Shown piece after piece: positions 1-64,000 of a stretch of DNA of 64,000 nucleotides. Position numbers and translations under genes: made by a program. The stretch lies in the IMG/VR virus record IMGVR_UViG_3300037067_027616, positions 96,001 through 160,000 of that record, one strand, 5' to 3'. The notes beneath the pieces were generated by a model. It was given only the letters and a program-made list of their open reading frames with translations, was not told the DNA's origin and did no database searches. The first letter of the stretch is position 1, and the number at the start of each line of letters is the position of its first letter. This DNA comes from a virus. Lineage: Duplodnaviria; Caudoviricetes.

Positions 1-20
1 ATAAGCGCTTGTCAACACCT

Positions 21-353
21 TTATGCGCTTTCTTCTTCACCGAGACTGGGCAACCCTTCAGGGGCCGGGGGTTGTACCCTCCTGCTCCCCACAACCATGT
101 TGTCCTCGACCCGCAAGGAATCCCGGTCACCGTCTTCACCGAGAGCCCGGCGCACCTTCACCCAGAACAAATCCGCCCTGGCGGACGCTTCCTTCAACAT
201 GAGGTTGCCTTCCGTGTTGAGCCGGTCAATCTCCTTCCACTCCTTCAACTGCTCCCCGCTCAAGGTGGCCAGAGGTTCGTAGTCCGGCTTCCCCGTCATA
301 CCCTGCAGGAACCCCAACAGTCCGCGGAGCCTGTCCTGTGCATTTTCGTCCAT
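21..353 (-). CDS. hypothetical protein
   Basis: ORF MDENAQD...; GGGAGGGG SD; directly downstream of promoter 392-420. Confidence 0.7.
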   Translation of the reverse strand: MDENAQDRLRGLLGFLQGMTGKPDYEPLATLSGEQLKEWKEIDRLNTEGNLMLKEASARADLFWVKVRRALGEDGDRDSLRVEDNMVVGSRRVQPPAPEGLPSLGEEESA

Positions 354-391
354 GAACCCCTCCCCTTTGTTTGGGAAATGATAACGATAAG

Positions 392-420
392 AATATACTT
401 TTCTAACTGCCAACCGTCAA
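392..420 (-). promoter_or_regulatory. sigma70-type promoter
   Basis: TTGACG-N17-TATATT. Confidence 0.75.
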
Positions 421-430
421 CAAAATTATT

Positions 431-529
431 TGGACAGGGCGGGAATTGAACCCGCTGCGAACCCACGGAGCGATGGACTCGAACCATCTTTTGGGGAGCT
501 ACCCCACGGCCACCTTTGCCGACCTGCCC
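431..529 (-). ncRNA. tRNA-like RNA (Ala identity elements, extra T-loop hairpin)
   Basis: 7-bp acceptor stem GGGCAGG/CCTGTCC+A with G3.U70; D-like stem CGGC/GCCG; T-arm GCGGG-TTCAATT-CCCGC; extra GATGG-TTCGAGT-CCATC hairpin; intergenic. Confidence 0.6.
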
Positions 530-557
530 ATATATAATTACAACTATCAACAAGTTT

Positions 558-1235
558 CTACGTGGACCGCGTGGCGGCGACCCTCTTCTCGTAGTATTTC
601 ACACGCCGGCGATAATCCCTCACCTTGTGCTGTGCGTATTGAAGCCTCGACTCCCAACGAAACAAGTGATCTGATACGACCCCCAACTTATAGGCCGGGT
701 CGGACTTCTCCGCACGCCGCCTCTCCTTCGTGGTGGCCTTCCGCACAGCCAACGCATGCTCCCTGCGCACGGCCTTGTTTATCCGTGACCACAACTCCAC
801 CCTCGCCTCCCGGTACGCTTTGACGGCCTCCAGGCCCTTCTCATCGCAAAGAAACTCGGTGTCTCTCCCCCTCTTTGGGGCTTGCCCCTTACTCAAACTA
901 TTAAAAATGGCGTGACCCAACTCGTGGCCCATCACGAACACCAGCACTTCCGTCCTGCTCAAGAACTCCCGCACCCTGCTTCCCACGTACCTGGAGTCAG
1001 CCGTACGATACGGCCAGGATCCTCTCTCCCTCCCGAAGTGCCTCTGGATGAACACATGCTGCCGCCACAAGTTACCATACCCACTCCACCCATATTTTTT
1101 ATCCTCGACATGCACTTGATAGTTCCTCACCGGGACATCAAGCTTCTTCGCCACGAACTGCGCGAGAATCCGCACATACGATGTTGGTAGCACCGACTTG
1201 TTAAAGACTTCCACCGTCTTCCACAGTTCCTTCAT
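558..1235 (-). CDS. putative zincin-like metallopeptidase (HExxH)
   Basis: VFVMGHELGHAIF motif followed by a downstream Glu; basic coiled-coil C-terminus. Confidence 0.55.
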   Translation of the reverse strand: MKELWKTVEVFNKSVLPTSYVRILAQFVAKKLDVPVRNYQVHVEDKKYGWSGYGNLWRQHVFIQRHFGRERGSWPYRTADSRYVGSRVREFLSRTEVLVFVMGHELGHAIFNSLSKGQAPKRGRDTEFLCDEKGLEAVKAYREARVELWSRINKAVRREHALAVRKATTKERRRAEKSDPAYKLGVVSDHLFRWESRLQYAQHKVRDYRRRVKYYEKRVAATRST

Positions 1236-1246
1236 GGCGCCTCCCC

Positions 1247-1597
1247 TCACACCTCAAGAGATTCGAGGAAATGTATCTCCTTGACTACCGCAGACACTAA
1301 CTTTCCCGATGCAGGCCCCTCGTTGTGGACCCAATCAAAAAGGTTCAAACACACACGCTCCCAAGGACTCCTCATACAAAACTCCCTCCCGGTCACCTTG
1401 GCCACCGGACACTTCGGACACCGGGGAAATTTAGTCTCGCCACGGGACATCCTCATCCCAAACAGCCTGCACAAACTGCAATCCTTCATGCGTATCTTCA
1501 CATCGGGACGTGACTCGGCACACACGGCGATGAGGTTCCGGTACCAATGCTCTATGGACTTCTTGAGGGCCTTGCGTATCTTCAACTTCGTCACCAT
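1247..1597 (-). CDS. hypothetical Cys-rich protein
   Basis: ORF with SD; CSLC/CPKC motifs. Confidence 0.65.
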   Translation of the reverse strand: MVTKLKIRKALKKSIEHWYRNLIAVCAESRPDVKIRMKDCSLCRLFGMRMSRGETKFPRCPKCPVAKVTGREFCMRSPWERVCLNLFDWVHNEGPASGKLVSAVVKEIHFLESLEV

Positions 1598-1614
1598 GAC
1601 TCACCCCCTTGTTT

Positions 1615-1648
1615 AATAAAAAACGAGCCGTCACCCGTAGGTGACGGC
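1615..1648 (-). terminator. intrinsic terminator
   Basis: GCCGTCACC/GGTGACGGC hairpin followed by a T-tract on the minus strand. Confidence 0.7.
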
Positions 1649-1679
1649 CCCGCCCCTTCCCCCGGTACACCACTCACCG

Positions 1680-2219
1680 TCAAACCTGGGGCATCAAATC
1701 CTGCGCCTTCACATACAGGCGCACCACCTTGTTGTACTGTGACACCTTCTTCGTGAGGTCAAGGATGCCATCCCTGCACGATGTCGGGACCACCTTCAAC
1801 ACCTTGCTGAGCACTCCCGGGTTCACGATAAACACATCCTTGGCTGCCGCCACCCGCGAGGTCAACGCCTGCGGAGGACGCACCACAGGACGCACACCCT
1901 GATGCACCACCACCTTTTTCACCGGCGACTTGTTGCTCCGGACGTACGGATGCAGGCACACCGGACTCGCCTTGTAGCCGGGCTTGGTGCTCGTGAATGA
2001 CACACCGCGACCATGAAGGAAGTAACGCCTGCCGTCATAGTCGATCTTGTGGCCATGTCCGCGAAGCTCGTGGATGGCCGCATGGACGGTGACTTTCTTC
2101 TGGAAAGCCCCGTCCGACATGATGTCTCCCAACGACTTACCCTTCACGCCCTCATGACGGAGCATCGCCAAGACCCTCCCTACATGGGAATCACTTGACG
2201 GCTCATACATCTTACCCAT
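1680..2219 (-). CDS. putative winged-HTH DNA-binding protein
   Basis: KKVTVHAAIHELRGHGHKIDYDGRRYFL resembles a wHTH recognition helix and wing. Confidence 0.5.
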   Translation of the reverse strand: MGKMYEPSSDSHVGRVLAMLRHEGVKGKSLGDIMSDGAFQKKVTVHAAIHELRGHGHKIDYDGRRYFLHGRGVSFTSTKPGYKASPVCLHPYVRSNKSPVKKVVVHQGVRPVVRPPQALTSRVAAAKDVFIVNPGVLSKVLKVVPTSCRDGILDLTKKVSQYNKVVRLYVKAQDLMPQV

Positions 2220-2270
2220 ACACCCTCCTTGTAGTGTTGATATGTTTTACCTCTGCCACGCACCCACTGC

Positions 2271-2498
2271 TTATTCTTTGATGCTGTCCGGGTGATCTAT
2301 CCAGCAAACCTCCATCACCGATGTGCAATGCCCCTCGAATATCTCCACGATGGAAATACCCGTGTCTTCCGCATCCCGCTTCTTCCAAAACTCCGCCACC
2401 GCACCGTTCATATCGTCCGCCACCACATGCTCCGTGATAGTCTCGCCCTCATCGGGATATACACCCACCACCGTGAATTTCTTTTTGCCCTTCGCCAT
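2271..2498 (-). CDS. hypothetical protein (paralog of 4842-5108)
   Basis: PDEGET..EHVVADD..AVAEFW..FEG..WIDHP shared with 4842-5108. Confidence 0.7.
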   Translation of the reverse strand: MAKGKKKFTVVGVYPDEGETITEHVVADDMNGAVAEFWKKRDAEDTGISIVEIFEGHCTSVMEVCWIDHPDSIKE

Positions 2499-2602
2499 GA
2501 TATGCCTCCTGTTCAGATGAGTAAAACAACCTCTCAACTCCACTCAACTCCTTACACCTTCTATCAAGCCAGAGGTCACCTCACCTTCTCTCAGTATGTG
2601 TG

Positions 2603-2631
2603 AATATACTTTTTAAAAAGCCGTCCGTCAA
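2603..2631 (-). promoter_or_regulatory. sigma70-type promoter
   Basis: TTGACG-N17-TATATT. Confidence 0.75.
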
Positions 2632-2725
2632 CCAGAATCTTTCCGTACAGGTGGAAGGAAAACACATGGCCACCACCACGCACTTCAAAAATTGCTGCCC
2701 AGGCAACGAATAACAGCCTGCATAC

Positions 2726-3025
2726 CTACTTGATCACATCGAAGTACGAGACATGCACCCTCGCCGGGTCAAACGTATTCCGCGCCTTACGGGTCTGCTC
2801 CACAAGATCCGGACCGTACTTCTTGTAGTCCTCCGGGCCATACCCTGTGGTGCCTTCACGGCGGGCACGCGCTATGTCAGTCGCATCAACAAGCCGGCCG
2901 TGAAGCACCGTGCCTATCTCATCATCGACATAGGATGCATCCACGCGTACCTTGAACCGTCCCTCCATAAGGGAGGTCCCGCCGACATCGTTCGTGAACG
3001 CAACCTCTTTGGCTATTATCATCAT
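2726..3025 (-). CDS. hypothetical protein
   Basis: ORF with SD in a co-oriented gene run. Confidence 0.65.
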   Translation of the reverse strand: MMIIAKEVAFTNDVGGTSLMEGRFKVRVDASYVDDEIGTVLHGRLVDATDIARARREGTTGYGPEDYKKYGPDLVEQTRKARNTFDPARVHVSYFDVIK

Positions 3026-3059
3026 GGCACACCCCCTTTACTCTCAAGTAACCCCCGCG

Positions 3060-3332
3060 TCATTTACCGCTGAACTCAGGCATGTCCGGCACCGTAGCAG
3101 GAGCAAAGAACCACTCGTCCCCAAGCTCACTCTCGAACACGAACTGACCATCCCCTGCCACCAAAACCCCGTTGCTGATGGTATGAACACTGCACAATAT
3201 CATCTCGTAACGAGGCTTCTCCCCTTCCTTCTTTGCGAACTCGGAACGGGAATACCGCTCACCCGCAAACCAATACTGCCCCGGCACGTTCGGGAACTTA
3301 TGCACCCACACAGACTTCTTCTTGGAAGACAT
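3060..3332 (-). CDS. hypothetical protein
   Basis: ORF MSSKKK..., AGGAG SD. Confidence 0.65.
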   Translation of the reverse strand: MSSKKKSVWVHKFPNVPGQYWFAGERYSRSEFAKKEGEKPRYEMILCSVHTISNGVLVAGDGQFVFESELGDEWFFAPATVPDMPEFSGK

Positions 3333-3337
3333 ATAGG

Positions 3338-3631
3338 CTACTCCTTTTCTTTCTTTGCAATACAACCTGTCACATACTCCTTGCACGCCCGTTTGGCTTC
3401 CTCAATATCCTTGTAGTATGTATCCTCAGCGGCAGTGTTGCGGAGAGGTACGTGCAAACGGTCACTCACCGCATACCAATACCATCCGCTATACTCAAAA
3501 CGCATCCCCATACGCCTCGCTGACACCTTCCCCACATCCTCCCCACCCACCTTCAAGATGGCGCCCCGAGGTCCCTCACCGATGGAAGACAGCCCGGACT
3601 CATGAGGTTGCTTACGCCATGTCATACGCAT
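3338..3631 (-). CDS. hypothetical protein
   Basis: ORF tightly packed between neighbours. Confidence 0.65.
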   Translation of the reverse strand: MRMTWRKQPHESGLSSIGEGPRGAILKVGGEDVGKVSARRMGMRFEYSGWYWYAVSDRLHVPLRNTAAEDTYYKDIEEAKRACKEYVTGCIAKKEKE

Positions 3632-4216
3632 ATATCACACCCCCATCCGCCGCAGCGCCGCATCAATGAACCGAGGCGCCACCTCACCGTCCGTAGAATA
3701 ATGATAGACCGTGTCAGAACCACGGCCATCAACCCGTACCCGACCCGTCCGCTTGTCAAACCTCCACCGCGGATACGTTGACAAGTCCGGCTTTATGTAA
3801 TCCGGTAAGTTCGTGTGACCATGCTCCACGACATGAACATCCACAGGGGCGTCAGAAAACACCGTCAGATTCCCGCCCTCAATCTATCAACACCCGTGAA
3901 TTTTTTGCCATCACCTACCCCCTTACCTGAAGGTATCCGTCCACCCATGGACGGAAGGATTTTCAATCGATCAACCCCAATGTCTTGTATGCCATGTAGA
4001 ACCCGTACTGAAATGACTTCCACTTGTCACACCAATCATTCGCTTGCGCCCTGCTCATACCCGGATACACTTCATCCCCCGGCTTGCAATCATTCCCGTT
4101 CGGGGACTGCCCCGGCAACTTCACATAAGTGAGCCTCACGAAATCCATGTAGTCCATGTCCCATGAGTTGATGGACTTCCAAACCTCGGCACACTTCTTG
4201 TCAACCTCTTCCTGGG

Positions 4217-4618
4217 TCATACGTCCACCACCATGTACGGCACCCCTCCCGGCAGTACCTTCCACATCTCCCGTGGCGCACAGTACTTGGCCAACCCAAG
4301 ACCCATCCCGAGTACGAAAAGTGAGTCTATGTCCCGGTGCTCACCCCACTGTACCCCCTCCCGATCCACACACGCATCCAAGAAGGACATCCCCCCGCCA
4401 CCAGACTTGCGGAACCCATCGGGAAGTCCCCGTAACATGTCCGCAACATCCTGCCGGTGTGACTCCAACCTTCCCTTGTGAAGACCAAACTTGTTGACAA
4501 GACCCTCCACCATGACCAAATCATCAAGATTCCGGGGACTCCCATCCTGAACCTCATCATCCCGGAACAGTACATCCATAACAACCATTTTCACGTTTTC
4601 AGCAGTCAATGCAGTCAT
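4217..4618 (-). CDS. conserved-looking phage hypothetical protein
   Basis: GGGMSFLDAC...GVQWGEH...LPGGVPY motifs; ATGA overlap with the next gene. Confidence 0.7.
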   Translation of the reverse strand: MTALTAENVKMVVMDVLFRDDEVQDGSPRNLDDLVMVEGLVNKFGLHKGRLESHRQDVADMLRGLPDGFRKSGGGGMSFLDACVDREGVQWGEHRDIDSLFVLGMGLGLAKYCAPREMWKVLPGGVPYMVVDV

Positions 4619-4841
4619 AGGTCGTACCCCCTTCATAGTTCCGCAACGTGCTCCGCATACTCGTCCGCATCCATCACCAAACACACGAGTCCTTTCCCGT
4701 CATGGTACATGACCTCCTCGAAACCATCGAGGGCCAAACAAGGGTCGCGGTCCTCGTCCGACATCGGGATGAGCTTCGTCCCGGCAGGCACGACCATCTC
4801 CATGCCTTGCTCGTCCACCGACTCGAAATCCTTGATGAGCT

Positions 4842-5108
4842 TCATAGATCCTCTTGTATGGAAGCATCCCCATGCCATACATGTGGGTGTCCTATCCACC
4901 AATCAATAAGACAGGGACGCAACTTGCCCTCGAACACCTGGGCTACGTATACGTCCTTCGCCGGCTTGCCGAACGGTCCACGCCAGAACGCAGACACCGC
5001 TTCCCTCACCGAATCAGCATCAACATACTCGACGAACGTCTGCCCCTCATCGGGGTTCACGACCACCAACGTGTACCACGACAGCCCTGACCCATGTTTT
5101 TTACTCAT
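4842..5108 (-). CDS. hypothetical protein (paralog of 2271-2498)
   Basis: shared PDEG..VDADS..AV..FW..FEG..WIGHP. Confidence 0.7.
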   Translation of the reverse strand: MSKKHGSGLSWYTLVVVNPDEGQTFVEYVDADSVREAVSAFWRGPFGKPAKDVYVAQVFEGKLRPCLIDWWIGHPHVWHGDASIQEDL

Positions 5109-5161
5109 CGCTCACCCCTTACATTGAAGTGAATCCGTCCACCATGGACGGACGGAATCTA

Positions 5162-5380
5162 CTACCTCCCGCTGACCCACTGCTCATACGTCCGCCGACA
5201 ACTGCGGGACAACCCCCTCACGTCCCGCTCCACCCTCCTGTGCATCACCGACCCCTGCCGGACCACTTCCCCATGCACTCGGGACAGGGCTGCACGACTT
5301 TCAACACCACCCCCACCCACAAGGATGGCCAACCCTATCACCCCAAGGAACATCAAAAACACCTTGCCGGAACTTACCAT
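5162..5380 (-). CDS. small membrane-anchored protein
   Basis: N-terminal hydrophobic helix VFLMFLGVIGLAILVG. Confidence 0.5.
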   Translation of the reverse strand: MVSSGKVFLMFLGVIGLAILVGGGGVESRAALSRVHGEVVRQGSVMHRRVERDVRGLSRSCRRTYEQWVSGR

Positions 5381-6895
5381 GTCACACCCCCTGAAGATAG
5401 AATCCTTCCACCCATGGACGGACGGAAAACCCTACCTCTCCGCCGACACCCGCTGGTACTCCTTGATGGCCTCACGTGCCACGTCAGACACAAGGTCGAG
5501 GGATACGAACCGATACTCGGGACGCTCTATCAAGGTGCCTACCACCCGGTCGGTGAGGTCTATCTGATCGATAGCAGACTCTACCCTCTGCTTGGCTGTC
5601 TTCCGACTATTCATATTATCCATCCTTTCCTCAAGATCGGACACCCGATTCGGTAGATTCTCGTCCTGAAGCCTCTCGATGTCATAATGCAAAGTGCATT
5701 CCCGATCTCCACACTGACCCATCGCATACCCCCTCCCCCTGAAGTGAATCCATCCACCCATGGACGGACGGAAACTACGTGTTGTGAGTGCCCCGGTACC
5801 CCTCCACCAGAAGCTCGTAAAGAAACGCCGCCGCAAACCTGTCCAACCCGATAGGGTTCAGGTCACGCGACAACTCGTCTATCATCCTCCGCGCATCCGA
5901 ACGATACGCCCCCACCTGACCCTCATCCTTCGGAAGCGTCAAAGGAACCCCCTCCGTACCAAGAAACACCACCGTCTGACTCTCCCCCACATCCACCACC
6001 TTCACCAACCCACCCGTCTTCAACCCGTATATCTTGTCAGCCATAATCCTACCCCCTTCAGTGGAAGGAAAACCCTTCAACACCGACCCGTATCAACCAA
6101 CATCCCCGACGGATCATCACCACCCTGCACAATAACACTCACACCCTTCATATCCTCCGCCGGAAACTTACTCGCCATACCAGCCGCCACCGCATCAAGA
6201 ACACGGTCACAAGCCTCCGTAACCGTCCCACAAGGCACCCGCACCCGTATCTTCGCCGTAAACCATACACTCGACTTACCCTGCCCGGAAACAGCCTTCC
6301 TCTTCATCTCAAACCCCCCTTCGCTACAACCCGTATGGACTCACCATCACATACCAATACACGGGACCCAAGAAAATTCAAAGACTGACGCTTCGACTTA
6401 CCACACGCAGGACACACAAACTTGTCAGACCAATTCTTGAAGGAATACCGTAACTCAACCCCCATAACCCGCTTGCACTCCACCGGTTTATGAATCATAA
6501 GATTCACCTTCCCTAACCCTGTGAGACACGACCATACAAAGAACCCAAAGCCGCCTTTGAACAACGAGAACAGTACCATACCATCCTGCCATACACAGAT
6601 ACCGTCAAAGAAACAACACCGGAAGGTATGTACCTGCCACACTTGTGACACCTCTCCGACCCACCAGGAGTACACGCCATTGAAAAGACTACACAAGGCC
6701 CCATGTGAATGAACCTGTCCCTTTTGACACCCTTGGCAACCTTCCTCGTAATCATGACCCCTCCCATTCTGGAAACCTTTCTGGCAACCTTACCTTGACA
6801 CCGACCCCGTACAAAAGAAGTCACCGTTACCGTCCCCACCAAGACACCGACCCTCCCCCGTACTGGAGGTCCCCGTTACCGACCCCTGTGAACCT

Positions 6896-6924
6896 AATAT
6901 ACTAAATTCCAAACCGCTTGTCAA
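6896..6924 (-). promoter_or_regulatory. sigma70-type promoter
   Basis: TTGACA-N17-TATATT. Confidence 0.85.
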
Positions 6925-6980
6925 CAGGTTTCTCTGGTACCTGGAAAACCTTGATTTCTTACGGATTACTTGCGCCCCTC

Positions 6981-7201
6981 GGGGACGGTGACCTTTCCTT
7001 CCGCCCATGGAAGGAAACCAACACTTACCCACAGCTACCCCCGGCCACCCACTTTGCATTCAGGGGGACGGTGACCTTCAGGTAAATTATCAAGAAAACG
7101 TCCGTGTGCGGGCGGAAAAGGCCCCAATGTGAAGGAAACGCCACAAAGACTTTCAGGTAAAATTTTTCAGGAGGGGTAAAGTGTCCTCTGGGGACGGTGA
7201 C
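6981..7201. repeat. three direct repeats GGGGACGGTGAC in non-coding DNA
   Basis: exact 12-mers at 6981, 7064, 7190. Confidence 0.8.
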
Positions 7202-7281
7202 TTTGATACTTGATAATCCTGAAGGTCGCCGTCCTTATTTGGCACATGAATCCGTAGTAGGCTTAGCCGGGGGAAATCGAT

Positions 7282-7533
7282 TTATATCATTTTAGACCGA
7301 GATCTTGATCCCGAAAGTGCCCGGGGTCCTGACAGGGATACCGCTTGTGAAATGGATCGTGATTCCGACCGTGAACCTGACAGGGACTGTAACAGGGACT
7401 GTGACCCCGACCGTGACACAGACATGGATCGATGCCCCGCCCGTGACATTGATATGGACCAAGACACAGACACGGATCGTGACAGGGAAAAGGATCCTTG
7501 ATAGAGGGTTGCATAGAGGAGTGCTTGGTTCAT
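7282..7533 (-). CDS. MNQA-leader Ser/Arg-rich peptide, copy 5
   Basis: MNQALLYATLYQG followed by (S-X)n. Confidence 0.75.
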   Translation of the reverse strand: MNQALLYATLYQGSFSLSRSVSVSWSISMSRAGHRSMSVSRSGSQSLLQSLSGSRSESRSISQAVSLSGPRALSGSRSRSKMI

Positions 7534-7536
7534 GGT

Positions 7537-7755
7537 TTATGTCCCAGACCACGAATGTGATTCAGACCGGAATCGTGACCACGGTTGTGATGTGGACACA
7601 TACGACAACAGTGATTTTGATCTGGATCTGGATGTCGCCCCGGTCATAGACTTTGACACCGATCGGGACGATGATCGTGACCCCGACAGTGACCGTGACA
7701 TGGACCACGTCGTGGGAATTTTAAAAAGTCCTGTATAGAGGATAGCCTGGTTCAT
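7537..7755 (-). CDS. MNQA-leader Ser/Arg-rich peptide, copy 4
   Basis: MNQAILYTG followed by (S-X)n. Confidence 0.75.
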   Translation of the reverse strand: MNQAILYTGLFKIPTTWSMSRSLSGSRSSSRSVSKSMTGATSRSRSKSLLSYVSTSQPWSRFRSESHSWSGT

Positions 7756-7772
7756 GGTTTAGTCCATTATAC

Positions 7773-8036
7773 CTACACCGATTTCGACCGGGACAACGCC
7801 CGTGACCCGGTCCGTGACCCCGACATGGATCCGGTCCGTGACAGGGATTGTGACACCGACCGTAACATGGGCCCCGACCGGGACAGGGACCGTGACTGTG
7901 ACAGGGATCGTAACAGGGACACCGACCGTGACCCGGTCCGTGACAGGGACATGGACCCCGACCGTGACAGTGACCCCGACCGTGACAGTGACCCCGACCC
8001 TAAATAAAATCCTGTGAAGAAGGTTGCTTGGTTCAT
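7773..8036 (-). CDS. MNQA-leader Ser/Arg-rich peptide, copy 3
   Basis: MNQATFFTG followed by (S-X)n. Confidence 0.75.
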   Translation of the reverse strand: MNQATFFTGFYLGSGSLSRSGSLSRSGSMSLSRTGSRSVSLLRSLSQSRSLSRSGPMLRSVSQSLSRTGSMSGSRTGSRALSRSKSV

Positions 8037-8331
8037 GTTTTATACCCCGACCGGGACAGGGACCGTGACACCGACAGGGGCGTCGACCGTAACCCCGACA
8101 GGGACGTCGACCGTAACCCCGACACCGTGACTTCGACCAAGACCTCAGCAGGGACCGTGACCCCGATGTCGACCGTGACATGGATCGTGACCCCGACCGT
8201 GACAGGGATTGTGACCCCGACACCGAACGTGACAGGGACCGTGACCTCAACACCGACCGTGACCTCAACACCGACCGTGACATGGATCGGGACACCGACA
8301 AGGATCCTTGGTAGAGGATTGCTTGGTTCAT
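8033..8331 (-). pseudogene. MNQA-leader Ser/Arg-rich peptide, copy 2 (frameshift near 8125)
   Basis: (S-X)n register changes frame after SWSKSR; the other frame continues VSGLRSTSLSG...GYKT and stops in an ATGA overlap with copy 3. Confidence 0.65.
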
Positions 8332-8334
8332 GGT

Positions 8335-8601
8335 TTATTTCCTGACCAGGACTGTGACCCTGACAGGGACCGGGACTGTGACCCCCGATCGGGACCCCGA
8401 CTTGGACACCGATCGGGACACCGACCGGGACTTTGACCATGACAGGGACATGGTTTGTGACATCGACCCCGACCATGATTCCGACCATGACCCATACCGT
8501 GACCCAGACAGGGATCCTGACCGGGACTCCGACAGGGATCCTGACAGGGACACCGATCGTGACCCCGACAAGGATCCTTGATAGAGGGTTGCTTGGTTCA
8601 T
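8335..8601 (-). CDS. MNQA-leader Ser/Arg-rich peptide, copy 1
   Basis: MNQATLYQG followed by (S-X)n; an extra G in a G-run near 8384 shifts the last ~15 codons. Confidence 0.75.
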   Translation of the reverse strand: MNQATLYQGSLSGSRSVSLSGSLSESRSGSLSGSRYGSWSESWSGSMSQTMSLSWSKSRSVSRSVSKSGSRSGVTVPVPVRVTVLVRK

Positions 8602-8613
8602 GCCATAGGTATC

Positions 8614-8901
8614 TTATTTCTGCACGCGCGGCAGAGGGTGTGTGATGATGTTGGCATCCACTATGGATCCTCTTCCGATGATTACTTCGCGATCATCGGG
8701 GTAGGGTTCCACCTCGGAGTAGTCCCCTTTGGACACCGCCTCCGTGAACCGTCCATCGACGGCTATCCACGCGGCCGTTTCGAGGACGATCTCTTTGTCG
8801 TACACCGCCTTCAGCCTGCCGGTGTAATGAAACGTGACGGTACGGATGAAGTAATTCTCACCGACCATGAAGGGGTGTCCCTGCTCTTCCATTTTACCCA
8901 T
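8614..8901 (-). CDS. small beta-rich protein (possibly Sm/SH3-like) heading the peptide array
   Basis: 95 aa, AAAGGA SD; VGENYFIRTVTFHYTGRL..AAWIAVDGRF..EVEPYP..IGRGSIVDA; fold is inferred only. Confidence 0.7.
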   Translation of the reverse strand: MGKMEEQGHPFMVGENYFIRTVTFHYTGRLKAVYDKEIVLETAAWIAVDGRFTEAVSKGDYSEVEPYPDDREVIIGRGSIVDANIITHPLPRVQK

Positions 8902-8923
8902 GGTGTATCCTTTCGTTAAAATG

Positions 8924-9175
8924 TTATCCCCGCTGCAGGCGCCATCTAGACAAACTCTCGAGCCAGGCATCCCCACAGGTGAGGTACCCCGGTAGTTTAC
9001 TCAAGTCATCCCCGTACACCACCTCACATATGACATTGGAGTGTACCTTCCTGAACAACGCCTCAAACGCCACAGGGTCACCAGACAGGTACTCCGCATG
9101 GTCCAAGGTGTCCCACGGCAGCCCTGACCCACGCAAGTGTTCTAGTAAACTGTGTATGTCGTCACAGGTCATCAT
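8924..9175 (-). CDS. hypothetical protein with shared C-terminal LP..RL module
   Basis: DDLSKLPGYL...LSRWRLQRG. Confidence 0.6.
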   Translation of the reverse strand: MMTCDDIHSLLEHLRGSGLPWDTLDHAEYLSGDPVAFEALFRKVHSNVICEVVYGDDLSKLPGYLTCGDAWLESLSRWRLQRG

Positions 9176-9224
9176 GGTGTGGGGTATCCTTGTCCTTCAC
9201 GAATATACCATTTTGAGATGCCGT

Positions 9225-9602
9225 TTATCGTTTGGGGTACTCGTATTTCACCTTGCGGATGCGCAGGAGGTTGGAGGCCTGTGGTTCTAGGGCTACATCA
9301 CCCGCTGCTCTGGTAGCCGCCTCGAAGGAGACATCCACCCCATCATCTTTGGGGGACATGGTGACCTTGACGCCCGCGGACTCACAGGTGACGGTGTTTG
9401 CCTGGATGTACCTGGGGATGAGTTTGTTTTCGGTCATGCACACCATGTCCAGGGTCGAGAACGGGGACGGGGTCTGCGTGTCCACATATTCCTTGAGGGC
9501 CTGTTCGCCGGCGCTTACGGACATCTCCAGGTCATGGATGTAGGACTGGGCCCATTTGGGGAGTTTTCCAAAGGCGGCCAAATCCGGTGTCCTGATAGTC
9601 AT
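9225..9602 (-). CDS. hypothetical protein
   Basis: KLPKWAQSYI start; ATGA overlap with the upstream gene. Confidence 0.7.
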   Translation of the reverse strand: MTIRTPDLAAFGKLPKWAQSYIHDLEMSVSAGEQALKEYVDTQTPSPFSTLDMVCMTENKLIPRYIQANTVTCESAGVKVTMSPKDDGVDVSFEAATRAAGDVALEPQASNLLRIRKVKYEYPKR

Positions 9603-10066
9603 AGGGTAGGTCCTTTCGGCAGCGTCAGCCGCCAGTTGATGTATGCGTCCAAGGTGGGGTGTATCCCCTGCAGTCTGAGCAGTTCATTGATAGGAAGTTT
9701 TACCAGGTCTTCGATAAAGTCGGCCTTTGGTTCACATTTGGTGATCTCCCATGTGCCGTCCTTATGCAGTGCGTACTCCTGTATAAGTCTGCCGTCCTCA
9801 CTGAAGGCTTTTTGAGTGTCCTCTTTCTCGGTGATTTTGCATGCGAGGGCCAGTATGGGTATGTCCTTGGCACTCACGCATCCGTATTTTGAGTATATAC
9901 CTTCCCACCCTGTACGGTTGGATATGGTAAGCCTATTATTTGAGGCTTGTTCTATGGCCCTTTTGGGCTGGATGGATGTACTCCACCCCTTCTCCTTGAG
10001 GATCCTGGCAAAGGTTTTGGTGTTCTCCATGTTTTTAAATAGTGATATCAAGTTTCTGAAGACCAT
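9599..10066 (-). CDS. hypothetical protein (paralog of 10137-10625)
   Basis: PKRAIEQASNNRLTI / GIHPTLDAYINWRL vs PKKALQEASGGRITV / GIHECLDEYINRRL. Confidence 0.75.
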   Translation of the reverse strand: MVFRNLISLFKNMENTKTFARILKEKGWSTSIQPKRAIEQASNNRLTISNRTGWEGIYSKYGCVSAKDIPILALACKITEKEDTQKAFSEDGRLIQEYALHKDGTWEITKCEPKADFIEDLVKLPINELLRLQGIHPTLDAYINWRLTLPKGPTL

Positions 10067-10136
10067 GGGGTACCTCCAGGTTACCGACCATGCGGGCCGT
10101 GTTTAGGTGAGGTTCTAGGGTAGGTACTCGGCTCTT

Positions 10137-10625
10137 TCACGGGGTTTCCTTCGCAGGCGCCGGGTCGGGGTCGGCGAGGCGCCTGTTTATGTACTCGTCC
10201 AGGCACTCGTGGATGCCCATCAGTGGTACCAAAGAAGTCACAGGCAGCCCCATGATGGCGTCTACCACCCCGGAGACATCGGTGGGCCTGTAGTCTATCA
10301 TGGTAGCCTTGCCTTTGGCGCTTACCTTGTAGTGCACCCGGAGACCTTGGTAGGAGTCTTCGGAGCGCAGATATAAAAAGTCGTCCTTTTTTCCGCCGGC
10401 TTTTATCACCCTGCAGATGAGGGGGAGGTCGGCTTCTGTGGCGTGGTGGTATTCGGCGTCCACCACGTGCCAATAATCCCTGCCATGCGCCTTCTTGACG
10501 GTGATACGTCCCCCTGAGGCTTCCTGGAGGGCCTTTTTGGGGTCTTTCGATTTGGACAGGCCGTCCTTTTTGAGTCCCTCGATGAAGGTGTACATATCTT
10601 CTCTCTTGAACCTGTCACCGTACAT
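10137..10625 (-). CDS. hypothetical protein (paralog of 9599-10066)
   Basis: motifs shared with 9599-10066; GGAGG SD. Confidence 0.75.
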   Translation of the reverse strand: MYGDRFKREDMYTFIEGLKKDGLSKSKDPKKALQEASGGRITVKKAHGRDYWHVVDAEYHHATEADLPLICRVIKAGGKKDDFLYLRSEDSYQGLRVHYKVSAKGKATMIDYRPTDVSGVVDAIMGLPVTSLVPLMGIHECLDEYINRRLADPDPAPAKETP

Positions 10626-10699
10626 GGTGTCCTCCTGTGTCCGGGGGTGCTAAGTATCTCCACGGTGATGTGCTTTTGTGGAGATACTTAGTGGGGGTT

Positions 10700-10945
10700 T
10701 TACCTTTCATCGGTGAGTATTTCGATTTGTCTTCGGACCTCCACGTAGGCGGGGTGTCTGGTGTAGAGCATCCTTGTTTCCCGGATACGTTTGAGGACCA
10801 TCTTCTGGCGGTCCATACGGTTGTCCAGTTCACTTACCACCCGTTTATAGGTGTTCAGTTCACGGTTCTTGCCTATGTCCTTGATCCAGATGATGAGGTT
10901 CACGATGGCCAGCAGGACAGTGAGTACGAGCAGGATGATGTTCAT
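10700..10945 (-). CDS. small membrane protein
   Basis: N-terminal TM helix IILLVLTVLLAIVNLIIWI. Confidence 0.65.
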   Translation of the reverse strand: MNIILLVLTVLLAIVNLIIWIKDIGKNRELNTYKRVVSELDNRMDRQKMVLKRIRETRMLYTRHPAYVEVRRQIEILTDER

Positions 10946-11165
10946 TCCTCCACCCCCACAGGTGCATCTTGGATCAGGACGACTTGTCCGTTCTCGAGCA
11001 GCAGGTCTGCTCCGGCGTCCACATCGCCGTCCCCTACCTTGGTCACTTCACCGATCGTGAAGAAATCGGCGTTGCCGTTCCCATCGCAGCCTTCGGTCAC
11101 CACGACCTTCTGGTCAAGCTGTTTTGCGGATAGCGTTGACAGGTACTTCTTCAGTTCACGGTATG

Positions 11166-11645
11166 TCATGCTGTGGCCCCCATTTCGTTGGCGATGGCTT
11201 CGATGCGGTCCCCGTACTTCATGGTCATGTACTTCTTGACGGCGGGGGTGTATATGGACTTCACGGTGCGCCAGGTGTCGGGCTTGTCGCCTTTGAGCCG
11301 GAACACGGTTTTGGTACGGCACCACCGGTGGATTTGTTCCTGTGCGCGGCGTTCGTTGTCCTTCTTGAGCCACTCACTGAACAGGTCGTCTATGACCATG
11401 TCGGTATCGCACGGGATGGTGTACCCTTGGTACACGTGGGGAGGCTGGGCCTTGCAGAAGGCCGTGAAGGCCTCCCACCGGGTGCCATTGGTGGTGAGGT
11501 TGAAGTCGTAGTTGTTGCTCCCGCCACAGCCTTGGTTGCTTACGCGGGCGAGGAGTCTGCCGTCCGTCCACACTTCCGCGGAGAAGCAGTTGGTCTCGTC
11601 GGACATGTCCTCATGGTACTTGACCTTACGGAGTTCGATGTTCAT
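11166..11645 (-). CDS. hypothetical phage protein
   Basis: SDETNCFSA..V.NQGCGG motif; tightly packed ORF. Confidence 0.7.
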   Translation of the reverse strand: MNIELRKVKYHEDMSDETNCFSAEVWTDGRLLARVSNQGCGGSNNYDFNLTTNGTRWEAFTAFCKAQPPHVYQGYTIPCDTDMVIDDLFSEWLKKDNERRAQEQIHRWCRTKTVFRLKGDKPDTWRTVKSIYTPAVKKYMTMKYGDRIEAIANEMGATA

Positions 11646-11648
11646 GGG

Positions 11649-12170
11649 TTATCCTATCTTTGAGAGGGGGACCCATTCCTTGGTTTTCTTCCCCCCGAAC
11701 AGCCGTCCGGAGAGGTACCGTTTCACGTCCTCGATGGGGACACTCTTGCGGCCGTAGCCAAAGTAGTGGTCTATCCACCGATCGGCACAGTACCCGCGCC
11801 ATTCCACGTCACAGGTCTTCTTGTTGACTTTGGTGACCACGTAGGGGGCGGAGCCGTCAGCGACGCCTATATGGAACAAGGCGCCCACGGCGACGGTTCT
11901 GGTGGGGAGGGTCGCGTCCAAGGCGATGGCCTTATCGTACTCGGCTTGGATGTACTTGTCGTATTCGCTTTCCCCGAAGGTTCCGAAGGGGATGTCCTTG
12001 AGGGCTGTCTCGGGGACGGCATGGGACACGGGACGGATGGCATCATCGACTACAGCGTATCCCATGGGAATGTGCTTGTAGATGTCCTTATTGAAGGTGG
12101 AGCGGTCGACGTAGATTCCGTAGTGGGTACCCCTGCTGTCTTTCCATTTGACATGATAACGAGTTTTCAT
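11649..12170 (-). CDS. hypothetical phage protein
   Basis: GVADGSAPYVV motif; AGGAG SD. Confidence 0.7.
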   Translation of the reverse strand: MKTRYHVKWKDSRGTHYGIYVDRSTFNKDIYKHIPMGYAVVDDAIRPVSHAVPETALKDIPFGTFGESEYDKYIQAEYDKAIALDATLPTRTVAVGALFHIGVADGSAPYVVTKVNKKTCDVEWRGYCADRWIDHYFGYGRKSVPIEDVKRYLSGRLFGGKKTKEWVPLSKIG

Positions 12171-12183
12171 TGTCTAGCTCCTT

Positions 12184-12573
12184 TCAGTCCCACACCTTGG
12201 TGGACACGCCGAGCATGATTGCGACTTCGGGGTACCCCTCCTGGGTGGTGCCCATGGCGTCCCCTACCAGTTCACAGAGTGCGCGGTCGTACTCGTTGTT
12301 CTCGTCGCCGTCTTCGGACTTGAGGGCTTTGGCGCATTCGATCAAGTTCCTGAAGGTGATGTTGCCCCGGGGCACCTTGGTGGCTACGGGTTCGAAGGCC
12401 ACTTCGAACACGCACCAGCCGGAGGCGTCGGACAGGATGTCTGCGGCGCGCGCATCGGCGTCCTCTGCATCGTCGGCCTCGAACACCCACCCCTTGTACT
12501 TTTTGGCGAGGTTGGCGGCGAGTTTCTTGTTGCTGTCCGTGTCGAACTTGACCTTGGTGACCTTGAACTTCAT
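12184..12573 (-). CDS. hypothetical protein
   Basis: MKFKVTKVKFD.. ILSDASGWCV. Confidence 0.65.
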   Translation of the reverse strand: MKFKVTKVKFDTDSNKKLAANLAKKYKGWVFEADDAEDADARAADILSDASGWCVFEVAFEPVATKVPRGNITFRNLIECAKALKSEDGDENNEYDRALCELVGDAMGTTQEGYPEVAIMLGVSTKVWD

Positions 12574-12829
12574 GACTGCCCCCTTTCGATTTCCCACCAT
12601 CCAGTGAATCCCCGGTCCTCGTCTTCCCACAGGAGTTGACCCGAGGTATACCCCTGCACGATCATTTCCTTTATGTGTTCCTCGGCATGCTCCATGAGGA
12701 TGTCCACCATGTCCTCGAGGGGACCTCCCCACCACCGGACGGCGACCTTGTGGGCACATACCTCGATGGTACCTTCGTGACTGCTTACATCCCTGAGTTC
12801 CGTGGCCATTGACCCTCCCTTTCTTGAGT

Positions 12830-12858
12830 AATATACTAAAATAAAACACGTTTGTCAA
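12830..12858 (-). promoter_or_regulatory. sigma70-type promoter
   Basis: TTGACA-N17-TATATT. Confidence 0.85.
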
Positions 12859-12871
12859 CAGGTTTCTTGTG

Positions 12872-13315
12872 TCATGGGAAAACTTGCATGAGATACGTGC
12901 AGTACCCCTTGCCTTTTAAGGTCACCGGGAGGTTGAGTATCACGTTTCTTTGAAAGGTACCCCTCCCCTTTACCGTAGAGGCCTTCAAATCCCTGCGTAC
13001 GGTCAGGTAGGCCCTACCCCCAGGCGCCAGGAGGCCCTGGATGTCACCGAGGATATAGGGTACATCTTTGGGGTCTACGACGTTGAGGACGTAGGTGCAG
13101 GTGACGGTGTCGTACTCCCCTTCCGGTCTGTGTGGGCAAAAGTGGGTGTCATACTTGTCCATCCCATAGGTTTCGGCGTCTTTGCCGTATCCGCACCCGT
13201 AGTCGAGCATCCTTCCCAGGAGCAGGCCGGCCTTTTTCAATGAGCGGGCGGGCGCCGAGGGGGTTACCCTGTGGATAGCCGTCAGGTACGAGGATGTAGG
13301 GTAGGTCTTTGCCAT
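12872..13315 (-). CDS. class I SAM-dependent methyltransferase
   Basis: MLDYGCGYGKD motif I; YDTVTCTYVLNVV; LAPGGRAYL. Confidence 0.85.
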   Translation of the reverse strand: MAKTYPTSSYLTAIHRVTPSAPARSLKKAGLLLGRMLDYGCGYGKDAETYGMDKYDTHFCPHRPEGEYDTVTCTYVLNVVDPKDVPYILGDIQGLLAPGGRAYLTVRRDLKASTVKGRGTFQRNVILNLPVTLKGKGYCTYLMQVFP

Positions 13316-13409
13316 GGGGTACCTCTCCTTGTGAGCGAGCTGCGGCGCCTGTTATGGTCCTGGTGGTGAGGGGGATACCCCCTGTGTTTCCTTCCATACA
13401 GGTGCAAGG

Positions 13410-13447
13410 AAAACAAAAGACCCCGGGGGATACTGTCCCCCGGGGTC
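13410..13447 (-). terminator. intrinsic terminator
   Basis: GACCCCGGGGGA/TCCCCCGGGGTC stem plus T-tract on the minus strand. Confidence 0.75.
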
Positions 13448-13473
13448 CTCCCCTGACTGGTAGCTGAAGGAAG

Positions 13474-13674
13474 CTACCGTCTGACGACCAGGCCCTGCTT
13501 GTCTGCGACCTCGTTGACGCACTGCACGGACACCTTCAGCTTGCGGGCGATGTCTGACTGTGACATCTTGCCCGTTTTGTAGTACTTCTTCAGGAAGTAG
13601 CTGGCCGCCTTTGAGCGACTCATCCGTCGGGTGCGATACGAGACTACCTTCTCGCGGATCGTGACGAGTTTCAT
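13474..13674 (-). CDS. small HTH DNA-binding protein
   Basis: MSQSDIARKLKVSVQCVNEV; has its own promoter and terminator. Confidence 0.75.
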   Translation of the reverse strand: MKLVTIREKVVSYRTRRMSRSKAASYFLKKYYKTGKMSQSDIARKLKVSVQCVNEVADKQGLVVRR

Positions 13675-13731
13675 GCATTTCCTCCTTCTTTAAGGTTTTA
13701 TGCCTGTTCACCATCTTCACGCGTCCCACCT

Positions 13732-13760
13732 AATATACACTATTCAAACGCGATTGTCAA
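13732..13760 (-). promoter_or_regulatory. sigma70-type promoter
   Basis: TTGACA-N17-TATATT. Confidence 0.85.
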
Positions 13761-13819
13761 GTAAAATCCTTCCATCTAGATGGACGGAAACCTTTAGTCT
13801 CCTTAGTTTGGGTTCTTGT

Positions 13820-15016
13820 TCAAATGACGTCCTCCTTTGTTTGAGGTACTTTGAGTAGCATTTTGAAGTCCTTGTCGAGGACGTTGTCCGTGCATTTCTC
13901 CACGTTAAACGCGTCTTTTTCCGTGATGCCTATATCGTTCTTGCTCCAGACCCCTTCGCGGTCATCGAACAGTTTGCCGTAGTCCATGAGGTCGTGGTGT
14001 TCGAGGACGTACCGGGCGATTTCCTTCATGTTGGACATGCGTTGCAGGGCGGGGTGTACATTGGTGTCATAGGTATGAGTGTACCTTCTTATGTAGCGGT
14101 TTTCCTCGGATTCCTCGATGAGGAGTATGGGCGCCGAAGTGAGCATATCTCTTATGGCCCTCACCAGGATATCTTTACGGTACTCCTTCTCCCCGCCATG
14201 GCGTTCCACGGAGGTCTCGAGTTTCTCGCACGCCACCATGTACGTTTTGATGCTTTCGATGGCGAGCCGGCACTGTTTCTGCACGCCTTCGATGGTGGAG
14301 GGCAGTGGGTTGAAAGCCCCTACGTTCGTGAGGGTCACCGTAAGTTCCTTGTTATCACTCCATCCGGGCAGGCCGGCGTCCTTGACCGCCAGTGTATCGT
14401 ACATTTTGGAGGTGTAGATCTCGGCGGCGTTACGGAGGAAGTACTTGGGTAGTTCTTCGTACAGGCTTTTCCGTATGCACCACATGGGGGCTGCGCATTT
14501 ATCCCACGAGCGTGGGTTGCCATCGGGGTTGCTGTGTCGTTTTTTGTCTTCTCCCATGAACAGATATGACTCACGGTTCGCCCAAGCATGGGCCAAGGTA
14601 CCGATGGACTTCTCATCTTCGATTTTTATCCACCCCACGTCCTGCACGGTAAAATCCAAGGTGCCGTCCATAAGATTATCAAGATGGGTCCGCACCAGGG
14701 CCTCACCGTATGCCTCTGCTCCTTTGGTGTACTCGGGCAGATACGCATCGAGGGTCACCGACCAGTACATGTTTTCCGAGCGGTCGTAGTACGAATCTTT
14801 TTTGGGTTTCTCTGCCGCCCGGCACACGTGGTTTCCCAAGTCTCGTATGGCCTTACCCTGTCGTCCGCGGTTGCTCTCGATATTGTGTACGTTCACGTAT
14901 TTGGGGTTTTTGCACAGGAGGGCCTGGAGCACCTTGTGGTGCAAGCGAAGGCGGAGTTCCTCGACCCGTTGTTCCTGGGTCTGGGAGCTCGCAAGGACAC
15001 CGTGACGTAGTGACAT
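13820..15016 (-). CDS. hypothetical protein (398 aa)
   Basis: long ORF with GAGG SD. Confidence 0.8.
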   Translation of the reverse strand: MSLRHGVLASSQTQEQRVEELRLRLHHKVLQALLCKNPKYVNVHNIESNRGRQGKAIRDLGNHVCRAAEKPKKDSYYDRSENMYWSVTLDAYLPEYTKGAEAYGEALVRTHLDNLMDGTLDFTVQDVGWIKIEDEKSIGTLAHAWANRESYLFMGEDKKRHSNPDGNPRSWDKCAAPMWCIRKSLYEELPKYFLRNAAEIYTSKMYDTLAVKDAGLPGWSDNKELTVTLTNVGAFNPLPSTIEGVQKQCRLAIESIKTYMVACEKLETSVERHGGEKEYRKDILVRAIRDMLTSAPILLIEESEENRYIRRYTHTYDTNVHPALQRMSNMKEIARYVLEHHDLMDYGKLFDDREGVWSKNDIGITEKDAFNVEKCTDNVLDKDFKMLLKVPQTKEDVI

Positions 15017-15031
15017 GTGTGCCTCCTCTTT

Positions 15032-15262
15032 TTACAGGGTGACTTCCGCCAAGTCAAACTCGTGCCCGCAGGTTTCGCAGCGGCACTTCTCGTCCTCGGT
15101 GGATTGGTCTTCGAGGTCCTCGGGGGCATCCACCTCGAACCCATCCTTGTGGAGGGTGGAGTTCATGAGGATGGTTTCTCCGGTGGCCACGAGGGTGACC
15201 TTGATCACCTTGATGGTATCGCGGCCGCATTTGGGACAGGTGTCCTTGAATGACTCGAACAT
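15032..15262 (-). CDS. small zinc-ribbon protein
   Basis: CPKC...CETC; GGAGG SD. Confidence 0.6.
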   Translation of the reverse strand: MFESFKDTCPKCGRDTIKVIKVTLVATGETILMNSTLHKDGFEVDAPEDLEDQSTEDEKCRCETCGHEFDLAEVTL

Positions 15263-15516
15263 GGTCACGCCTCCCTTTGCGAGGGTTTTGAGTTCTTGGA
15301 TAGAGTGTATCACGGGGGATCCACTCGGGCTACACACTCCCGGGATGTACCCGTACCGTGCCAGGACTTTGTTCAGAAGACGTTGGACTTTGGCGTAGCA
15401 ACAGGTACCCACCAAGGCGATACCGTTCCCATGGGCGTCCCGGAACTCATACAGTCCACTCTTCCCGGTTGTATCAACCCCACAAAAGCCACAGTCACGT
15501 CGTATGTCTTCCATGG

Positions 15517-15684
15517 TCAGTCTACCTCCTCGGCGTCTGCAACCCGGAAGCTGCTGGGCCAATTCTCTTCTCCCACACGATCGACGGCCTTGTCTTCGGC
15601 TTCATCTTCGTTGGCGGCTTCGACGGTGATGGAGCGGGTCTCGTCGGAGTTATTGTCATAGAAAAACACACGGTATTTTGACAT
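15517..15684 (-). CDS. small hypothetical protein (V-E-A-x-x-x-x-E-A family)
   Basis: TVEAANEDEAEDKA. Confidence 0.6.
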   Translation of the reverse strand: MSKYRVFFYDNNSDETRSITVEAANEDEAEDKAVDRVGEENWPSSFRVADAEEVD

Positions 15685-15880
15685 GGTCAATCTTCCTTTC
15701 GTCCTAACCGGCAGCTTGAATGGCATCGGCAAAATCATCCTCCGCCTTCTCCGCATCCTTATCACTGATCTTAACCGTGGTGAAACTCGAATGAAATCCG
15801 CCCGTTTCCACCCCGTTGTTCAAGTAAACAACCCGTATCTCGTCCACCTCGAAAGCACCCTTATTCAGACCGGACATGAT

Positions 15881-16957
15881 TCAGTCCTCCTCTGCTTTGT
15901 ATTTGAGCTGGGTCATCAAGCACTCTGCCACATCGATGTCATCCCGTGGCTCCTTGTACTGTGGCTGGTAGAGCGAGCCTCCCATGTAGGCGTACAGGTA
16001 CCGTATCTCCACCACCGCACCGACCTTGGGTACATCCTTGTTCGGGGTGATGGTCACGTTGCCGACCGATACCCGCTTGCCCGCACCATCGATCAACTCC
16101 AACCCTACCGATCGCTTCCCCTCCCTGCCCGCAGCCACGATGCAGGATGCCTCGGCGTAAAACTTGAGTTTTACCATGTCCCCACCAGTACTCGGACGAC
16201 CGGGGGTGAACTTGGCAGACAGCTTCTTAAAGACGATGCCTTCCTTCTTCTCTGCCCGCAGCCTGTCATACAGGGCCTTTTTAGCCACATACCCGGTGAC
16301 GAGGGGGACGAGCTTCACAGATCCCTTTGAATCCTTGAGCATCCCCTCCAGATACTTGTAGCGTTCCCCGTACCCAAGGAGCCGAAGATCCTTGGTATCA
16401 TACTCCAACAGGTCAAACACATGGTAGGAGTCCCCGATGGCCTCTCCATCATACAAACCCACCTGGGGGAGTCCATCAGCGTAGGCCGTAGGATAGCCTA
16501 TCTCGATACCCTTTTTGTTGGTGGCAGTGATGGTGCTGGCAGTTTTGTGGATCATTTGGTGCTTGCCGTCTTTTTTCTCTTGGGCACCCCAAGAGTCGTC
16601 CCGGAGGTAACGCTCCACCTCGTCCTCACCGATGGGGTTGAGGAGTTGGGGGATGACCCGGTCCGCCAGGGGCGTAGTAGGCTTTGCCGCTGCGGAGGTA
16701 TAGTCCCCTCCCGTAGAGGCTCCCACGGTGTAGCCCTCGCTGGTCTTCTCGGCGACGATCTTGTTGAAGACCTTGCGGGCGGCCTCCAGGGAGACGGGCG
16801 CCTTGGTCTTGCACCCAGGATTTAGGGTAGAACCTCGGCGTCCGTACTGGAAGTTGACCAGGTAGCCTCCGTTATCCTCGACGAGCTGGAGGTGGTATTC
16901 TTTATCACTGGAGCCGGACTTGAAGAACAAGTCTGCGGAGTCTATGGTCTTGGACAT
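15881..16957 (-). CDS. ATP-dependent DNA ligase with N-terminal WGR-like domain
   Basis: SSDKEY..YGRRG..K..EGY (WGR); QEKKDG, YDGE, VFDLL, EGIVFK, KLK ligase motifs; C-terminal OB fold (VVEIRY...PRDD). Confidence 0.9.
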   Translation of the reverse strand: MSKTIDSADLFFKSGSSDKEYHLQLVEDNGGYLVNFQYGRRGSTLNPGCKTKAPVSLEAARKVFNKIVAEKTSEGYTVGASTGGDYTSAAAKPTTPLADRVIPQLLNPIGEDEVERYLRDDSWGAQEKKDGKHQMIHKTASTITATNKKGIEIGYPTAYADGLPQVGLYDGEAIGDSYHVFDLLEYDTKDLRLLGYGERYKYLEGMLKDSKGSVKLVPLVTGYVAKKALYDRLRAEKKEGIVFKKLSAKFTPGRPSTGGDMVKLKFYAEASCIVAAGREGKRSVGLELIDGAGKRVSVGNVTITPNKDVPKVGAVVEIRYLYAYMGGSLYQPQYKEPRDDIDVAECLMTQLKYKAEED

Positions 16958-17721
16958 GGTTCAGTCCTCCTATATGGTACGCTCGAAGCACCCGGCGCTG
17001 TCGTAGGCTACGAGTGTGTCGTATGGGATAGTCCCTTTGATGGCTTTGAGGGCCTTGGCCAGCAGGGCATCCCTGTTTGTCTTGCTCCCGAATTCATCCC
17101 CTTGGAGCACTTCGACGCAACGCTCGGCCTTTTTCTTGTTCGGGGTTAGGAGCACCACATCGGCGATGAGTTCTTGGTCTCCGATGTTCACTGAGGTTAC
17201 CACCACCCACATGCGTTTGGTCTTGGACATGATTCAGATCTCCTTATTATTCCGCGAGGTCCACGCGGGTGGTCTTACCCTTCTCATCGGTGACATCGAA
17301 TACCCCGTCCGACTCCCGCTGCATCTTTGCGGCGAATTCGGCGGCCTCCTGGGGGGAGGTGGCGTCAATGTCGATTTCCCATACCACGCGATACTCTTTC
17401 AGTTTCTTGGGGAGGGTCTTCCCTACCATACCGTTTCTGGACATGATCAGTCCTCCTGTTCAAGTTCGAGGTCGATGTACCGACTCACCGTGTCCCGCAC
17501 CACCGCAGCGAGCAGGTCATGGTTCACGTACCGATACTCAGGCTTCTCCAGAAACTCACCGATGATACGGCGCGAAGCGTTCTCCAACGATACCGGGTTG
17601 TCGTCCTTGTCCTGCTTCTTGAAGCACGAGTCACACAGGCGTGCTTCCGGGTCTGCATCTTCTTCCACGTGAGGGATGGCGATACCACATCCCTCACAGT
17701 GGTCTTGGTTTTCGTATGCCA

Positions 17722-18483
17722 TTATGCCGCCTTCCGGGCCTTACGGGCGTTCTGGATGTGCTTGGTTGAACCTTTCTGCTTCTTGTTCTTCATGATCGTG
17801 TCGTACTTCATGGGCCGGTTGCCGGTGGCCACGAGGAACTTCTGCATGGCCTTGGCGTAGCAGTCGGGGCAGGAGTAAGGACACACCCCTGAGGTGGACA
17901 GGTTCAGAGACTTGATTTCCGCACCCTTGGCACCGTTCAGGGTGGCACACAGCCCACACCCCAGACACCCCAGACCCTTACGGTCACAGATGTACAACCC
18001 CGCTGCCGTGTGTGCGTCCACATACTTCTCAAGGACCTTGAGGGCCTTGCCGTGGAGCCGGAACCGGGCACACTCCAATTTGTAGTCCTTGGGGTCGGCG
18101 TACTTCTCCATGACGGCGCGGCTGTTGAACCGCTGCATGGTGACCACCACCGGAGCCACAGAGAGCATGTCTTCCACGGCCTGGGCTATGTCGTGCCGAT
18201 CGGGGAGCCATTTCACCCGGAAGAAGGACACGCGGCCCCTGACAGCCCGCTGCCGTGACCGCTCGACAAGCGAGGGTACCACGTCAAGATCGGGGTTGAC
18301 GGTGATCACGGCCTTGTACAGGTGGTCGTCCAACTCCGGCAGACGCGGGGTGCGGGCGTTGCTGTTGACGAAGAACCGACAGTCGGGGTTGTCCGCCGCG
18401 AACTTGTCCAACTGCGCGAACTCTTTGTCCGTGCAGTTGAAGTTATTGCTCGTCGCCACCCTCACCACTTCTTTTATCTGCAT
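17722..18483 (-). CDS. Cys-cluster protein, possibly a permuted Gp88/radical-SAM-like Fe-S protein
   Basis: CDRKGLGCLGCGLC and C-terminal CPYSCPDCYAK (CxxxCxxC). Confidence 0.55.
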   Translation of the reverse strand: MQIKEVVRVATSNNFNCTDKEFAQLDKFAADNPDCRFFVNSNARTPRLPELDDHLYKAVITVNPDLDVVPSLVERSRQRAVRGRVSFFRVKWLPDRHDIAQAVEDMLSVAPVVVTMQRFNSRAVMEKYADPKDYKLECARFRLHGKALKVLEKYVDAHTAAGLYICDRKGLGCLGCGLCATLNGAKGAEIKSLNLSTSGVCPYSCPDCYAKAMQKFLVATGNRPMKYDTIMKNKKQKGSTKHIQNARKARKAA

Positions 18484-18520
18484 GTCGTCCCCCTCTTGGG
18501 TTTCAGGTTTCATACAAAGG

Positions 18521-18549
18521 AATATACTAAAAGAATATACCTTTGTCAA
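18521..18549 (-). promoter_or_regulatory. sigma70-type promoter
   Basis: TTGACA-N17-TATATT. Confidence 0.85.
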
Positions 18550-18558
18550 CACCTTTCT

Positions 18559-19176
18559 TTATTTTCCTGAAGAAAGTTTTTCCTTGACCAGATCATCGCA
18601 GTACTCAAACTTGTCCACCAAAGCGGGGAGGTCCCTCAACTTCGCACGTTCAACGACCATCCGTTCGAGGAAATAACCGTGAGTCTCCCATTGGTAATCA
18701 CCCTTGTAATCATCATCTATGATGTACTGCTTCCTGAAGTATTTGTAGTCGGTATCCTTGATGTCCGATACCGCGTCCTTGAATTCCTCCTCATACTTCA
18801 TGAGGTAGTCGATTTCTTCCATCGCTTCATCGAGTACCTTGGAGCCATCTTGGAAAGCCAGATTTCCATAGAGGTCATTACCGGGCTCCTCATACCGCAC
18901 CTCTATTAAAAGTTTCGGGTACTCCGTGGAGAGTGTCCTAAAATCCTTCTCCGGGGGACTCCACTTGGAAGTTATCATCAGTTCGAGGGGACCGCCCACG
19001 CCCAGGGGAAGATCGGACTCGAGGCCATACGCTACACCCTTGTGTGAACAACTCTCAAGGCACCCACAAAAGGTGTCTACGAGTTTCGGATCCTGCTCGT
19101 TGATCCTCTTGCGCAGTTTCTTGAGGGACACCTTGTCACCGGAGATGGTGACATAGTTCGCACAGATGTTAGCCAT
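18559..19176 (-). CDS. DUF1281/YubB-like ferredoxin-fold protein
   Basis: MANICANYVTISG ... SKWSPP ... YPKL....YEEPG signature. Confidence 0.65.
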   Translation of the reverse strand: MANICANYVTISGDKVSLKKLRKRINEQDPKLVDTFCGCLESCSHKGVAYGLESDLPLGVGGPLELMITSKWSPPEKDFRTLSTEYPKLLIEVRYEEPGNDLYGNLAFQDGSKVLDEAMEEIDYLMKYEEEFKDAVSDIKDTDYKYFRKQYIIDDDYKGDYQWETHGYFLERMVVERAKLRDLPALVDKFEYCDDLVKEKLSSGK

Positions 19177-19248
19177 GTGTCATCTCCTTTTCTGTACCTC
19201 GTTTTGAGTAACACTTATTACCTTATATGATAATAAGTGTTACCCAAA

Positions 19249-19947
19249 TCAAGCCGCTTCAGGCAGGGACAGGCGGTATTTGAGGTAGGCATCGAGCATG
19301 TCTTTCGCTTCCCGCACCGAGTAGATGTTGTCATGTTTTTTGTACTTGTCGTACAGTTCCGGCTCGGCGCACATGCGAATCACATCGCGGAGAGGAGCCT
19401 TTGCCAGCTTGAGGCATCGAGCCAGGATGCCTGGGCGTTTGTTCCGGTAAGCCAGGCCGTGCATGACGACATACGCTACATCCTTGGGCAGGGACAGGTC
19501 CAGCGAGCCGTTGTACGTGACCCACAGGGTTTCTCCGCCCGGTAATTTTTCGCAAAGGTATTCCCATCCAGGGGTGGGTTTCTTCCCGGCACCCGTGAAC
19601 ACCATCAGTTTTGTACCCTCGGCATCGAAGTCTATGATGTAGGCGAACTCCATGAAAGTCGCATCACAGAGGTTGCCGGACACATCCTGTACTTCTATCG
19701 GGCCACCTTTGAAGGGTTTGCTCCAGTCCAACTTCAAAAGGTCGTGAGCATCGTTGTCCTTTTCTTTAGAGCTAAACCACTTCACCTTTTTGGTCAAGAA
19801 CTTGAGCATCGTATCCCGGGATACACCATGGAGTCTGTCCAAGATGTGGTCGCCGGCCCAACTCGGATAGGCACTGGAGCTGATGTAGGCAGCGCGTATC
19901 CTTCCGTGCAAACGAAAACCGAACAGTCCTCGTGTGGACATGGGCAT
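19249..19947 (-). CDS. hypothetical phage protein
   Basis: MSTRG..Y...AYP..EFAYIIDFD; C-terminal RL module. Confidence 0.7.
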   Translation of the reverse strand: MPMSTRGLFGFRLHGRIRAAYISSSAYPSWAGDHILDRLHGVSRDTMLKFLTKKVKWFSSKEKDNDAHDLLKLDWSKPFKGGPIEVQDVSGNLCDATFMEFAYIIDFDAEGTKLMVFTGAGKKPTPGWEYLCEKLPGGETLWVTYNGSLDLSLPKDVAYVVMHGLAYRNKRPGILARCLKLAKAPLRDVIRMCAEPELYDKYKKHDNIYSVREAKDMLDAYLKYRLSLPEAA

Positions 19948-20005
19948 CTCCTGGGAGGTGACGGGGTCTCCGTCACCTCCTATGGTTGTAGGGTAGAGCC
20001 TCGGG

Positions 20006-21343
20006 TCAGGCGGCCTCCGCCTCCGGCGGCGCCTGGACCACGCGGCCGTTGACGGTATCGATGTTGAGGATCTTGCCCCAGGTGACCGGGGGTTTGTTAC
20101 CGACCCCGACTATGGCCCATATGATGTTCTTGACGTGCCGCGGGCGTTCGATGGCGGGAGCCTGGCCATCGGTGAGGCAGATGACCGTCTCGTAGCGCAT
20201 CTTGTCGGCGAGTGCGAACGGCTCCTCGAAGGAGGTGCCGCCCCGTCCCTTCACATCGATGGACTTCATCTTGCGGTTGAAGGGTACGACCTTGCCCTGC
20301 AGCGCATGGTCGAACATTTGGATGTCCACGGGCATGGTCTCGGCGATGCGGTTGGTTTCGGACAGGAACTTGGACAGTTCGTTGTCGTGGATGGAACCGG
20401 ACGTATCCCACAGGAGCAGGGCGCGGCCAGTGCAATCCCTCTTGAACCCGGTGTACGGATACCCGAACCTTCTGTTCGGGCGTTTGAAGGTGTGTGACCA
20501 CGTTTTGGTGATGACGTGTCCGTAGATGGCACGGAGCAGCCGGTGCCACGCGATCCTTGACTTCTGGGCCGCGAGTATCGTCTGCTTGACATCGCCGGGC
20601 ATGTTGCCCCAGTAGCGGTCAGAGTTTTCCATCTCCCGTATCTTCTGGCGGATGATCTCATCGGCTACGGTGTTCTCTTCATCGGACCAGCCTTCGTGGC
20701 AGTCGAACCCGCCGTGGCTGCCGAGCTTCTTCCCTACACCCTTGCCTGACCCCTTGCCGCCGTTCTTGCCCTTCTTGTCACCCTCCTTGCCGTCCCCTTT
20801 GCCGTTGCCTTCCTTGTCATCGTCACCTTCGCCACCCCCACTGCCGTCCCCTTCCCCTTCGCCGTTGCCTTCCTTGTCACTCTTGTCCTGGTTGTTTTCT
20901 TTGGGGGGTGTAGGGAGAAGGTCGAAGTATTGTTCCATGGACAGCTTGTCCTTGAACTTGAATTGGGACGGGAACAATATGCCTTCGGGGGCTTTGCGGA
21001 AATTGTTTTCAACGATGAGGCAGTTGATGGCAAGGTCCGCTGCGATGTTGTGCTTCATACGTTCTGCCGCGTCCGTGGGCCGCCTGGTGGTGCAGTGATG
21101 GAGAGCCAGGTGGAACATCTCATGGGAGAAGGCATACCGTATTTGCTCATCGGAGAGGGACTCCATGTACTCCCGGTTGTAGCCCAGGGTCATGCACGAC
21201 CCCTCCACGGACACGCCCATCGTAGGTATGGACTTGACCTCCTCGCGGCGCAGGAGCATGAGGAGTTCATGCGTGAAGGGATCATCGAGGGCCATAAACC
21301 CCAGGAGCCAGTCGAACCTCTCCTGGAAGTTTTCGTACTTCAT
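20006..21343 (-). CDS. metallopeptidase-VWA domain protein (DUF2201-like), partner of the MoxR AAA
   Basis: HEMFH...NIAADLAIN; G/K/D/E-rich linker; DTSGS, GRGGTSF, LTDG MIDAS motifs. Confidence 0.9.
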   Translation of the reverse strand: MKYENFQERFDWLLGFMALDDPFTHELLMLLRREEVKSIPTMGVSVEGSCMTLGYNREYMESLSDEQIRYAFSHEMFHLALHHCTTRRPTDAAERMKHNIAADLAINCLIVENNFRKAPEGILFPSQFKFKDKLSMEQYFDLLPTPPKENNQDKSDKEGNGEGEGDGSGGGEGDDDKEGNGKGDGKEGDKKGKNGGKGSGKGVGKKLGSHGGFDCHEGWSDEENTVADEIIRQKIREMENSDRYWGNMPGDVKQTILAAQKSRIAWHRLLRAIYGHVITKTWSHTFKRPNRRFGYPYTGFKRDCTGRALLLWDTSGSIHDNELSKFLSETNRIAETMPVDIQMFDHALQGKVVPFNRKMKSIDVKGRGGTSFEEPFALADKMRYETVICLTDGQAPAIERPRHVKNIIWAIVGVGNKPPVTWGKILNIDTVNGRVVQAPPEAEAA

Positions 21344-21355
21344 GGTGTCCCCCTT

Positions 21356-22642
21356 TTACTTTGCGGTGTCGGCCTTTGCAGGTGTCTTGAGGGCATCGAG
21401 GATGAGGTCCTGAACCGTTTTGTCCCCGTACCAATCCATGCACGCCTCGCGGCACTTGCCGAGCATGTTCTTCCACAGGTGCGCGGTCATTTCCTTGGTG
21501 AGGAGCTTGAGGTACGCAGTCAGGTTTTTCTTCTGCGCCGAGGGTATGACCTTGGACTTTGACTCCGCGATCTCTTCGACGATCATATCGGAGTACCGGC
21601 TTATCTCGATCACTTTCCCGGCATCGATAATCGCCTTGACCTTTTCGGCGACCGACTTGTTCCACCTGTTGAGGATGATGTCACCGGAGAGCGACTCGTA
21701 GTCCGTCTCGATATACCGCATGTACTCTATCGAGGCGAGCGCACCCACGTATCCCATCCCCATCATCTGGAGATAGTCGAGCGAGCTGCGGTCTTTGGCT
21801 ATCGGTTCCGGCACTTCACCGATGGCGGCAAGAGCCTCACGGGTCTTGAGGCAGTCGGAGAACATCTCCCATGCTCTGCGGTTCTGCACCTGCATGGTCA
21901 CGTCTGTTTCGGCCTGGGTGAGGAGTTCCTCGGACGGGTCGAGCAGGCGCGGGTGCAGTTTGATAAGGCTGGTGATGGTCGGGTGAAGGGGTCCCGTGAT
22001 CGGTGCGCTGATGATCTTGAGCACTTCGGGATTGGTCTTCACGGGTTCGGCTACCGGTTTTGCCGCCCAGTTGAGCCACTCTTCGACACTGGGCCGGAAC
22101 TTGATGATATAGAACCGTGACTTGAACGCCACGTCCATGACGTTGACCTGATAGTGTTCGTCACCGTTGATGGCGGCGATGATGCGCCATCCGTCACGCA
22201 GGGCGCGGGTGTTCATGGTGCGGTCGAGCACGAGTTCAAAGGCCGCCTGTTGCACTTCACGGGTGGCACGGTTGATCTCGTTGAGGAACAGGATACCTCT
22301 TTCGAGGGACGACTTCTTGCTTGCCGCTGTGGCGACCTGTCCCATGAGGTCTTCGAGTTCGAGGTCTTCTTCCTCTTTGAACGGCATCCAGTCAGGCGGC
22401 GCGAACACGGTGCGTCCCTTGACCCGGAACGGCATGCCTTTGATATCGCCCACGTCATTCTGGGACAGCCGGATATCCACACACGGGACGTTCTGAATCT
22501 GGGCGACCGTCTTGATGATGCCGTCCTTGCCTACCCCGTGGTCTCCCACGAGGAGGATGGACTGACGGATAGGCCAATGCAGGAGCACGTCCGTGGCGAA
22601 CGCCGCGTTCATGGCTCTCGCCACAACTTTATCTTCTGCCAT
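21356..22642 (-). CDS. MoxR-type AAA+ ATPase (atypical Walker motifs)
   Basis: GDHGVGKD, DIRLSQ..GDIKGMP, GILFLNEINRA, IIAAIN, D.AFKSRF, RAWE. Confidence 0.85.
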   Translation of the reverse strand: MAEDKVVARAMNAAFATDVLLHWPIRQSILLVGDHGVGKDGIIKTVAQIQNVPCVDIRLSQNDVGDIKGMPFRVKGRTVFAPPDWMPFKEEEDLELEDLMGQVATAASKKSSLERGILFLNEINRATREVQQAAFELVLDRTMNTRALRDGWRIIAAINGDEHYQVNVMDVAFKSRFYIIKFRPSVEEWLNWAAKPVAEPVKTNPEVLKIISAPITGPLHPTITSLIKLHPRLLDPSEELLTQAETDVTMQVQNRRAWEMFSDCLKTREALAAIGEVPEPIAKDRSSLDYLQMMGMGYVGALASIEYMRYIETDYESLSGDIILNRWNKSVAEKVKAIIDAGKVIEISRYSDMIVEEIAESKSKVIPSAQKKNLTAYLKLLTKEMTAHLWKNMLGKCREACMDWYGDKTVQDLILDALKTPAKADTAK

Positions 22643-22681
22643 TAGGTCCTCCAAACGGTTGAGGTCCTCGCCTTGACGAGT

Positions 22682-22710
22682 AATATACTAAAACAATACA
22701 CGTTTGTCAA
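22682..22710 (-). promoter_or_regulatory. sigma70-type promoter
   Basis: TTGACA-N17-TATATT. Confidence 0.85.
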
Positions 22711-22729
22711 TAGCGGGATTCAGGTTTAT

Positions 22730-23098
22730 TTATCCTGAATATAAAGCGTCCGTGGCTCTTGAGAAAAGGGCTTCATCATTGAGTACTTCGTGAGCGATGC
22801 GGGCAAGAGCGCACAGCAGGCCATCGTTTTCTCCGAGTCCCTTGTAATCATCAACATCGAATTCGCAGTCGGACAAGGCGGTTATCCAATTGGCGGGAGT
22901 CTGAATGTCCTTACCGGCGAGGCGTTCCTTTGCCCACTCGGATTGGTTGCCTTTTCCGTCTGCCATAGGGGGGAGTTCTGCATCCGTAGCTTCCGCCACG
23001 CTTCTGAATTCCTCGGACATCTTCATAGCCTTGTCCTTGAGGTAGGAGTAGGCACCGTCTATCATGCTCTCCAAGGACTTCCTGAGCTTATTCTTCAC
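22730..23098 (-). CDS. hypothetical protein
   Basis: GGAGG SD, GTG start; internal ELP..KERL module. Confidence 0.65.
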   Translation of the reverse strand: MKNKLRKSLESMIDGAYSYLKDKAMKMSEEFRSVAEATDAELPPMADGKGNQSEWAKERLAGKDIQTPANWITALSDCEFDVDDYKGLGENDGLLCALARIAHEVLNDEALFSRATDALYSG

Positions 23099-23239
23099 GG
23101 GATACCTCCAAGGTTCTACGGTAGGTTCTTTGTTACCAAGCGGGCAGGAGGGTCACCAAGAGGAGGGCTCCCGCCACCGTGGTTACAAGTACGGCGGCGA
23201 TGACCCCGAATACTATCCGGCCGAAGTTCGGGAAGTCAC

Positions 23240-25297
23240 TCACAGGAGAAGTTCATGTTTGTTGAGTTCATCGTAGATCTTTGAGTGGAATTCCTCGGTG
23301 ACTTCACCCACAAGGTCAGACAAGGTGTCGGCGGATATGCCACTGTTCTTCTCGATAGTCTGGGTGAGAGCTTTAGTCATCCCCGGTATCTTCTGGTAGA
23401 ATACATCCATGGCATTCTTCACAGCAAATGCCGTGACTGTACCGGGATAATTTGTTTTAGTCATGGTGCTCCTTTACCAGGTGATGTATACGAGGCCCCT
23501 GAAGTCCTTGGGTAGAACCTCGAGCACCTTGCCCGCCACTTCCGAGGTGGCGTTCTCCAGGCTGTCCACGTCCACCACCAGCACACCATCGCCGGAGGCC
23601 GTGTAGTTGCAGCCATTCATCAAGTCATCCATGGACCCTGAGTCCATGGCGACATGCTGGATGGCTCCAATATCCAGGGCCTTCACAGACATGTATGAAT
23701 TCTTTTTTGCCATGGTCAGGCCCCCCTTCTGAGGTTGTCCCATTTGTCAATCTTCTTTACGATCCTCGATGGCAAAGAGTCCGCAAGACTCTCATCAGCC
23801 ATGATAGCCAACAGAGCATCTTCCGCAGACTTGAGCCGGTTTTTGGTCGTGTTGTTCTTTCCCATGGTCACGCCCCTTCGCTCTTCACGGTAGAGATGGC
23901 ATAGGTTTCTCCATCCTGCTCGACCCACACCGTGCCACACTGATGCTCGATAGGGGAACCCTCGTTGAGACCACCCTCTTCCGCTACTGCACGTCCCAAC
24001 TCTTCGTACCAATTCAACGCATTCTTTTCAGGCATGGTAAAGCCTCCTTATCCGTTCTGGTTCGCGGCGGCCCACTTGAACGCCGCACGTTTGGTACGGA
24101 AGTCCTCAAGCGCCTCGCCGGTGTCGCGGATGACCACGTATTTGGACAATCTCCACCTACGCCATCCCTTCCTGAGGTAGACATCCATCACTCCGAACGT
24201 CTTGACGGGTTCAATCACCACCCCGCCGAGGATTTCTTCGTGCATGATCAGTCCTCCCCCACCACATAATACTGTGCCCTGTGCCCTAACATACGCTGCA
24301 CCACAACTCCCCATTGGCGACTCTCATGCGAACTATACCACATATCCGACCCCTTGAACTGAAACCACATGCCGTTGTCGTCAATCGCCGACACCACCTT
24401 GTTCACAGTACCAGCACACGCGGCAACCTCACCACGCGGTGTGGAAGTAATACGTTGGAGCATAACCTTCTTGCCTACCTTGAACTTCATGGTGAAACCT
24501 CCTTCAGTTCATAACCAAATTGGGTTTCGGGTTGAACCTGTCCCATCTGTAGGTGTGGCTATCGCAAGTCATCTCACCAGTTGGGTTTTCAGGGTTGCCC
24601 CGATCCTTGTAGACACGGGCGACCCACCCTGAGAAACAAGCTCTCTGACGGTTCGTATTGAGCTTCGTGAACTTTCTCTTGATGACCTTCAACGCCGCAC
24701 CCTTTGTAGTCGTGGTGCCCTTGGCGAGCATGCGACCGGAGCCAATACTGACGAAGTATTCGTACTTTCTCATGGTCTCAATCCTCTGTGGGCCAGAACC
24801 CGTAGGCTTCGAGGTGTTCGGACACCATCGAAATGAAGTCCGCACCTTCGATATTTTTGTTCACGTTCAGGGACTCACCCGTGGGGTCGCCGTCCTCGTC
24901 CGTGTCCATGTCCAACAGCGTCGCCTCGGCGATAGCCAACAGGCACTGCCGGACATCCTTCTCCTTCGCCGTGCGGATGGCACGGGCGAGGTCCTTCGGG
25001 GTCTTGATGACAGCAATCTTCTTCTTGGTCATGATAGAGCCTCCCTTATTTGTACCAGAGGCCGAGCTTCTTCAGCGCAGCCTGTATGAAACCCTTGGAC
25101 ACATCCACATCGTCCTCAATGGCAGTCACCAACTCGGTGTGACCCTTGGCGGCAGGGAACTCACGAAGAGCTTCCGCAGGCACTCCGTCCGTGTCGTGGT
25201 CCACCACCACCGCCTCGATGGCGCGGTCAGCCACGATACCCACCACCAACCCATCCCGTACTTCGACGATCACTCTCGGTTTCTGCGACATACTCAT
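23240..25297 (-). other. run of ~9 small hypothetical genes
   Basis: abutting or overlapping 55-90 aa ORFs with SD sites. Confidence 0.6.
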
Positions 25298-25318
25298 TCC
25301 TCCTTCATTGTTACGGGT

Positions 25319-25347
25319 AATATACTAAAATAAAAACCGTTTGTCAA
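25319..25347 (-). promoter_or_regulatory. sigma70-type promoter
   Basis: TTGACA-N17-TATATT. Confidence 0.85.
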
Positions 25348-25811
25348 CAGGAATCTTGATGTTTTTTCGTCGGTGTGCTCAGGCGTTTCAGGAAAATCTC
25401 TTTTGCATCAGGTGTCTTCCATTTCCTGTTGACATGCTTCGGGAGTTCACGGTCAGGCATGAGCGCCACCCGTAGTTCCTCAAGGTATATACGGTCGGTG
25501 CTCCAGTGGGTATCGCAGTTCTTGAGCATCCCCTCCCACCAGAAATCATCACTCGACACCACAAGTTCCTCGCAATCCACGGATACGTCCACATCGTTCA
25601 GGTTTTCTTCATCATCTTCCTTCAAAAAGTCGGGGAGGTAATCGTAGTCGTGGATGTATGACACCCTTTCACGGCGCACCACGGCGGCCAGGTGAAGGAT
25701 GTGCCGTGCGAACCCCCTGCTTATCTCGATGCGTGCGTGGTCGAAGTCATCTGCGCAATCCGACCGTATGGAAGCCTCGATGACCTTCACCAAGACCGGC
25801 GTGCTCTTCAT
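25344..25811 (-). CDS. hypothetical protein with C-terminal LP..RL module
   Basis: LMPDRELPKHV...EIFLKRL. Confidence 0.7.
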   Translation of the reverse strand: MKSTPVLVKVIEASIRSDCADDFDHARIEISRGFARHILHLAAVVRRERVSYIHDYDYLPDFLKEDDEENLNDVDVSVDCEELVVSSDDFWWEGMLKNCDTHWSTDRIYLEELRVALMPDRELPKHVNRKWKTPDAKEIFLKRLSTPTKKHQDSC

Positions 25812-26038
25812 GGGACCTCCTTGCGAGGATGTACGGTATGACTTCGGTTAATCGGGCACCCAGACCCAGGAAGAGTCTTTCTCATCGTACTTGGGGATGT
25901 ATTCGGAGGTTGCGCGTTCCTTGTCCGTGAACCGGGTGGCACTGTCGATAGACCCCCAACCGTCCTCGTTGTTCCAGTACATCGGCTGGTCGTCGAACTT
26001 GTCCACACCACCTAAAATGACGTTCATGTTTCCTCCTG

Positions 26039-26491
26039 TCACCGGATCGCGACACCCCACACGATGTCGTGGATGACCTTGGTGTACCGGGCATCACCAC
26101 AACCGTTAGCGATGTCCCGTATGTCCCGCAATGCACATTCTCTGAAATACTTGACGTTGGCACCCACCTGTCGCCCGCGGAGCGGTTTGTACCGAGGTAG
26201 TTTGACACACGCCCCGCCGAGGTCCTTGCCATCGTAGGTGAGCATGTATCCGTTAGCGTTCGCCCTGTAACCGAGCTTCGTGGTGTCGATGAAGGACTCG
26301 GGCTGGAACTCAAGCGCGATTTCCTCAAGGGTGAGGTTGCATTTGGTTTTGATCCTCTTGAGGAGCGTGGGCAGATTCGGGGCATGCACCACAGGATATA
26401 GCGTATGAACTTCCTTCGGTTTCTGCACGCATGCTGCTGATATGTCACGCGGTCCGAAATTCAGGTTCACCTGAAACGTAGTGCGATTCAT
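26039..26491 (-). CDS. hypothetical protein
   Basis: GGAGG SD. Confidence 0.65.
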   Translation of the reverse strand: MNRTTFQVNLNFGPRDISAACVQKPKEVHTLYPVVHAPNLPTLLKRIKTKCNLTLEEIALEFQPESFIDTTKLGYRANANGYMLTYDGKDLGGACVKLPRYKPLRGRQVGANVKYFRECALRDIRDIANGCGDARYTKVIHDIVWGVAIR

Positions 26492-26746
26492 GCTGCTGCC
26501 TCCTTCACGTATAGGATTCCACTTGGACAGGCATACCCGCAACGATACATTGGAAAAGTTGGTCGCCTACCTTATCGTCATCGTAGCGATAAACGACTGC
26601 ATCTTTCTTGTCGGTCGCCGAGAACTTCCCATCCCACCCGATGTACAGGGTCTGGCCGTCTTTTACAACCTTGATGACCACACGGGAGTTTTTGCCACCG
26701 AAGGCTTCATCTGCCGCTACCTTCGCTGCGAAGGACTTGATTTCAC

Positions 26747-27148
26747 TTACGAGCATGACAGAGTCTCCTTCACGTAAGGTTTGTCCCACTGCCCGATGTT
26801 GATGTTGATGTACCAACCGACATCGAAGTGGTCGATCATTGGTTCACTATTGTCATGGTTGCCCTTGTCCATTACCTCCCGTAACTCCACCAAGCAATCT
26901 TTCGCCGCACCCGTGAACATCTCGTGGCACCAATAGGTATTGACTTGGATGTAACCGTCAAAGGTGATTCTTTTGCCCTTCCCCGTGGTGTTGTAGTTCC
27001 CGATGAAGTCTATGAGACCAGACTTGATAGAGACTACCAAGGTGCTGAGATGCTTGACGGACACGCTCCCCTTGACCCCATACTTCTTCAGTATGGCCTT
27101 GATCAAAGGTTCCTTGGACTTCTTATTCTCCTGGGACATGTAAGCCAT
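26747..27148 (-). CDS. conserved phage hypothetical protein
   Basis: MAYMSQE.KK...HDNSE.MIDHFDVGWY..INIGQWDKPY, a pattern I recall from large phages. Confidence 0.75.
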   Translation of the reverse strand: MAYMSQENKKSKEPLIKAILKKYGVKGSVSVKHLSTLVVSIKSGLIDFIGNYNTTGKGKRITFDGYIQVNTYWCHEMFTGAAKDCLVELREVMDKGNHDNSEPMIDHFDVGWYININIGQWDKPYVKETLSCS

Positions 27149-27163
27149 GGTAGAACCTCCTGT

Positions 27164-27658
27164 TCAACCCATGAGGACGCGCACTTCGATGACGCGACCT
27201 TCCTCGTTTGTCTTGCCCCACACCTCATAGCAACCGTCACCGTACCCGCTGCTGAAAGCCACACCCGCTCCCTCGTGGCCCATTTTGAAAACCATCGACC
27301 CGCCGTTGCCGTCACGGGTGGCGTCGCAGCATCCCCGGTAGCTGAACTCTTTGACCTTCTCCTGCGGTAGAACCTCGATGAGTCTCTTGTCGCGGGCATC
27401 GTTGATGGACAGGCCACCCAGCAACTCTTGGGGGCTGTCATAGGTAGTGCCGTGGCCATTGAACTGCCATGTCCACCCGTTGAGGTCGGGGAACTCCTTC
27501 TTGCCTTTGGCGGACAGAACGAAAGTTTCGTATCCTGCGGGTTCCTTGTCCTGTTTCCACTCGCTGTCAATGTAACACGGGTCACACACCATAAGCTGTC
27601 CGCTGTCCACACCTACGCTACCGAGGAGCTTCCAATTATTTCCACGAGGTCTTGCCAT
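27164..27658 (-). CDS. DUF4241-like protein
   Basis: VGVDSGQLMVCDP and SGYGDGCYEV motifs. Confidence 0.7.
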   Translation of the reverse strand: MARPRGNNWKLLGSVGVDSGQLMVCDPCYIDSEWKQDKEPAGYETFVLSAKGKKEFPDLNGWTWQFNGHGTTYDSPQELLGGLSINDARDKRLIEVLPQEKVKEFSYRGCCDATRDGNGGSMVFKMGHEGAGVAFSSGYGDGCYEVWGKTNEEGRVIEVRVLMG

Positions 27659-27682
27659 GTTATACCTCCCTTTGATAGAAGG

Positions 27683-27711
27683 AATATACTAAAAGAATAT
27701 ACTATTGTCAA
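27683..27711 (-). promoter_or_regulatory. sigma70-type promoter
   Basis: TTGACA-N17-TATATT. Confidence 0.85.
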
Positions 27712-27891
27712 CAACTTTCTTCAGGTATTTCAGGGATGCGGGAGGTCAGAACAAATACTGAAGCAGGGACACCGCAAGGACAGCCGCTCCGACACCCACT
27801 GAAAGGCCCGTGCGAAAGTCCTTTTTCTTGGCAAGCACGTAGCAGGCTATGGTGCCCGCGCAAAATCCTATGGCTGTCCAGATGTAGGGAG

Positions 27892-28185
27892 TCATGCTGG
27901 TTTCCTTTCGAGCTGTTCGATTTCCTTGATGACCTTCTCTATCTCAGCACGCACCTTGGACTCCTGGTCCAGGAGAGCTGCCCGCCGGGCCTCAAGGTTC
28001 TTGCGTAAGTCCTCGACTCCCAGGCTGTGGCATTTCGGGCACTCCCTGGGGCGTTTGTCGAAGGCGTATCGGTCATACATGTGTATCCACTCTTCATGCC
28101 CGCACGCATCACAGTGGTAGACCGCGAACCATTTGTCGCGGGGGTCTTTACCTGTCCCCGTTTGGAACTCTCGTACGTAGACCAT
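27892..28185 (-). CDS. zinc-ribbon plus coiled-coil protein
   Basis: CDAC...CPKC followed by heptad-rich tail. Confidence 0.7.
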   Translation of the reverse strand: MVYVREFQTGTGKDPRDKWFAVYHCDACGHEEWIHMYDRYAFDKRPRECPKCHSLGVEDLRKNLEARRAALLDQESKVRAEIEKVIKEIEQLERKPA

Positions 28186-28503
28186 GTGGTGTCCTCACTT
28201 TCCGAGGGAGGCCGAGGATGTCTTCCAAGTCCACCCTCGGCAGGGTCAGCCTACGGACTCGGATACCATACTTCTTCGCCATCCGCAAAATCAACGTGTT
28301 CTTTGTCATTGCGCAAACTCACTCACGATAAAGTTGTCGAACTTTGACACGCACTTGCTTTGCTCTGTGTCAGCAAGCGCATCCATTAAGTTACCCAAAG
28401 CATCGTTTGACAACGCAGGTATTTCAGACGTGAGAATTTCTATCGCTCTCTCACGAGTGATACGCTGTGTGGATTTTATGCTCATCAGTTCCTCCTTGTT
28501 GGT

Positions 28504-28875
28504 TCAGTAGATGCCCATCATCCGTTGCTCTGCCCGCACCTCGGCGCGGTACTCCGACTCGGCTACCTGCCAGAGGCGTTCGCTCACCAACAGACGCTTC
28601 TGGGCATAGGTACATGCCGCCACGTCCGGCACGGCGACCACACGCTTCCCGTGACATTCGGGGCAGGGGATGTCGTACACGCCGGCGAAGTACTCTTCCT
28701 TGAAGTCCGGGTCCTCGGCGAAGGCGTTGGCGTCCAGGCCGTTCCCGTCCACGGCAGGATTTACGGTAGACCCTCGGCCCTCACACTGGGGACACACCTC
28801 ATATTTGCCCGGCAGCATGACCTCGATCTGATCAAAATCCGCCTTGATGTCGTGCAGCTTCATGGTTACGTTCAT
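28504..28875 (-). CDS. DnaJ-type zinc-finger protein
   Basis: CPQCEGRG...CPECHG. Confidence 0.7.
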   Translation of the reverse strand: MNVTMKLHDIKADFDQIEVMLPGKYEVCPQCEGRGSTVNPAVDGNGLDANAFAEDPDFKEEYFAGVYDIPCPECHGKRVVAVPDVAACTYAQKRLLVSERLWQVAESEYRAEVRAEQRMMGIY

Positions 28876-29926
28876 GTTAGTCCCCCTCATTTTATTCATC
28901 CTTTTTGGCTGCAAACCACAGCCGCCCACGGATCACTTCTCCAAGGTCTTTTGTTCTGAACATGTTAAACGAATCAGTAATCCGCATACAACTGCCCGTC
29001 TGGGCACGGGCTTCCTGTCGGGCCTTGTTGATTATCGCAAGGTCGGCTTCATCCAACACCCACGGCACCAGGCTACGGCCGTAGGCATGCTGGGCTTGTT
29101 CCAATGTCAGGTCGGTAGTCATCAGTAATCCTCCGGCTCGATGGGTTCATCGGCCTCGTATGCCCCGGTGAAAATCTCGGGACGGTATTTCGCTTTGACC
29201 TTCTTCTCACACCGCTCGCAGACGTAGGCTACGAAGATACCGTAGGCATCCGTCAACTCGTACCGCTCCTTGCCGGAGCCGCACTTGCACAGGTCACGGT
29301 CGTCATCAGCGATCCTGGCGTCCATCTCGGCACGTACTGCCTGCTGTTCGGAAGGGGTCATGGTATTACTCCTATCGGTTCATGATGGCCGCACGCTCGC
29401 GGCGCTCATCGTTGACTGTGTTCCAGAAACGATCCTTGCAGTTGCCCGGCCCCTTGCGGCGGCAGAAGACGTGGCTTGCGGTCAGCTTACGAAAGGAACG
29501 GCCACACACCGGGCAAATCACCACCATGCCCGCCATGGCCCATTTGTTCCTATCCCAAACGTCCAACAACCTGTCGCGCTCCATCTCCCGCTCGACCTCT
29601 GCGGCCTCGTAGGCTTCCTCGATGCCATCCAGCCCGCCGTGTCCTTCATCACTCATACGCGACCTCCTGTCAGCACCCGAAGTATATCGCCGGGTTCCTT
29701 GTCTGAAGCATACAAAGTTTCTCCAACTTGGACGGTGGCTTCGGTGCTCGGTTTTCTTCATAGTAAAAGTATGCCCACCCGTCCCCGTGTGTCCTCTCGC
29801 TGCTGCAACATGCCTGCGCCTGCTCAAGCGTCAACCCGGAAGCAATACGCTTGTTGTGATCCGGGTGACTCATATCGAAATGTTTGCAAACGATCTTGTA
29901 TGTTGCCATGGGTGTCCCCCTATCAG

Positions 29927-30244
29927 TTACAAAGTCTTCCACCCTGTCGGAGCGCAGATGCGAAGCGTGCCATCACTCTTCTCCACCACGTCACCTACGG
30001 AAGTGGAACGATGGTCGGTCCCCCCGATGGGTCTGACCCCGGCGTTGCCCACCCACGCCTGCTCGATGGAGTTGGTCATGAGGAAAGCGTATTCCTCTTG
30101 GCTGCCGTTGTTGCCGGCGGGTACGTCATAGATTTCGGCGACCAACTTGTAGTCACCGTCAGCCCACGCACGCCGATGCTCGACGAGGTTGTCTTCGGTG
30201 TACAGCAGGAACGTAGGATTCTTGCGGTGATAAACCTTGATCAT
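29927..30244 (-). CDS. YodL-like protein
   Basis: HRSTSVGDVV motif. Confidence 0.6.
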   Translation of the reverse strand: MIKVYHRKNPTFLLYTEDNLVEHRRAWADGDYKLVAEIYDVPAGNNGSQEEYAFLMTNSIEQAWVGNAGVRPIGGTDHRSTSVGDVVEKSDGTLRICAPTGWKTL

Positions 30245-30427
30245 TGCTAACCCCTTTTCTGTGGTTCCTTGTACGTGGCGGCCTTTTCCTTCAGCACCAA
30301 CCCCGTACCGTTGCAGAACGTACAACTCTCGGCCTCTTCCTTCAGGGAGGAGCCGTACCCGTTACAGTGAGGACATTCGGTAAGTCCATGCGCCGCCGGG
30401 TTTTGCATCTCTTCGATGGTGAGCATA

Positions 30428-31198
30428 TCAATCATCCTCCAGCCAGAGAAATGTTTTTTCCGTGGCAAGTAATCCGTACCGTCCGTTACCGTGTTTCGGA
30501 AACTCCGATGAGTACCAGACGTAAGGCATACCCGGACGGTGTTCCACCTTGATGTCCCGACCCGATGCCCGCCATGCGTTCTCGTAAACCGTCAGGTAGT
30601 GGTACACAGAACCATCTTCATTTTTGTTCTCGGTGTAGTGTATGTTCGGGGTGCCATCCAACCCCACGTACCTCTCAAGAAATCTCTCGACCACACCCCG
30701 ACCCTTGCGACCGATGGTATGAAAGTCTGTGGGCTTGTACTTCCCGCCATGCTGTCCGCTCGTGCCTGCCCAAAGGTTTTGTATCTCCGTCTCGGTAATG
30801 AAACGGCGGTCAAACCTCTTGGCGAACTGCTCATAGCCTTTGAAACTCTTTGCCCGCGCCACATCCACAAGGCTGTATCCTACAACCCTGTCCAAGAACC
30901 GATACCCTGCATAGAAGCCGGACAGGGTGCCATGCTCGGACTTGTGGTATGCATAACAAAAGGAGTCGTTTGTTTTGTCCTTGAAGAACCCGGAGAACAT
31001 GTGCTTGTCGGTCACCTTGCGGCGATACCGGTTCACGTGAACCTCGACCGGCTCGCTGAACCTCAACTCGAATCGCCAAAGGCGCCCCAAGGTGAGGAGG
31101 TCCTCTTCCAGGCTGCCCGTCCCGGCAAGGATCTTGCGTACAGCCTCGCCGCGCGCCCCCGTCTCCGCCGCGAAGAGCGCGATGTTATCAGGCAACAT
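30428..31198 (-). CDS. hypothetical phage protein
   Basis: 256 aa ORF ending WYSSEF...GNGRY. Confidence 0.75.
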   Translation of the reverse strand: MLPDNIALFAAETGARGEAVRKILAGTGSLEEDLLTLGRLWRFELRFSEPVEVHVNRYRRKVTDKHMFSGFFKDKTNDSFCYAYHKSEHGTLSGFYAGYRFLDRVVGYSLVDVARAKSFKGYEQFAKRFDRRFITETEIQNLWAGTSGQHGGKYKPTDFHTIGRKGRGVVERFLERYVGLDGTPNIHYTENKNEDGSVYHYLTVYENAWRASGRDIKVEHRPGMPYVWYSSEFPKHGNGRYGLLATEKTFLWLEDD

Positions 31199-31201
31199 GC
31201 T

Positions 31202-31717
31202 TCACCTCCCGGTTACTTTTTCCCTGTGGGCCGCATACCCTTTGCGGATGATTTCACTGAAGCGATGTTTGAATACCGTTTCCGGGGGCAGATTCTTAAC
31301 CTTTATGAACTCGACAGGCTCGCCCTCGCCGCCCTTGTAGGGGGCCATAACAATGTCCTCGTGGTCATTTGTCACCGACACACCGAAGACGACGATGCAC
31401 TCCGTCCTCATGGACTTCGGGTACGTCAGCGGGGCTTCGGTGGCGTCAATGTCCTCGGGTTTGGTGTCGGAAGGCAAACTTCTGAACGCCGCATCCCACA
31501 CCATAGCCACGTAGTCACCCTCGAAGAGACTCGCCGCAATCCCTGCGGCATAAGCGTTTATGCCTTTGCTGTCATTACACTCATTAGCTTCATAAGAGAG
31601 GGGCATTATTTTGACCAACTGCCCCGCCTTGAAGATGAAAGAGACGGGGTATATGTAACCGTCGTTGACCAAGTTCTGCTTCGCCGCTTCAAGTATCTTC
31701 TCAAGAGCCTTACGCAT
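31202..31717 (-). CDS. hypothetical protein
   Basis: ORF with GGAGG SD. Confidence 0.7.
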   Translation of the reverse strand: MRKALEKILEAAKQNLVNDGYIYPVSFIFKAGQLVKIMPLSYEANECNDSKGINAYAAGIAASLFEGDYVAMVWDAAFRSLPSDTKPEDIDATEAPLTYPKSMRTECIVVFGVSVTNDHEDIVMAPYKGGEGEPVEFIKVKNLPPETVFKHRFSEIIRKGYAAHREKVTGR

Positions 31718-32140
31718 GACGGCCTCCCGTCAGTATTCGCTGGGGAAAAGGAATGTCCCTACGTAGTGGCTCCCGTAGTCATCGAGCTTCAGCCAAAAGG
31801 TATCCGTGGGGAGCGACTCGAACGAACTGATGATGGTCTTTTCATCCAACTTGGAATCGTTGTTGAGGAAGTACCCGGCACTCCGTATTTGCATGGTGTC
31901 GTCCTTCACCTCGAACACCAACATATCCACGGCGTGTTTCTGCAACGCCTTCAGAGCCTCGTGGATGTACATGGTACCCTCTATCCCGCCGAACTTCTCC
32001 GACCACGTCGCCGTACCAACAAACTTGATTTCTTTTCCGTTGACGGTCACCATGATCACAGTCCCTTCTTTGAGGTTGCCCGGATGATCCACTTGTGAAT
32101 GACTTTAAAGATGCGCATAGACACCTCCCGGTTAAAGGAT

Positions 32141-32169
32141 AATGTACTAAAATAATATACGTTTGTCAA
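32141..32169 (-). promoter_or_regulatory. sigma70-type promoter
   Basis: TTGACA-N17-TACATT. Confidence 0.8.
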
Positions 32170-32384
32170 CAGGAAACTTCAGGATTTTCAAGAAAGGGGA
32201 TTCACGTGCTTCGGTTTGGGAGCGGCTATGCATACTCTCACCGCGCTGCGTACCCTTCGCCACTCCAACCCGGACTTGATGCGGCGTGCTTGGGCGAGGA
32301 CCTTCGCTTCATCCTCGCCCGTGGCGGTCACACCTACCTCACCAGAGTCCTCGAAGGACACCCACCATTGGAAGGCTGTCCCAT

Positions 32385-32981
32385 TCATGCGGTTGCCGCC
32401 TGCGGGAACAAGTCCAACTGCTCCCCGTTACTTTTCAAGTCGCCGTCCACTTCCGCACGGGCCTCATTAAGGAGGCCGGACTTCTCAAAGTCACCGAGGA
32501 AGCCCCACACGGAGGCGATGACGTCCCCGTCCTTGTCGGTGACCTTGAATCCGTAAGCGTCACCCCGAAGGTAGTGGTCATACTCTTCGACCTCGGCCTG
32601 GAGGATGCCCATGAGGCGCTCGCGGCGCCGCGGGGTCACGACCTTCCACCCCATTTCCTTGCGGGCCTTTTCGAGGTCGATGAAGATGACTCCCACACAG
32701 CTCGTGTCCCACCCCTGCGGGTCGCACGCATACGTCCCCGTGCTGATTGTTATACCGCTGTGGTCGAGAAGGTACAACGGAAGATGCACCGGGTTAGTGT
32801 TCTTCAGGTGTTCCAGAAGGCTCTCACGGGTGTACCCGTGGTCCTTGTCCCCGAGGGTGTAGCGACTGTGGAAGCACACCATCGTTCCGAGGTTGTCATT
32901 CTCACGGGGGTCGAAGGGTTCCTCGTCCTGTATAACCTCTATCTTATACCCCTTGTACTTCTGCGTGCTGATAACGGTCAT
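32385..32981 (-). CDS. conserved phage hypothetical protein
   Basis: DPRENDNLG..LPLYLLDHSGITIST..WD...G..YLRGDAYG..WGF.G motifs. Confidence 0.75.
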   Translation of the reverse strand: MTVISTQKYKGYKIEVIQDEEPFDPRENDNLGTMVCFHSRYTLGDKDHGYTRESLLEHLKNTNPVHLPLYLLDHSGITISTGTYACDPQGWDTSCVGVIFIDLEKARKEMGWKVVTPRRRERLMGILQAEVEEYDHYLRGDAYGFKVTDKDGDVIASVWGFLGDFEKSGLLNEARAEVDGDLKSNGEQLDLFPQAATA

Positions 32982-33486
32982 GTCATCCTCCGGGTTAGAA
33001 CCTTTAGTTGAATACACTTGTACGTGACCTTCTTGCAACCCTCCAAAGCTTTTCCAAACTTCACCAGTTCATCTGGAGAATCAGTGTTGACGGTCACAAC
33101 CATAGCACTTCCTTCTTCATTGCTGTGCCATTTACAAGGCAGTCCGGTCTTCTCCAACTTGTTCAAAGTTTCAAGTGGAGCATCGACCTCAATCTCTTTA
33201 ATCATACCGGGCAATGCTCGTGTTCGTATGAACCGTAGGGCTTGCCATCGAAGTCGGCAAGCATCTCATGGGGAAGTCCGGTACGCCCGCACTGCACACA
33301 CCGGAGAACGACCGTCCCCTCGATGTCCCGTGACCTCGAAGGGGCCGCCTGCACTGGAGCCAGGCGCCGGAGGCCGAGGACCTTCGCTACATCCTTCAGC
33401 GACGGGAGGAGTCCTTCCGCCACCGCCATCTCCATGCCGTCCCCCCGCAGGTACGCAAGTCTGACCTCGCTCATGCTACCCTCCCG

Positions 33487-33921
33487 TCATCTCTTGAGGA
33501 CATACCGTAACGCCTTGGCCACCTCCAGGGAGGAGATGTCCAGGCCTTCCAGGGTCAGGGCACCGAGGAGCCGTGCCGCATCTTTCGGCAGGTGTTCCCC
33601 GTCCACGTACACTTCGTTACCCTTGTGGGTCACCAGCACATCTCCCCCGAGGATGTACGTCACCGCCGTACCGTCCGGCAGGGAGGACTTTGTAGACTTC
33701 GAAGCGTCTTTGTTTTCGCGTGTCATCCACACGAAAGTAGGCTCACGTTTGCGGCTCTCGAACTGCGCTGTCTTGTTCTGGTAGTCGATGGAGAAAATAC
33801 CGTCCTCCACCCCATCGGGGATGTGTCCGGGGTTCACCACCGGGAAGGTCTGTTGCAAGTTACCGTCCACCGCGAACACCTGTTGCCCGTGGCGCAGTAC
33901 GCGCAATCGCTGAAGGTTCAT
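33487..33921 (-). CDS. hypothetical protein
   Basis: AAAGGA SD. Confidence 0.65.
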   Translation of the reverse strand: MNLQRLRVLRHGQQVFAVDGNLQQTFPVVNPGHIPDGVEDGIFSIDYQNKTAQFESRKREPTFVWMTRENKDASKSTKSSLPDGTAVTYILGGDVLVTHKGNEVYVDGEHLPKDAARLLGALTLEGLDISSLEVAKALRYVLKR

Positions 33922-33934
33922 GCGGTCATCCTTT

Positions 33935-34570
33935 CTATATCTTATCAAGGAAGTCGGTTACGTCTTTGCAGTGTTCAAGCAGGGAGGCGATGTCCGCGAT
34001 GTCCCCCGCCGATATCTTTTTACCATCGTCCCGTTTGGCTTCAACTACTTGGGTTATCTCCGGCATGTACTCGGGTTCCTTTGGCTCGGGGTACTCGTGT
34101 TCCTCCACACCTTTCGGAGTCACCACCACGATGTGCCGGATACCTTGCGCCTTCCCAAACACCTCGACCATCAACTTCGCAGCGAATTCATCCGAGGTAA
34201 CGGCCACCACCACGACCACGGCGGGCCGTACCATGATCAAGGCATTCAACCCGAACTCCGGGAGTTGCTTTGACACTTTGCGCAGACGTTCCTTAACCAT
34301 GGCGGGGTCACACCCCTTGAAATTCGAGTCGCTGATCCACCGCACCTCGACACCCTTGGCCTTCGAGTTGTGTTCGATGGCCTTCTTGAACGCGCCGAGG
34401 TCCAGGGACCCGGTGGTCTCTGGGGGAAGAAGCATGTACGCAATGTCCTTGCCCGCTGGTACCGGGATGAGGACGGAGTCGCAGCCCGCCTTGGCGAACC
34501 CCTCGCGTCCACCGGGGAAGTGGACGGCGATGGTCTTTTCAAGATACATACCCATCAAGTAACTTGGCAT
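33935..34570 (-). CDS. hypothetical protein
   Basis: ORF directly downstream of promoter 34591-34619. Confidence 0.75.
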   Translation of the reverse strand: MPSYLMGMYLEKTIAVHFPGGREGFAKAGCDSVLIPVPAGKDIAYMLLPPETTGSLDLGAFKKAIEHNSKAKGVEVRWISDSNFKGCDPAMVKERLRKVSKQLPEFGLNALIMVRPAVVVVVAVTSDEFAAKLMVEVFGKAQGIRHIVVVTPKGVEEHEYPEPKEPEYMPEITQVVEAKRDDGKKISAGDIADIASLLEHCKDVTDFLDKI

Positions 34571-34590
34571 GATTTACTCCTTCCACTTTT

Positions 34591-34619
34591 AATATACCAA
34601 AGTAACACGGGCCTGTCAA
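34591..34619 (-). promoter_or_regulatory. sigma70-type promoter
   Basis: TTGACA-N17-TATATT. Confidence 0.85.
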
Positions 34620-34952
34620 CGCTATTCTACTTCGTACCCCATGTTTTTGACAACGGCCCACAGGCTCACGATGCTTGCGAACTGATCCGCAGGGGTGTAC
34701 TTCACGATCACAAAGTCACCTTCCGCGAGTCGGTAGTCAATGGAGTCAATGTTAAGCACGGCGAATCGCACCACCTTGCCTTCCGGCAGTCTGACTTCTA
34801 CGCCGTACGTATAGGTGGCACCCGGAGGGGCATTAAATATTTCGCCAAGGGAGAAGCATATATCGTCTTTCGTTTTAACCGTTTCGTGTAGCATGTCATC
34901 CTCCTGCGGTTGGACCTCGGGGCCGGGCGGCCCCGAGGATGTTGAGTAGAAC

Positions 34953-35744
34953 CTATGCCGTCACCGGCACGCCCTTCAGCGTCGCTTCCGCCTCGGCCTC
35001 CATCTTGGCCTTGGCTTCGGCGGCTATTTTGCGATCCTCGGCCTTAATCGTTTTGTTATTGGCGATCTCGTCCACGAACCGAGGCGTGAACTCCGGCACC
35101 ACACTGAACTTGTGTAGCTTGTTCATGGCGATGTCAAGGTAGTCGGCCCGATCCGCACTCGTCTTGAGTGCAAGGCGGCACAACCACGACACCCACCCAC
35201 TCACCTGTGCCGCCGAAAGCGGCTTGATGTTCGGGTTGTTCTTGTTGATGAAGTCGGCGATAGGCTGACAGTCACCGCCGTCCATCAGTTTCTGGTTAGC
35301 GTTCCACCACTTGTTGATGGCATCACGGCCATCGGGCGGGATGTCGTTTTCCTTGCGGGAAACTTTGTTCACCACATCCTTCAGCCTGCGGAACTTGCCA
35401 CCCGCCTCCACCGTCTGGTGAAGGGTGGGCATACGGACGTTCGTGCCACCGCCCACAGGTTTCTCGACCACCTTGATCTCGGTGACCTTGACCTGTTTTT
35501 CCACGACCTTCTCACGGATGACTTCACGCACCCGGAAGAACTCTTCGATCTTCTCACGGGTATAACGCTCCGTCAACTCCACGAACTTCGGATCGTTCGT
35601 GATGGACGGGTCACTCTCCGCAAGCATCGGCAACACGAGTCCACCGAACACCATCTCCCACGGCTTCAGCATGTGGGAGTGTTCCGGGGTGAGTGTCTTG
35701 GCACTCACGGCGGCGATGACTTCGGTCAGCAACTTCGTGTCCAT
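34953..35744 (-). CDS. hypothetical protein
   Basis: GGAGG SD; downstream of promoter; followed by a GC hairpin at 34915-34938. Confidence 0.75.
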   Translation of the reverse strand: MDTKLLTEVIAAVSAKTLTPEHSHMLKPWEMVFGGLVLPMLAESDPSITNDPKFVELTERYTREKIEEFFRVREVIREKVVEKQVKVTEIKVVEKPVGGGTNVRMPTLHQTVEAGGKFRRLKDVVNKVSRKENDIPPDGRDAINKWWNANQKLMDGGDCQPIADFINKNNPNIKPLSAAQVSGWVSWLCRLALKTSADRADYLDIAMNKLHKFSVVPEFTPRFVDEIANNKTIKAEDRKIAAEAKAKMEAEAEATLKGVPVTA

Positions 35745-35763
35745 ACTACCTCCCATTGAAAGG

Positions 35764-35792
35764 AATATACTAAAATAATACCCGTCTGTCAA
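35764..35792 (-). promoter_or_regulatory. sigma70-type promoter
   Basis: TTGACA-N17-TATATT. Confidence 0.85.
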
Positions 35793-35815
35793 CAACTTTC
35801 TTGAAAAACCTGAAA

Positions 35816-37522
35816 CTATTTTGACCGTTCGGAGCGATGACGACCAAGTATCTCGGTCATCCTCTTGACCAAATATGTTCCTATTTGATCGGGCAAAAGG
35901 TCTATGAAGTCATCACCAAAGATCGGTGACAACTTAACCTGTATACCCACGCCGATGACGACCACGCCGTTTTTGCGCATGGCATCCACCACCTCGCGAC
36001 ATGCACCTGTACCTTGATCACAATTCGGTTGACCATCAGTCAACACGATGGCGATCTTTTTGTTCTCGCGGCGGGTGAGCAACCTCTTGGCCATGATTAT
36101 CATGGACGACCCAAGCGGCGTGCCGCCGAAACCAAACGGATACACCCGCGTCATGGCTTTTCCCTGCCATGTTTCTTCAAATGACTTTGACATAAGATGA
36201 TACTCGCGGGAAAAATACGCTACTTCAAAAGGCACCTGTGCCTTGTTAAAGTAGTACGCCATGCCATGCACCACCAAAGCGGAATATGTGTTCCGATTGT
36301 GATTCTTCATGGACGAACTTCCATCTATCAAGATGGACACGGCCGCCCTGTCAAGTCCGCCCTCACGGCACTGCGTGTATAAGTCCTTGCGTACATCCAT
36401 GCGATCACCCACGAGTGACCGCACGTCCAGGCGCCCGCAAGTCCGGTTATACACGGTCACCGGACGGTTATACGCAATCATTTCACGGGTCATTCTGCAC
36501 CCGTCCGCACCAAGCAACTTGACACCTTCTGCGGATAGTTCCTGTGCGTTTTTGATGTCCCCGTTATCCATTTGGTAAACACGGTTCTCGTCAACTTTAA
36601 TATTGTTGTGTTCCTCTGCCGATACCTCGGCACGTTCCTTGATCATCTCGGAGATCGTTTTGCCCTCGGCCTCTTCGATCTCTTTGATTATCTCGTCCAC
36701 TTCTTTGGCGGCAGCTTTCTTCTGCGCGGGAGTCAGTCCACCCGCACCATTGGCACCCTCGGAGTCCTCGGCATCCTCGGAGTCCTCGGCATCCTCGGAG
36801 TCCTTGGCACCCTCGGAGTCCTCGGCATCCTCGGAGTCCTTGTCACCTTCGGCACCCTTGGAGTCCTGTTTTTTCTGGTGCTGTTCGGCATCCTGTTCAA
36901 GCATCTTGCGTAGACGCTCGAACACCACCTGGCCCAGGTCAATCGTCTGTTGCGGGTCAGTGGCGTCGACCACGGCATCGACCACATCGGACAACGCACG
37001 GTCATAAATGTCATCGACCGTCTTTGACGTGTTGATGTCCGCGACCACACCTAACTGTTTGCACCGTGCAACAACCAGAAGCTTACACAATGCACCACGC
37101 ACGGCGGTAGGCACATCATCCGCCATGAACACCTTGTCTGTGCCTAAACGGGAAGCGGCTTTCTTAAACGTGCGGTAGAACCCCGCACGCCACGCCCTTA
37201 ACCCCGGATAGTTCCGAAGTTCCTGTGCGTTCTCTACTCGTACATCCTCGATACAATTTCTCACATAGTGTTCGAGTTTGTTAGTGGCCATGCCGACACT
37301 GAACGACCCTTCGGTGATGTGTGCCGGCTCGTGGCTGATCATGTGCGTGTGTATGGCTACGTCCATGTCATCCGCCGTGATCGGAATCTGCGGGATGTAA
37401 ACGGTTTTGCCATCGGTGCAGGCGTTTCTTTTGCCGATGACGACCGACACGTTCTCGCCGGACATGAGGCGACAAAGCGCCTCGGTACGGCTGAACACGT
37501 TCTTTATATAATCCCGTATCAT
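35816..37522 (-). CDS. CobT-like VWA-domain protein
   Basis: ACTDGK, HEPAH, N.IEDVRVE; acidic linker; GRLD; DGSSSM, GGTP, LTDGQP MIDAS motifs. Confidence 0.85.
   Translation of the reverse strand: MIRDYIKNVFSRTEALCRLMSGENVSVVIGKRNACTDGKTVYIPQIPITADDMDVAIHTHMISHEPAHITEGSFSVGMATNKLEHYVRNCIEDVRVENAQELRNYPGLRAWRAGFYRTFKKAASRLGTDKVFMADDVPTAVRGALCKLLVVARCKQLGVVADINTSKTVDDIYDRALSDVVDAVVDATDPQQTIDLGQVVFERLRKMLEQDAEQHQKKQDSKGAEGDKDSEDAEDSEGAKDSEDAEDSEDAEDSEGANGAGGLTPAQKKAAAKEVDEIIKEIEEAEGKTISEMIKERAEVSAEEHNNIKVDENRVYQMDNGDIKNAQELSAEGVKLLGADGCRMTREMIAYNRPVTVYNRTCGRLDVRSLVGDRMDVRKDLYTQCREGGLDRAAVSILIDGSSSMKNHNRNTYSALVVHGMAYYFNKAQVPFEVAYFSREYHLMSKSFEETWQGKAMTRVYPFGFGGTPLGSSMIIMAKRLLTRRENKKIAIVLTDGQPNCDQGTGACREVVDAMRKNGVVVIGVGIQVKLSPIFGDDFIDLLPDQIGTYLVKRMTEILGRHRSERSK
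36752..36867. repeat. 18-bp coding tandem repeat (EDSEDA/EDSEGA)
   Basis: repeated ctcggagtcctcggcatc units. Confidence 0.85.
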
Positions 37523-37550
37523 GATCCCCCCTTGTGGGGGCGCGGCGCTT

Positions 37551-38687
37551 TTAGCGCCACGCCAATTCGGTCTGCACTGCCTCGGCGGTACCCTTGTCCG
37601 CCGTTTTGCCCACGAACGTAGGCCATGCGGCAGGCACTACGACCTTTGACCATAGGTCACTGTCGCAAGTACCAGAGAACCCGCGTTTGATACCCCGCGC
37701 CACCTCGCGGCACCATGATTCGGTTTCGCGGTGTGACACGATGAGATCGATGCTCCGCCCCTCGTACAGGGCGCGGATGTTGTTCGCCGCCGCGACCATC
37801 TTTTTAATGATGGTCAACGGGACTTCCGGCACACGGGCCTTCAACAACTTGGCCTCGGAATCCGGAACCATGTACCGTACTTCGACCATGTAAGATACGC
37901 GGGTCATCAGCGCACGGCTCTGTATCTGCGTGTGCGCATACTCCGCCACGTTCTCGCCGAACCCTATGGAGTTTCCGGCGAGTATGCTACGGAATCTCGG
38001 ATGCTTTTCGTACGACTTGCACCCGTTGATCCAATACTGCAACTTGCGTATCTTGCGGTCAAACAGCGGGTGACATACCGCGTTCACCCCGGCAGGAACT
38101 ACGTCACACTCATCGAAGAAGAAGACATGGCCTTCGACTGCCGCGTTCAACGCCTTGCCAAGGCGTTCGACCACGACCCGGTTACCGTGGCCATCGTAGG
38201 CCAGATCAACATCACCGATCAACTCGGCAACACGCGTTTCCGGCGAGCCGTTCAACTGATCAAGGACGTAGGGAACATCTTTGTACGGCTCAAGGTCCTC
38301 GGCCTGTTTCCCGGCCTTGACCTGTGCGGCGTTCCGTGCGAACACCTTGCGGTTATGTTCCCGCACGGGATTGTTGAACAGGTCAACAAGGTGACTGACA
38401 AGCGTACCCTTGCCGGAACCCGAAGGCCCATACAGGTACACCACTTCATCACCGATCACCGCGTCCGCCACCTCTTTGACCGGGACTTCCCGGTTACCTT
38501 GGAACAGGATGCCTGTGTCAATGTAATCCGGCACCGATGCCGTGATCAACTCTGGCGGCGGCTCGATGGCATGTATCTTCGCCATCTCAACTTCGCGTGC
38601 CGCACGCTCGACTTTCGCCGTGTCCGTCTTGCTCAATTTGTCGAGCAAGTCACAAACCCCGGCGACCGAAGCATTCATTTCGCTCAT
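37551..38687 (-). CDS. CobS/CbbQ/MoxR-type AAA+ ATPase
   Basis: GPSGSGKG Walker A, FFDECD Walker B, HPRFR..AGN, ALMTR. Confidence 0.85.
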   Translation of the reverse strand: MSEMNASVAGVCDLLDKLSKTDTAKVERAAREVEMAKIHAIEPPPELITASVPDYIDTGILFQGNREVPVKEVADAVIGDEVVYLYGPSGSGKGTLVSHLVDLFNNPVREHNRKVFARNAAQVKAGKQAEDLEPYKDVPYVLDQLNGSPETRVAELIGDVDLAYDGHGNRVVVERLGKALNAAVEGHVFFFDECDVVPAGVNAVCHPLFDRKIRKLQYWINGCKSYEKHPRFRSILAGNSIGFGENVAEYAHTQIQSRALMTRVSYMVEVRYMVPDSEAKLLKARVPEVPLTIIKKMVAAANNIRALYEGRSIDLIVSHRETESWCREVARGIKRGFSGTCDSDLWSKVVVPAAWPTFVGKTADKGTAEAVQTELAWR

Positions 38688-39321
38688 TGCTCCCCCTCGT
38701 TAGAGGATGTATGACTATCGGACGTCCACCGCCACGGGGGCAGTGGTTTTTGTGTATATCGCTTCAAGCCGCACGGCCCGTACTTCGGCCTTGCGGTGAT
38801 ACTCGCGGCGGTCATACTCCCGCCGTGCCTGTTGCCCGTATGTGCGAAACCTCTTCAGTTTATCTGCCATGGTGTTCGTCCTATGCGTTGATCACGTCCC
38901 GCACGTCTTTCGATGTGCCAAGGATGATCCGTAGGTTCATGATGTCATCGGCGCTGATCACCTTGCGATCCTCGTACTTCCGGTGGTCCGCTTCTATCTG
39001 CACCTTCAATGCCCACGCCGCACGTTCCGTGTCGGGCGCGGTGGGTGTTCCTCTGTGTTCGGGGTGCATGGTCATCCTCCGGGGTAAATCAGTGACAGGA
39101 TCGTTTCGTCCGGATACGCGATCCCCGGCTCGGTTATTCCCTCGTCCCGCTCGGCCTCGTATGCATCAAGCATACGATCCACCCGCCTTGCGGTGGCGAT
39201 CCCGGCCTTGCACGTTTTGATCGCTTCAAGGCGAATCTTCGCCACGGCCTTGCGTCCCCCGAGTAAATCCAAAACGTATTTGTTGTTGTGCATGTCCATC
39301 CTCCCGTGAAGGTGAAGTAAC

Positions 39322-39350
39322 AATATACTAAAACAATACGCGGTGCGCAA
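39322..39350 (-). promoter_or_regulatory. sigma70-type promoter
   Basis: TTGCGC-N17-TATATT with TTTTAG directly upstream of the -10. Confidence 0.7.
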
Positions 39351-39372
39351 CCTTTATTTCAAGTTTTTCAAG

Positions 39373-40086
39373 TTACGCGGCGACTTCGCTTTCTACCTTG
39401 TCAAGTATAACGATGTCCCCGAGTGTATCCCGAAGCACGTTGCCACGGGCCTCGGTGTCAATGTCCTTGTAGCTTCTGTCACAATCGCTAACCACGTTTC
39501 CATTGGCGGCAACGTATACCCGATCCACGTTTACATCATCGTCGTACTCTTCCACCTCGAACGGCTGAAATGCTCGCGGTTCCCGTCCGCCGATACAGTT
39601 CTCTTCCGCGCGTCCCGTGCGGATGACATACTCTTCATCTTTCGGCCCGTGACGTTCCTTGCTTAAAAACGCAAGGCCTTTGTATACGTTCGGTATGTTT
39701 ACTTCCTCGTGGAACATGTCACCGCTCACGGTCAACGCGGTGATCCCTTCTTCGGCCTCATCGAGTGTTGAATACAGATCAAGCAAACACAGGGCAAAAC
39801 GTTTTGCCGTCTTGGCGTTCGTCTTACCGTTCGTGACCACGAAAAAATTACCGATAGACACCCGCGCCGCCCGTGCGGCCTCGATCACCTTCTCAATCAC
39901 AGGCACCGCCATTGTCGGCTCGCCACCTGTGAAGGTGACGTCACCCACGTGACGCACACCCTTGAACATGGCGGCGATCACTTCGTCACTCATGTCAAGG
40001 CGCTGGGCGTTTCCCCGCAAGCAATGTTCACATTTCATGTTGCACTTGCGGGTAACTTCAACGATCAAATTGTTGATGTTCAGCAT
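39373..40086 (-). CDS. radical SAM protein
   Basis: EVTRKCNMKCEHC, FTGGEP, VTNG. Confidence 0.9.
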   Translation of the reverse strand: MLNINNLIVEVTRKCNMKCEHCLRGNAQRLDMSDEVIAAMFKGVRHVGDVTFTGGEPTMAVPVIEKVIEAARAARVSIGNFFVVTNGKTNAKTAKRFALCLLDLYSTLDEAEEGITALTVSGDMFHEEVNIPNVYKGLAFLSKERHGPKDEEYVIRTGRAEENCIGGREPRAFQPFEVEEYDDDVNVDRVYVAANGNVVSDCDRSYKDIDTEARGNVLRDTLGDIVILDKVESEVAA

Positions 40087-40134
40087 GGGGAACCTGGCCC
40101 GTGTACCACGCCCACGGGCAGGCGGTAGATGGTT

Positions 40135-40692
40135 CTACGCAACAGACACGCCCACGCCGATCGGCGCGGAGTTTATCGCTTCCAAGAAACTCACCTGGCG
40201 GGCCTCGATCATGTCGGCAAGCAATGCCGCCGCGCCCCTGTGGGCGTCCGCCTCGGCACTCATGCGGGACAGCGTTTCGTTCAGCCCGGCGATCTTCACC
40301 TTGATGCTTTCCACGTCCGCCGCCGCCGTCCGGGCCTCATCCCGGACCCTTGCAAACTCTTCCCGGCTCACCGTCCCGCCCACGCGGCGGGCCTTCTCGG
40401 TCACCCGCCCCGCCTTCTCGGCGAGGGCCTCGGCCTTGTGTTTCATCCATTCGAGTTTTCCGGCCTTGTCGGTGACCTGCATTTCGACCGCATCGGCCCG
40501 GTCAATCAGCCGCGACCTGTGCCACCGAAGATCGTTGACCGAAAATCCCGTGTCACCCGGGAACGCTCCCGGGATGCTGACCGCGAGTAAAGCGCGGTCA
40601 ATGGGCGCGGCCTCGTCACTCCGGCACGCCGCCACCAGACGCGACACCATGTCGCGCCGCCACGCGTTCGCCTGCATGATCCGGTCATTCAT
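40135..40692 (-). CDS. coiled-coil hypothetical protein
   Basis: Ala/Glu/Lys heptad-rich C-terminal half. Confidence 0.65.
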   Translation of the reverse strand: MNDRIMQANAWRRDMVSRLVAACRSDEAAPIDRALLAVSIPGAFPGDTGFSVNDLRWHRSRLIDRADAVEMQVTDKAGKLEWMKHKAEALAEKAGRVTEKARRVGGTVSREEFARVRDEARTAAADVESIKVKIAGLNETLSRMSAEADAHRGAAALLADMIEARQVSFLEAINSAPIGVGVSVA

Positions 40693-40911
40693 AAAGCCCC
40701 CCGTGTAGTTATCGGGTACACGGCCCCGTATAGGTTTCCCCGTTTGCGTACCAATCAGCGGCACCGCGTGAAGGTGGGGGTAAAACGCCGCCATGTATTA
40801 TGGGGCAGCCTTGCGACTGCCCCGTAGTAGTGTTTGCGAGTGTGTACGGTAGTTACAGGAAGGTCACCCCCTGTTAAGGTGAGAAGCGGTCACGGCCCAC
40901 GGGGCCGATTG

Positions 40912-41520
40912 TTACTTCATGATCGGGACGTAAGCTTTTCCGTTCACCGTCAGCGAACGGATCGATTCGAGTTTGTAAGTCCGCACGATCACTTCGCGGC
41001 CATCGTCAACGCCTTGGTTGCTTGGCGTGTGTTCCACGTCAAGGAAATTCACCAGACGATCACGAGGTATATCCGTCCCGGTTGTGATGTCGACGAACCG
41101 GGTGCGCGGCTTCAGATGTATCCACGAACCATCCGCCCTCTGGGCCTTGCCGACATAGGCCGCCCAGAAGTACAACTCGGAGGGATTCTTTTTGTTGCGC
41201 CGGAGCAAGGGCGCGCCCGGCACTGCCTCGTGCCAGCATTTTCCTGCCATGTAGGCGGACGGATCTTTGCCTTCCCGTTCCAATTCCGCCTCGACCATCT
41301 TTTTGTATTCCGGGCCGCAAAGAACGGCGGAGTTTGTGATCTTCCGCACGTTCGCACGGTTAATAGACGGAAAGAGAATTTCCCACGGCGTTTTCGTAAC
41401 ACGATCTTTGACCGTGAGTTTTGGCACCGTGCAACCGCACAACCCCGCAAACGGCTTGCGGGTGATGCCGCTGATCGCCGCCACAAACTCCGCCACCGTC
41501 ACCATGTGAATCTTGGCCAT
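40912..41520 (-). CDS. hypothetical phage protein
   Basis: first gene after promoter 41573-41601. Confidence 0.75.
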   Translation of the reverse strand: MAKIHMVTVAEFVAAISGITRKPFAGLCGCTVPKLTVKDRVTKTPWEILFPSINRANVRKITNSAVLCGPEYKKMVEAELEREGKDPSAYMAGKCWHEAVPGAPLLRRNKKNPSELYFWAAYVGKAQRADGSWIHLKPRTRFVDITTGTDIPRDRLVNFLDVEHTPSNQGVDDGREVIVRTYKLESIRSLTVNGKAYVPIMK

Positions 41521-41572
41521 CTATTCCCCCCGCGCAGTTATCGGGTGCGCGGCCCCGTGAGAGTGAAAGAAC

Positions 41573-41601
41573 AATATACACAAAGAATATACGTTTGTCA
41601 A
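41573..41601 (-). promoter_or_regulatory. sigma70-type promoter
   Basis: TTGACA-N17-TATATT. Confidence 0.85.
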
Positions 41602-41627
41602 CACCCATATTCAAGTTTATCAAGTTT

Positions 41628-41832
41628 CCCCTTACACCCATAACAGGGAGTTTAGATAGGGAATCCGGGCACGGATTTTTCCCGCCCCCCTTGTTGCCCT
41701 TCACCCAATACAGGGAGGACAGGTAGGCAAACCGGGCACGGATTTTTCCCCCTTGTTGCCGTGCCGCTTGTTGCCCTTACACACCATACAGGGAGTTTAG
41801 ATAGGGAATCCGGGCACGGATTTTTTCCCCCC
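41628..41832. repeat. three imperfect ~65-75 bp tandem repeats, non-coding
   Basis: ACAGGGAG...CCGGGCACGGATTTTT x3; units 1 and 3 share CAGGGAGTTTAGATAGGGAATCCGGGCACGGATTTTT. Confidence 0.85.
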
Positions 41833-41872
41833 TATACCTATATATGGCCTATTGTAAAAAAGCTAAAACAGC

Positions 41873-41888
41873 GCAAAAGGCATGCCAA
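41873..41888 (-). promoter_or_regulatory. sigma54-like -24/-12 element
   Basis: TTGGCATGCCTTTTGC (GG-N10-GC). Confidence 0.4.
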
Positions 41889-42232
41889 CCCCGCCCCCCG
41901 GGTTTGAGGATCGTACGAATTTTCAACGACTTATGCATCCATGACGGAAAATTTTCTACATATCCACAGGGACGGGTACGGGGACTTTCCTTGGGTGACC
42001 TTTCCTTGGTAACCTCTCCTCTCCTACCTATCGGTACGGGGACTTTCCTTGGTCGATAGTTTCACATTCCAAGTACATCATCCATAGGTATCTTGGGGGC
42101 GCCCTTCAGTATTCATCTTGGATTCTGTTGTGGGGCCTTCCTGGGGGCCTTCCCGGGCAGTTATTCTATTTTCCGTGTTGTGGGCAGGGTATGGTTGCGC
42201 GGATGGTTTGTAGGGGTTATATTTGATTCTAT

Positions 42233-42418
42233 ATGGGTTCTTTATTTCGCATATTAGGTGTAGTCTTTTTGTGTGCCTTGTTTTGTCGTGGGGCGGACAG
42301 TTCGTCTATTGCTGTATGTTCTCCGGTGAAGGTACTTGTTCAGGACACTTTGGTGAAGCGGGTGGTGGTACCGCGTCCGAAGACGAATTGGTCCAAATTG
42401 AAGGAGTTATTCATGTAG
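42233..42418 (+). CDS. small secreted or membrane peptide
   Basis: signal-peptide-like N-terminus; C-terminal TNWSKLKELFM; followed by a terminator. Confidence 0.6.
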   Translation: MGSLFRILGVVFLCALFCRGADSSSIAVCSPVKVLVQDTLVKRVVVPRPKTNWSKLKELFM

Positions 42419-42451
42419 GCAGGGGGGTGGTAGCGGGGCCAGGGGAGGGTA

Positions 42452-42484
42452 GGGCGGGTCTTTCGGGATCCGCCCTTTTTTTAT
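42452..42484 (+). terminator. intrinsic terminator
   Basis: GGCGGGTC-TTTCGG-GATCCGCC followed by a T-run. Confidence 0.75.
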
Positions 42485-42555
42485 AAAATTTTTTAGGGAT
42501 CCTCTTTTTCTATGGCGGGTGTGGTCGATTTTAAAAAATTTTATAAAAAAAGGCT

Positions 42556-42993
42556 CTACGCGTGAGGCTTTTCCTTCCGTCTAGGGTGGACGGATTCTGT
42601 AGGTGCTTCGAGTCGTTTGAGGGCGGCGGTTTGTATTTTTTTGTTGTGATGTACGGCCAGTAGAGGCAGGTCTTTTTCTGACAGGATTGGCACGATGTAG
42701 ATAGCTGTGTCCGACTTCCAGCGCCAAGGTTTATTTTCTGGGTAGTAGTGTTCCCAGATTTTTTCGACCCACTTGAATTTCCTGTGTTCTGAGTCTGGTG
42801 TCCCGCCGTGGATTTCGCTGCACCGTTGCTTGCTGTCCTTTTTGGTTTTCAGGGGTTGGATCTTCCAGATGACGAGGGTGTGACCGTCATCATCTCCGCA
42901 CCATTCGCAGAAGTACCATTGAGTTCCTACGAGGAGTCCGTTACCTCCATCGGACACGAGGTACGGGGAGACACCGCCTACTTTTCGATTCAT
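42556..42993 (-). CDS. hypothetical protein with C-terminal LP..RL module
   Basis: SEKDLPLLAV...AALKRLE. Confidence 0.65.
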   Translation of the reverse strand: MNRKVGGVSPYLVSDGGNGLLVGTQWYFCEWCGDDDGHTLVIWKIQPLKTKKDSKQRCSEIHGGTPDSEHRKFKWVEKIWEHYYPENKPWRWKSDTAIYIVPILSEKDLPLLAVHHNKKIQTAALKRLEAPTESVHPRRKEKPHA

Positions 42994-43063
42994 CGTTTTC
43001 CTTCCGTCCAAGGTGGACGGATTTCGAGGTGTCGATACTTTTGAAAAGCTATCGCCGTTTATT

Positions 43064-43420
43064 TCAATTTTTGCCTGGTGTAAATTGTAGCTTGTGAAAC
43101 GCTTTTGAAGACACATAGACATCATTCATATTTTCGCTATCTGCAATAGCGTCATACCCTTCACTTAATGCTCTATCCATATCCATATCTCTTCTTTGCT
43201 CTACGTCATGACCTAAATATTTTATTTTCAATTCTCCTGTGACATCTGTTTTCCGCGGTCCCGTTAGTCCGTGTCTGCTCATGTAGTATGGATCAGATGT
43301 TAGATGTATTCCTTCTCTATTTTTAATATAAAAATCAATATCAAATGGTCGTATTGAAAAATGCATCAGGGAGATATGCTGTACTGGCTTTTCATTAAGA
43401 AATTTGTCGATACTGCTCAT
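43064..43420 (-). CDS. hypothetical protein (AT-rich)
   Basis: ORF with SD; lower GC than neighbours. Confidence 0.6.
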   Translation of the reverse strand: MSSIDKFLNEKPVQHISLMHFSIRPFDIDFYIKNREGIHLTSDPYYMSRHGLTGPRKTDVTGELKIKYLGHDVEQRRDMDMDRALSEGYDAIADSENMNDVYVSSKAFHKLQFTPGKN

Positions 43421-43453
43421 TTTTCCTTCTTCCGGGATCGGTGTGATTTCCTT

Positions 43454-44119
43454 TTAGCCTATGGTCATCATTTTGAGCATGAGGTCGAACGCTTTTTTGG
43501 TGTCATCCACGAACGTGGCGGTTACCGTATTTTTCCAGACGACGAAGATGGGTACTTCCCACAGGACTTCGGTGCCTGTTTTCGGGTAGGTGTCGCCTTT
43601 GATTCGCAGGTTGTGGTCGGCGTCATTCAAGGCCTGCGCGAGGTTGGCGATGGTGACGGCGGGGGGTTGATCGGCCCAATATGTTTCGTAGTGGGGTGTG
43701 CTGTCGGGGCAGTCGGTTTGGGTTTTGAGTTGGATTTCGATGGACCAATCGTTGTTGAGTCCTTTGAGTACGTTGAGGAGCAGGGCGCTGTGTGATTTTC
43801 TTTTGAGTATTTGTCTGAAGCTGAGCATGGCTTCGACGTTGTGGTAGGTGACGCCGAGGCTTCCATTTAGGGCGCCGGCGCCATCATCGGTGATTTCTTT
43901 GTCTTCCGCGACGGACACGAACATATTGGGCATGGGCATGGTGGCGCCTTCGCGCAGGGAGTTGATGCCGTATTTCGGGAACATGATCCATCTGTTTTCG
44001 CTGACGAAGTCCCGTGCCTGGTGTACGGTTTTTGTGCCGTAGTAAGGTCCGACGGCTTCTTCTACCCTGTTGAAGATGCGGTGGGCGGCTGCGGTTTCCG
44101 ATGCGTTGATGCGGTGCAT
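43454..44119 (-). CDS. hypothetical protein
   Basis: AGGAG SD, 221 aa. Confidence 0.75.
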   Translation of the reverse strand: MHRINASETAAAHRIFNRVEEAVGPYYGTKTVHQARDFVSENRWIMFPKYGINSLREGATMPMPNMFVSVAEDKEITDDGAGALNGSLGVTYHNVEAMLSFRQILKRKSHSALLLNVLKGLNNDWSIEIQLKTQTDCPDSTPHYETYWADQPPAVTIANLAQALNDADHNLRIKGDTYPKTGTEVLWEVPIFVVWKNTVTATFVDDTKKAFDLMLKMMTIG

Positions 44120-44592
44120 AGGTACTCCTGTTTCGATGGAGGATATGGTTTAGTTATTCGTCCTTGACCACAGGTGTTAGAGGCTTATCGAGCATGACAT
44201 CCACACCATCCCCACGACGCCAGACACGCCCACGATGAACAGAACCCACTCCAGCACGGGTGGAAGGTGGATGTTAGATTCCTCCCCTTGACCAGAGTAC
44301 CATTCTCCCCCGAACCCAAGACCGGTGCCGTAGTTACGCATGGGGTCTCCTTTTTATGGTTTTAGATGTCTGTTTGCGCTTATTGGCTGTTGTAATTTTG
44401 CGTTCCCTGTTTTTCAGGGCGGCGATAACATTTACTGCCGTTCTGTCACACACTTCCCAAGAGGAGGGAGGGTCGACTCTATCATCAAACAAACCGCACA
44501 CACCATTATGAATAACGCTGGATACAAGTTCCGTTTTAGATACCATCGTCGCTCCTATGATATGGCCGCGCAAAGTACAGCACCCATGTTCT

Positions 44593-44832
44593 TTAAACGG
44601 ACAGTTGCCTCAGTTCTTGCAAAACAACATTGAGGATGTTGATAGCCTCGGTAGTGCCTATAAAGCCGATTGCTTTGTGTTCGATTGCGGCTATTTCAGC
44701 CTTTAGTTTTTGTAGATTGTTAAAATTTTCTACCCCGACTTTAGCACAGGGCGGGACTTCATTACCGTACTGTTCATCGCATTTATCAAAAGCCTTACAT
44801 TTATCACACATTTCATTATTAAAATTAGCCAT
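44593..44832 (-). CDS. cassette-type small protein
   Basis: Cys-rich N-terminus; degenerate attC-like 3' end. Confidence 0.6.
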   Translation of the reverse strand: MANFNNEMCDKCKAFDKCDEQYGNEVPPCAKVGVENFNNLQKLKAEIAAIEHKAIGFIGTTEAINILNVVLQELRQLSV

Positions 44833-45155
44833 GTGCCTATAACCCCTTATTGTAAAAGCACGACTGAAGTTTCGTAAAACGCCGCCGTGACGGCCCGCGT
44901 TTTGACTCTCATCGAGCTACTCCTCAATAATGCACACGATGTTGCAGATCGGTATGCGCCACTGTTTGCCGTTTCTTATGAACCCCACCCATTGTCCTGC
45001 CCAGTCTACTTCGGAGCATCCTGTTATGGTAGCGGTGAGCGGTTCGTAGCGACCGATGTTGACCCGATAGGTGATGGTGAAAGTCATGTGTCCTCCGTTT
45101 CTATAAGATGGTATCCGCAAAATTGCGTGCAATGTCCGGGCCATGCGTGCTGAAG

Positions 45156-45377
45156 CTACCTGTTGGCATCACTGGCCTTGTCGTGTGATGGCTCAAACCG
45201 TTCCGTAGTGTCAGTGGCGAGGGGTTCCAAACGGTACACTACGTCTTTATAATTGACGGTTAACACAGAACCTTTTGTTCCACTCACAACAACAACATTG
45301 CCAGGAATTACCATTGCGCAACTCCCCAAAATGAAGCCGATGACAAACATTGCAACAACCCATCCTGAACCATTCAT
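45156..45377 (-). CDS. small membrane protein
   Basis: N-terminal TM helix. Confidence 0.6.
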   Translation of the reverse strand: MNGSGWVVAMFVIGFILGSCAMVIPGNVVVVSGTKGSVLTVNYKDVVYRLEPLATDTTERFEPSHDKASDANR

Positions 45378-45697
45378 AGATCGCCGCCTTTCATATAAAA
45401 ACGTTTTGAATTTTCATAGAACTTCCGGAAAACGGGTACCGTGTTACGTCCCGGAATACTCACCACGACACATTGCACTAACTGAAAAGTACTTGCACAC
45501 CGACCGTTTACTACACGTAGAGCATGGCACCACAGCGTTGTTGTCTGTGTCTTGCGCTTGGACCGGTTTACAGGTGATGGTGTACCCACGGTCAAGTAAC
45601 TGTCGCGCGATATCGTTTGGCATACATCCGCCGACAAAGTACAGGTGTTTGTCACTCACGGTTTCTCCTTCGGCCCGCAGGCCCTGGACATCAAATG

Positions 45698-46147
45698 CTA
45701 CACGGCAAATAATTTGCCCGTCCAAGATGTATCACATCGTCCACATACCAACAAGGTATTTGTAAGTGGTTTAACCCTGCGACTACCACAGTTAGGACAA
45801 ACGGCTGCCTGTAGCTGTTGTTTGACTGTTTGTGGCAACTCAACTTTATTTCTGTCACGTTTTGGATCACCTACCAGGCAATCGGGAATAATCGTTTTCG
45901 ACTTTATCTTTTCTCGATGTGTACGTTTCGGATTGCGCTTGTTGGTGGATGCCACAGCTGCTTCTACATTTTCTTCTGCGGCACGCTTCCTTATTTCGTT
46001 TGTTATAGCATGTTGCCTATCAAGTACATCAGATAGCTGGTTCCGAAAAGATTTCCAATTGGTGTCTCTGCCGTCTCTTTTTGCAATTTGATAGGCAGAT
46101 CGAAGAGAATCGTTACTTTCAAGCAAGAGCTTTTCTACTGTTTTCAT
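45698..46147 (-). CDS. cassette-type protein (possible fusion of decayed cassettes)
   Basis: contains two left-arm-like segments (STNKRNPK, VKQQLQAA). Confidence 0.6.
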   Translation of the reverse strand: MKTVEKLLLESNDSLRSAYQIAKRDGRDTNWKSFRNQLSDVLDRQHAITNEIRKRAAEENVEAAVASTNKRNPKRTHREKIKSKTIIPDCLVGDPKRDRNKVELPQTVKQQLQAAVCPNCGSRRVKPLTNTLLVCGRCDTSWTGKLFAV

Positions 46148-46187
46148 AATCGTGTTTCCTTTCAAAAAATTTTAGGGTTGCGGTTTA

Positions 46188-46317
46188 CACCAACGTCCGC
46201 GCCACCGCACGCCGTTTATGTTTTATCATCGCATGGACACGGCCCATCCGATGAAGGACAAACCTCAGTGTTACACCCAACACCGTTACCTAAATGGCAC
46301 TCATGCGGCTGTTGTAG
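46188..46317 (-). repeat. attC-like site F
   Basis: CTACAAC-A-GCCGCA..TGCCATTTA ... TAAACGGCG-TGCGGT..GGAC-GTTGGTG. Confidence 0.55.
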
Positions 46318-46452
46318 GCTGTTTGAGGAGTCTTCCACAGCTTCCTCAAATTTGACATACCTACCATCAACTGAATCTTCCATAGCTCCATAACCATGAC
46401 CACTCTCGTCACCAGTAACAAGATTATACCTTGTCAAATTTGCTACTGACAT
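46216..46452 (-). CDS. cassette ORF
   Basis: GAGGAGG SD; ends inside site F. Confidence 0.7.
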   Translation of the reverse strand: MSVANLTRYNLVTGDESGHGYGAMEDSVDGRYVKFEEAVEDSSNSLQQPHECHLGNGVGCNTEVCPSSDGPCPCDDKT

Positions 46453-46471
46453 AAAAGCCTCCTCAAATTGA

Positions 46472-46622
46472 CTATAGCGTTTCAGCAATGGTGACGTTGC
46501 CGTGTATCGTAGCAAGACTGACCACCGCGTAAATCACCATGAGCGCAATCAGCAGACTTACACTCGCACATAGAGCATAGCGGCAATGCGGCTTCAGCCC
46601 TAGCACCATTGCTGTGTTGTGG
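46472..46622 (-). repeat. attC-like site E
   Basis: CCACAAC-A-CAGCAATGGTG ... CACCATTGCTG-AAAC-GCTATAG. Confidence 0.75.
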
Positions 46623-46715
46623 GGTGTGTTGCGCTGACTCTTTAGCGTCCTGCGCGGCAGCAATACACTTATTGCAATTTCCATTGTCACAACACTGAAT
46701 GTTACCTGCTGGCAT
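46482..46715 (-). CDS. cassette ORF, Cys-rich
   Basis: stop codon lies in the right arm of site E. Confidence 0.65.
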   Translation of the reverse strand: MPAGNIQCCDNGNCNKCIAAAQDAKESAQHTPQHSNGARAEAALPLCSMCECKSADCAHGDLRGGQSCYDTRQRHHC

Positions 46716-46768
46716 AGTTAACCTTTCATTAAGTCGCGCCTATCTGTAAAGACTCAGCGCAGCATTTA

Positions 46769-46914
46769 CCACAACGTTTCAGGCGTGGCGCTGTTGCACT
46801 ACGAAGGCATCCCATAGCCGCTTTACGTCATCGTACACAGATTCTGGTACTTGGATGGCGAGACACCGAATAGCCTTGTCCATCTCAGCAATGGCGTCCA
46901 TGCCTGTGTTGTTG
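46769..46914 (-). repeat. attC-like site D
   Basis: CAACAAC-A-CAGGCATGGACGC ... GCGCCACGCCTG-AAAC-GTTGTGG. Confidence 0.75.
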
Positions 46915-47051
46915 GCCTGTGAATGCGCTTGGGTCGCAATGTACGCCAACAACTCTTCATCAACACCGCACCCCTGGTACTTCTCGACCGCGCCACGTAT
47001 GAAAGCAACCGCGTCCGTCCCACCGATTGGCTCAACTGTTCCCATCTTCAT
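46779..47051 (-). CDS. cassette ORF
   Basis: GGAGGAAG SD; stop in the right arm of site D. Confidence 0.7.
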   Translation of the reverse strand: MKMGTVEPIGGTDAVAFIRGAVEKYQGCGVDEELLAYIATQAHSQANNTGMDAIAEMDKAIRCLAIQVPESVYDDVKRLWDAFVVQQRHA

Positions 47052-47081
47052 ACTTCCTCCTCGTGGCCCGCAGGCCATTGA

Positions 47082-47232
47082 CGACAACGTTCTGACAAAT
47101 GTGCGCCTACAGATCGCCCCAGTTCATCCAGTCGTCCGTTTCGGCACCGCACACCTCGCACCGATAGACGTTCATTTCGCACCCATGGTAGGCGAACCGC
47201 CACGTGTGCTTGGCGCACTATGTCTGTTGTGC
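47082..47232 (-). repeat. attC-like site C
   Basis: GCACAAC-A-GACATAGTGCGCC ... GGCGCACATTTGTC-AGAAC-GTTGTCG. Confidence 0.75.
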
Positions 47233-47316
47233 GCTGGAAGAGGAGGTGTCCAACCGTGGAACAACACCAACGTTCCCTACCGGCGATAGCTCTTTCGAGA
47301 CGGCAACTTTTTTCAT
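47107..47316 (-). pseudogene. cassette ORF with an internal TAG
   Basis: MKKVAV...AQQT*CAKHTW...CEVCG...WGDL*; TAG at 47218-47220. Confidence 0.55.
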
Positions 47317-47387
47317 GGCCGACCTCCTCTTCTGGCGCAAAACCGTGTGCGGTACGGATGTTGTAACCGCCTATCAAATTCATAACT

Positions 47388-47429
47388 CCATAATGTCCAG
47401 CGGTTATGACATTCCTACCGCTGTTGTAC
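47388..47429 (-). repeat. short attC-like site B
   Basis: GTACAAC-AGCGGT..ACCGCT-GGAC-ATTATGG just after the stop of 47435-47776. Confidence 0.55.
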
Positions 47430-47434
47430 GTAGT

Positions 47435-47776
47435 TTAACCGCGTTCCTTAATGTTCCTCCGGGGCGCTTTTTGTTTTATGACTTTGCCTTTATGTATGAA
47501 ACCATCTGGTTCATTATTCTTATCAACATGTATTATAGCCAACTGAAGCGTATCTTTGTTAATACCGATATGGCCATCCATCTTCCACACATTGAAACTT
47601 ATCATTCCATTTTTGGTTTTTTCATCGTCCAAAACTATAGACAGGTCTCTTTTATTTTTCCGCTGAAGTTGAAGTACCTTTTGACACAAACAAGCTATAA
47701 GACCAAAACGACGCTCCTTTATTAACGATTCCTCAGTCAACTGAAAATCAGCTAATGGTTTAGAAATAGCTTTCAT
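47435..47776 (-). CDS. AT-rich cassette ORF
   Basis: lies between sites A and B; lower GC than the flanking genome. Confidence 0.7.
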   Translation of the reverse strand: MKAISKPLADFQLTEESLIKERRFGLIACLCQKVLQLQRKNKRDLSIVLDDEKTKNGMISFNVWKMDGHIGINKDTLQLAIIHVDKNNEPDGFIHKGKVIKQKAPRRNIKERG

Positions 47777-47827
47777 TCTTTTTCCTTGTCTTGCGCCCCG
47801 GCTATAAATCCCAAACGGTTAAATTTT

Positions 47828-47953
47828 GCACAACGTTTCAACTATTGGTGCCGTGTAACAATATTACAAGCAATACCAGAACACACCTTTCCAGTTTTCC
47901 CACACCAGTTATCCTTACTTATATCGTTGCATGGCACCATAGTTGTGTTGGTG
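47828..47953 (-). repeat. attC-like site A
   Basis: CACCAAC-A-CAACTATGGTGCCATGCAAC ... GTTACACGGCACC(A)ATAGTTG-AAAC-GTTGTGC. Confidence 0.8.
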
Positions 47954-48081
47954 GATGGTTTTTGGCCACCCATCAGCTTGCGAATGTCGGCAACTTCCTT
48001 CGCAAGCGCGTCTATCCTGGTTTCTTGACCAACCACATATTTTTGTAGAAAAGATAGAGTCAGTTTCATTCGCAACTCCAA
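47842..48081 (-). CDS. cassette ORF
   Basis: stop codon in the right arm of site A. Confidence 0.65.
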   Translation of the reverse strand: MELRMKLTLSFLQKYVVGQETRIDALAKEVADIRKLMGGQKPSTNTTMVPCNDISKDNWCGKTGKVCSGIACNIVTRHQ

Positions 48082-48109
48082 TCATAAAAGGCCAAAAACT
48101 TTACACCAA

Positions 48110-48343
48110 CTATACGTATGGTGAAACGCCTTTGTGTAAGACTTTGACTTTTTGGAACTTATGAGTTACCTCATCCAAAGGATACCCATCTGCTTTAAGT
48201 GCCAGGACAACTGCTCTTCGGATATATCTACTCATGGTGCGTACACCTACCTTATGGGCTTGATGAGAACACGCAAAAGCCAACACGGGTTCAAGGTATA
48301 CCCGATAGTCTTTCCGGATTGAGTCAGACATTATAGCTATCAT
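48110..48343 (-). CDS. possible ribbon-helix-helix DNA-binding protein
   Basis: YRVYLEP...TMSRYIRRAV pattern. Confidence 0.45.
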   Translation of the reverse strand: MIAIMSDSIRKDYRVYLEPVLAFACSHQAHKVGVRTMSRYIRRAVVLALKADGYPLDEVTHKFQKVKVLHKGVSPYV

Positions 48344-48350
48344 AGATACC

Positions 48351-49229
48351 TCAAAAAATCATGGACGCCGGCGAACTCCACGTGGTGTAGAGGTGACCGT
48401 CTTGGTTGTATACGAGGCTACGGATGTCATCGTCCCCGTTGGAGTCTTGCAGACAATATTCGAATTTGGTCACCGACACCCCCTCGAATTCTTTTATTAC
48501 GGCGCCGTAGGGGAGCCTGCGGATGGTGCGGGGATCTTTAGGCACTTGGGAAAGAAGGGCCATCTCGTTGACAGTCGGCTTGGGGTTGAATTTGGTTTCG
48601 AAATCCTTCTTCCACGCTTCGATTATTTTGTTGTCCTTGAGTTTGGTTATCCAATCAGCTACAACTTTGGCCTCGGGTGTGTTTTGGCAATCAGAAGGTA
48701 CTGTAATCTCCCTGAAAGAAAGACCCCGGATACCATAAATAGCACAGAGGCCAACCCAATTTTCAAAGTAAAGTTTACACACCTCCGGTGTGAGCATTAC
48801 CGTGATGCGTGTAGTTAGGACGGGGCTCTTTTTGATTGTTTCCCACAACGGAAGGTATTCATGGAGCTGTTCCGGGTCATCAATCGACACAGCTATGACA
48901 TTGAATAGGGGCCTGCCATCAACCATGAAGTTATTCAAATCTTGGGGGGACTTCGACCACGCCTTTCCGTTGGTCTGAACTACGACAGGCCAATCCCGGA
49001 ACTCGCTGGCCGCGAATGCAAGTTCACTGTTCTGCGATGGCTCACCTTTCCCGGTGATTATGACATCGGTGACTTGAGCCATCTTGGCGAAGTGGACAAC
49101 CTTGGGAAGGTTCCAATCCCAAGTCCGTCTGTCAACCGGAGGCGCCCAGGTCATTTTGCTGACGCAGTAGGGGCATTTTTTGTCACAAGCGGTACCGGGC
49201 AGGCAGATGGACAGGGTCTGGGCTTTCAT
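48351..49229 (-). CDS. radical SAM protein
   Basis: CDKKCPYC, ITGKGEP, QTNG, AVSID. Confidence 0.9.
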   Translation of the reverse strand: MKAQTLSICLPGTACDKKCPYCVSKMTWAPPVDRRTWDWNLPKVVHFAKMAQVTDVIITGKGEPSQNSELAFAASEFRDWPVVVQTNGKAWSKSPQDLNNFMVDGRPLFNVIAVSIDDPEQLHEYLPLWETIKKSPVLTTRITVMLTPEVCKLYFENWVGLCAIYGIRGLSFREITVPSDCQNTPEAKVVADWITKLKDNKIIEAWKKDFETKFNPKPTVNEMALLSQVPKDPRTIRRLPYGAVIKEFEGVSVTKFEYCLQDSNGDDDIRSLVYNQDGHLYTTWSSPASMIF

Positions 49230-49250
49230 AGTTTTTTATCCTTTCATAGT

Positions 49251-49279
49251 AATATACCTTTCTACAACAGTTTTGTAAA
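49251..49279 (-). promoter_or_regulatory. sigma70-type promoter
   Basis: TTTACA-N17-TATATT. Confidence 0.75.
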
Positions 49280-49573
49280 GTGCTAAATCCTTCCGTATAG
49301 TGGGAAGGATTTTTGTGTTATTGTTGACAAGTAGGTATTAAAAACTGATACTGATTCTCACGTAAGATTCTTCAAGCATACAATCAATAAAATCAAAAAA
49401 TCCAGCCTCTATTGTAGCCTCGTTGATCACGGGTTCTATGCCACATTCTTTTAGGTGTTCCTTAAACAGTCTTCTCATTCTCGGGGACTTCAATGCGGCC
49501 TCTTCCAATTCTTCAATGCCTATGGCGTTGGCAAGGTCAATAGAATACATAGTATCCACCACCAAATTTTTTC

Positions 49574-50080
49574 TCATTTTGATACCTTTCCGCTGTTGGG
49601 GTCACCTTGTATTTTATCCCGCAGGGGCAGTCTGTCTATGAGTCTGCATATGACTTTTTTGATACATTCGCGCCCATCGCATTCGTTGTCGATGGACCAC
49701 TTACCGTCTTTGCCTTTAAGGAAGGCATACTCCCCGAATCCACGGCCCTTCTCAGACCATTTGAAGATGATAAGATCTTCACGGACGTAGTCGATGCAGG
49801 TATGGTTATCGAAGCTGTTTAAAATATTTTTAAGCTTGTTGACTACGGTTTTTTTCGGTGGCTTTACAGGTGTCTTCAAGGACTTGGCATGTGCCTCATC
49901 TTTGGCCTTGAGGGCTTTCCATGCCTTCGCGGCGGACGAACCCGTGGCGAGCGGACGGGCGAATCCTGGCTTGGTAATTTCCATGATGACGTAGGTTTGG
50001 CTTTTACCATCGGCTTTTGGATTGTTACCGATGAACGCCTTGGGGTGATTACGTTTGCAAGACTCTTCAATTTTGTTCAT
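49574..50080 (-). CDS. hypothetical protein
   Basis: ATGA-coupled ORF. Confidence 0.7.
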   Translation of the reverse strand: MNKIEESCKRNHPKAFIGNNPKADGKSQTYVIMEITKPGFARPLATGSSAAKAWKALKAKDEAHAKSLKTPVKPPKKTVVNKLKNILNSFDNHTCIDYVREDLIIFKWSEKGRGFGEYAFLKGKDGKWSIDNECDGRECIKKVICRLIDRLPLRDKIQGDPNSGKVSK

Positions 50081-50607
50081 AGGGGCCTTTCATTAGCGCC
50101 AGAATCTGTTTCATCTTCTTTTTTAGGTTTAGGATCGAGTTCATTTAGAGCTTGCACGAGGACGTCATGAGTCTGGTGATTACTCACATCTCTCAAGGCC
50201 ATTTGTATCATGAAGGAGGATTCCCCGAATCCGTTTAATAGAATAACTTTGAAGTATTCTTTTGTTGCAACGCCCTTGATGTCAACCGATGTCCGATACC
50301 CGTGGATATCATCACGATCTTTGTGCAGTACGGCCGCAGGAAATGCCTCGGTGATGAATTTAAAATCCTCGGGTGTTTCCCCTTCGTATATAAGATCATA
50401 TATCCGTTTTCTTGACTCCAATTCGTCCGGGTCACCGTAGGACCATTCTTGTGATAAATCTAATGGTCCTATATCCCCGCCGCAGTTCCAGCACGACAGG
50501 ATCGTAGGTTGTAGATTAGCCTGCCTGCTACTGAAGGCTTTCTTCCCGCAATTCGGACAAACGGTTTTTATGTCATCCGCGCGGTAACATGTTTGTCTAC
50601 TTTTCAT
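50077..50607 (-). CDS. zinc-ribbon-containing hypothetical protein
   Basis: CPNC...CWNC. Confidence 0.7.
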   Translation of the reverse strand: MKSRQTCYRADDIKTVCPNCGKKAFSSRQANLQPTILSCWNCGGDIGPLDLSQEWSYGDPDELESRKRIYDLIYEGETPEDFKFITEAFPAAVLHKDRDDIHGYRTSVDIKGVATKEYFKVILLNGFGESSFMIQMALRDVSNHQTHDVLVQALNELDPKPKKEDETDSGANERPL

Positions 50608-51622
50608 ATTTATCTCCACTCATGATTTCCATAACTGTTTTTATGAACACCGCCCCGACTTGTGGTACTATTGCGTTTCCGTACCCCCTAAGGACTGCGA
50701 CCCGCCCTTTGATTTTCGGCGCGAGGGGGTAGCCACTTTCAGACCCGCGTAGGTCCAAACCTTCGGGTACCCCATCATCCATGCGCTGAAGAAGGGATTC
50801 AGTCGGTATTCTCCGGTATTTTCCATCGATACATTTATGCCAGACGGAGTCTCTCCACACGTCCAGGCATCGCGCGTCAAACTGCGGGTCTGTCCGCTCT
50901 TCCGCGTGGCGTTGTTCGGGTCGTCGCAGTTCGGGGTCGCCCACCCCACAAACTGTATCTGTTGCTCCAACCCCGTTTCGCACAATCTGTTCGTGTCCTT
51001 GTCGTATGCTCTCTGCCCCGGCGACCAAGGCTTCCCTTCCTTCGTCACCAGCCTTTCCAGGGTTATCCCCGACTCCTGGTTGCTTGGGGTCCTCCAATCC
51101 GAAATTTCCTCCGGGCAAAGCGACCCAGAAGAGCCTTTGTCTGATGTGCGGCGCCCCGAGGCACGCAGCGCACAAATCGGCGGCCCCAACTTCATATCCC
51201 AGGACTTCCAGGTCAGCACGTACTCCGGCGAGCCAAGTCCTTCCAAGAGAAGACGCAACCTGCTCTCCAAAACAAGTTGAAGGCCGACATTTCTCGATGA
51301 TGCGGAAGAATTGTGGCCAGAGGTGGCGCGCATCTTCTGCACTTCGTTTTTTTCCTGCAGTAGAGAAGGGCTGGCAAGGACACGACCCGGAATATACGGG
51401 TCGGTCGTCTGGCCACCCGGCTGTGCGGAGGGCAAGGGGCCATCCCCCAATTCCTGCGAAGAAGTGACATTGGGTGTATCGAACAAGTTCTCGGTGGTCA
51501 ACATCGATGATGCTTCGTTCATCAACGTCCCCTTCAGGGATAAGATCCATGGCTATAAGTTCTCGCAGCCATGCGGCGGCGTTAGAGTCAAACTCGTTGT
51601 AGTATGCTCGACAGGATCCCAC
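50597..51622 (-). CDS. DNA cytosine-5 methyltransferase (main polypeptide)
   Basis: FFAGIGG (I), GSCPCQPFS (IV), FGEQV (VI), PHIRQRLF (VIII), LRGYGNAIVP (X); start codon uncertain. Confidence 0.9.
   Translation of the reverse strand: MGSCRAYYNEFDSNAAAWLRELIAMDLIPEGDVDERSIIDVDHRELVRYTQCHFFAGIGGWPLALRTAGWPDDRPVYSGSCPCQPFSTAGKKRSAEDARHLWPQFFRIIEKCRPSTCFGEQVASSLGRTWLAGVRADLEVLGYEVGAADLCAACLGAPHIRQRLFWVALPGGNFGLEDPKQPGVGDNPGKAGDEGREALVAGAESIRQGHEQIVRNGVGATDTVCGVGDPELRRPEQRHAEERTDPQFDARCLDVWRDSVWHKCIDGKYRRIPTESLLQRMDDGVPEGLDLRGSESGYPLAPKIKGRVAVLRGYGNAIVPQVGAVFIKTVMEIMSGDKYEK
50668..51525 (-). CDS. overlapping alternative-frame MTase subunit carrying motif IX
   Basis: WRTP/WATP segments and RLNPFFSAWMMGYPKVW; start uncertain. 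Confidence 0.65.
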   Translation of the reverse strand: MMNEASSMLTTENLFDTPNVTSSQELGDGPLPSAQPGGQTTDPYIPGRVLASPSLLQEKNEVQKMRATSGHNSSASSRNVGLQLVLESRLRLLLEGLGSPEYVLTWKSWDMKLGPPICALRASGRRTSDKGSSGSLCPEEISDWRTPSNQESGITLERLVTKEGKPWSPGQRAYDKDTNRLCETGLEQQIQFVGWATPNCDDPNNATRKSGQTRSLTRDAWTCGETPSGINVSMENTGEYRLNPFFSAWMMGYPKVWTYAGLKVATPSRRKSKGGSQSLGGTETQ

Positions 51623-51745
51623 GGTATTAATATACCTTTTCGGGACTGCTATATTAAAGGGGGTTTCAGCGTTACCTATCAAGTTCAGGTTTGATAAGGT
51701 ACTAATATTAAAAGCCCTACATCTGATGTTCCTTGGAGATATATC

Positions 51746-54025
51746 ATGAATAATTTTGTCGATATAGATGGGATAGCAGGCCCCCTGCGTGCCGTGTGGG
51801 TATCTAAAGACTCCCCCGAGGAGGCGGCCAGAAAGAACCCGCTCCTTGTCAATGACAAGCCCACTGTCGAATTCTATGACCTTCGAGGAAAACAGACGCC
51901 AAACGGCACCTATACAGGTGCTTCATATAATGCGGACGAATTATTGGACGTTAAGGGCGGACTTAATCTAAATATTGGCGTAAAGGATTGGAAGGTACCT
52001 CTTGAAAGCATGTCCAATGTAAAAGCGTGGATAAAAGCCAAAAGGGAATCAGAAGGTACTAAAATTGTACAGACCGAGGGTAAAATGGACACAAACGAAA
52101 TGGCTAGGAAGATGGCTGATGAAGGTCTTGTGGCTTCTTTGGCAGAGGCGCGCAGATTTATTGCAGCCGGGGTCGACATAGAGAAGCTTAAAGAAATGCG
52201 CAAAAGGCATTCTGAGCCATTGATGGCACGCCGAGACTACGGTACCAAGCAGGCGGATGATGGCCGTAAAGCCATAGAGGATGAGGCCCGGTCTCTTTTC
52301 AAAGCAAGTGCCTTGAGCTACGGTCGCACGGTCACACCAGAAATAGAGAATAATTTTGACAAATTCCTGGGGACGTGTACTACGAGTCAGATCAAACGGG
52401 CTATCGATGACATCAAAGGTGCGAATGTTGGTGCCACGCCGAGGCAGGCTGATGATGAAGAAGCTGACCCAGAGGTAGTGTTGAAGGCCCTTATGACGGA
52501 GCCTGAGCTGCTTAAGGCGGTCGGGGCTATTGTTGAGGCTGTTAAGAAAAAGGAATGGCTTGCACTTCCTATCGCACAAAGGATATATGGGGATTTGCGC
52601 GAATTGGGGGCCCTCAGGAATTTGGCGGCGGCAGATTCGGATCCGACAAAGATTTTGGAGTCCATAAAAAATGAGCCGGACTTCAACGAGACAGTGATGC
52701 GTTTGATGAATGAACATTTGGTGAAGAACCTCAGCGAGGCTCGCAGGCTCGCGGCGGCGGGTGTGACCCCCGAATTCTTGCGTCATATACGAGGAGAGCG
52801 TCCTATGGATCCAAAGGCCTTGAAAGAGAGAAGTTCTTACGTGGTCAAACAGCTTGATGTACTTGCTGATCGACTCGAGGCTTATGGATTGCGTGAGGCA
52901 TCGGAGAAGTTGGATATCATCTCGAACACGATTGAAGCGACGGACGGAAAACCAGATTTGAAGGACGATCTTTCCGTGAAATTCTGGGAAAAATATGGAG
53001 AACAAATCACAAAAATCTTTAGTAGAACATACGCTGTTATTAACGTTGATTCTGTAATTTCTTTAGAGTCACTTAAAAACTATTTCGTTCTTGTTTTTTC
53101 TTCTGGTGATATGCTTCTTAGTCAGCTAACAGAACTATCAAAAGTTCTACAAGATCCATCCATAAAGATAGCTTCAAAAGGGAGTAAATTGGCGCTTACG
53201 GTGGAGGTTCATGACATCGATAAAGTTGTCACACCGAAAGATGCCGCCGCACTCGCCAACAAGCCTTATGTGGTCGAGCAATTGGAAAAGGTTGGATTCG
53301 AGGTATCACAGTATCCAGGCAGCGAAGAGTATCTCAAAGAATTATGGAAGAACAAGGATCCGATACAGCACCATTCAGTGCATGCCTGGTTGGTGTCACC
53401 TCCTGCGGACAGGGTATTTAACGTGGAAGGCATCGAACAAGAAAACGTGATATTGGTTACTCCGGGATCGGCGGAGAAGGAGCAGGAGGGGTATTTCACC
53501 GGAGAATCTCCCGATGATTACAAGTACCTAGTTATGAAGGCCTCTAAACCTTACAAAGGTATCGAATCGGAAGATATCATCGTTTCATCCAACAGGGAAC
53601 AGGATTTAATATCCAAACTGAAGAGGCTGCTAAAACCTGAAGGAATCGCAAAGTTGGCCACCAAATATTTGAGGGATACACCCACCAATGAGGTGCATGA
53701 ATTTTTGAAGAAAGCCGGCGAAAGTGTAAGTTTCCCGATCCATTTTTCGGATAATCCCGAACACCCTGAATTGAAAAGGGTGTTCACGTGGCTCACCAGG
53801 CACAAGATGGGGCCTGCGTTTGGCAGCCGACCTATAGGTTGGTATCAGCAGCACCAAATGGCCGCCATAGATATCATAGAGGAAGCTGTAAAAAAGGCCG
53901 TGGGCACCGGCGAGGTGCGTGTTGAGAAGGGTGATTTGATGGTGACCACAAACGGGCGCGATTGGGAAAGACTGATGAGTTGTGAAGAGGTTTACAAGAA
54001 AGCTGACGCGGCAGCCAGAAAATAA
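51746..54025 (+). CDS. large multi-module protein, possibly virion-associated
   Basis: 759 aa, GGAG SD; internal repeat LVxxLxEARRxxAAGV twice. Confidence 0.8.
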   Translation: MNNFVDIDGIAGPLRAVWVSKDSPEEAARKNPLLVNDKPTVEFYDLRGKQTPNGTYTGASYNADELLDVKGGLNLNIGVKDWKVPLESMSNVKAWIKAKRESEGTKIVQTEGKMDTNEMARKMADEGLVASLAEARRFIAAGVDIEKLKEMRKRHSEPLMARRDYGTKQADDGRKAIEDEARSLFKASALSYGRTVTPEIENNFDKFLGTCTTSQIKRAIDDIKGANVGATPRQADDEEADPEVVLKALMTEPELLKAVGAIVEAVKKKEWLALPIAQRIYGDLRELGALRNLAAADSDPTKILESIKNEPDFNETVMRLMNEHLVKNLSEARRLAAAGVTPEFLRHIRGERPMDPKALKERSSYVVKQLDVLADRLEAYGLREASEKLDIISNTIEATDGKPDLKDDLSVKFWEKYGEQITKIFSRTYAVINVDSVISLESLKNYFVLVFSSGDMLLSQLTELSKVLQDPSIKIASKGSKLALTVEVHDIDKVVTPKDAAALANKPYVVEQLEKVGFEVSQYPGSEEYLKELWKNKDPIQHHSVHAWLVSPPADRVFNVEGIEQENVILVTPGSAEKEQEGYFTGESPDDYKYLVMKASKPYKGIESEDIIVSSNREQDLISKLKRLLKPEGIAKLATKYLRDTPTNEVHEFLKKAGESVSFPIHFSDNPEHPELKRVFTWLTRHKMGPAFGSRPIGWYQQHQMAAIDIIEEAVKKAVGTGEVRVEKGDLMVTTNGRDWERLMSCEEVYKKADAAARK

Positions 54026-54264
54026 CGGCATGAGACTCATTCCACAGGGGGAACTTCCCCTCACCCGCACGATGCGGGACTTGTTCCCGGGGCTGGTCGT
54101 TGAATGCGACCGGCCCCCACGGGACGAACCTTTGTGCGACATAGCCTCCAGGGAGGGCGCATACATAGGTGGAGCGGCAGGAACAAGATCAGACATCGAG
54201 CAGGCCCTAGATGAATGGGGTTGGCTCAAGAGACGCAGGAACACCACATCCAAAGGAGATACAA

Positions 54265-54597
54265 ATGAACCGCAAAACGAAGACCCCCGCCAAATCAAAG
54301 TTGAGTGTTGACAAAAACGGGTTCGGCAAGCACCTCGCCTCTGTTTTGAAAGAAATGTGCCGAAGGGTCAAGGCGAAATACGACGACATCGACTTCAAAT
54401 CTTCAGGTTGGTTTCGTCAGTATAAATGGACCCGGGAACAAGAGAAGTCGTTCGAGGGGTGGCTCACCGACTATTTGTACCATTCGCGCGAGGCACGTTG
54501 GGAGTTATGCGAACGTGGGTTATATATCGACAAAAAATGGTGCAAAAAGGTTGCTGAAGAGTTCACATTCATGTACGGGTGGGTTCTCTCCGATTAG
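54265..54597 (+). CDS. hypothetical protein
   Basis: AGGAG SD before MNRKTK. Confidence 0.65.
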   Translation: MNRKTKTPAKSKLSVDKNGFGKHLASVLKEMCRRVKAKYDDIDFKSSGWFRQYKWTREQEKSFEGWLTDYLYHSREARWELCERGLYIDKKWCKKVAEEFTFMYGWVLSD

Positions 54598-54929
54598 TAG
54601 CCCATAAGGCTTCTTAAATCGGATATACAGGATCTAATCAAGTCTCGTTGCATATGAAGTGAATGTTGCAATTTTAGGTCATCTTTGAAAGCTTCGGCGG
54701 CCCGGTGCATATCGGATGCTTTGACTTCCCATTTATCGATGAGGGCGTGTAAACCCTCCTGGGGAATGGCACGTTTTTTAAGCGTATCCCGGCGATCTAA
54801 TTCGATTTCTATTTCGGAACACATGTTTTGTGCTTGTACGTATGCAGACTCTGCCTTAGAAAGGTGTTCGGATGCCCTATCAAGTTCTTCATTGAGCTGC
54901 ATTTCGTCCAGATTTTTGAGGTTAGCCAT
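54594..54929 (-). CDS. coiled-coil hypothetical protein
   Basis: AAAGGA SD; converges on 54265-54597. Confidence 0.65.
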   Translation of the reverse strand: MANLKNLDEMQLNEELDRASEHLSKAESAYVQAQNMCSEIEIELDRRDTLKKRAIPQEGLHALIDKWEVKASDMHRAAEAFKDDLKLQHSLHMQRDLIRSCISDLRSLMGY

Positions 54930-55034
54930 TGGTATTCCTTTCACCTTATGTCACCAAAATTAGAAGGTTATTTCTAAATAATACTTTATTGATACTTATG
55001 AGGTTAAGTAACACGTACCCACAAGGGGATCGTC

Positions 55035-57590
55035 ATGGCATTTCTATCTCTCCACGCGATACACGGCGTCATCGATTCTTTCCTGCACAATACCCAATAT
55101 ATGTTCAGGACAGCCAAAGAGGCTCCGGATATTGATGATGCTTATGAAGATGCAAAAAAAGAGGTCAACAAAGCCGGAATAAATTACGACAGGAATATAG
55201 GAAGGGCCTTCGGGCAACTTCTTACGCAGGCGATAGATCTTCCTGAAGATCCTTCGAAGTCTACTTTTTGGGGAGATGAGGACGTCGTAGATCTTTTGAA
55301 CAAGCTACCCTACCTCATACCGCATTGGACAGGTGAAGCTTTCGGTAAGGCTTTCGCCAAGAAGCTTAACCGATCGATGGGATCTTACGTCTACAAGTTA
55401 TTTGGTCGCTCGGATGAGGACTACAAAAAGCCAAAAACCATTGCGTGGTTTGAGTCCGGGGATCTTAACCCACAAGAAATTTTTAAAAGATTTGCTGTCA
55501 TACTCAACAAAGAGTCAAAGAAAAATTATACCCCCGAAACGGTACGAGAAAATTTCAAGTATGAAAAAAAAGAAAAGCCGTCCTATGATGACTACGATTT
55601 GAGAACAAATTCCACGGTGACAGCACAAAAAGCCCTTGAGTCAACAGTATCCATGTTGAGTGATGAACTTATAAATCCAAGCAACTTTATTAACAAGTTG
55701 GCAGAGCAAAGAGGTGGTAAAGAGGTTGCCGTGTCGTGGATGCGCCCACCACGAGGTAAAGCACCCTCCGCCAAAGAACAAACAGAAGAAACCGATCGCC
55801 GCAAGATGGACCCCGAAGTGGCAGATAAAATGTTCGAGGCCTTGGAATCGAAGCGACCGTTACACTGGAAATATGTCCGGCCGGAAGTTGCCCCTGGAAA
55901 AGGGGGTGCTGCCGTTACCATGTTGACTGTCTTTTTCCCGGCTCTTGGTGATAAAGAGTACAGCATTGTAGTACCCAATGACGTTGGATTAGCTCTTCGT
56001 GACTCACGTAAGGGTGAAGAGTATACGTTGCGCGTACTTGATTATGACCCGTCCAAAGGGTTCAAAGTTTCTTTCGACGGGTTCAAAGACAAGATACTTC
56101 TTTCAAGAAGAGAATCCATAAGGAAAACAGGTGTAACGGCCAAGCAGCTCTCTGACGCCATCAGGGATTTTATAGATGACTATGCTTCAGAACTTGTAAA
56201 ACCCACAATCTCTGAAGATGTTACAAAAGTAGCCGAACAGTTCTTTGGAAGAGTCATAGTCGATGGAAAGAACGTGGCGACTGATCAAGGCCTTTCTGAA
56301 TTGATTGACCTCCACGAACAACGTAAGATCCAAAGGGACCCCCGTGGAGGCAAGAAAAAAGATCCCGAAGACCAAAGCGAAGAGTCTGTGCTGAAAAGGT
56401 ACCTTAAAGAAAAAGAAGAACTCGAAAATAAACGCAAAGTGCAAGAAGAAGGCGTAGGCGAGGACATCGCATGGGTGCAACACCAAAGGATGGATCACGC
56501 AAATAAGGCGGCCTCAAAAATAGCCGACAAGATATCACGATCTCCATCGATACCCGAAAAAGGGCGCTTCACGCATAAAAGTGATACATGGACATATGCC
56601 AATGCTTTGAGAAGTAAAGCCGGGATAAGGTGGCTGGTCGAACTCGCAACATCAGAGGCGTTGCTTCCGACAAAAACAGGGAAAATACCGTGGGACACGT
56701 TAATAAATAACATCATGAAGTCCGACATTATCGGGAACGCCGAAAAATCGGTGTTGTTAGGCGGGAGTTCGATAGAAAAGATTCTACCAGCATTAAAAGT
56801 CGCCTATATCGCCCATAATGCGTCCATGTCAGATGACCAAAAAAGAAGTGCCTATGAGGAATACATGAAAGGCACTTTAAAAGTAAACCCTACCGAGCGT
56901 TCCGAGATATCCAAAGACTTGGCATCAAAGGAAGTTGACTACATCAGGACCAACATCGTTGACAACGTCAAAGAGGAGATACAAAGGGCTTTTATAAACA
57001 TGTACGCTGCGGGTGATCCGGACATTGTAGATATCGTAGAGGTTTCAAAAGCGCGCCTCCCGGAACGTATGACGGAAGAGGAGAAAGAGGAGTGGGACAT
57101 CGACAAGAAAAAGAAAAAGGTGACCACGACTTTCAAAACTAGAATCGATGAGGCCCGTGAAAGAATAAAGAACATAAGGGACTTCAATAGTCAAAAAGCC
57201 CGCGCCTTGGAAGACATTTTGGAAAACGGAGATTATGGAAAGGTACGTAAGGATCTTAAAGCTGTCAAAATGTCCCCCAAAGCCTTGGAAACATTCGAAG
57301 AACTTGAAAAATCTGGAAAAGCCACCCCGGACACTGCGGAATACGAAGGGATGCTCTCCAAAATAGAAACTGTTTCCGATGCCTACGAAAGAGCCTTGAA
57401 CGATGAGTCTGATAAGAGCCTTGAGAAGGTATTCAAGTCTGTTGCAACGAAGCAGAAAGGTAAAGAGGATACTTCGGGGGTAACAGAAAAACCAGAAGAT
57501 ACCTCGGAGGAAACAGAAGAACTTGAGGATAAACAGGCATCGTTGAACAGACTTGCTGTTAAAATTGCCTTTTCTAAAATGGGTTTGTAA
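55035..57590 (+). CDS. large Lys/Glu-rich protein, possibly virion/head-internal
   Basis: 851 aa ORF with SD. Confidence 0.8.
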   Translation: MAFLSLHAIHGVIDSFLHNTQYMFRTAKEAPDIDDAYEDAKKEVNKAGINYDRNIGRAFGQLLTQAIDLPEDPSKSTFWGDEDVVDLLNKLPYLIPHWTGEAFGKAFAKKLNRSMGSYVYKLFGRSDEDYKKPKTIAWFESGDLNPQEIFKRFAVILNKESKKNYTPETVRENFKYEKKEKPSYDDYDLRTNSTVTAQKALESTVSMLSDELINPSNFINKLAEQRGGKEVAVSWMRPPRGKAPSAKEQTEETDRRKMDPEVADKMFEALESKRPLHWKYVRPEVAPGKGGAAVTMLTVFFPALGDKEYSIVVPNDVGLALRDSRKGEEYTLRVLDYDPSKGFKVSFDGFKDKILLSRRESIRKTGVTAKQLSDAIRDFIDDYASELVKPTISEDVTKVAEQFFGRVIVDGKNVATDQGLSELIDLHEQRKIQRDPRGGKKKDPEDQSEESVLKRYLKEKEELENKRKVQEEGVGEDIAWVQHQRMDHANKAASKIADKISRSPSIPEKGRFTHKSDTWTYANALRSKAGIRWLVELATSEALLPTKTGKIPWDTLINNIMKSDIIGNAEKSVLLGGSSIEKILPALKVAYIAHNASMSDDQKRSAYEEYMKGTLKVNPTERSEISKDLASKEVDYIRTNIVDNVKEEIQRAFINMYAAGDPDIVDIVEVSKARLPERMTEEEKEEWDIDKKKKKVTTTFKTRIDEARERIKNIRDFNSQKARALEDILENGDYGKVRKDLKAVKMSPKALETFEELEKSGKATPDTAEYEGMLSKIETVSDAYERALNDESDKSLEKVFKSVATKQKGKEDTSGVTEKPEDTSEETEELEDKQASLNRLAVKIAFSKMGL

Positions 57591-57624
57591 ATTTGAAACA
57601 TATTCGGAATATTGATAGGGGACT

Positions 57625-60600
57625 ATGGCTATTATGACCAACAAACTCGGCGTAGAACTTATGAATAAACTGGTAGGGTTGACGACCAGCGATGTCTATG
57701 ATCCAAAACGCGACCGAAAGTTGTTCGGTGACTTCACGGATGAACTCGTTAGGGAAATTTCTGGCGCGACTTATGCCCCTGAAGTTGTGGGTGTTATAGA
57801 GGAAACTGCCAAGAACGCCCAACAGGACGAATCTGCTGAATTCAGCAAAATGACCCACCAAAACAAAATAAAAGAATTGATTCGCGTATTGCATTGGGCA
57901 GAAGACACGACAGACCTTACACTTGGTCAAGCACCACAGGTATCTGCCCGAATACTTAAATCTATATACATACCGGATGTGTCCCACGTGAAAACGGATA
58001 CGAATGCTCCGGAGTTGGTTAATGCAGGTCCTCTTACAGAAGCCGAACTCAGTTTTTTCGAGAACGCCCCTGCATCGGCCACTATGTCAGAATACAACGA
58101 AGAACGCAACAAGCGTACCCCCACCAAAGATACCCTGCCGGAAACGTACGATCCGCTTACTTGGAATGACATAGGCAAAGACGCAGACGTGCAAAAGGTA
58201 ATCAACGCCGTGAGGTTCTTCCTTGGAAACCGCGAAGTCAAGGATGGAAAAAAGACCTATTCAAGGCGTGTGAAGGAACCACCCCTCAAGAGGTATCTCG
58301 CCGATTTGGCAACAGATGAGGCTGAAAATGAAGGCGAATCAAAAAAAGGCGGTACGGAAAGCGCCCAAAAAGTAAAAGACTTGATATTCAGGTTGCTTGG
58401 CCACGTGCGCGATGAGAAATACAAAGCTTGGGATGAAGCGCGCCGCAAGATGGTCGAACAACAACACGCTATCAATCCAGAACCTCTCAGTCCTGTCGAA
58501 AAAACCCACGCCATGTTCTATGGTGAAAACCACGGTAAAGACAGCGATGCCGCTAAAACTCTTGGAAGAACGAAGGCGCAACTCAAGCACGCAGTGGATA
58601 ATATCTTCAACAAAAGCGTTACTAAGTCCGGGGACATCCTTGGCGACCACAAAGTTGTGGCAATCAACGCAGGCGCCTTGAACGCTTCTATAAAAGCCTT
58701 CAAAAGATATCTCCAAGAAATGGGAAAAGAACGAAAAAGCAAAGATGACAGTGGCAAGGATATTGCCGTCCCAACAAACTTGCAAACGGATTTGAAGAGC
58801 CTGAAGAACTTCATAAACACCGGGGCTCACAAACCGGACATGCAAACATATAAGGATTTGCTCGGGCAACTTAATGGTGCTATTTCTGACGCCAACCTCA
58901 CCGAGGATCAAAGGGATTCTCTTTATGGGATATTCCCCAGTGCCTCCGGCGAAGAACGGTCGATGAAAACGGTGAATGACTGGATCTCCGGATTAGAAGA
59001 ACGCTCTGGATCTGCTAAAAAGAGGTCAAAGGAAATCGAAGATAAAATAAAGTTGCCTGAAGAAGATCGTGGGTCTTTGAAGAACATGATCGAACTTGCC
59101 AATAATAAAAGGTCAGAAGCTTACGAAGCTTATAGGAAGGCCCATACCCTCTCCGAGGATCTTGCCCCGAAGATCTTGAGAGATCTGCGGTCTCCGTTTC
59201 TCGTGCGCGGTGCGGATTTGTCTAACAAGGAAATTGAAGAATTGGCCGATCGCGTGTACAAGGTTACTTTGGAAAAATATGCTCCCAGGTACGGTGAGGA
59301 GAATGTAAAACGAGTTTTTGATTATGCTAAAAAGTACATGTTGGCTAAACATGAAGAGGAATCAACGTTGGAGGACATCAAATCTTCAAAAGATGGTGAA
59401 CTTTTGTATAACCTTGATACAGCCAAGAAAAACGAAGAAAACACTAAAAGACTTCTTGACGGCGCATTGTCACTCGTTGTGGAGAAAAGCACACCAGGAG
59501 ATAAAAATAAGTCGTATGACTTCTCGAACGATTCTTTGAAAGATATTCACAAAAAAGCTGACGGCCTTGTGAATTGGGTGTTCAATACAAGGGACGAGAG
59601 CATCAAATCAGCAAATTTCAAGGGTGTGAGAGATTTGATCCAAAAGCTTGATGACATACGAAAGAAGCTCGTCAAACTTTCGAGGACCTCCAAAGCAGCA
59701 ATGTTTTGGGACTATGGAACCGGTTGGATGTATCGGGACAAAGATGCAAAAACTCCCGCAGCATTCGGAGAGGGTAAATTTGACGAAGGAGCGTTGCTTT
59801 CTGATGACCCGGAAAAATGGATATCTGATTTACAAAATGACAGCAGGCTGAATTTTCTTGAAACGAAAACAGATGAACTATTTAAAGCCGGAAAAGGAAA
59901 GCCAGAAACAGTTGCTGGTCCGAGCTTCTCTCAAATACCCGTTATTTACAACCACATTGTTCGATTGATATCAAAATTGAAAAATTTCGACCCAAATGCG
60001 GTGAAGGACAAAATGATAAACGAGGCTATTTCGAGGGCCAACATTGGATACACTATTCGTTCGAAAGAAACCCAGAAGAAGAAAAAAACCGAAGAGAAGG
60101 AACGTCAGAAAGCCTACGAATCAGAAAACATAAAGCCCATTGAAATGGTTAAAGCAGAACCTGCGGCTCAACCACAACCCGAAGCCACGCCAAAAAGCGC
60201 TTCAAGTTTGTCCCAACTTGTAGTAGCGTTCATGGACAGGGTGGCCGCTATGCGCGAGGCCACATTTGATTTCTTGAGTCGCACCGCGAAGGGAAGAAAA
60301 ATACGTCCCGAGATACTCCCCGCCCATACGAAGCGCGAGAAGAAAACCGGCCCTGTGTACCTCAACGCATTTTTCATCGACCCCGATGGTGCCGATGAAT
60401 TCATACTTGAATTGGAAAGAAACGGTTTTGACTTCGTGAACTCGTTGGCCATGGAGGATGAAGCCCTATCGGGTAAAACCCCGAAGGAACTTGAGGAAAA
60501 GATGCCCGGTCCGGAGAAAAAGCCGGAACAGGCACAACCAGCCCGGGGTCACAAATTCGATATAGACGAAGCCATAGTAAAGACGATGATGAAAGGATCT

Positions 60601-63600
60601 TCGAGAATTCAAGAGCATATCTTGAAAAACAAAGATCGCATGGCGGATGTGCTTGGCAAACGTCTTAAAAACGTAGATGACCAGATGAAAGATGCGAAGA
60701 GAATGGTCGATGTCTACACTGCTGAGGTGGCAAACACCGAATTAAGAAACAAATTGAGCTTTTTGAAAGAACTTGCCTCATTCATACGGAATCCGGAGAA
60801 GGTAATAAAAGACTACGTACCTTTGGCGTTCCCTGAAAAAGCATGGAGCATGAGGCAACGTGAATTAAAGAACCAACAAAAGGATGTCGAGAAAATAATA
60901 GAAAAGGTCAAGCGTCGTAAAGAATTTGACCTCCGTCGCAATAAATTGAAAGCTAAATACGAAAGCATGGGGATCGACCCCGAAACGCGTGATGACTATC
61001 GTTATGCTGACAAGGTAGTTAAGCAAGTCGATAATTTGAAGAAGTTCATGTCTTTGAGCGAGTTGTATGAAATGTACGAAGACTTGCCGGAGTACGACAA
61101 GATAAACAGGCAGATACGGGGCATACGCAGTCGGGCAAATAAAAAAGGCCAGATGACTGATGCTGAATCGGATGAATTGTACGCCTTGGAGCAACGGGTA
61201 AGCAGACTTGATGCGTATTTGTCCAAAAAGGAAAGCTTCAAAAATATTCAGAAGCTTTATCCTGCAGAATCTGCACAATATACGGATCCCGAAACCGAAG
61301 CCTTGTACAAAAAACAGGTGAAAGACGTTCCTGAAGATGTCAAATCCGAGAAGCGTTATCAGTACGAGCAGAGGATGAAGGAGTTAGATGACCTGTCATC
61401 ATGGGATGAATTCAAGTCGTGGATAAGGAAGATACAGAAGGCGAAGCCCTCATCAGAAACAACATCAAAAGTATCCTTGGAGATTACTAGACAAAAGGCT
61501 TTGATAGAATCTCTGAAGAAAAGAATATCCAAGGCGGAAGGGGAAGCAAAATCTTTAAAGGGTGAAGATGCCACGAAGGCGAAGGCTCTCATCGATGATT
61601 TGAAGAAAAATCTTACCTCTGCGGAATCGAGCCTCTCCCAAGATGAGAAGAAGTTAGTAACCATGACTTCCCGCAAAAAAGGTCTTGGGGACACCCAATT
61701 TGGGAAAACGGAACCCAAAGAATTGGTTCGTTTAAGGAAAGAAGTTGCCGATGCCGAGGAACAACTGAAGAACGCCCCCGAAAACGAACGTGAAAACGCT
61801 AAAACTCGTCTTGAAGGACTAAAAGGTAAATTGACATCTGCAGAGGAAGATTTCAAAAAAACAAAAGCTTTGCGTGAAAAAGGGGTAAGTGACATAGGCC
61901 TTGGAGAATACGAGCCCAAAGAAGGTCGCAGATTGTGGGACAGATTCATGGACAATGTTAAAAATATCGTTGTCTTGGGAATGAAGAAAGATAGATATCC
62001 TAAGATGCTATTTGATTTGGCTAACGAAAACGTACTTTCGTACGTGGCGCCAGACGAATTCTTAAAAACGGTAAGCGATATGGAAAGACGCCTTTCGGAA
62101 GCTGGTGTAAAAAAATATTTGGTTCTCAAAAATTTGTTCGGATCCGAAGGCGATTGGAACACGATGAAGTCCTCCATAGAAAAACGCTTGGATTCGCTGA
62201 AAACCAATGCCGAAGACAAGAAGAAGGTGTTGGGGGAGGCCAGGAAGAAGCTGGAGGAACTCAAAAAAAGCACACCGGTGGAACCTGGAGAAGACGAACA
62301 AAATGTAGTGACAGAAGCCGAGTCCGATGTGAAAGGCCTTGAGAACGACATATCCTATACACTTGAAAACGAAAAAGCTTTACGCGGATTGATGGAAGAA
62401 ATAGACTCCATGTACTCCAAGCAGAAGGAATTGAGCAAAGCCTCTGAACCCGGGCTATCAAAAAATATCAATGAGGTGTTGTCGAAACCGCTACCGAAGC
62501 CCACAATGACAGATGCTGAAATGAAACAGACGGTCGAACAGTATGTGAAATCCAAAAACAGGCAAAAAATAATTGACTTCGTATTGGATGTGGACAATGC
62601 CAACAAGCCCATACAGAACGAATTGGAAATCTTGAAGAACACAAAATCTTCTGTGGACAAACTCTATGGGGACAGTCCAGAACGACAGGAAATGTATCGC
62701 AAGGTTGATGACAGAAAGAAAGAATTGTCTGAACTCCTTGTCAGTGACCCTCGAGAGTATTATGTCAACAAGGTTGTCGAGGGCTTCAAATCCCGTATGA
62801 AGGAAATGAGTCCCGAGCAGGAGAGCAAAATAAGAAAAGAACTCACGGAACATTTGGAAAAGAAAATCCCGGGTTCAAGGTGGAAAGCATACGAAGAAGA
62901 AGAGAAAAAGAAGGAAACTTCGGGATTAAAACCAAAAATGGTCATTGAAAAATACCTTCAATTATACCCCCTGTCATTCGGCGGTGAATCGGCCATAAGA
63001 GCTGTCGCCAAAAGTACCGTTGATTCCTTAAGTAAAAAGGCAGACGGCACCACGGATTCCCTAGGATTCAAAGAACTCGTGCGGGATGCTAAAAAATACG
63101 AATCCACTGCGCTCCAATTGGGAGACAGTTTCAAAAAATTTGTTGTAATAGGAACTACACAGGTTGTTATTAGATCTTTAGAGGATGTCGACAAGATGGA
63201 AAATCGATTTGTAAATTCTCTCTCTACGGTAAATGCCTATATCGATTTTGCCAACGAAACGCGTGCTGTGGTTGACTCCGCAGCGAATAAACTTGAAGCA
63301 TCCATTCCTAAAGACACACAAGAATGGAAGAAAAGTTCTGCCGAGGGCGTTAAGAAATTGGAGGAAATGAAGAAAGAAATAGATGACTTTTGGTCAGAGA
63401 TTAAAAAAGATATACTTGAATACAGAAAAAACAAAAATTTAAAACTAAACCTTGGCAAGGCCCAGCCTTTGAAGCCGGAAGAATCAGATCCGTTTTGGAG
63501 CACTCGGACACGCTACGAGGACATGCCAAAAGCACAAAAAGGAGTACCCGGACGCACAAAGCGCAAGACAGATTACCCGCTCCAAAAGGATACTGACCCC

Positions 63601-64000
63601 GAGTGGGGAAAACCTGCGCCGGTAGACGAATCAATCCCCGAAGCGGTAATGTCTAAAACCGCCTCTGAAGATGATGATGGTATCGACAAGAGCAACATCG
63701 AAAATTGGCTAAAATCGTCACCTCGCAAATATCTTGAAGATTTGTCACGCATAGGTATAAATGACTGGGATCTCATCGAGAGCCTTTATGGCGAGAAGAA
63801 GGCAGAGTACCGTGACCTCGTGCGTGGCAACCAGATGATAATCGATGGGCCGGAGGCTAAAGAACGCGTCAAGAAAATGATGGAGGAAGTAGATCGCAAA
63901 GCGAAGGAGTTGGCACGCATCGAATCTTTGAAAGACATGAGGATTCCGATCGGGGGACAGATGGTGAAGGTGTCCGATGTCGGCGATGTGTTCAACAGGG
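57625..64000 (+). CDS. giant Lys/Glu-rich protein (>2120 aa, 3' end outside window)
   Basis: ATG at 57625 after AGGGG SD; frame appears open to the window end (spot-checked); missing from the ORF track because it has no stop. Confidence 0.85.
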   Translation, partial: MAIMTNKLGVELMNKLVGLTTSDVYDPKRDRKLFGDFTDELVREISGATYAPEVVGVIEETAKNAQQDESAEFSKMTHQNKIKELIRVLHWAEDTTDLTLGQAPQVSARILKSIYIPDVSHVKTDTNAPELVNAGPLTEAELSFFENAPASATMSEYNEERNKRTPTKDTLPETYDPLTWNDIGKDADVQKVINAVRFFLGNREVKDGKKTYSRRVKEPPLKRYLADLATDEAENEGESKKGGTESAQKVKDLIFRLLGHVRDEKYKAWDEARRKMVEQQHAINPEPLSPVEKTHAMFYGENHGKDSDAAKTLGRTKAQLKHAVDNIFNKSVTKSGDILGDHKVVAINAGALNASIKAFKRYLQEMGKERKSKDDSGKDIAVPTNLQTDLKSLKNFINTGAHKPDMQTYKDLLGQLNGAISDANLTEDQRDSLYGIFPSASGEERSMKTVNDWISGLEERSGSAKKRSKEIEDKIKLPEEDRGSLKNMIELANNKRSEAYEAYRKAHTLSEDLAPKILRDLRSPFLVRGADLSNKEIEELADRVYKVTLEKYAPRYGEENVKRVFDYAKKYMLAKHEEESTLEDIKSSKDGELLYNLDTAKKNEENTKRLLDGALSLVVEKSTPGDKNKSYDFSNDSLKDIHKKADGLVNWVFNTRDESIKSANFKGVRDLIQKLDDIRKKLVKLSRTSKAAMFWDYGTGWMYRDKDAKTPAAFGEGKFDEGALLSDDPEKWISDLQNDSRLNFLETKTDELFKAGKGKPETVAGPSFSQIPVIYNHIVRLISKLKNFDPNAVKDKMINEAISRANIGYTIRSKETQKKKKTEEKERQKAYESENIKPIEMVKAEPAAQPQPEATPKSASSLSQLVVAFMDRVAAMREATFDFLSRTAKGRKIRPEILPAHTKREKKTGPVYLNAFFIDPDGADEFILELERNGFDFVNSLAMEDEALSGKTPKELEEKMPGPEKKPEQAQPARGHKFDIDEAIVKTMMKGSSRIQEHILKNKDRMADVLGKRLKNVDDQMKDAKRMVDVYTAEVANTELRNKLSFLKELASFIRNPEKVIKDYVPLAFPEKAWSMRQRELKNQQKDVEKIIEKVKRRKEFDLRRNKLKAKYESMGIDPETRDDYRYADKVVKQVDNLKKFMSLSELYEMYEDLPEYDKINRQIRGIRSRANKKGQMTDAESDELYALEQRVSRLDAYLSKKESFKNIQKLYPAESAQYTDPETEALYKKQVKDVPEDVKSEKRYQYEQRMKELDDLSSWDEFKSWIRKIQKAKPSSETTSKVSLEITRQKALIESLKKRISKAEGEAKSLKGEDATKAKALIDDLKKNLTSAESSLSQDEKKLVTMTSRKKGLGDTQFGKTEPKELVRLRKEVADAEEQLKNAPENERENAKTRLEGLKGKLTSAEEDFKKTKALREKGVSDIGLGEYEPKEGRRLWDRFMDNVKNIVVLGMKKDRYPKMLFDLANENVLSYVAPDEFLKTVSDMERRLSEAGVKKYLVLKNLFGSEGDWNTMKSSIEKRLDSLKTNAEDKKKVLGEARKKLEELKKSTPVEPGEDEQNVVTEAESDVKGLENDISYTLENEKALRGLMEEIDSMYSKQKELSKASEPGLSKNINEVLSKPLPKPTMTDAEMKQTVEQYVKSKNRQKIIDFVLDVDNANKPIQNELEILKNTKSSVDKLYGDSPERQEMYRKVDDRKKELSELLVSDPREYYVNKVVEGFKSRMKEMSPEQESKIRKELTEHLEKKIPGSRWKAYEEEEKKKETSGLKPKMVIEKYLQLYPLSFGGESAIRAVAKSTVDSLSKKADGTTDSLGFKELVRDAKKYESTALQLGDSFKKFVVIGTTQVVIRSLEDVDKMENRFVNSLSTVNAYIDFANETRAVVDSAANKLEASIPKDTQEWKKSSAEGVKKLEEMKKEIDDFWSEIKKDILEYRKNKNLKLNLGKAQPLKPEESDPFWSTRTRYEDMPKAQKGVPGRTKRKTDYPLQKDTDPEWGKPAPVDESIPEAVMSKTASEDDDGIDKSNIENWLKSSPRKYLEDLSRIGINDWDLIESLYGEKKAEYRDLVRGNQMIIDGPEAKERVKKMMEEVDRKAKELARIESLKDMRIPIGGQMVKVSDVGDVFNR

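Follow-up and report, generated by a model that had tools for sequence, protein, structure and literature searches.

We identified, on the minus strand of a 64,000-nt stretch of a 467-kb phage genome (hereafter the window), a series of small co-oriented genes that is probably an array of gene cassettes bounded by the attC-like sites of a phage-borne integron-like system. The initial annotation of this DNA had already proposed such an array, with attC-type sites of a non-canonical kind, and the proposal is supported by covariation within the sites, by base pairing between boxes that follows the cassettes, by linkage of related sites to a recombinase gene and by turnover of arrays between related phages, all of which could be observed directly. 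Recombination itself is inferred, without direct observation of an event, of cassette circles, of reads across junctions or of a single cassette being present in one genome and absent from another. For canonical attC, clusters of sites without an integrase have already been published from phages (Qi et al. 2023, PMC9892861).

All six palindromic sites of the initial annotation were confirmed at their coordinates on the minus strand. Read along that strand, the array opens with a 50-nt head (48103..48152), a candidate attI-like entry site that carries a promoter-like TACACA-18-TATAGT and ends in a first hairpin-less box, GTTGGTG (48104-48110). The syntax of the units can be written as GTTGnnnn...(5′ UTR and N-terminal coding sequence)...nnnnCAAC-A-(arm...loop...arm′)-RAAC-GTTGnnnn. 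Cassette A (47828..48110; gene 47842-48069, 75 aa) closes with site A (47828-47953; CACCAAC-A-arms-AAAC-GTTGTGC), the loop of which encodes a Cys-rich C-terminus, and cassette B (47388..47834; gene 47435-47776, 113 aa) with site B (47388-47429; boxes GTACAAC/ATTATGG), where a degenerate ATT stands for GTT. Coding in cassette C (47082..47394) is ambiguous, with either a 111-aa ORF (47048-47383) or mini-ORFs at 47218-47316 and 47107-47175, and its site lies at 47082-47232 (GCACAAC/GTTGTCG). Cassette D (46769..47088; gene 46779-47051, 90 aa from an inner ATG) contains site D (46769-46914; CAACAAC/GTTGTGG), cassette E (46472..46775; gene 46482-46715, 77 aa) contains site E (46472-46622; CCACAAC/GCTATAG), in which 11 bp pair perfectly in the inner stem and GCT replaces GTT, and cassette F (46188..46478; gene 46216-46452, 78 aa) contains site F (46188-46317; CTACAAC/GTTGGTG). 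Each site had been described as closing one small ORF; there is indeed one site per unit, but the ORFs run through the sites, and the hairpin loop therefore encodes the C-terminal part of the protein. When the arm duplex energy of each site was compared with that of 300 arm shuffles, it was equalled by none for sites A and C, 2 for E, 6 for D, 12 for B and 29 for F. Four of the six palindromes are thus clearly non-random, while site B is a short 7-bp hairpin and site F is weak.

The sites belong to a family that recurs in no fewer than 20 viral contigs of 32-50 % G+C with no other relationship to one another, and the proteins common to the carrier genomes are essentially cassette proteins only. 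Each site consists of nnnnCAAC, 1 base, a three-helix stem, a variable loop of ~10-110 nt, the return arm, RAAC and GTTGnnnn, with both the sequence and the length (36 to ~150 nt) of the whole being variable. The family is conserved in structure, since its stems covary and its unpaired features, a bulge and an A-rich internal loop, are constant across it. Among 24 sites 94.6 % of cells were paired compared with 19-45 % with slid partners, 9 pairs showed double-sided changes, and the observed values were reached by 0 of 500 shuffles. The position profile shows conservation of ACAnCnnnCAAC-A and AAAC-GTTGTnnGCAAT and gives spacers of 1 nt versus 4 nt, with all extra bases on the 3′ arm of the coding strand, bearing out the previously noted asymmetry unlike that of canonical attC. 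A 20-nt arm sequence was found exactly in 20 IMG/VR contigs, among which arms are conserved and loops hypervariable. A complete 213-kb phage contains about 17-25 consecutive sites, their arms differing from site to site.

The core that starts a unit had been reported to match the inverse core ending the same unit, and the matches given (7/7, 7/7, 6/7, 6/7, 5/7 and 4/7) proved correct; the head box adds a 7/7 match to CACCAAC of site A. As a description of the complementarity, 7 bp falls short, as a repeat search extended it to 20-29 nt in four units, forming outer stems in cassettes A (48090-48110 with 47947-47967), C (47322-47343 with 47226-47247), E (46747-46775 with 46616-46644, 29 nt) and F (46455-46474 with 46315-46334). 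Folding, suggested in the initial annotation as a check, gave minimum-free-energy structures in which exactly two domains are closed per gene, one by the long start-to-end stem and one by the site stem. A genome-wide scan for long-range inverted repeats (14/16 matches, loop of at least 30 nt) returned 42 hits compared with 9-24 in ten local shuffles. Six of the hits fell between 76 and 80 kb, a 4-kb bin in which no shuffle gave more than 2. In the window alone the cassette-wise excess is small (14/21 variable positions matched, versus 7/18 within sites) and it is clear only after pooling related contigs. When 56 site pairs were pooled from several contigs, the six bases following GTTG paired at 3.73/6 positions with the next CAAC box and at 2.11/6 within their own site (chance 1.5), establishing that core complementarity is unit-wise and not site-wise. 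The box helix continues past a 2-nt mismatch, and in homologous cassettes the start and end boxes covary (TAG/CTA, TAC/GTA, CAC/GTG).

These values bear on the scarcely credible possibility that the hairpins are selfish palindromic mini-elements (MITE- or Rickettsia-palindrome-like) that insert in frame at the 3′ ends of genes and merely accumulate in the arrays. Hairpin modules are translated in frame, and one module with nucleotide-conserved ends terminates many unrelated ORFs in unrelated phages. However, the flanks of a hairpin are neither complementary nor duplicated beyond CAAC/GTTG (the 2.11/6 above), the flank pairing instead with the next unit, and no transposase is common to the carriers. 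Nor would a transposase find common ends to recognise, because the arms are not the same from site to site. Rickettsia palindromic elements, dispersed repeats of conserved sequence inside genes, are like the phage hairpins palindromic DNA translated in frame within host proteins; unlike the phage sites they are not arrayed junctions and have no box pairing with a neighbouring unit.

An alternative that we regard as unlikely, while giving it more weight than any other rival, is that the hairpins serve a polycistronic early mRNA as regulatory or boundary elements (3′ stabilisers, translational coupling or processing signals) and that, being conserved, they became breakpoints when co-infecting phages recombined by ordinary homology or microhomology, with no dedicated recombinase involved. 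The documented precedent is the promoter-early stem-loop (PeSL) mobile regulatory cassette of T4-type phages (PMC2839356, PMC4122927), in which conserved structured motifs likewise flank small accessory ORFs in hyperplastic regions and serve as shuffling breakpoints. In favour of this alternative, the genes of an array all point the same way behind a single promoter-like head, without terminators between them, and several outer stems cover the Shine-Dalgarno sequence, pairing it with an anti-Shine-Dalgarno sequence ~100 nt inside the gene; the 20-29 nt outer stems over the Shine-Dalgarno sequences of cassettes C (GAGGAGG) and F suggest an added role at the RNA level. PeSLs, in contrast to the phage sites, comprise a promoter and a terminator-like stem-loop of conserved sequence and move by homologous recombination, whereas the phage units lack a per-unit promoter or T-run and show variable covarying arms, cassette-wise pairing and recombinase linkage. 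Boxes and stems contain more A.C mismatches, for which sense RNA offers no pairing, than G.U (32/54 boxes share one conserved A.C), and the first box of both arrays in this genome overlaps the -10 of the head promoter, which would start transcripts past that box and leave it untranscribed; for these reasons we disfavour the RNA reading. Moreover, a stem of 8 bp makes a weak RNA element when it has to close off 150-300 nt of translated RNA, there was no match to an Rfam family, and neither the tight link to a recombinase gene with its hairpin-less box nor the total replacement of arrays between conserved flanks, both described below, is explained by the RNA reading.

Comparison of the contigs placed 51 % of homology-block ends within 15 nt of the CAAC/A junction and 29 % within 15 nt of RAAC/GTTG (chance ~2 %), and the two junctions were crossed by homology about equally often (5 vs 4). 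With respect to the crossover at G/TT invoked in the initial annotation, homology does break at RAAC/GTTG, but breaks at CAAC/A are as common, which classical integron chemistry with its single G/TT crossover does not predict and which counts against the integron-like reading; the exact crossover position remains an inference. Breaks at both junctions would be expected from conserved sequence blocks too, as the mRNA-element alternative supposes. Because homology breaks at CAAC/A as well, N-terminal and C-terminal modules assort separately, besides whole genes. One whole cassette is common to two contigs with unrelated flanks, and another pair of contigs (L042 and L043) share 99.8 % identity over 2.46 kb before diverging inside a site. 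In two related phages (L051 and L057) with flanks 76-81 % identical, the arrays of 3.2 kb and 2.6 kb lying between the recombinase and DNA polymerase genes had no sequence in common, and the comparison of cassette content among relatives, also proposed at the outset, thus uncovered a fully different array between conserved flanks.

The absence of a visible integrase holds well beyond the window, as a search of the whole 467-kb genome found no tyrosine recombinase, serine recombinase or Y1 transposase, and no tyrosine, serine or Y1 recombinase was found in the complete 213-kb phage with the largest array. Only 2 of 18 array-bearing records, most of them fragments, encode a tyrosine recombinase, and that it is missing from most array-bearing genomes speaks for the mRNA-element alternative. 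At six other loci, however, such sites lie downstream, on the same strand, of a gene encoding a Xer-like tyrosine recombinase of 266-293 aa; one array-linked phage encodes such an enzyme of 268 aa at L035:16528-17334. The product of the G004 recombinase gene does not reach the curated cut-off of the XerA, the integron-integrase or the XerC/D models. Signature sites occur 0.1-1.2 kb downstream in every one of the homologues, of which four are at 45-57 % identity and one is at 83 %. In 5/6 loci a hairpin-less GTTGnnnn(C/A/G)AAT occurs 6-50 nt after the recombinase stop codon; it was not seen after the stop codon at the sixth, L057. The suggestion that a distinct recombinase family may act on the sites is strengthened by these six loci, which link them to a Xer-like enzyme and not to IntI, with catalysis by that enzyme being inferred. 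It is because the same site family directly adjoins this recombinase in other phages that we favour the integron-like reading.

We consider it distinctly improbable that the sites are genuine divergent integron attC used by a host IntI, the arrays being ordinary CALINs (clusters of attC sites lacking an integrase) that exchange with bacterial integrons. Outer AAC/GTT boxes, variable sequence and length, conserved unpaired bases and co-oriented small ORFs would all fit, and IntI1-recombined phage CALINs have been published (PMC9892861). Yet only YAAC/GTTR is kept from the RYYYAAC/GTTRRRY cores, the spacers are not ~5 versus 5 nt, and the extra bases lie on the arm opposite, relative to the ORF, to that of canonical attC, a mirrored polarity (PMC3053210). 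In addition the linked enzyme matches IntI4 (2a3v) only in two separate parts and misses the cut-offs of the integron-integrase models. Exact copies of the arm sequence were confined to three MAG contigs that belong to different phyla, and all three lacked the return arm.

Integrons and CALINs resemble the phage arrays in having co-oriented, mostly promoterless small ORFs closed by imperfect palindromes of conserved structure but variable sequence and length, with AAC/GTT outer boxes and conserved unpaired bases, a unit start complementary to the box before its own hairpin, a hypervariable array beside a tyrosine recombinase gene with a hairpin-less entry site, and enzyme-less orphan arrays. 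Unlike in integrons, the phage-linked enzyme is Xer-like, small and below IntI model cut-offs, its gene lies immediately upstream of the array and in the same orientation, the 1 nt versus 4 nt spacers place the extra bases on the coding-strand 3′ arm, box pairing spans at least 8 bp and up to 29 nt, ORFs cross the hairpin loop, the 5′ box is a further point at which homology breaks, and the carriers are phages, huge ones included. The attP of CTX-phi is a site formed only by folded single-stranded DNA on which the Xer-type tyrosine recombinase XerCD acts, and is alike in enzyme type and folded site; unlike the phage arrays, CTX-phi has one integration site per phage genome, of dif-like sequence, and no cassette arrays. 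In the shufflons of IncI plasmids, Rci inverts DNA between identical 19-bp sfx repeats within one gene, so that a tyrosine recombinase swaps alternative C-terminal coding segments, as is inferred here; the phage sites, in contrast, are hairpins whose arms are not identical, and modules move from gene to gene and from genome to genome.

Under the integron-like reading, the starting GTTGnnnn of an excised circular cassette would pair with nnnnCAAC before the hairpin, and folded single-stranded DNA would thereby gain a complete two-box site like that of integron attC. Recombination would be carried out by the small Xer-like tyrosine recombinase (266-293 aa) encoded directly upstream of arrays in other phages, and the hairpin-less GTTGnnnnCAAT site after its gene may be the attI equivalent. 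The cues to the recombining strand disagree, spacer polarity being the mirror of canonical attC while the wobble bias mildly favours the other strand, and any assignment of that strand is inferred. As the 467-kb phage has two arrays and no such enzyme, both are CALIN-like orphans, partly decaying; any activity in this phage is inferred, and they could be rearranged only in trans, e.g. by a co-infecting phage or the host. Stems are well kept in the recombinase-less 213-kb phage, and trans action or a second role is therefore implied.

Downstream of site F, unit G (45698..46194, minus strand; gene 45698-46147, 149 aa, with a C-terminal zinc ribbon) contains a box CACCAAC (45941-45947) that is 7/7 complementary to GTTGGTG of site F; no clear hairpin follows this box, and the regular syntax thus fades there. 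Five other small ORFs in the same orientation (45444-45659, 45156-45377, 44917-45144, 44593-44832 and 44334-44546) have no recognisable sites within 44334..45659 and may be decayed cassettes or ordinary small genes. The 3′ end of one of them, gene K (44593-44832), is a decayed copy (44591..44715) of a widespread 'LKAEIAA...RQLS' hairpin module, with the junction CTACAAAAA instead of CTACAACAG and no GTTG after it. The second array of the 467-kb genome has the same syntax and lies 65 kb upstream, the 50-nt blocks at the two heads being 98 % identical. It contains a 75 %-identical copy of the N-terminal module of cassette F, joined there to a different C-terminal module.

The six palindromic sites that the initial annotation had placed at the ends of small genes (A, 47828-47953; B, 47388-47429; C, 47082-47232; D, 46769-46914; E, 46472-46622; F, 46188-46317) are all present with the 7-nt boxes described for them. 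They fall within a series of small minus-strand ORFs at 44.3-48.3 kb of the window, which spans bases 96001-160000 of one virus record of 466,729 bp, rated 98 % complete by CheckV. When each palindrome was compared by duplex energy with 300 shuffles of its arms, shuffles performing as well numbered 0 for A and C, 2 for E, 6 for D, 12 for B and 29 for F. The reported tendency of the core opening a unit to match the inverse core closing the same unit was also correct, although the 7-nt cores are only the tips of a longer start-to-end structure; a repeat search identified 21-29 nt of pairing between the unit start and the stretch just 5′ of its own CAAC box in four units. Folding, suggested at the time as a check, closed two adjacent domains per gene. 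The resulting coding-strand syntax is GTTGnnnn...5′UTR, start codon and N-terminal coding region...nnnnCAAC-A-(arm...loop...arm′)-RAAC, followed by the GTTGnnnn of the next unit. Six to seven such sites and no integrase are found in the window array, in which units B, F, G and K (gene K, 44593-44832) are partly decayed. None of the small ORFs at 44.3-48.3 kb gave a convincing match in Pfam or PHROGs, and megablast and blastn returned no nucleotide match among isolate phages. Searches of IMG/VR with two flanking proteins or the array-head sequence found no close relative with which to compare gene order at the G/TT positions.

Scanning the whole genome for long-range inverted repeats returned 42 matches versus 9-24 in shuffled sequence, with a peak at 76-80 kb. 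The peak corresponds to a further array of this syntax, located outside the window on the minus strand at genome positions 75,386-78,800 (L001:5386-8800, L001 being a stretch of the same genome) and comprising about 10 better preserved units, the first three genes of which show outer and inner hairpins in strict alternation with 1-6 nt between them. The 50-nt heads of the two arrays are 98 % identical and this identity stops at the first GTTGGTG. Our first element finder was too permissive, at ~0.6 matches/kb/strand genome-wide, and was tightened for later scans, after which only the two arrays were recovered from the whole genome. A third array near 411 kb, hinted at by three inverted repeats, was not supported by the stricter scan. 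A hairpin GGCC-TGCG-GGCC lies just 5′ of the Shine-Dalgarno sequence in a total of three cassettes drawn from the two arrays (window 47064-47075 and 45674-45685; L001 about 8765-8776) as a recurring 5′UTR element.

One hairpin module, coding for '...LQQLKAEIAA...RQLSAV*', is present in two copies in the second array and in one decayed copy in gene K of the window, and its 20-nt 5′ arm occurs exactly in 20 IMG/VR contigs of 8-219 kb. In these contigs the arms are near-identical in nucleotides, the loop of ~100 nt is hypervariable and always in open frame, and the hairpin is followed by RRAC-GTTGnnnn(C/A)AAT. One complete 213-kb phage carries ~17-25 consecutive sites of the same layout with differing arms and spans of 47-150 nt. 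Alignment of 24 sites showed 94.6 % of cells to be paired, versus 19-45 % when the partners were slid, with changes on both sides in nine pairs, and the observed values were attained in 0 of 500 shuffles. Amino acid changes are coordinated so that pairing is preserved, as when a change of A to S is accompanied by one of Q to K. The structure of the site is under selection. Across 101 sites the conserved features are a left ACAnCnnnCAAC-A, a right AAAC-GTTGTnnGCAAT, an A-rich internal loop and a single-base bulge, while spans cluster near 125 nt, with another class that is short. The sites are carried by unrelated genomes, with G+C contents from 32 % to 50 %, and all-against-all BLAST of five carriers identified no shared phage enzyme, the common proteins being those of the cassettes, a UDG and an epimerase. 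The exact 20-nt arm was also found in three MAG contigs from GTDB (L045, L046 and L047, assigned to Porticoccaceae, Marinilabiliaceae and Bdellovibrionales), which represent either unrelated coding matches or remnants; the return arm is absent from all three and they therefore provide no clue to the host.

Pairing between boxes follows the cassette rather than the site. For 56 pairs of consecutive sites, the hexanucleotide following GTTG paired at 3.73 of six positions with the hexanucleotide preceding the next CAAC, as opposed to 2.11 of six with the box of its own site and 1.5 expected by chance. At box positions 5-9, 54-74 % of pairs are Watson-Crick, the helix resuming past a conserved 2-nt mismatch, and the boxes of one cassette found in five contexts covary (TAG/CTA, TAC/GTA, CAC/GTG). 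Such a pattern would arise if a two-box site were completed across the junction of a circular cassette, and it satisfies the cassette-wise complementarity criterion for integrons, under which crossover at G/TT leaves a cassette start able to pair with the inverse core of the same cassette, with the exact crossover base unresolved. A MITE or other palindromic insertion element requires common termini together with a duplicated or complementary target flanking every copy, and these sites do not fit that requirement: the arms vary from one to the next and flank complementarity within the same site is near chance past CAAC and GTTG.

Several lines of evidence bear on whether the sites act as DNA or RNA. 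A.C mismatches, which are unable to pair in sense RNA, outnumber G.U pairs in the boxes (21 vs 11, one A.C being conserved in 32 of 54 boxes) and in aligned stems (12 vs 5); the bias extends to all stems in weaker form (262 vs 213). In both arrays the -10 element of the promoter-like head overlaps the first box, which would therefore not be transcribed. No promoter or T-run was found per unit; promoter-like sites (6 vs 7.0 expected) and terminator-like sites (3 vs 3.9) were not enriched and were absent from unit boundaries except at the head, and neither array matched Rfam 15 at E values up to 1. On these grounds we read the sites as DNA elements. Some outer stems also lie over the Shine-Dalgarno sequence and could additionally act in the RNA. 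The same lack of boundary signals separates the arrays from the PeSL cassettes of T4-type phages, the nearest non-integron analogue, for which a composite early promoter and a terminator-like stem-loop are required at each module boundary. Signals as to the strand involved conflict, with wobble counts leaning towards the non-coding strand and extra-base polarity pointing to the coding strand; the opposite strand was the better-folding one in 78 sites versus 41. Hammerhead-like ribozymes, RNase III sites, N4-type hairpin promoters, DGR variable regions, retron-like inverted repeats and IS200/IS605 ends were each considered and rejected as their defining motifs or enzymes were absent.

Comparison between contigs locates the breaks in homology. 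Otherwise unrelated contigs have blocks of 100-300 nt in common at 70-78 % identity that end at CAAC/A and RAAC/GTTG (the slash marking the junction), with 51 % of block ends within 15 nt of CAAC/A and 29 % within 15 nt of RAAC/GTTG, versus ~2 % by chance. One entire cassette is common to two contigs with unrelated flanks, and cassette F has an N-terminal module that is found again, attached to a different C-terminal module, in the second array and in L020, another of the compared stretches. Homology crosses the two junction types about equally (5 vs 4), implying that the gene halves assort separately. The related arrays L042 and L043 are 99.8 % identical across 2.46 kb before divergence begins inside a site. 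Two further array-bearing stretches, L051 and L057, have flanks that are 76-81 % identical, made up of DUF2800, SSB and recombinase genes at one end and DNA polymerase A at the opposite end. The intervening arrays, of 3.2 kb and 2.6 kb, are both rich in sites but have no detectable sequence in common, and in a third relative the gene sizes differ again. The proposal of an integron-like, shuffled gene array is supported by the comparative evidence. A 436-nt indel between L042 and L043 (L042:2258-2693 vs L043:336-340) was rejected as a cassette event, being flanked by GAGG, beside a tRNA gene and away from the cassette junctions. This insertion, just downstream of the tRNA gene with a single 92-aa ORF, is a different kind of mobile unit.

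The absence of a visible integrase holds for the whole 467-kb genome, in which no tyrosine recombinase, Y1 transposase or serine recombinase was identified, PF00589 gave no match and a homologue of the recombinase linked to such arrays elsewhere was likewise not found. A tyrosine recombinase is encoded by only two of 18 array-bearing records. In one of these, of 47.6 kb, the gene immediately precedes the array in the same orientation, and its 268-aa product matched the models for XerA, integron integrase and XerC/D without reaching the cut-off of any; the match to TIGR02249 scored 125 bits against a cut-off of 265 bits and fell in two stretches. The closest solved relatives are XerA (4a8e, E 6e-29) and IntI4 (2a3v, E 4e-19, in two stretches). 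A single-protein search of IMG/VR recovered the query alone and relatives were obtained from the protein database: four other contigs encode homologues of 45-57 % identity, and a fifth homologue is 83 % identical. Linked enzymes in other phages are 266-293 aa in length. All five homologues have signature sites 0.1-1.2 kb downstream, while one further recombinase contig ends at the gene. A hairpin-less GTTGnnnn(C/G/A)AAT (GTTGnnnnCAAT) follows the recombinase stop codon by 6-50 nt in five of six loci, with a chance probability that we estimate at ~0.002 per locus, and was not seen in the sixth, L057. This element is the attI equivalent. On one contig (L055:2980-3125) the recombinase gene has its 3′ end overlapped by the first hairpin site, as if this ORF too reads into a site. 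The suggestion that a distinct recombinase family acts on these sites is therefore borne out as far as the linkage of a Xer-like enzyme in other phages, with its catalysis, as well as the strand used and the crossover base, still inferred. The arrays of the present genome are orphans resembling CALINs (clusters of attC sites lacking an integrase, for which two or more sites called by the IntegronFinder model are required), and the upkeep of arrays in genomes lacking the enzyme in cis is an inference for which this genome offers no explanation.

Integrons are regarded as a bacterial invention dependent on one specialised integrase. The phage arrays follow the same logic with differences in enzyme, spacers and extra-base polarity. 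An IntI integrase beside the array, with its IntI-specific extra segment, is a criterion that the window array does not meet. The platform feature of a hypervariable co-oriented array at a fixed position with an attI site is seen in related systems, through L051/L057 and five of six loci; the present genome offers for it only two arrays with a common 50-nt head and no close relative. Only YAAC/GTTR of the attC cores RYYYAAC...GTTRRRY is conserved, so that this criterion also fails; the spacers are 1 nt and 4 nt, whereas the central spacer of canonical attC, which also has L boxes, is about 5 nt on each side. The phage sites have their bulge and longer loop side on the coding-strand 3′ arm, in contrast to the two extrahelical bases on the bottom-strand 3′ arm of canonical attC, and unlike in integrons the recombinase is co-oriented with the array and the hairpin loop is coding. 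Classical integrons recombine the folded bottom strand, with the G/TT step of GTTRRRY as the crossover point, and require extrahelical bases on one arm of attC (PMC8876359, PMC3053210). A 2023 paper (PMC9892861) reported canonical attC sites that are clustered in phages and recombined by IntI1. Our literature search found no paper on a system such as that described here.

These findings point to a phage system parallel to integrons, using a small Xer-like recombinase and a differently built folded site. As some sites lie within coding sequence, recombination could re-assort protein domains. A tentative reading, which we favour less than its negation, is that the site is a coding recombination hairpin in which the loop encodes a swappable C-terminal peptide of ~35 aa, with crossovers on both sides (CAAC/A and RAAC/GTTG) allowing a Xer-like enzyme in trans to shuffle N- and C-terminal modules and whole genes from a pool common to unrelated phages of ~45-467 kb. 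If true, this would constitute a sub-gene, domain-level integron under the control of a Xer-like enzyme in trans. The site family connects phages with almost nothing else in common (32-50 % G+C, 45-467 kb), implying a common pool of small accessory genes across carriers, probably for host take-over or anti-defence. The system would supply a concrete mechanism for mosaic 'ORFan' regions in phage genomes, and a compact recombinase and site pair of potential use as a tool would result.

A cassette-sized gene of a related array elsewhere (L043:2950-3228) has a Pfam match to Tad8 (PF25189, precomputed for the contig), which suggests anti-defence genes among the cassettes. Large plus-strand ORFs of the window at 57625-63999 (>2125 aa), 55035-57590 (851 aa) and 51746-54025 (759 aa) had no Pfam or PHROG match. 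The G+C content of the window falls near 42000 from ~0.55-0.58 to ~0.44-0.48 and is low through to the window end, and the arrays are located in the low-G+C portion.
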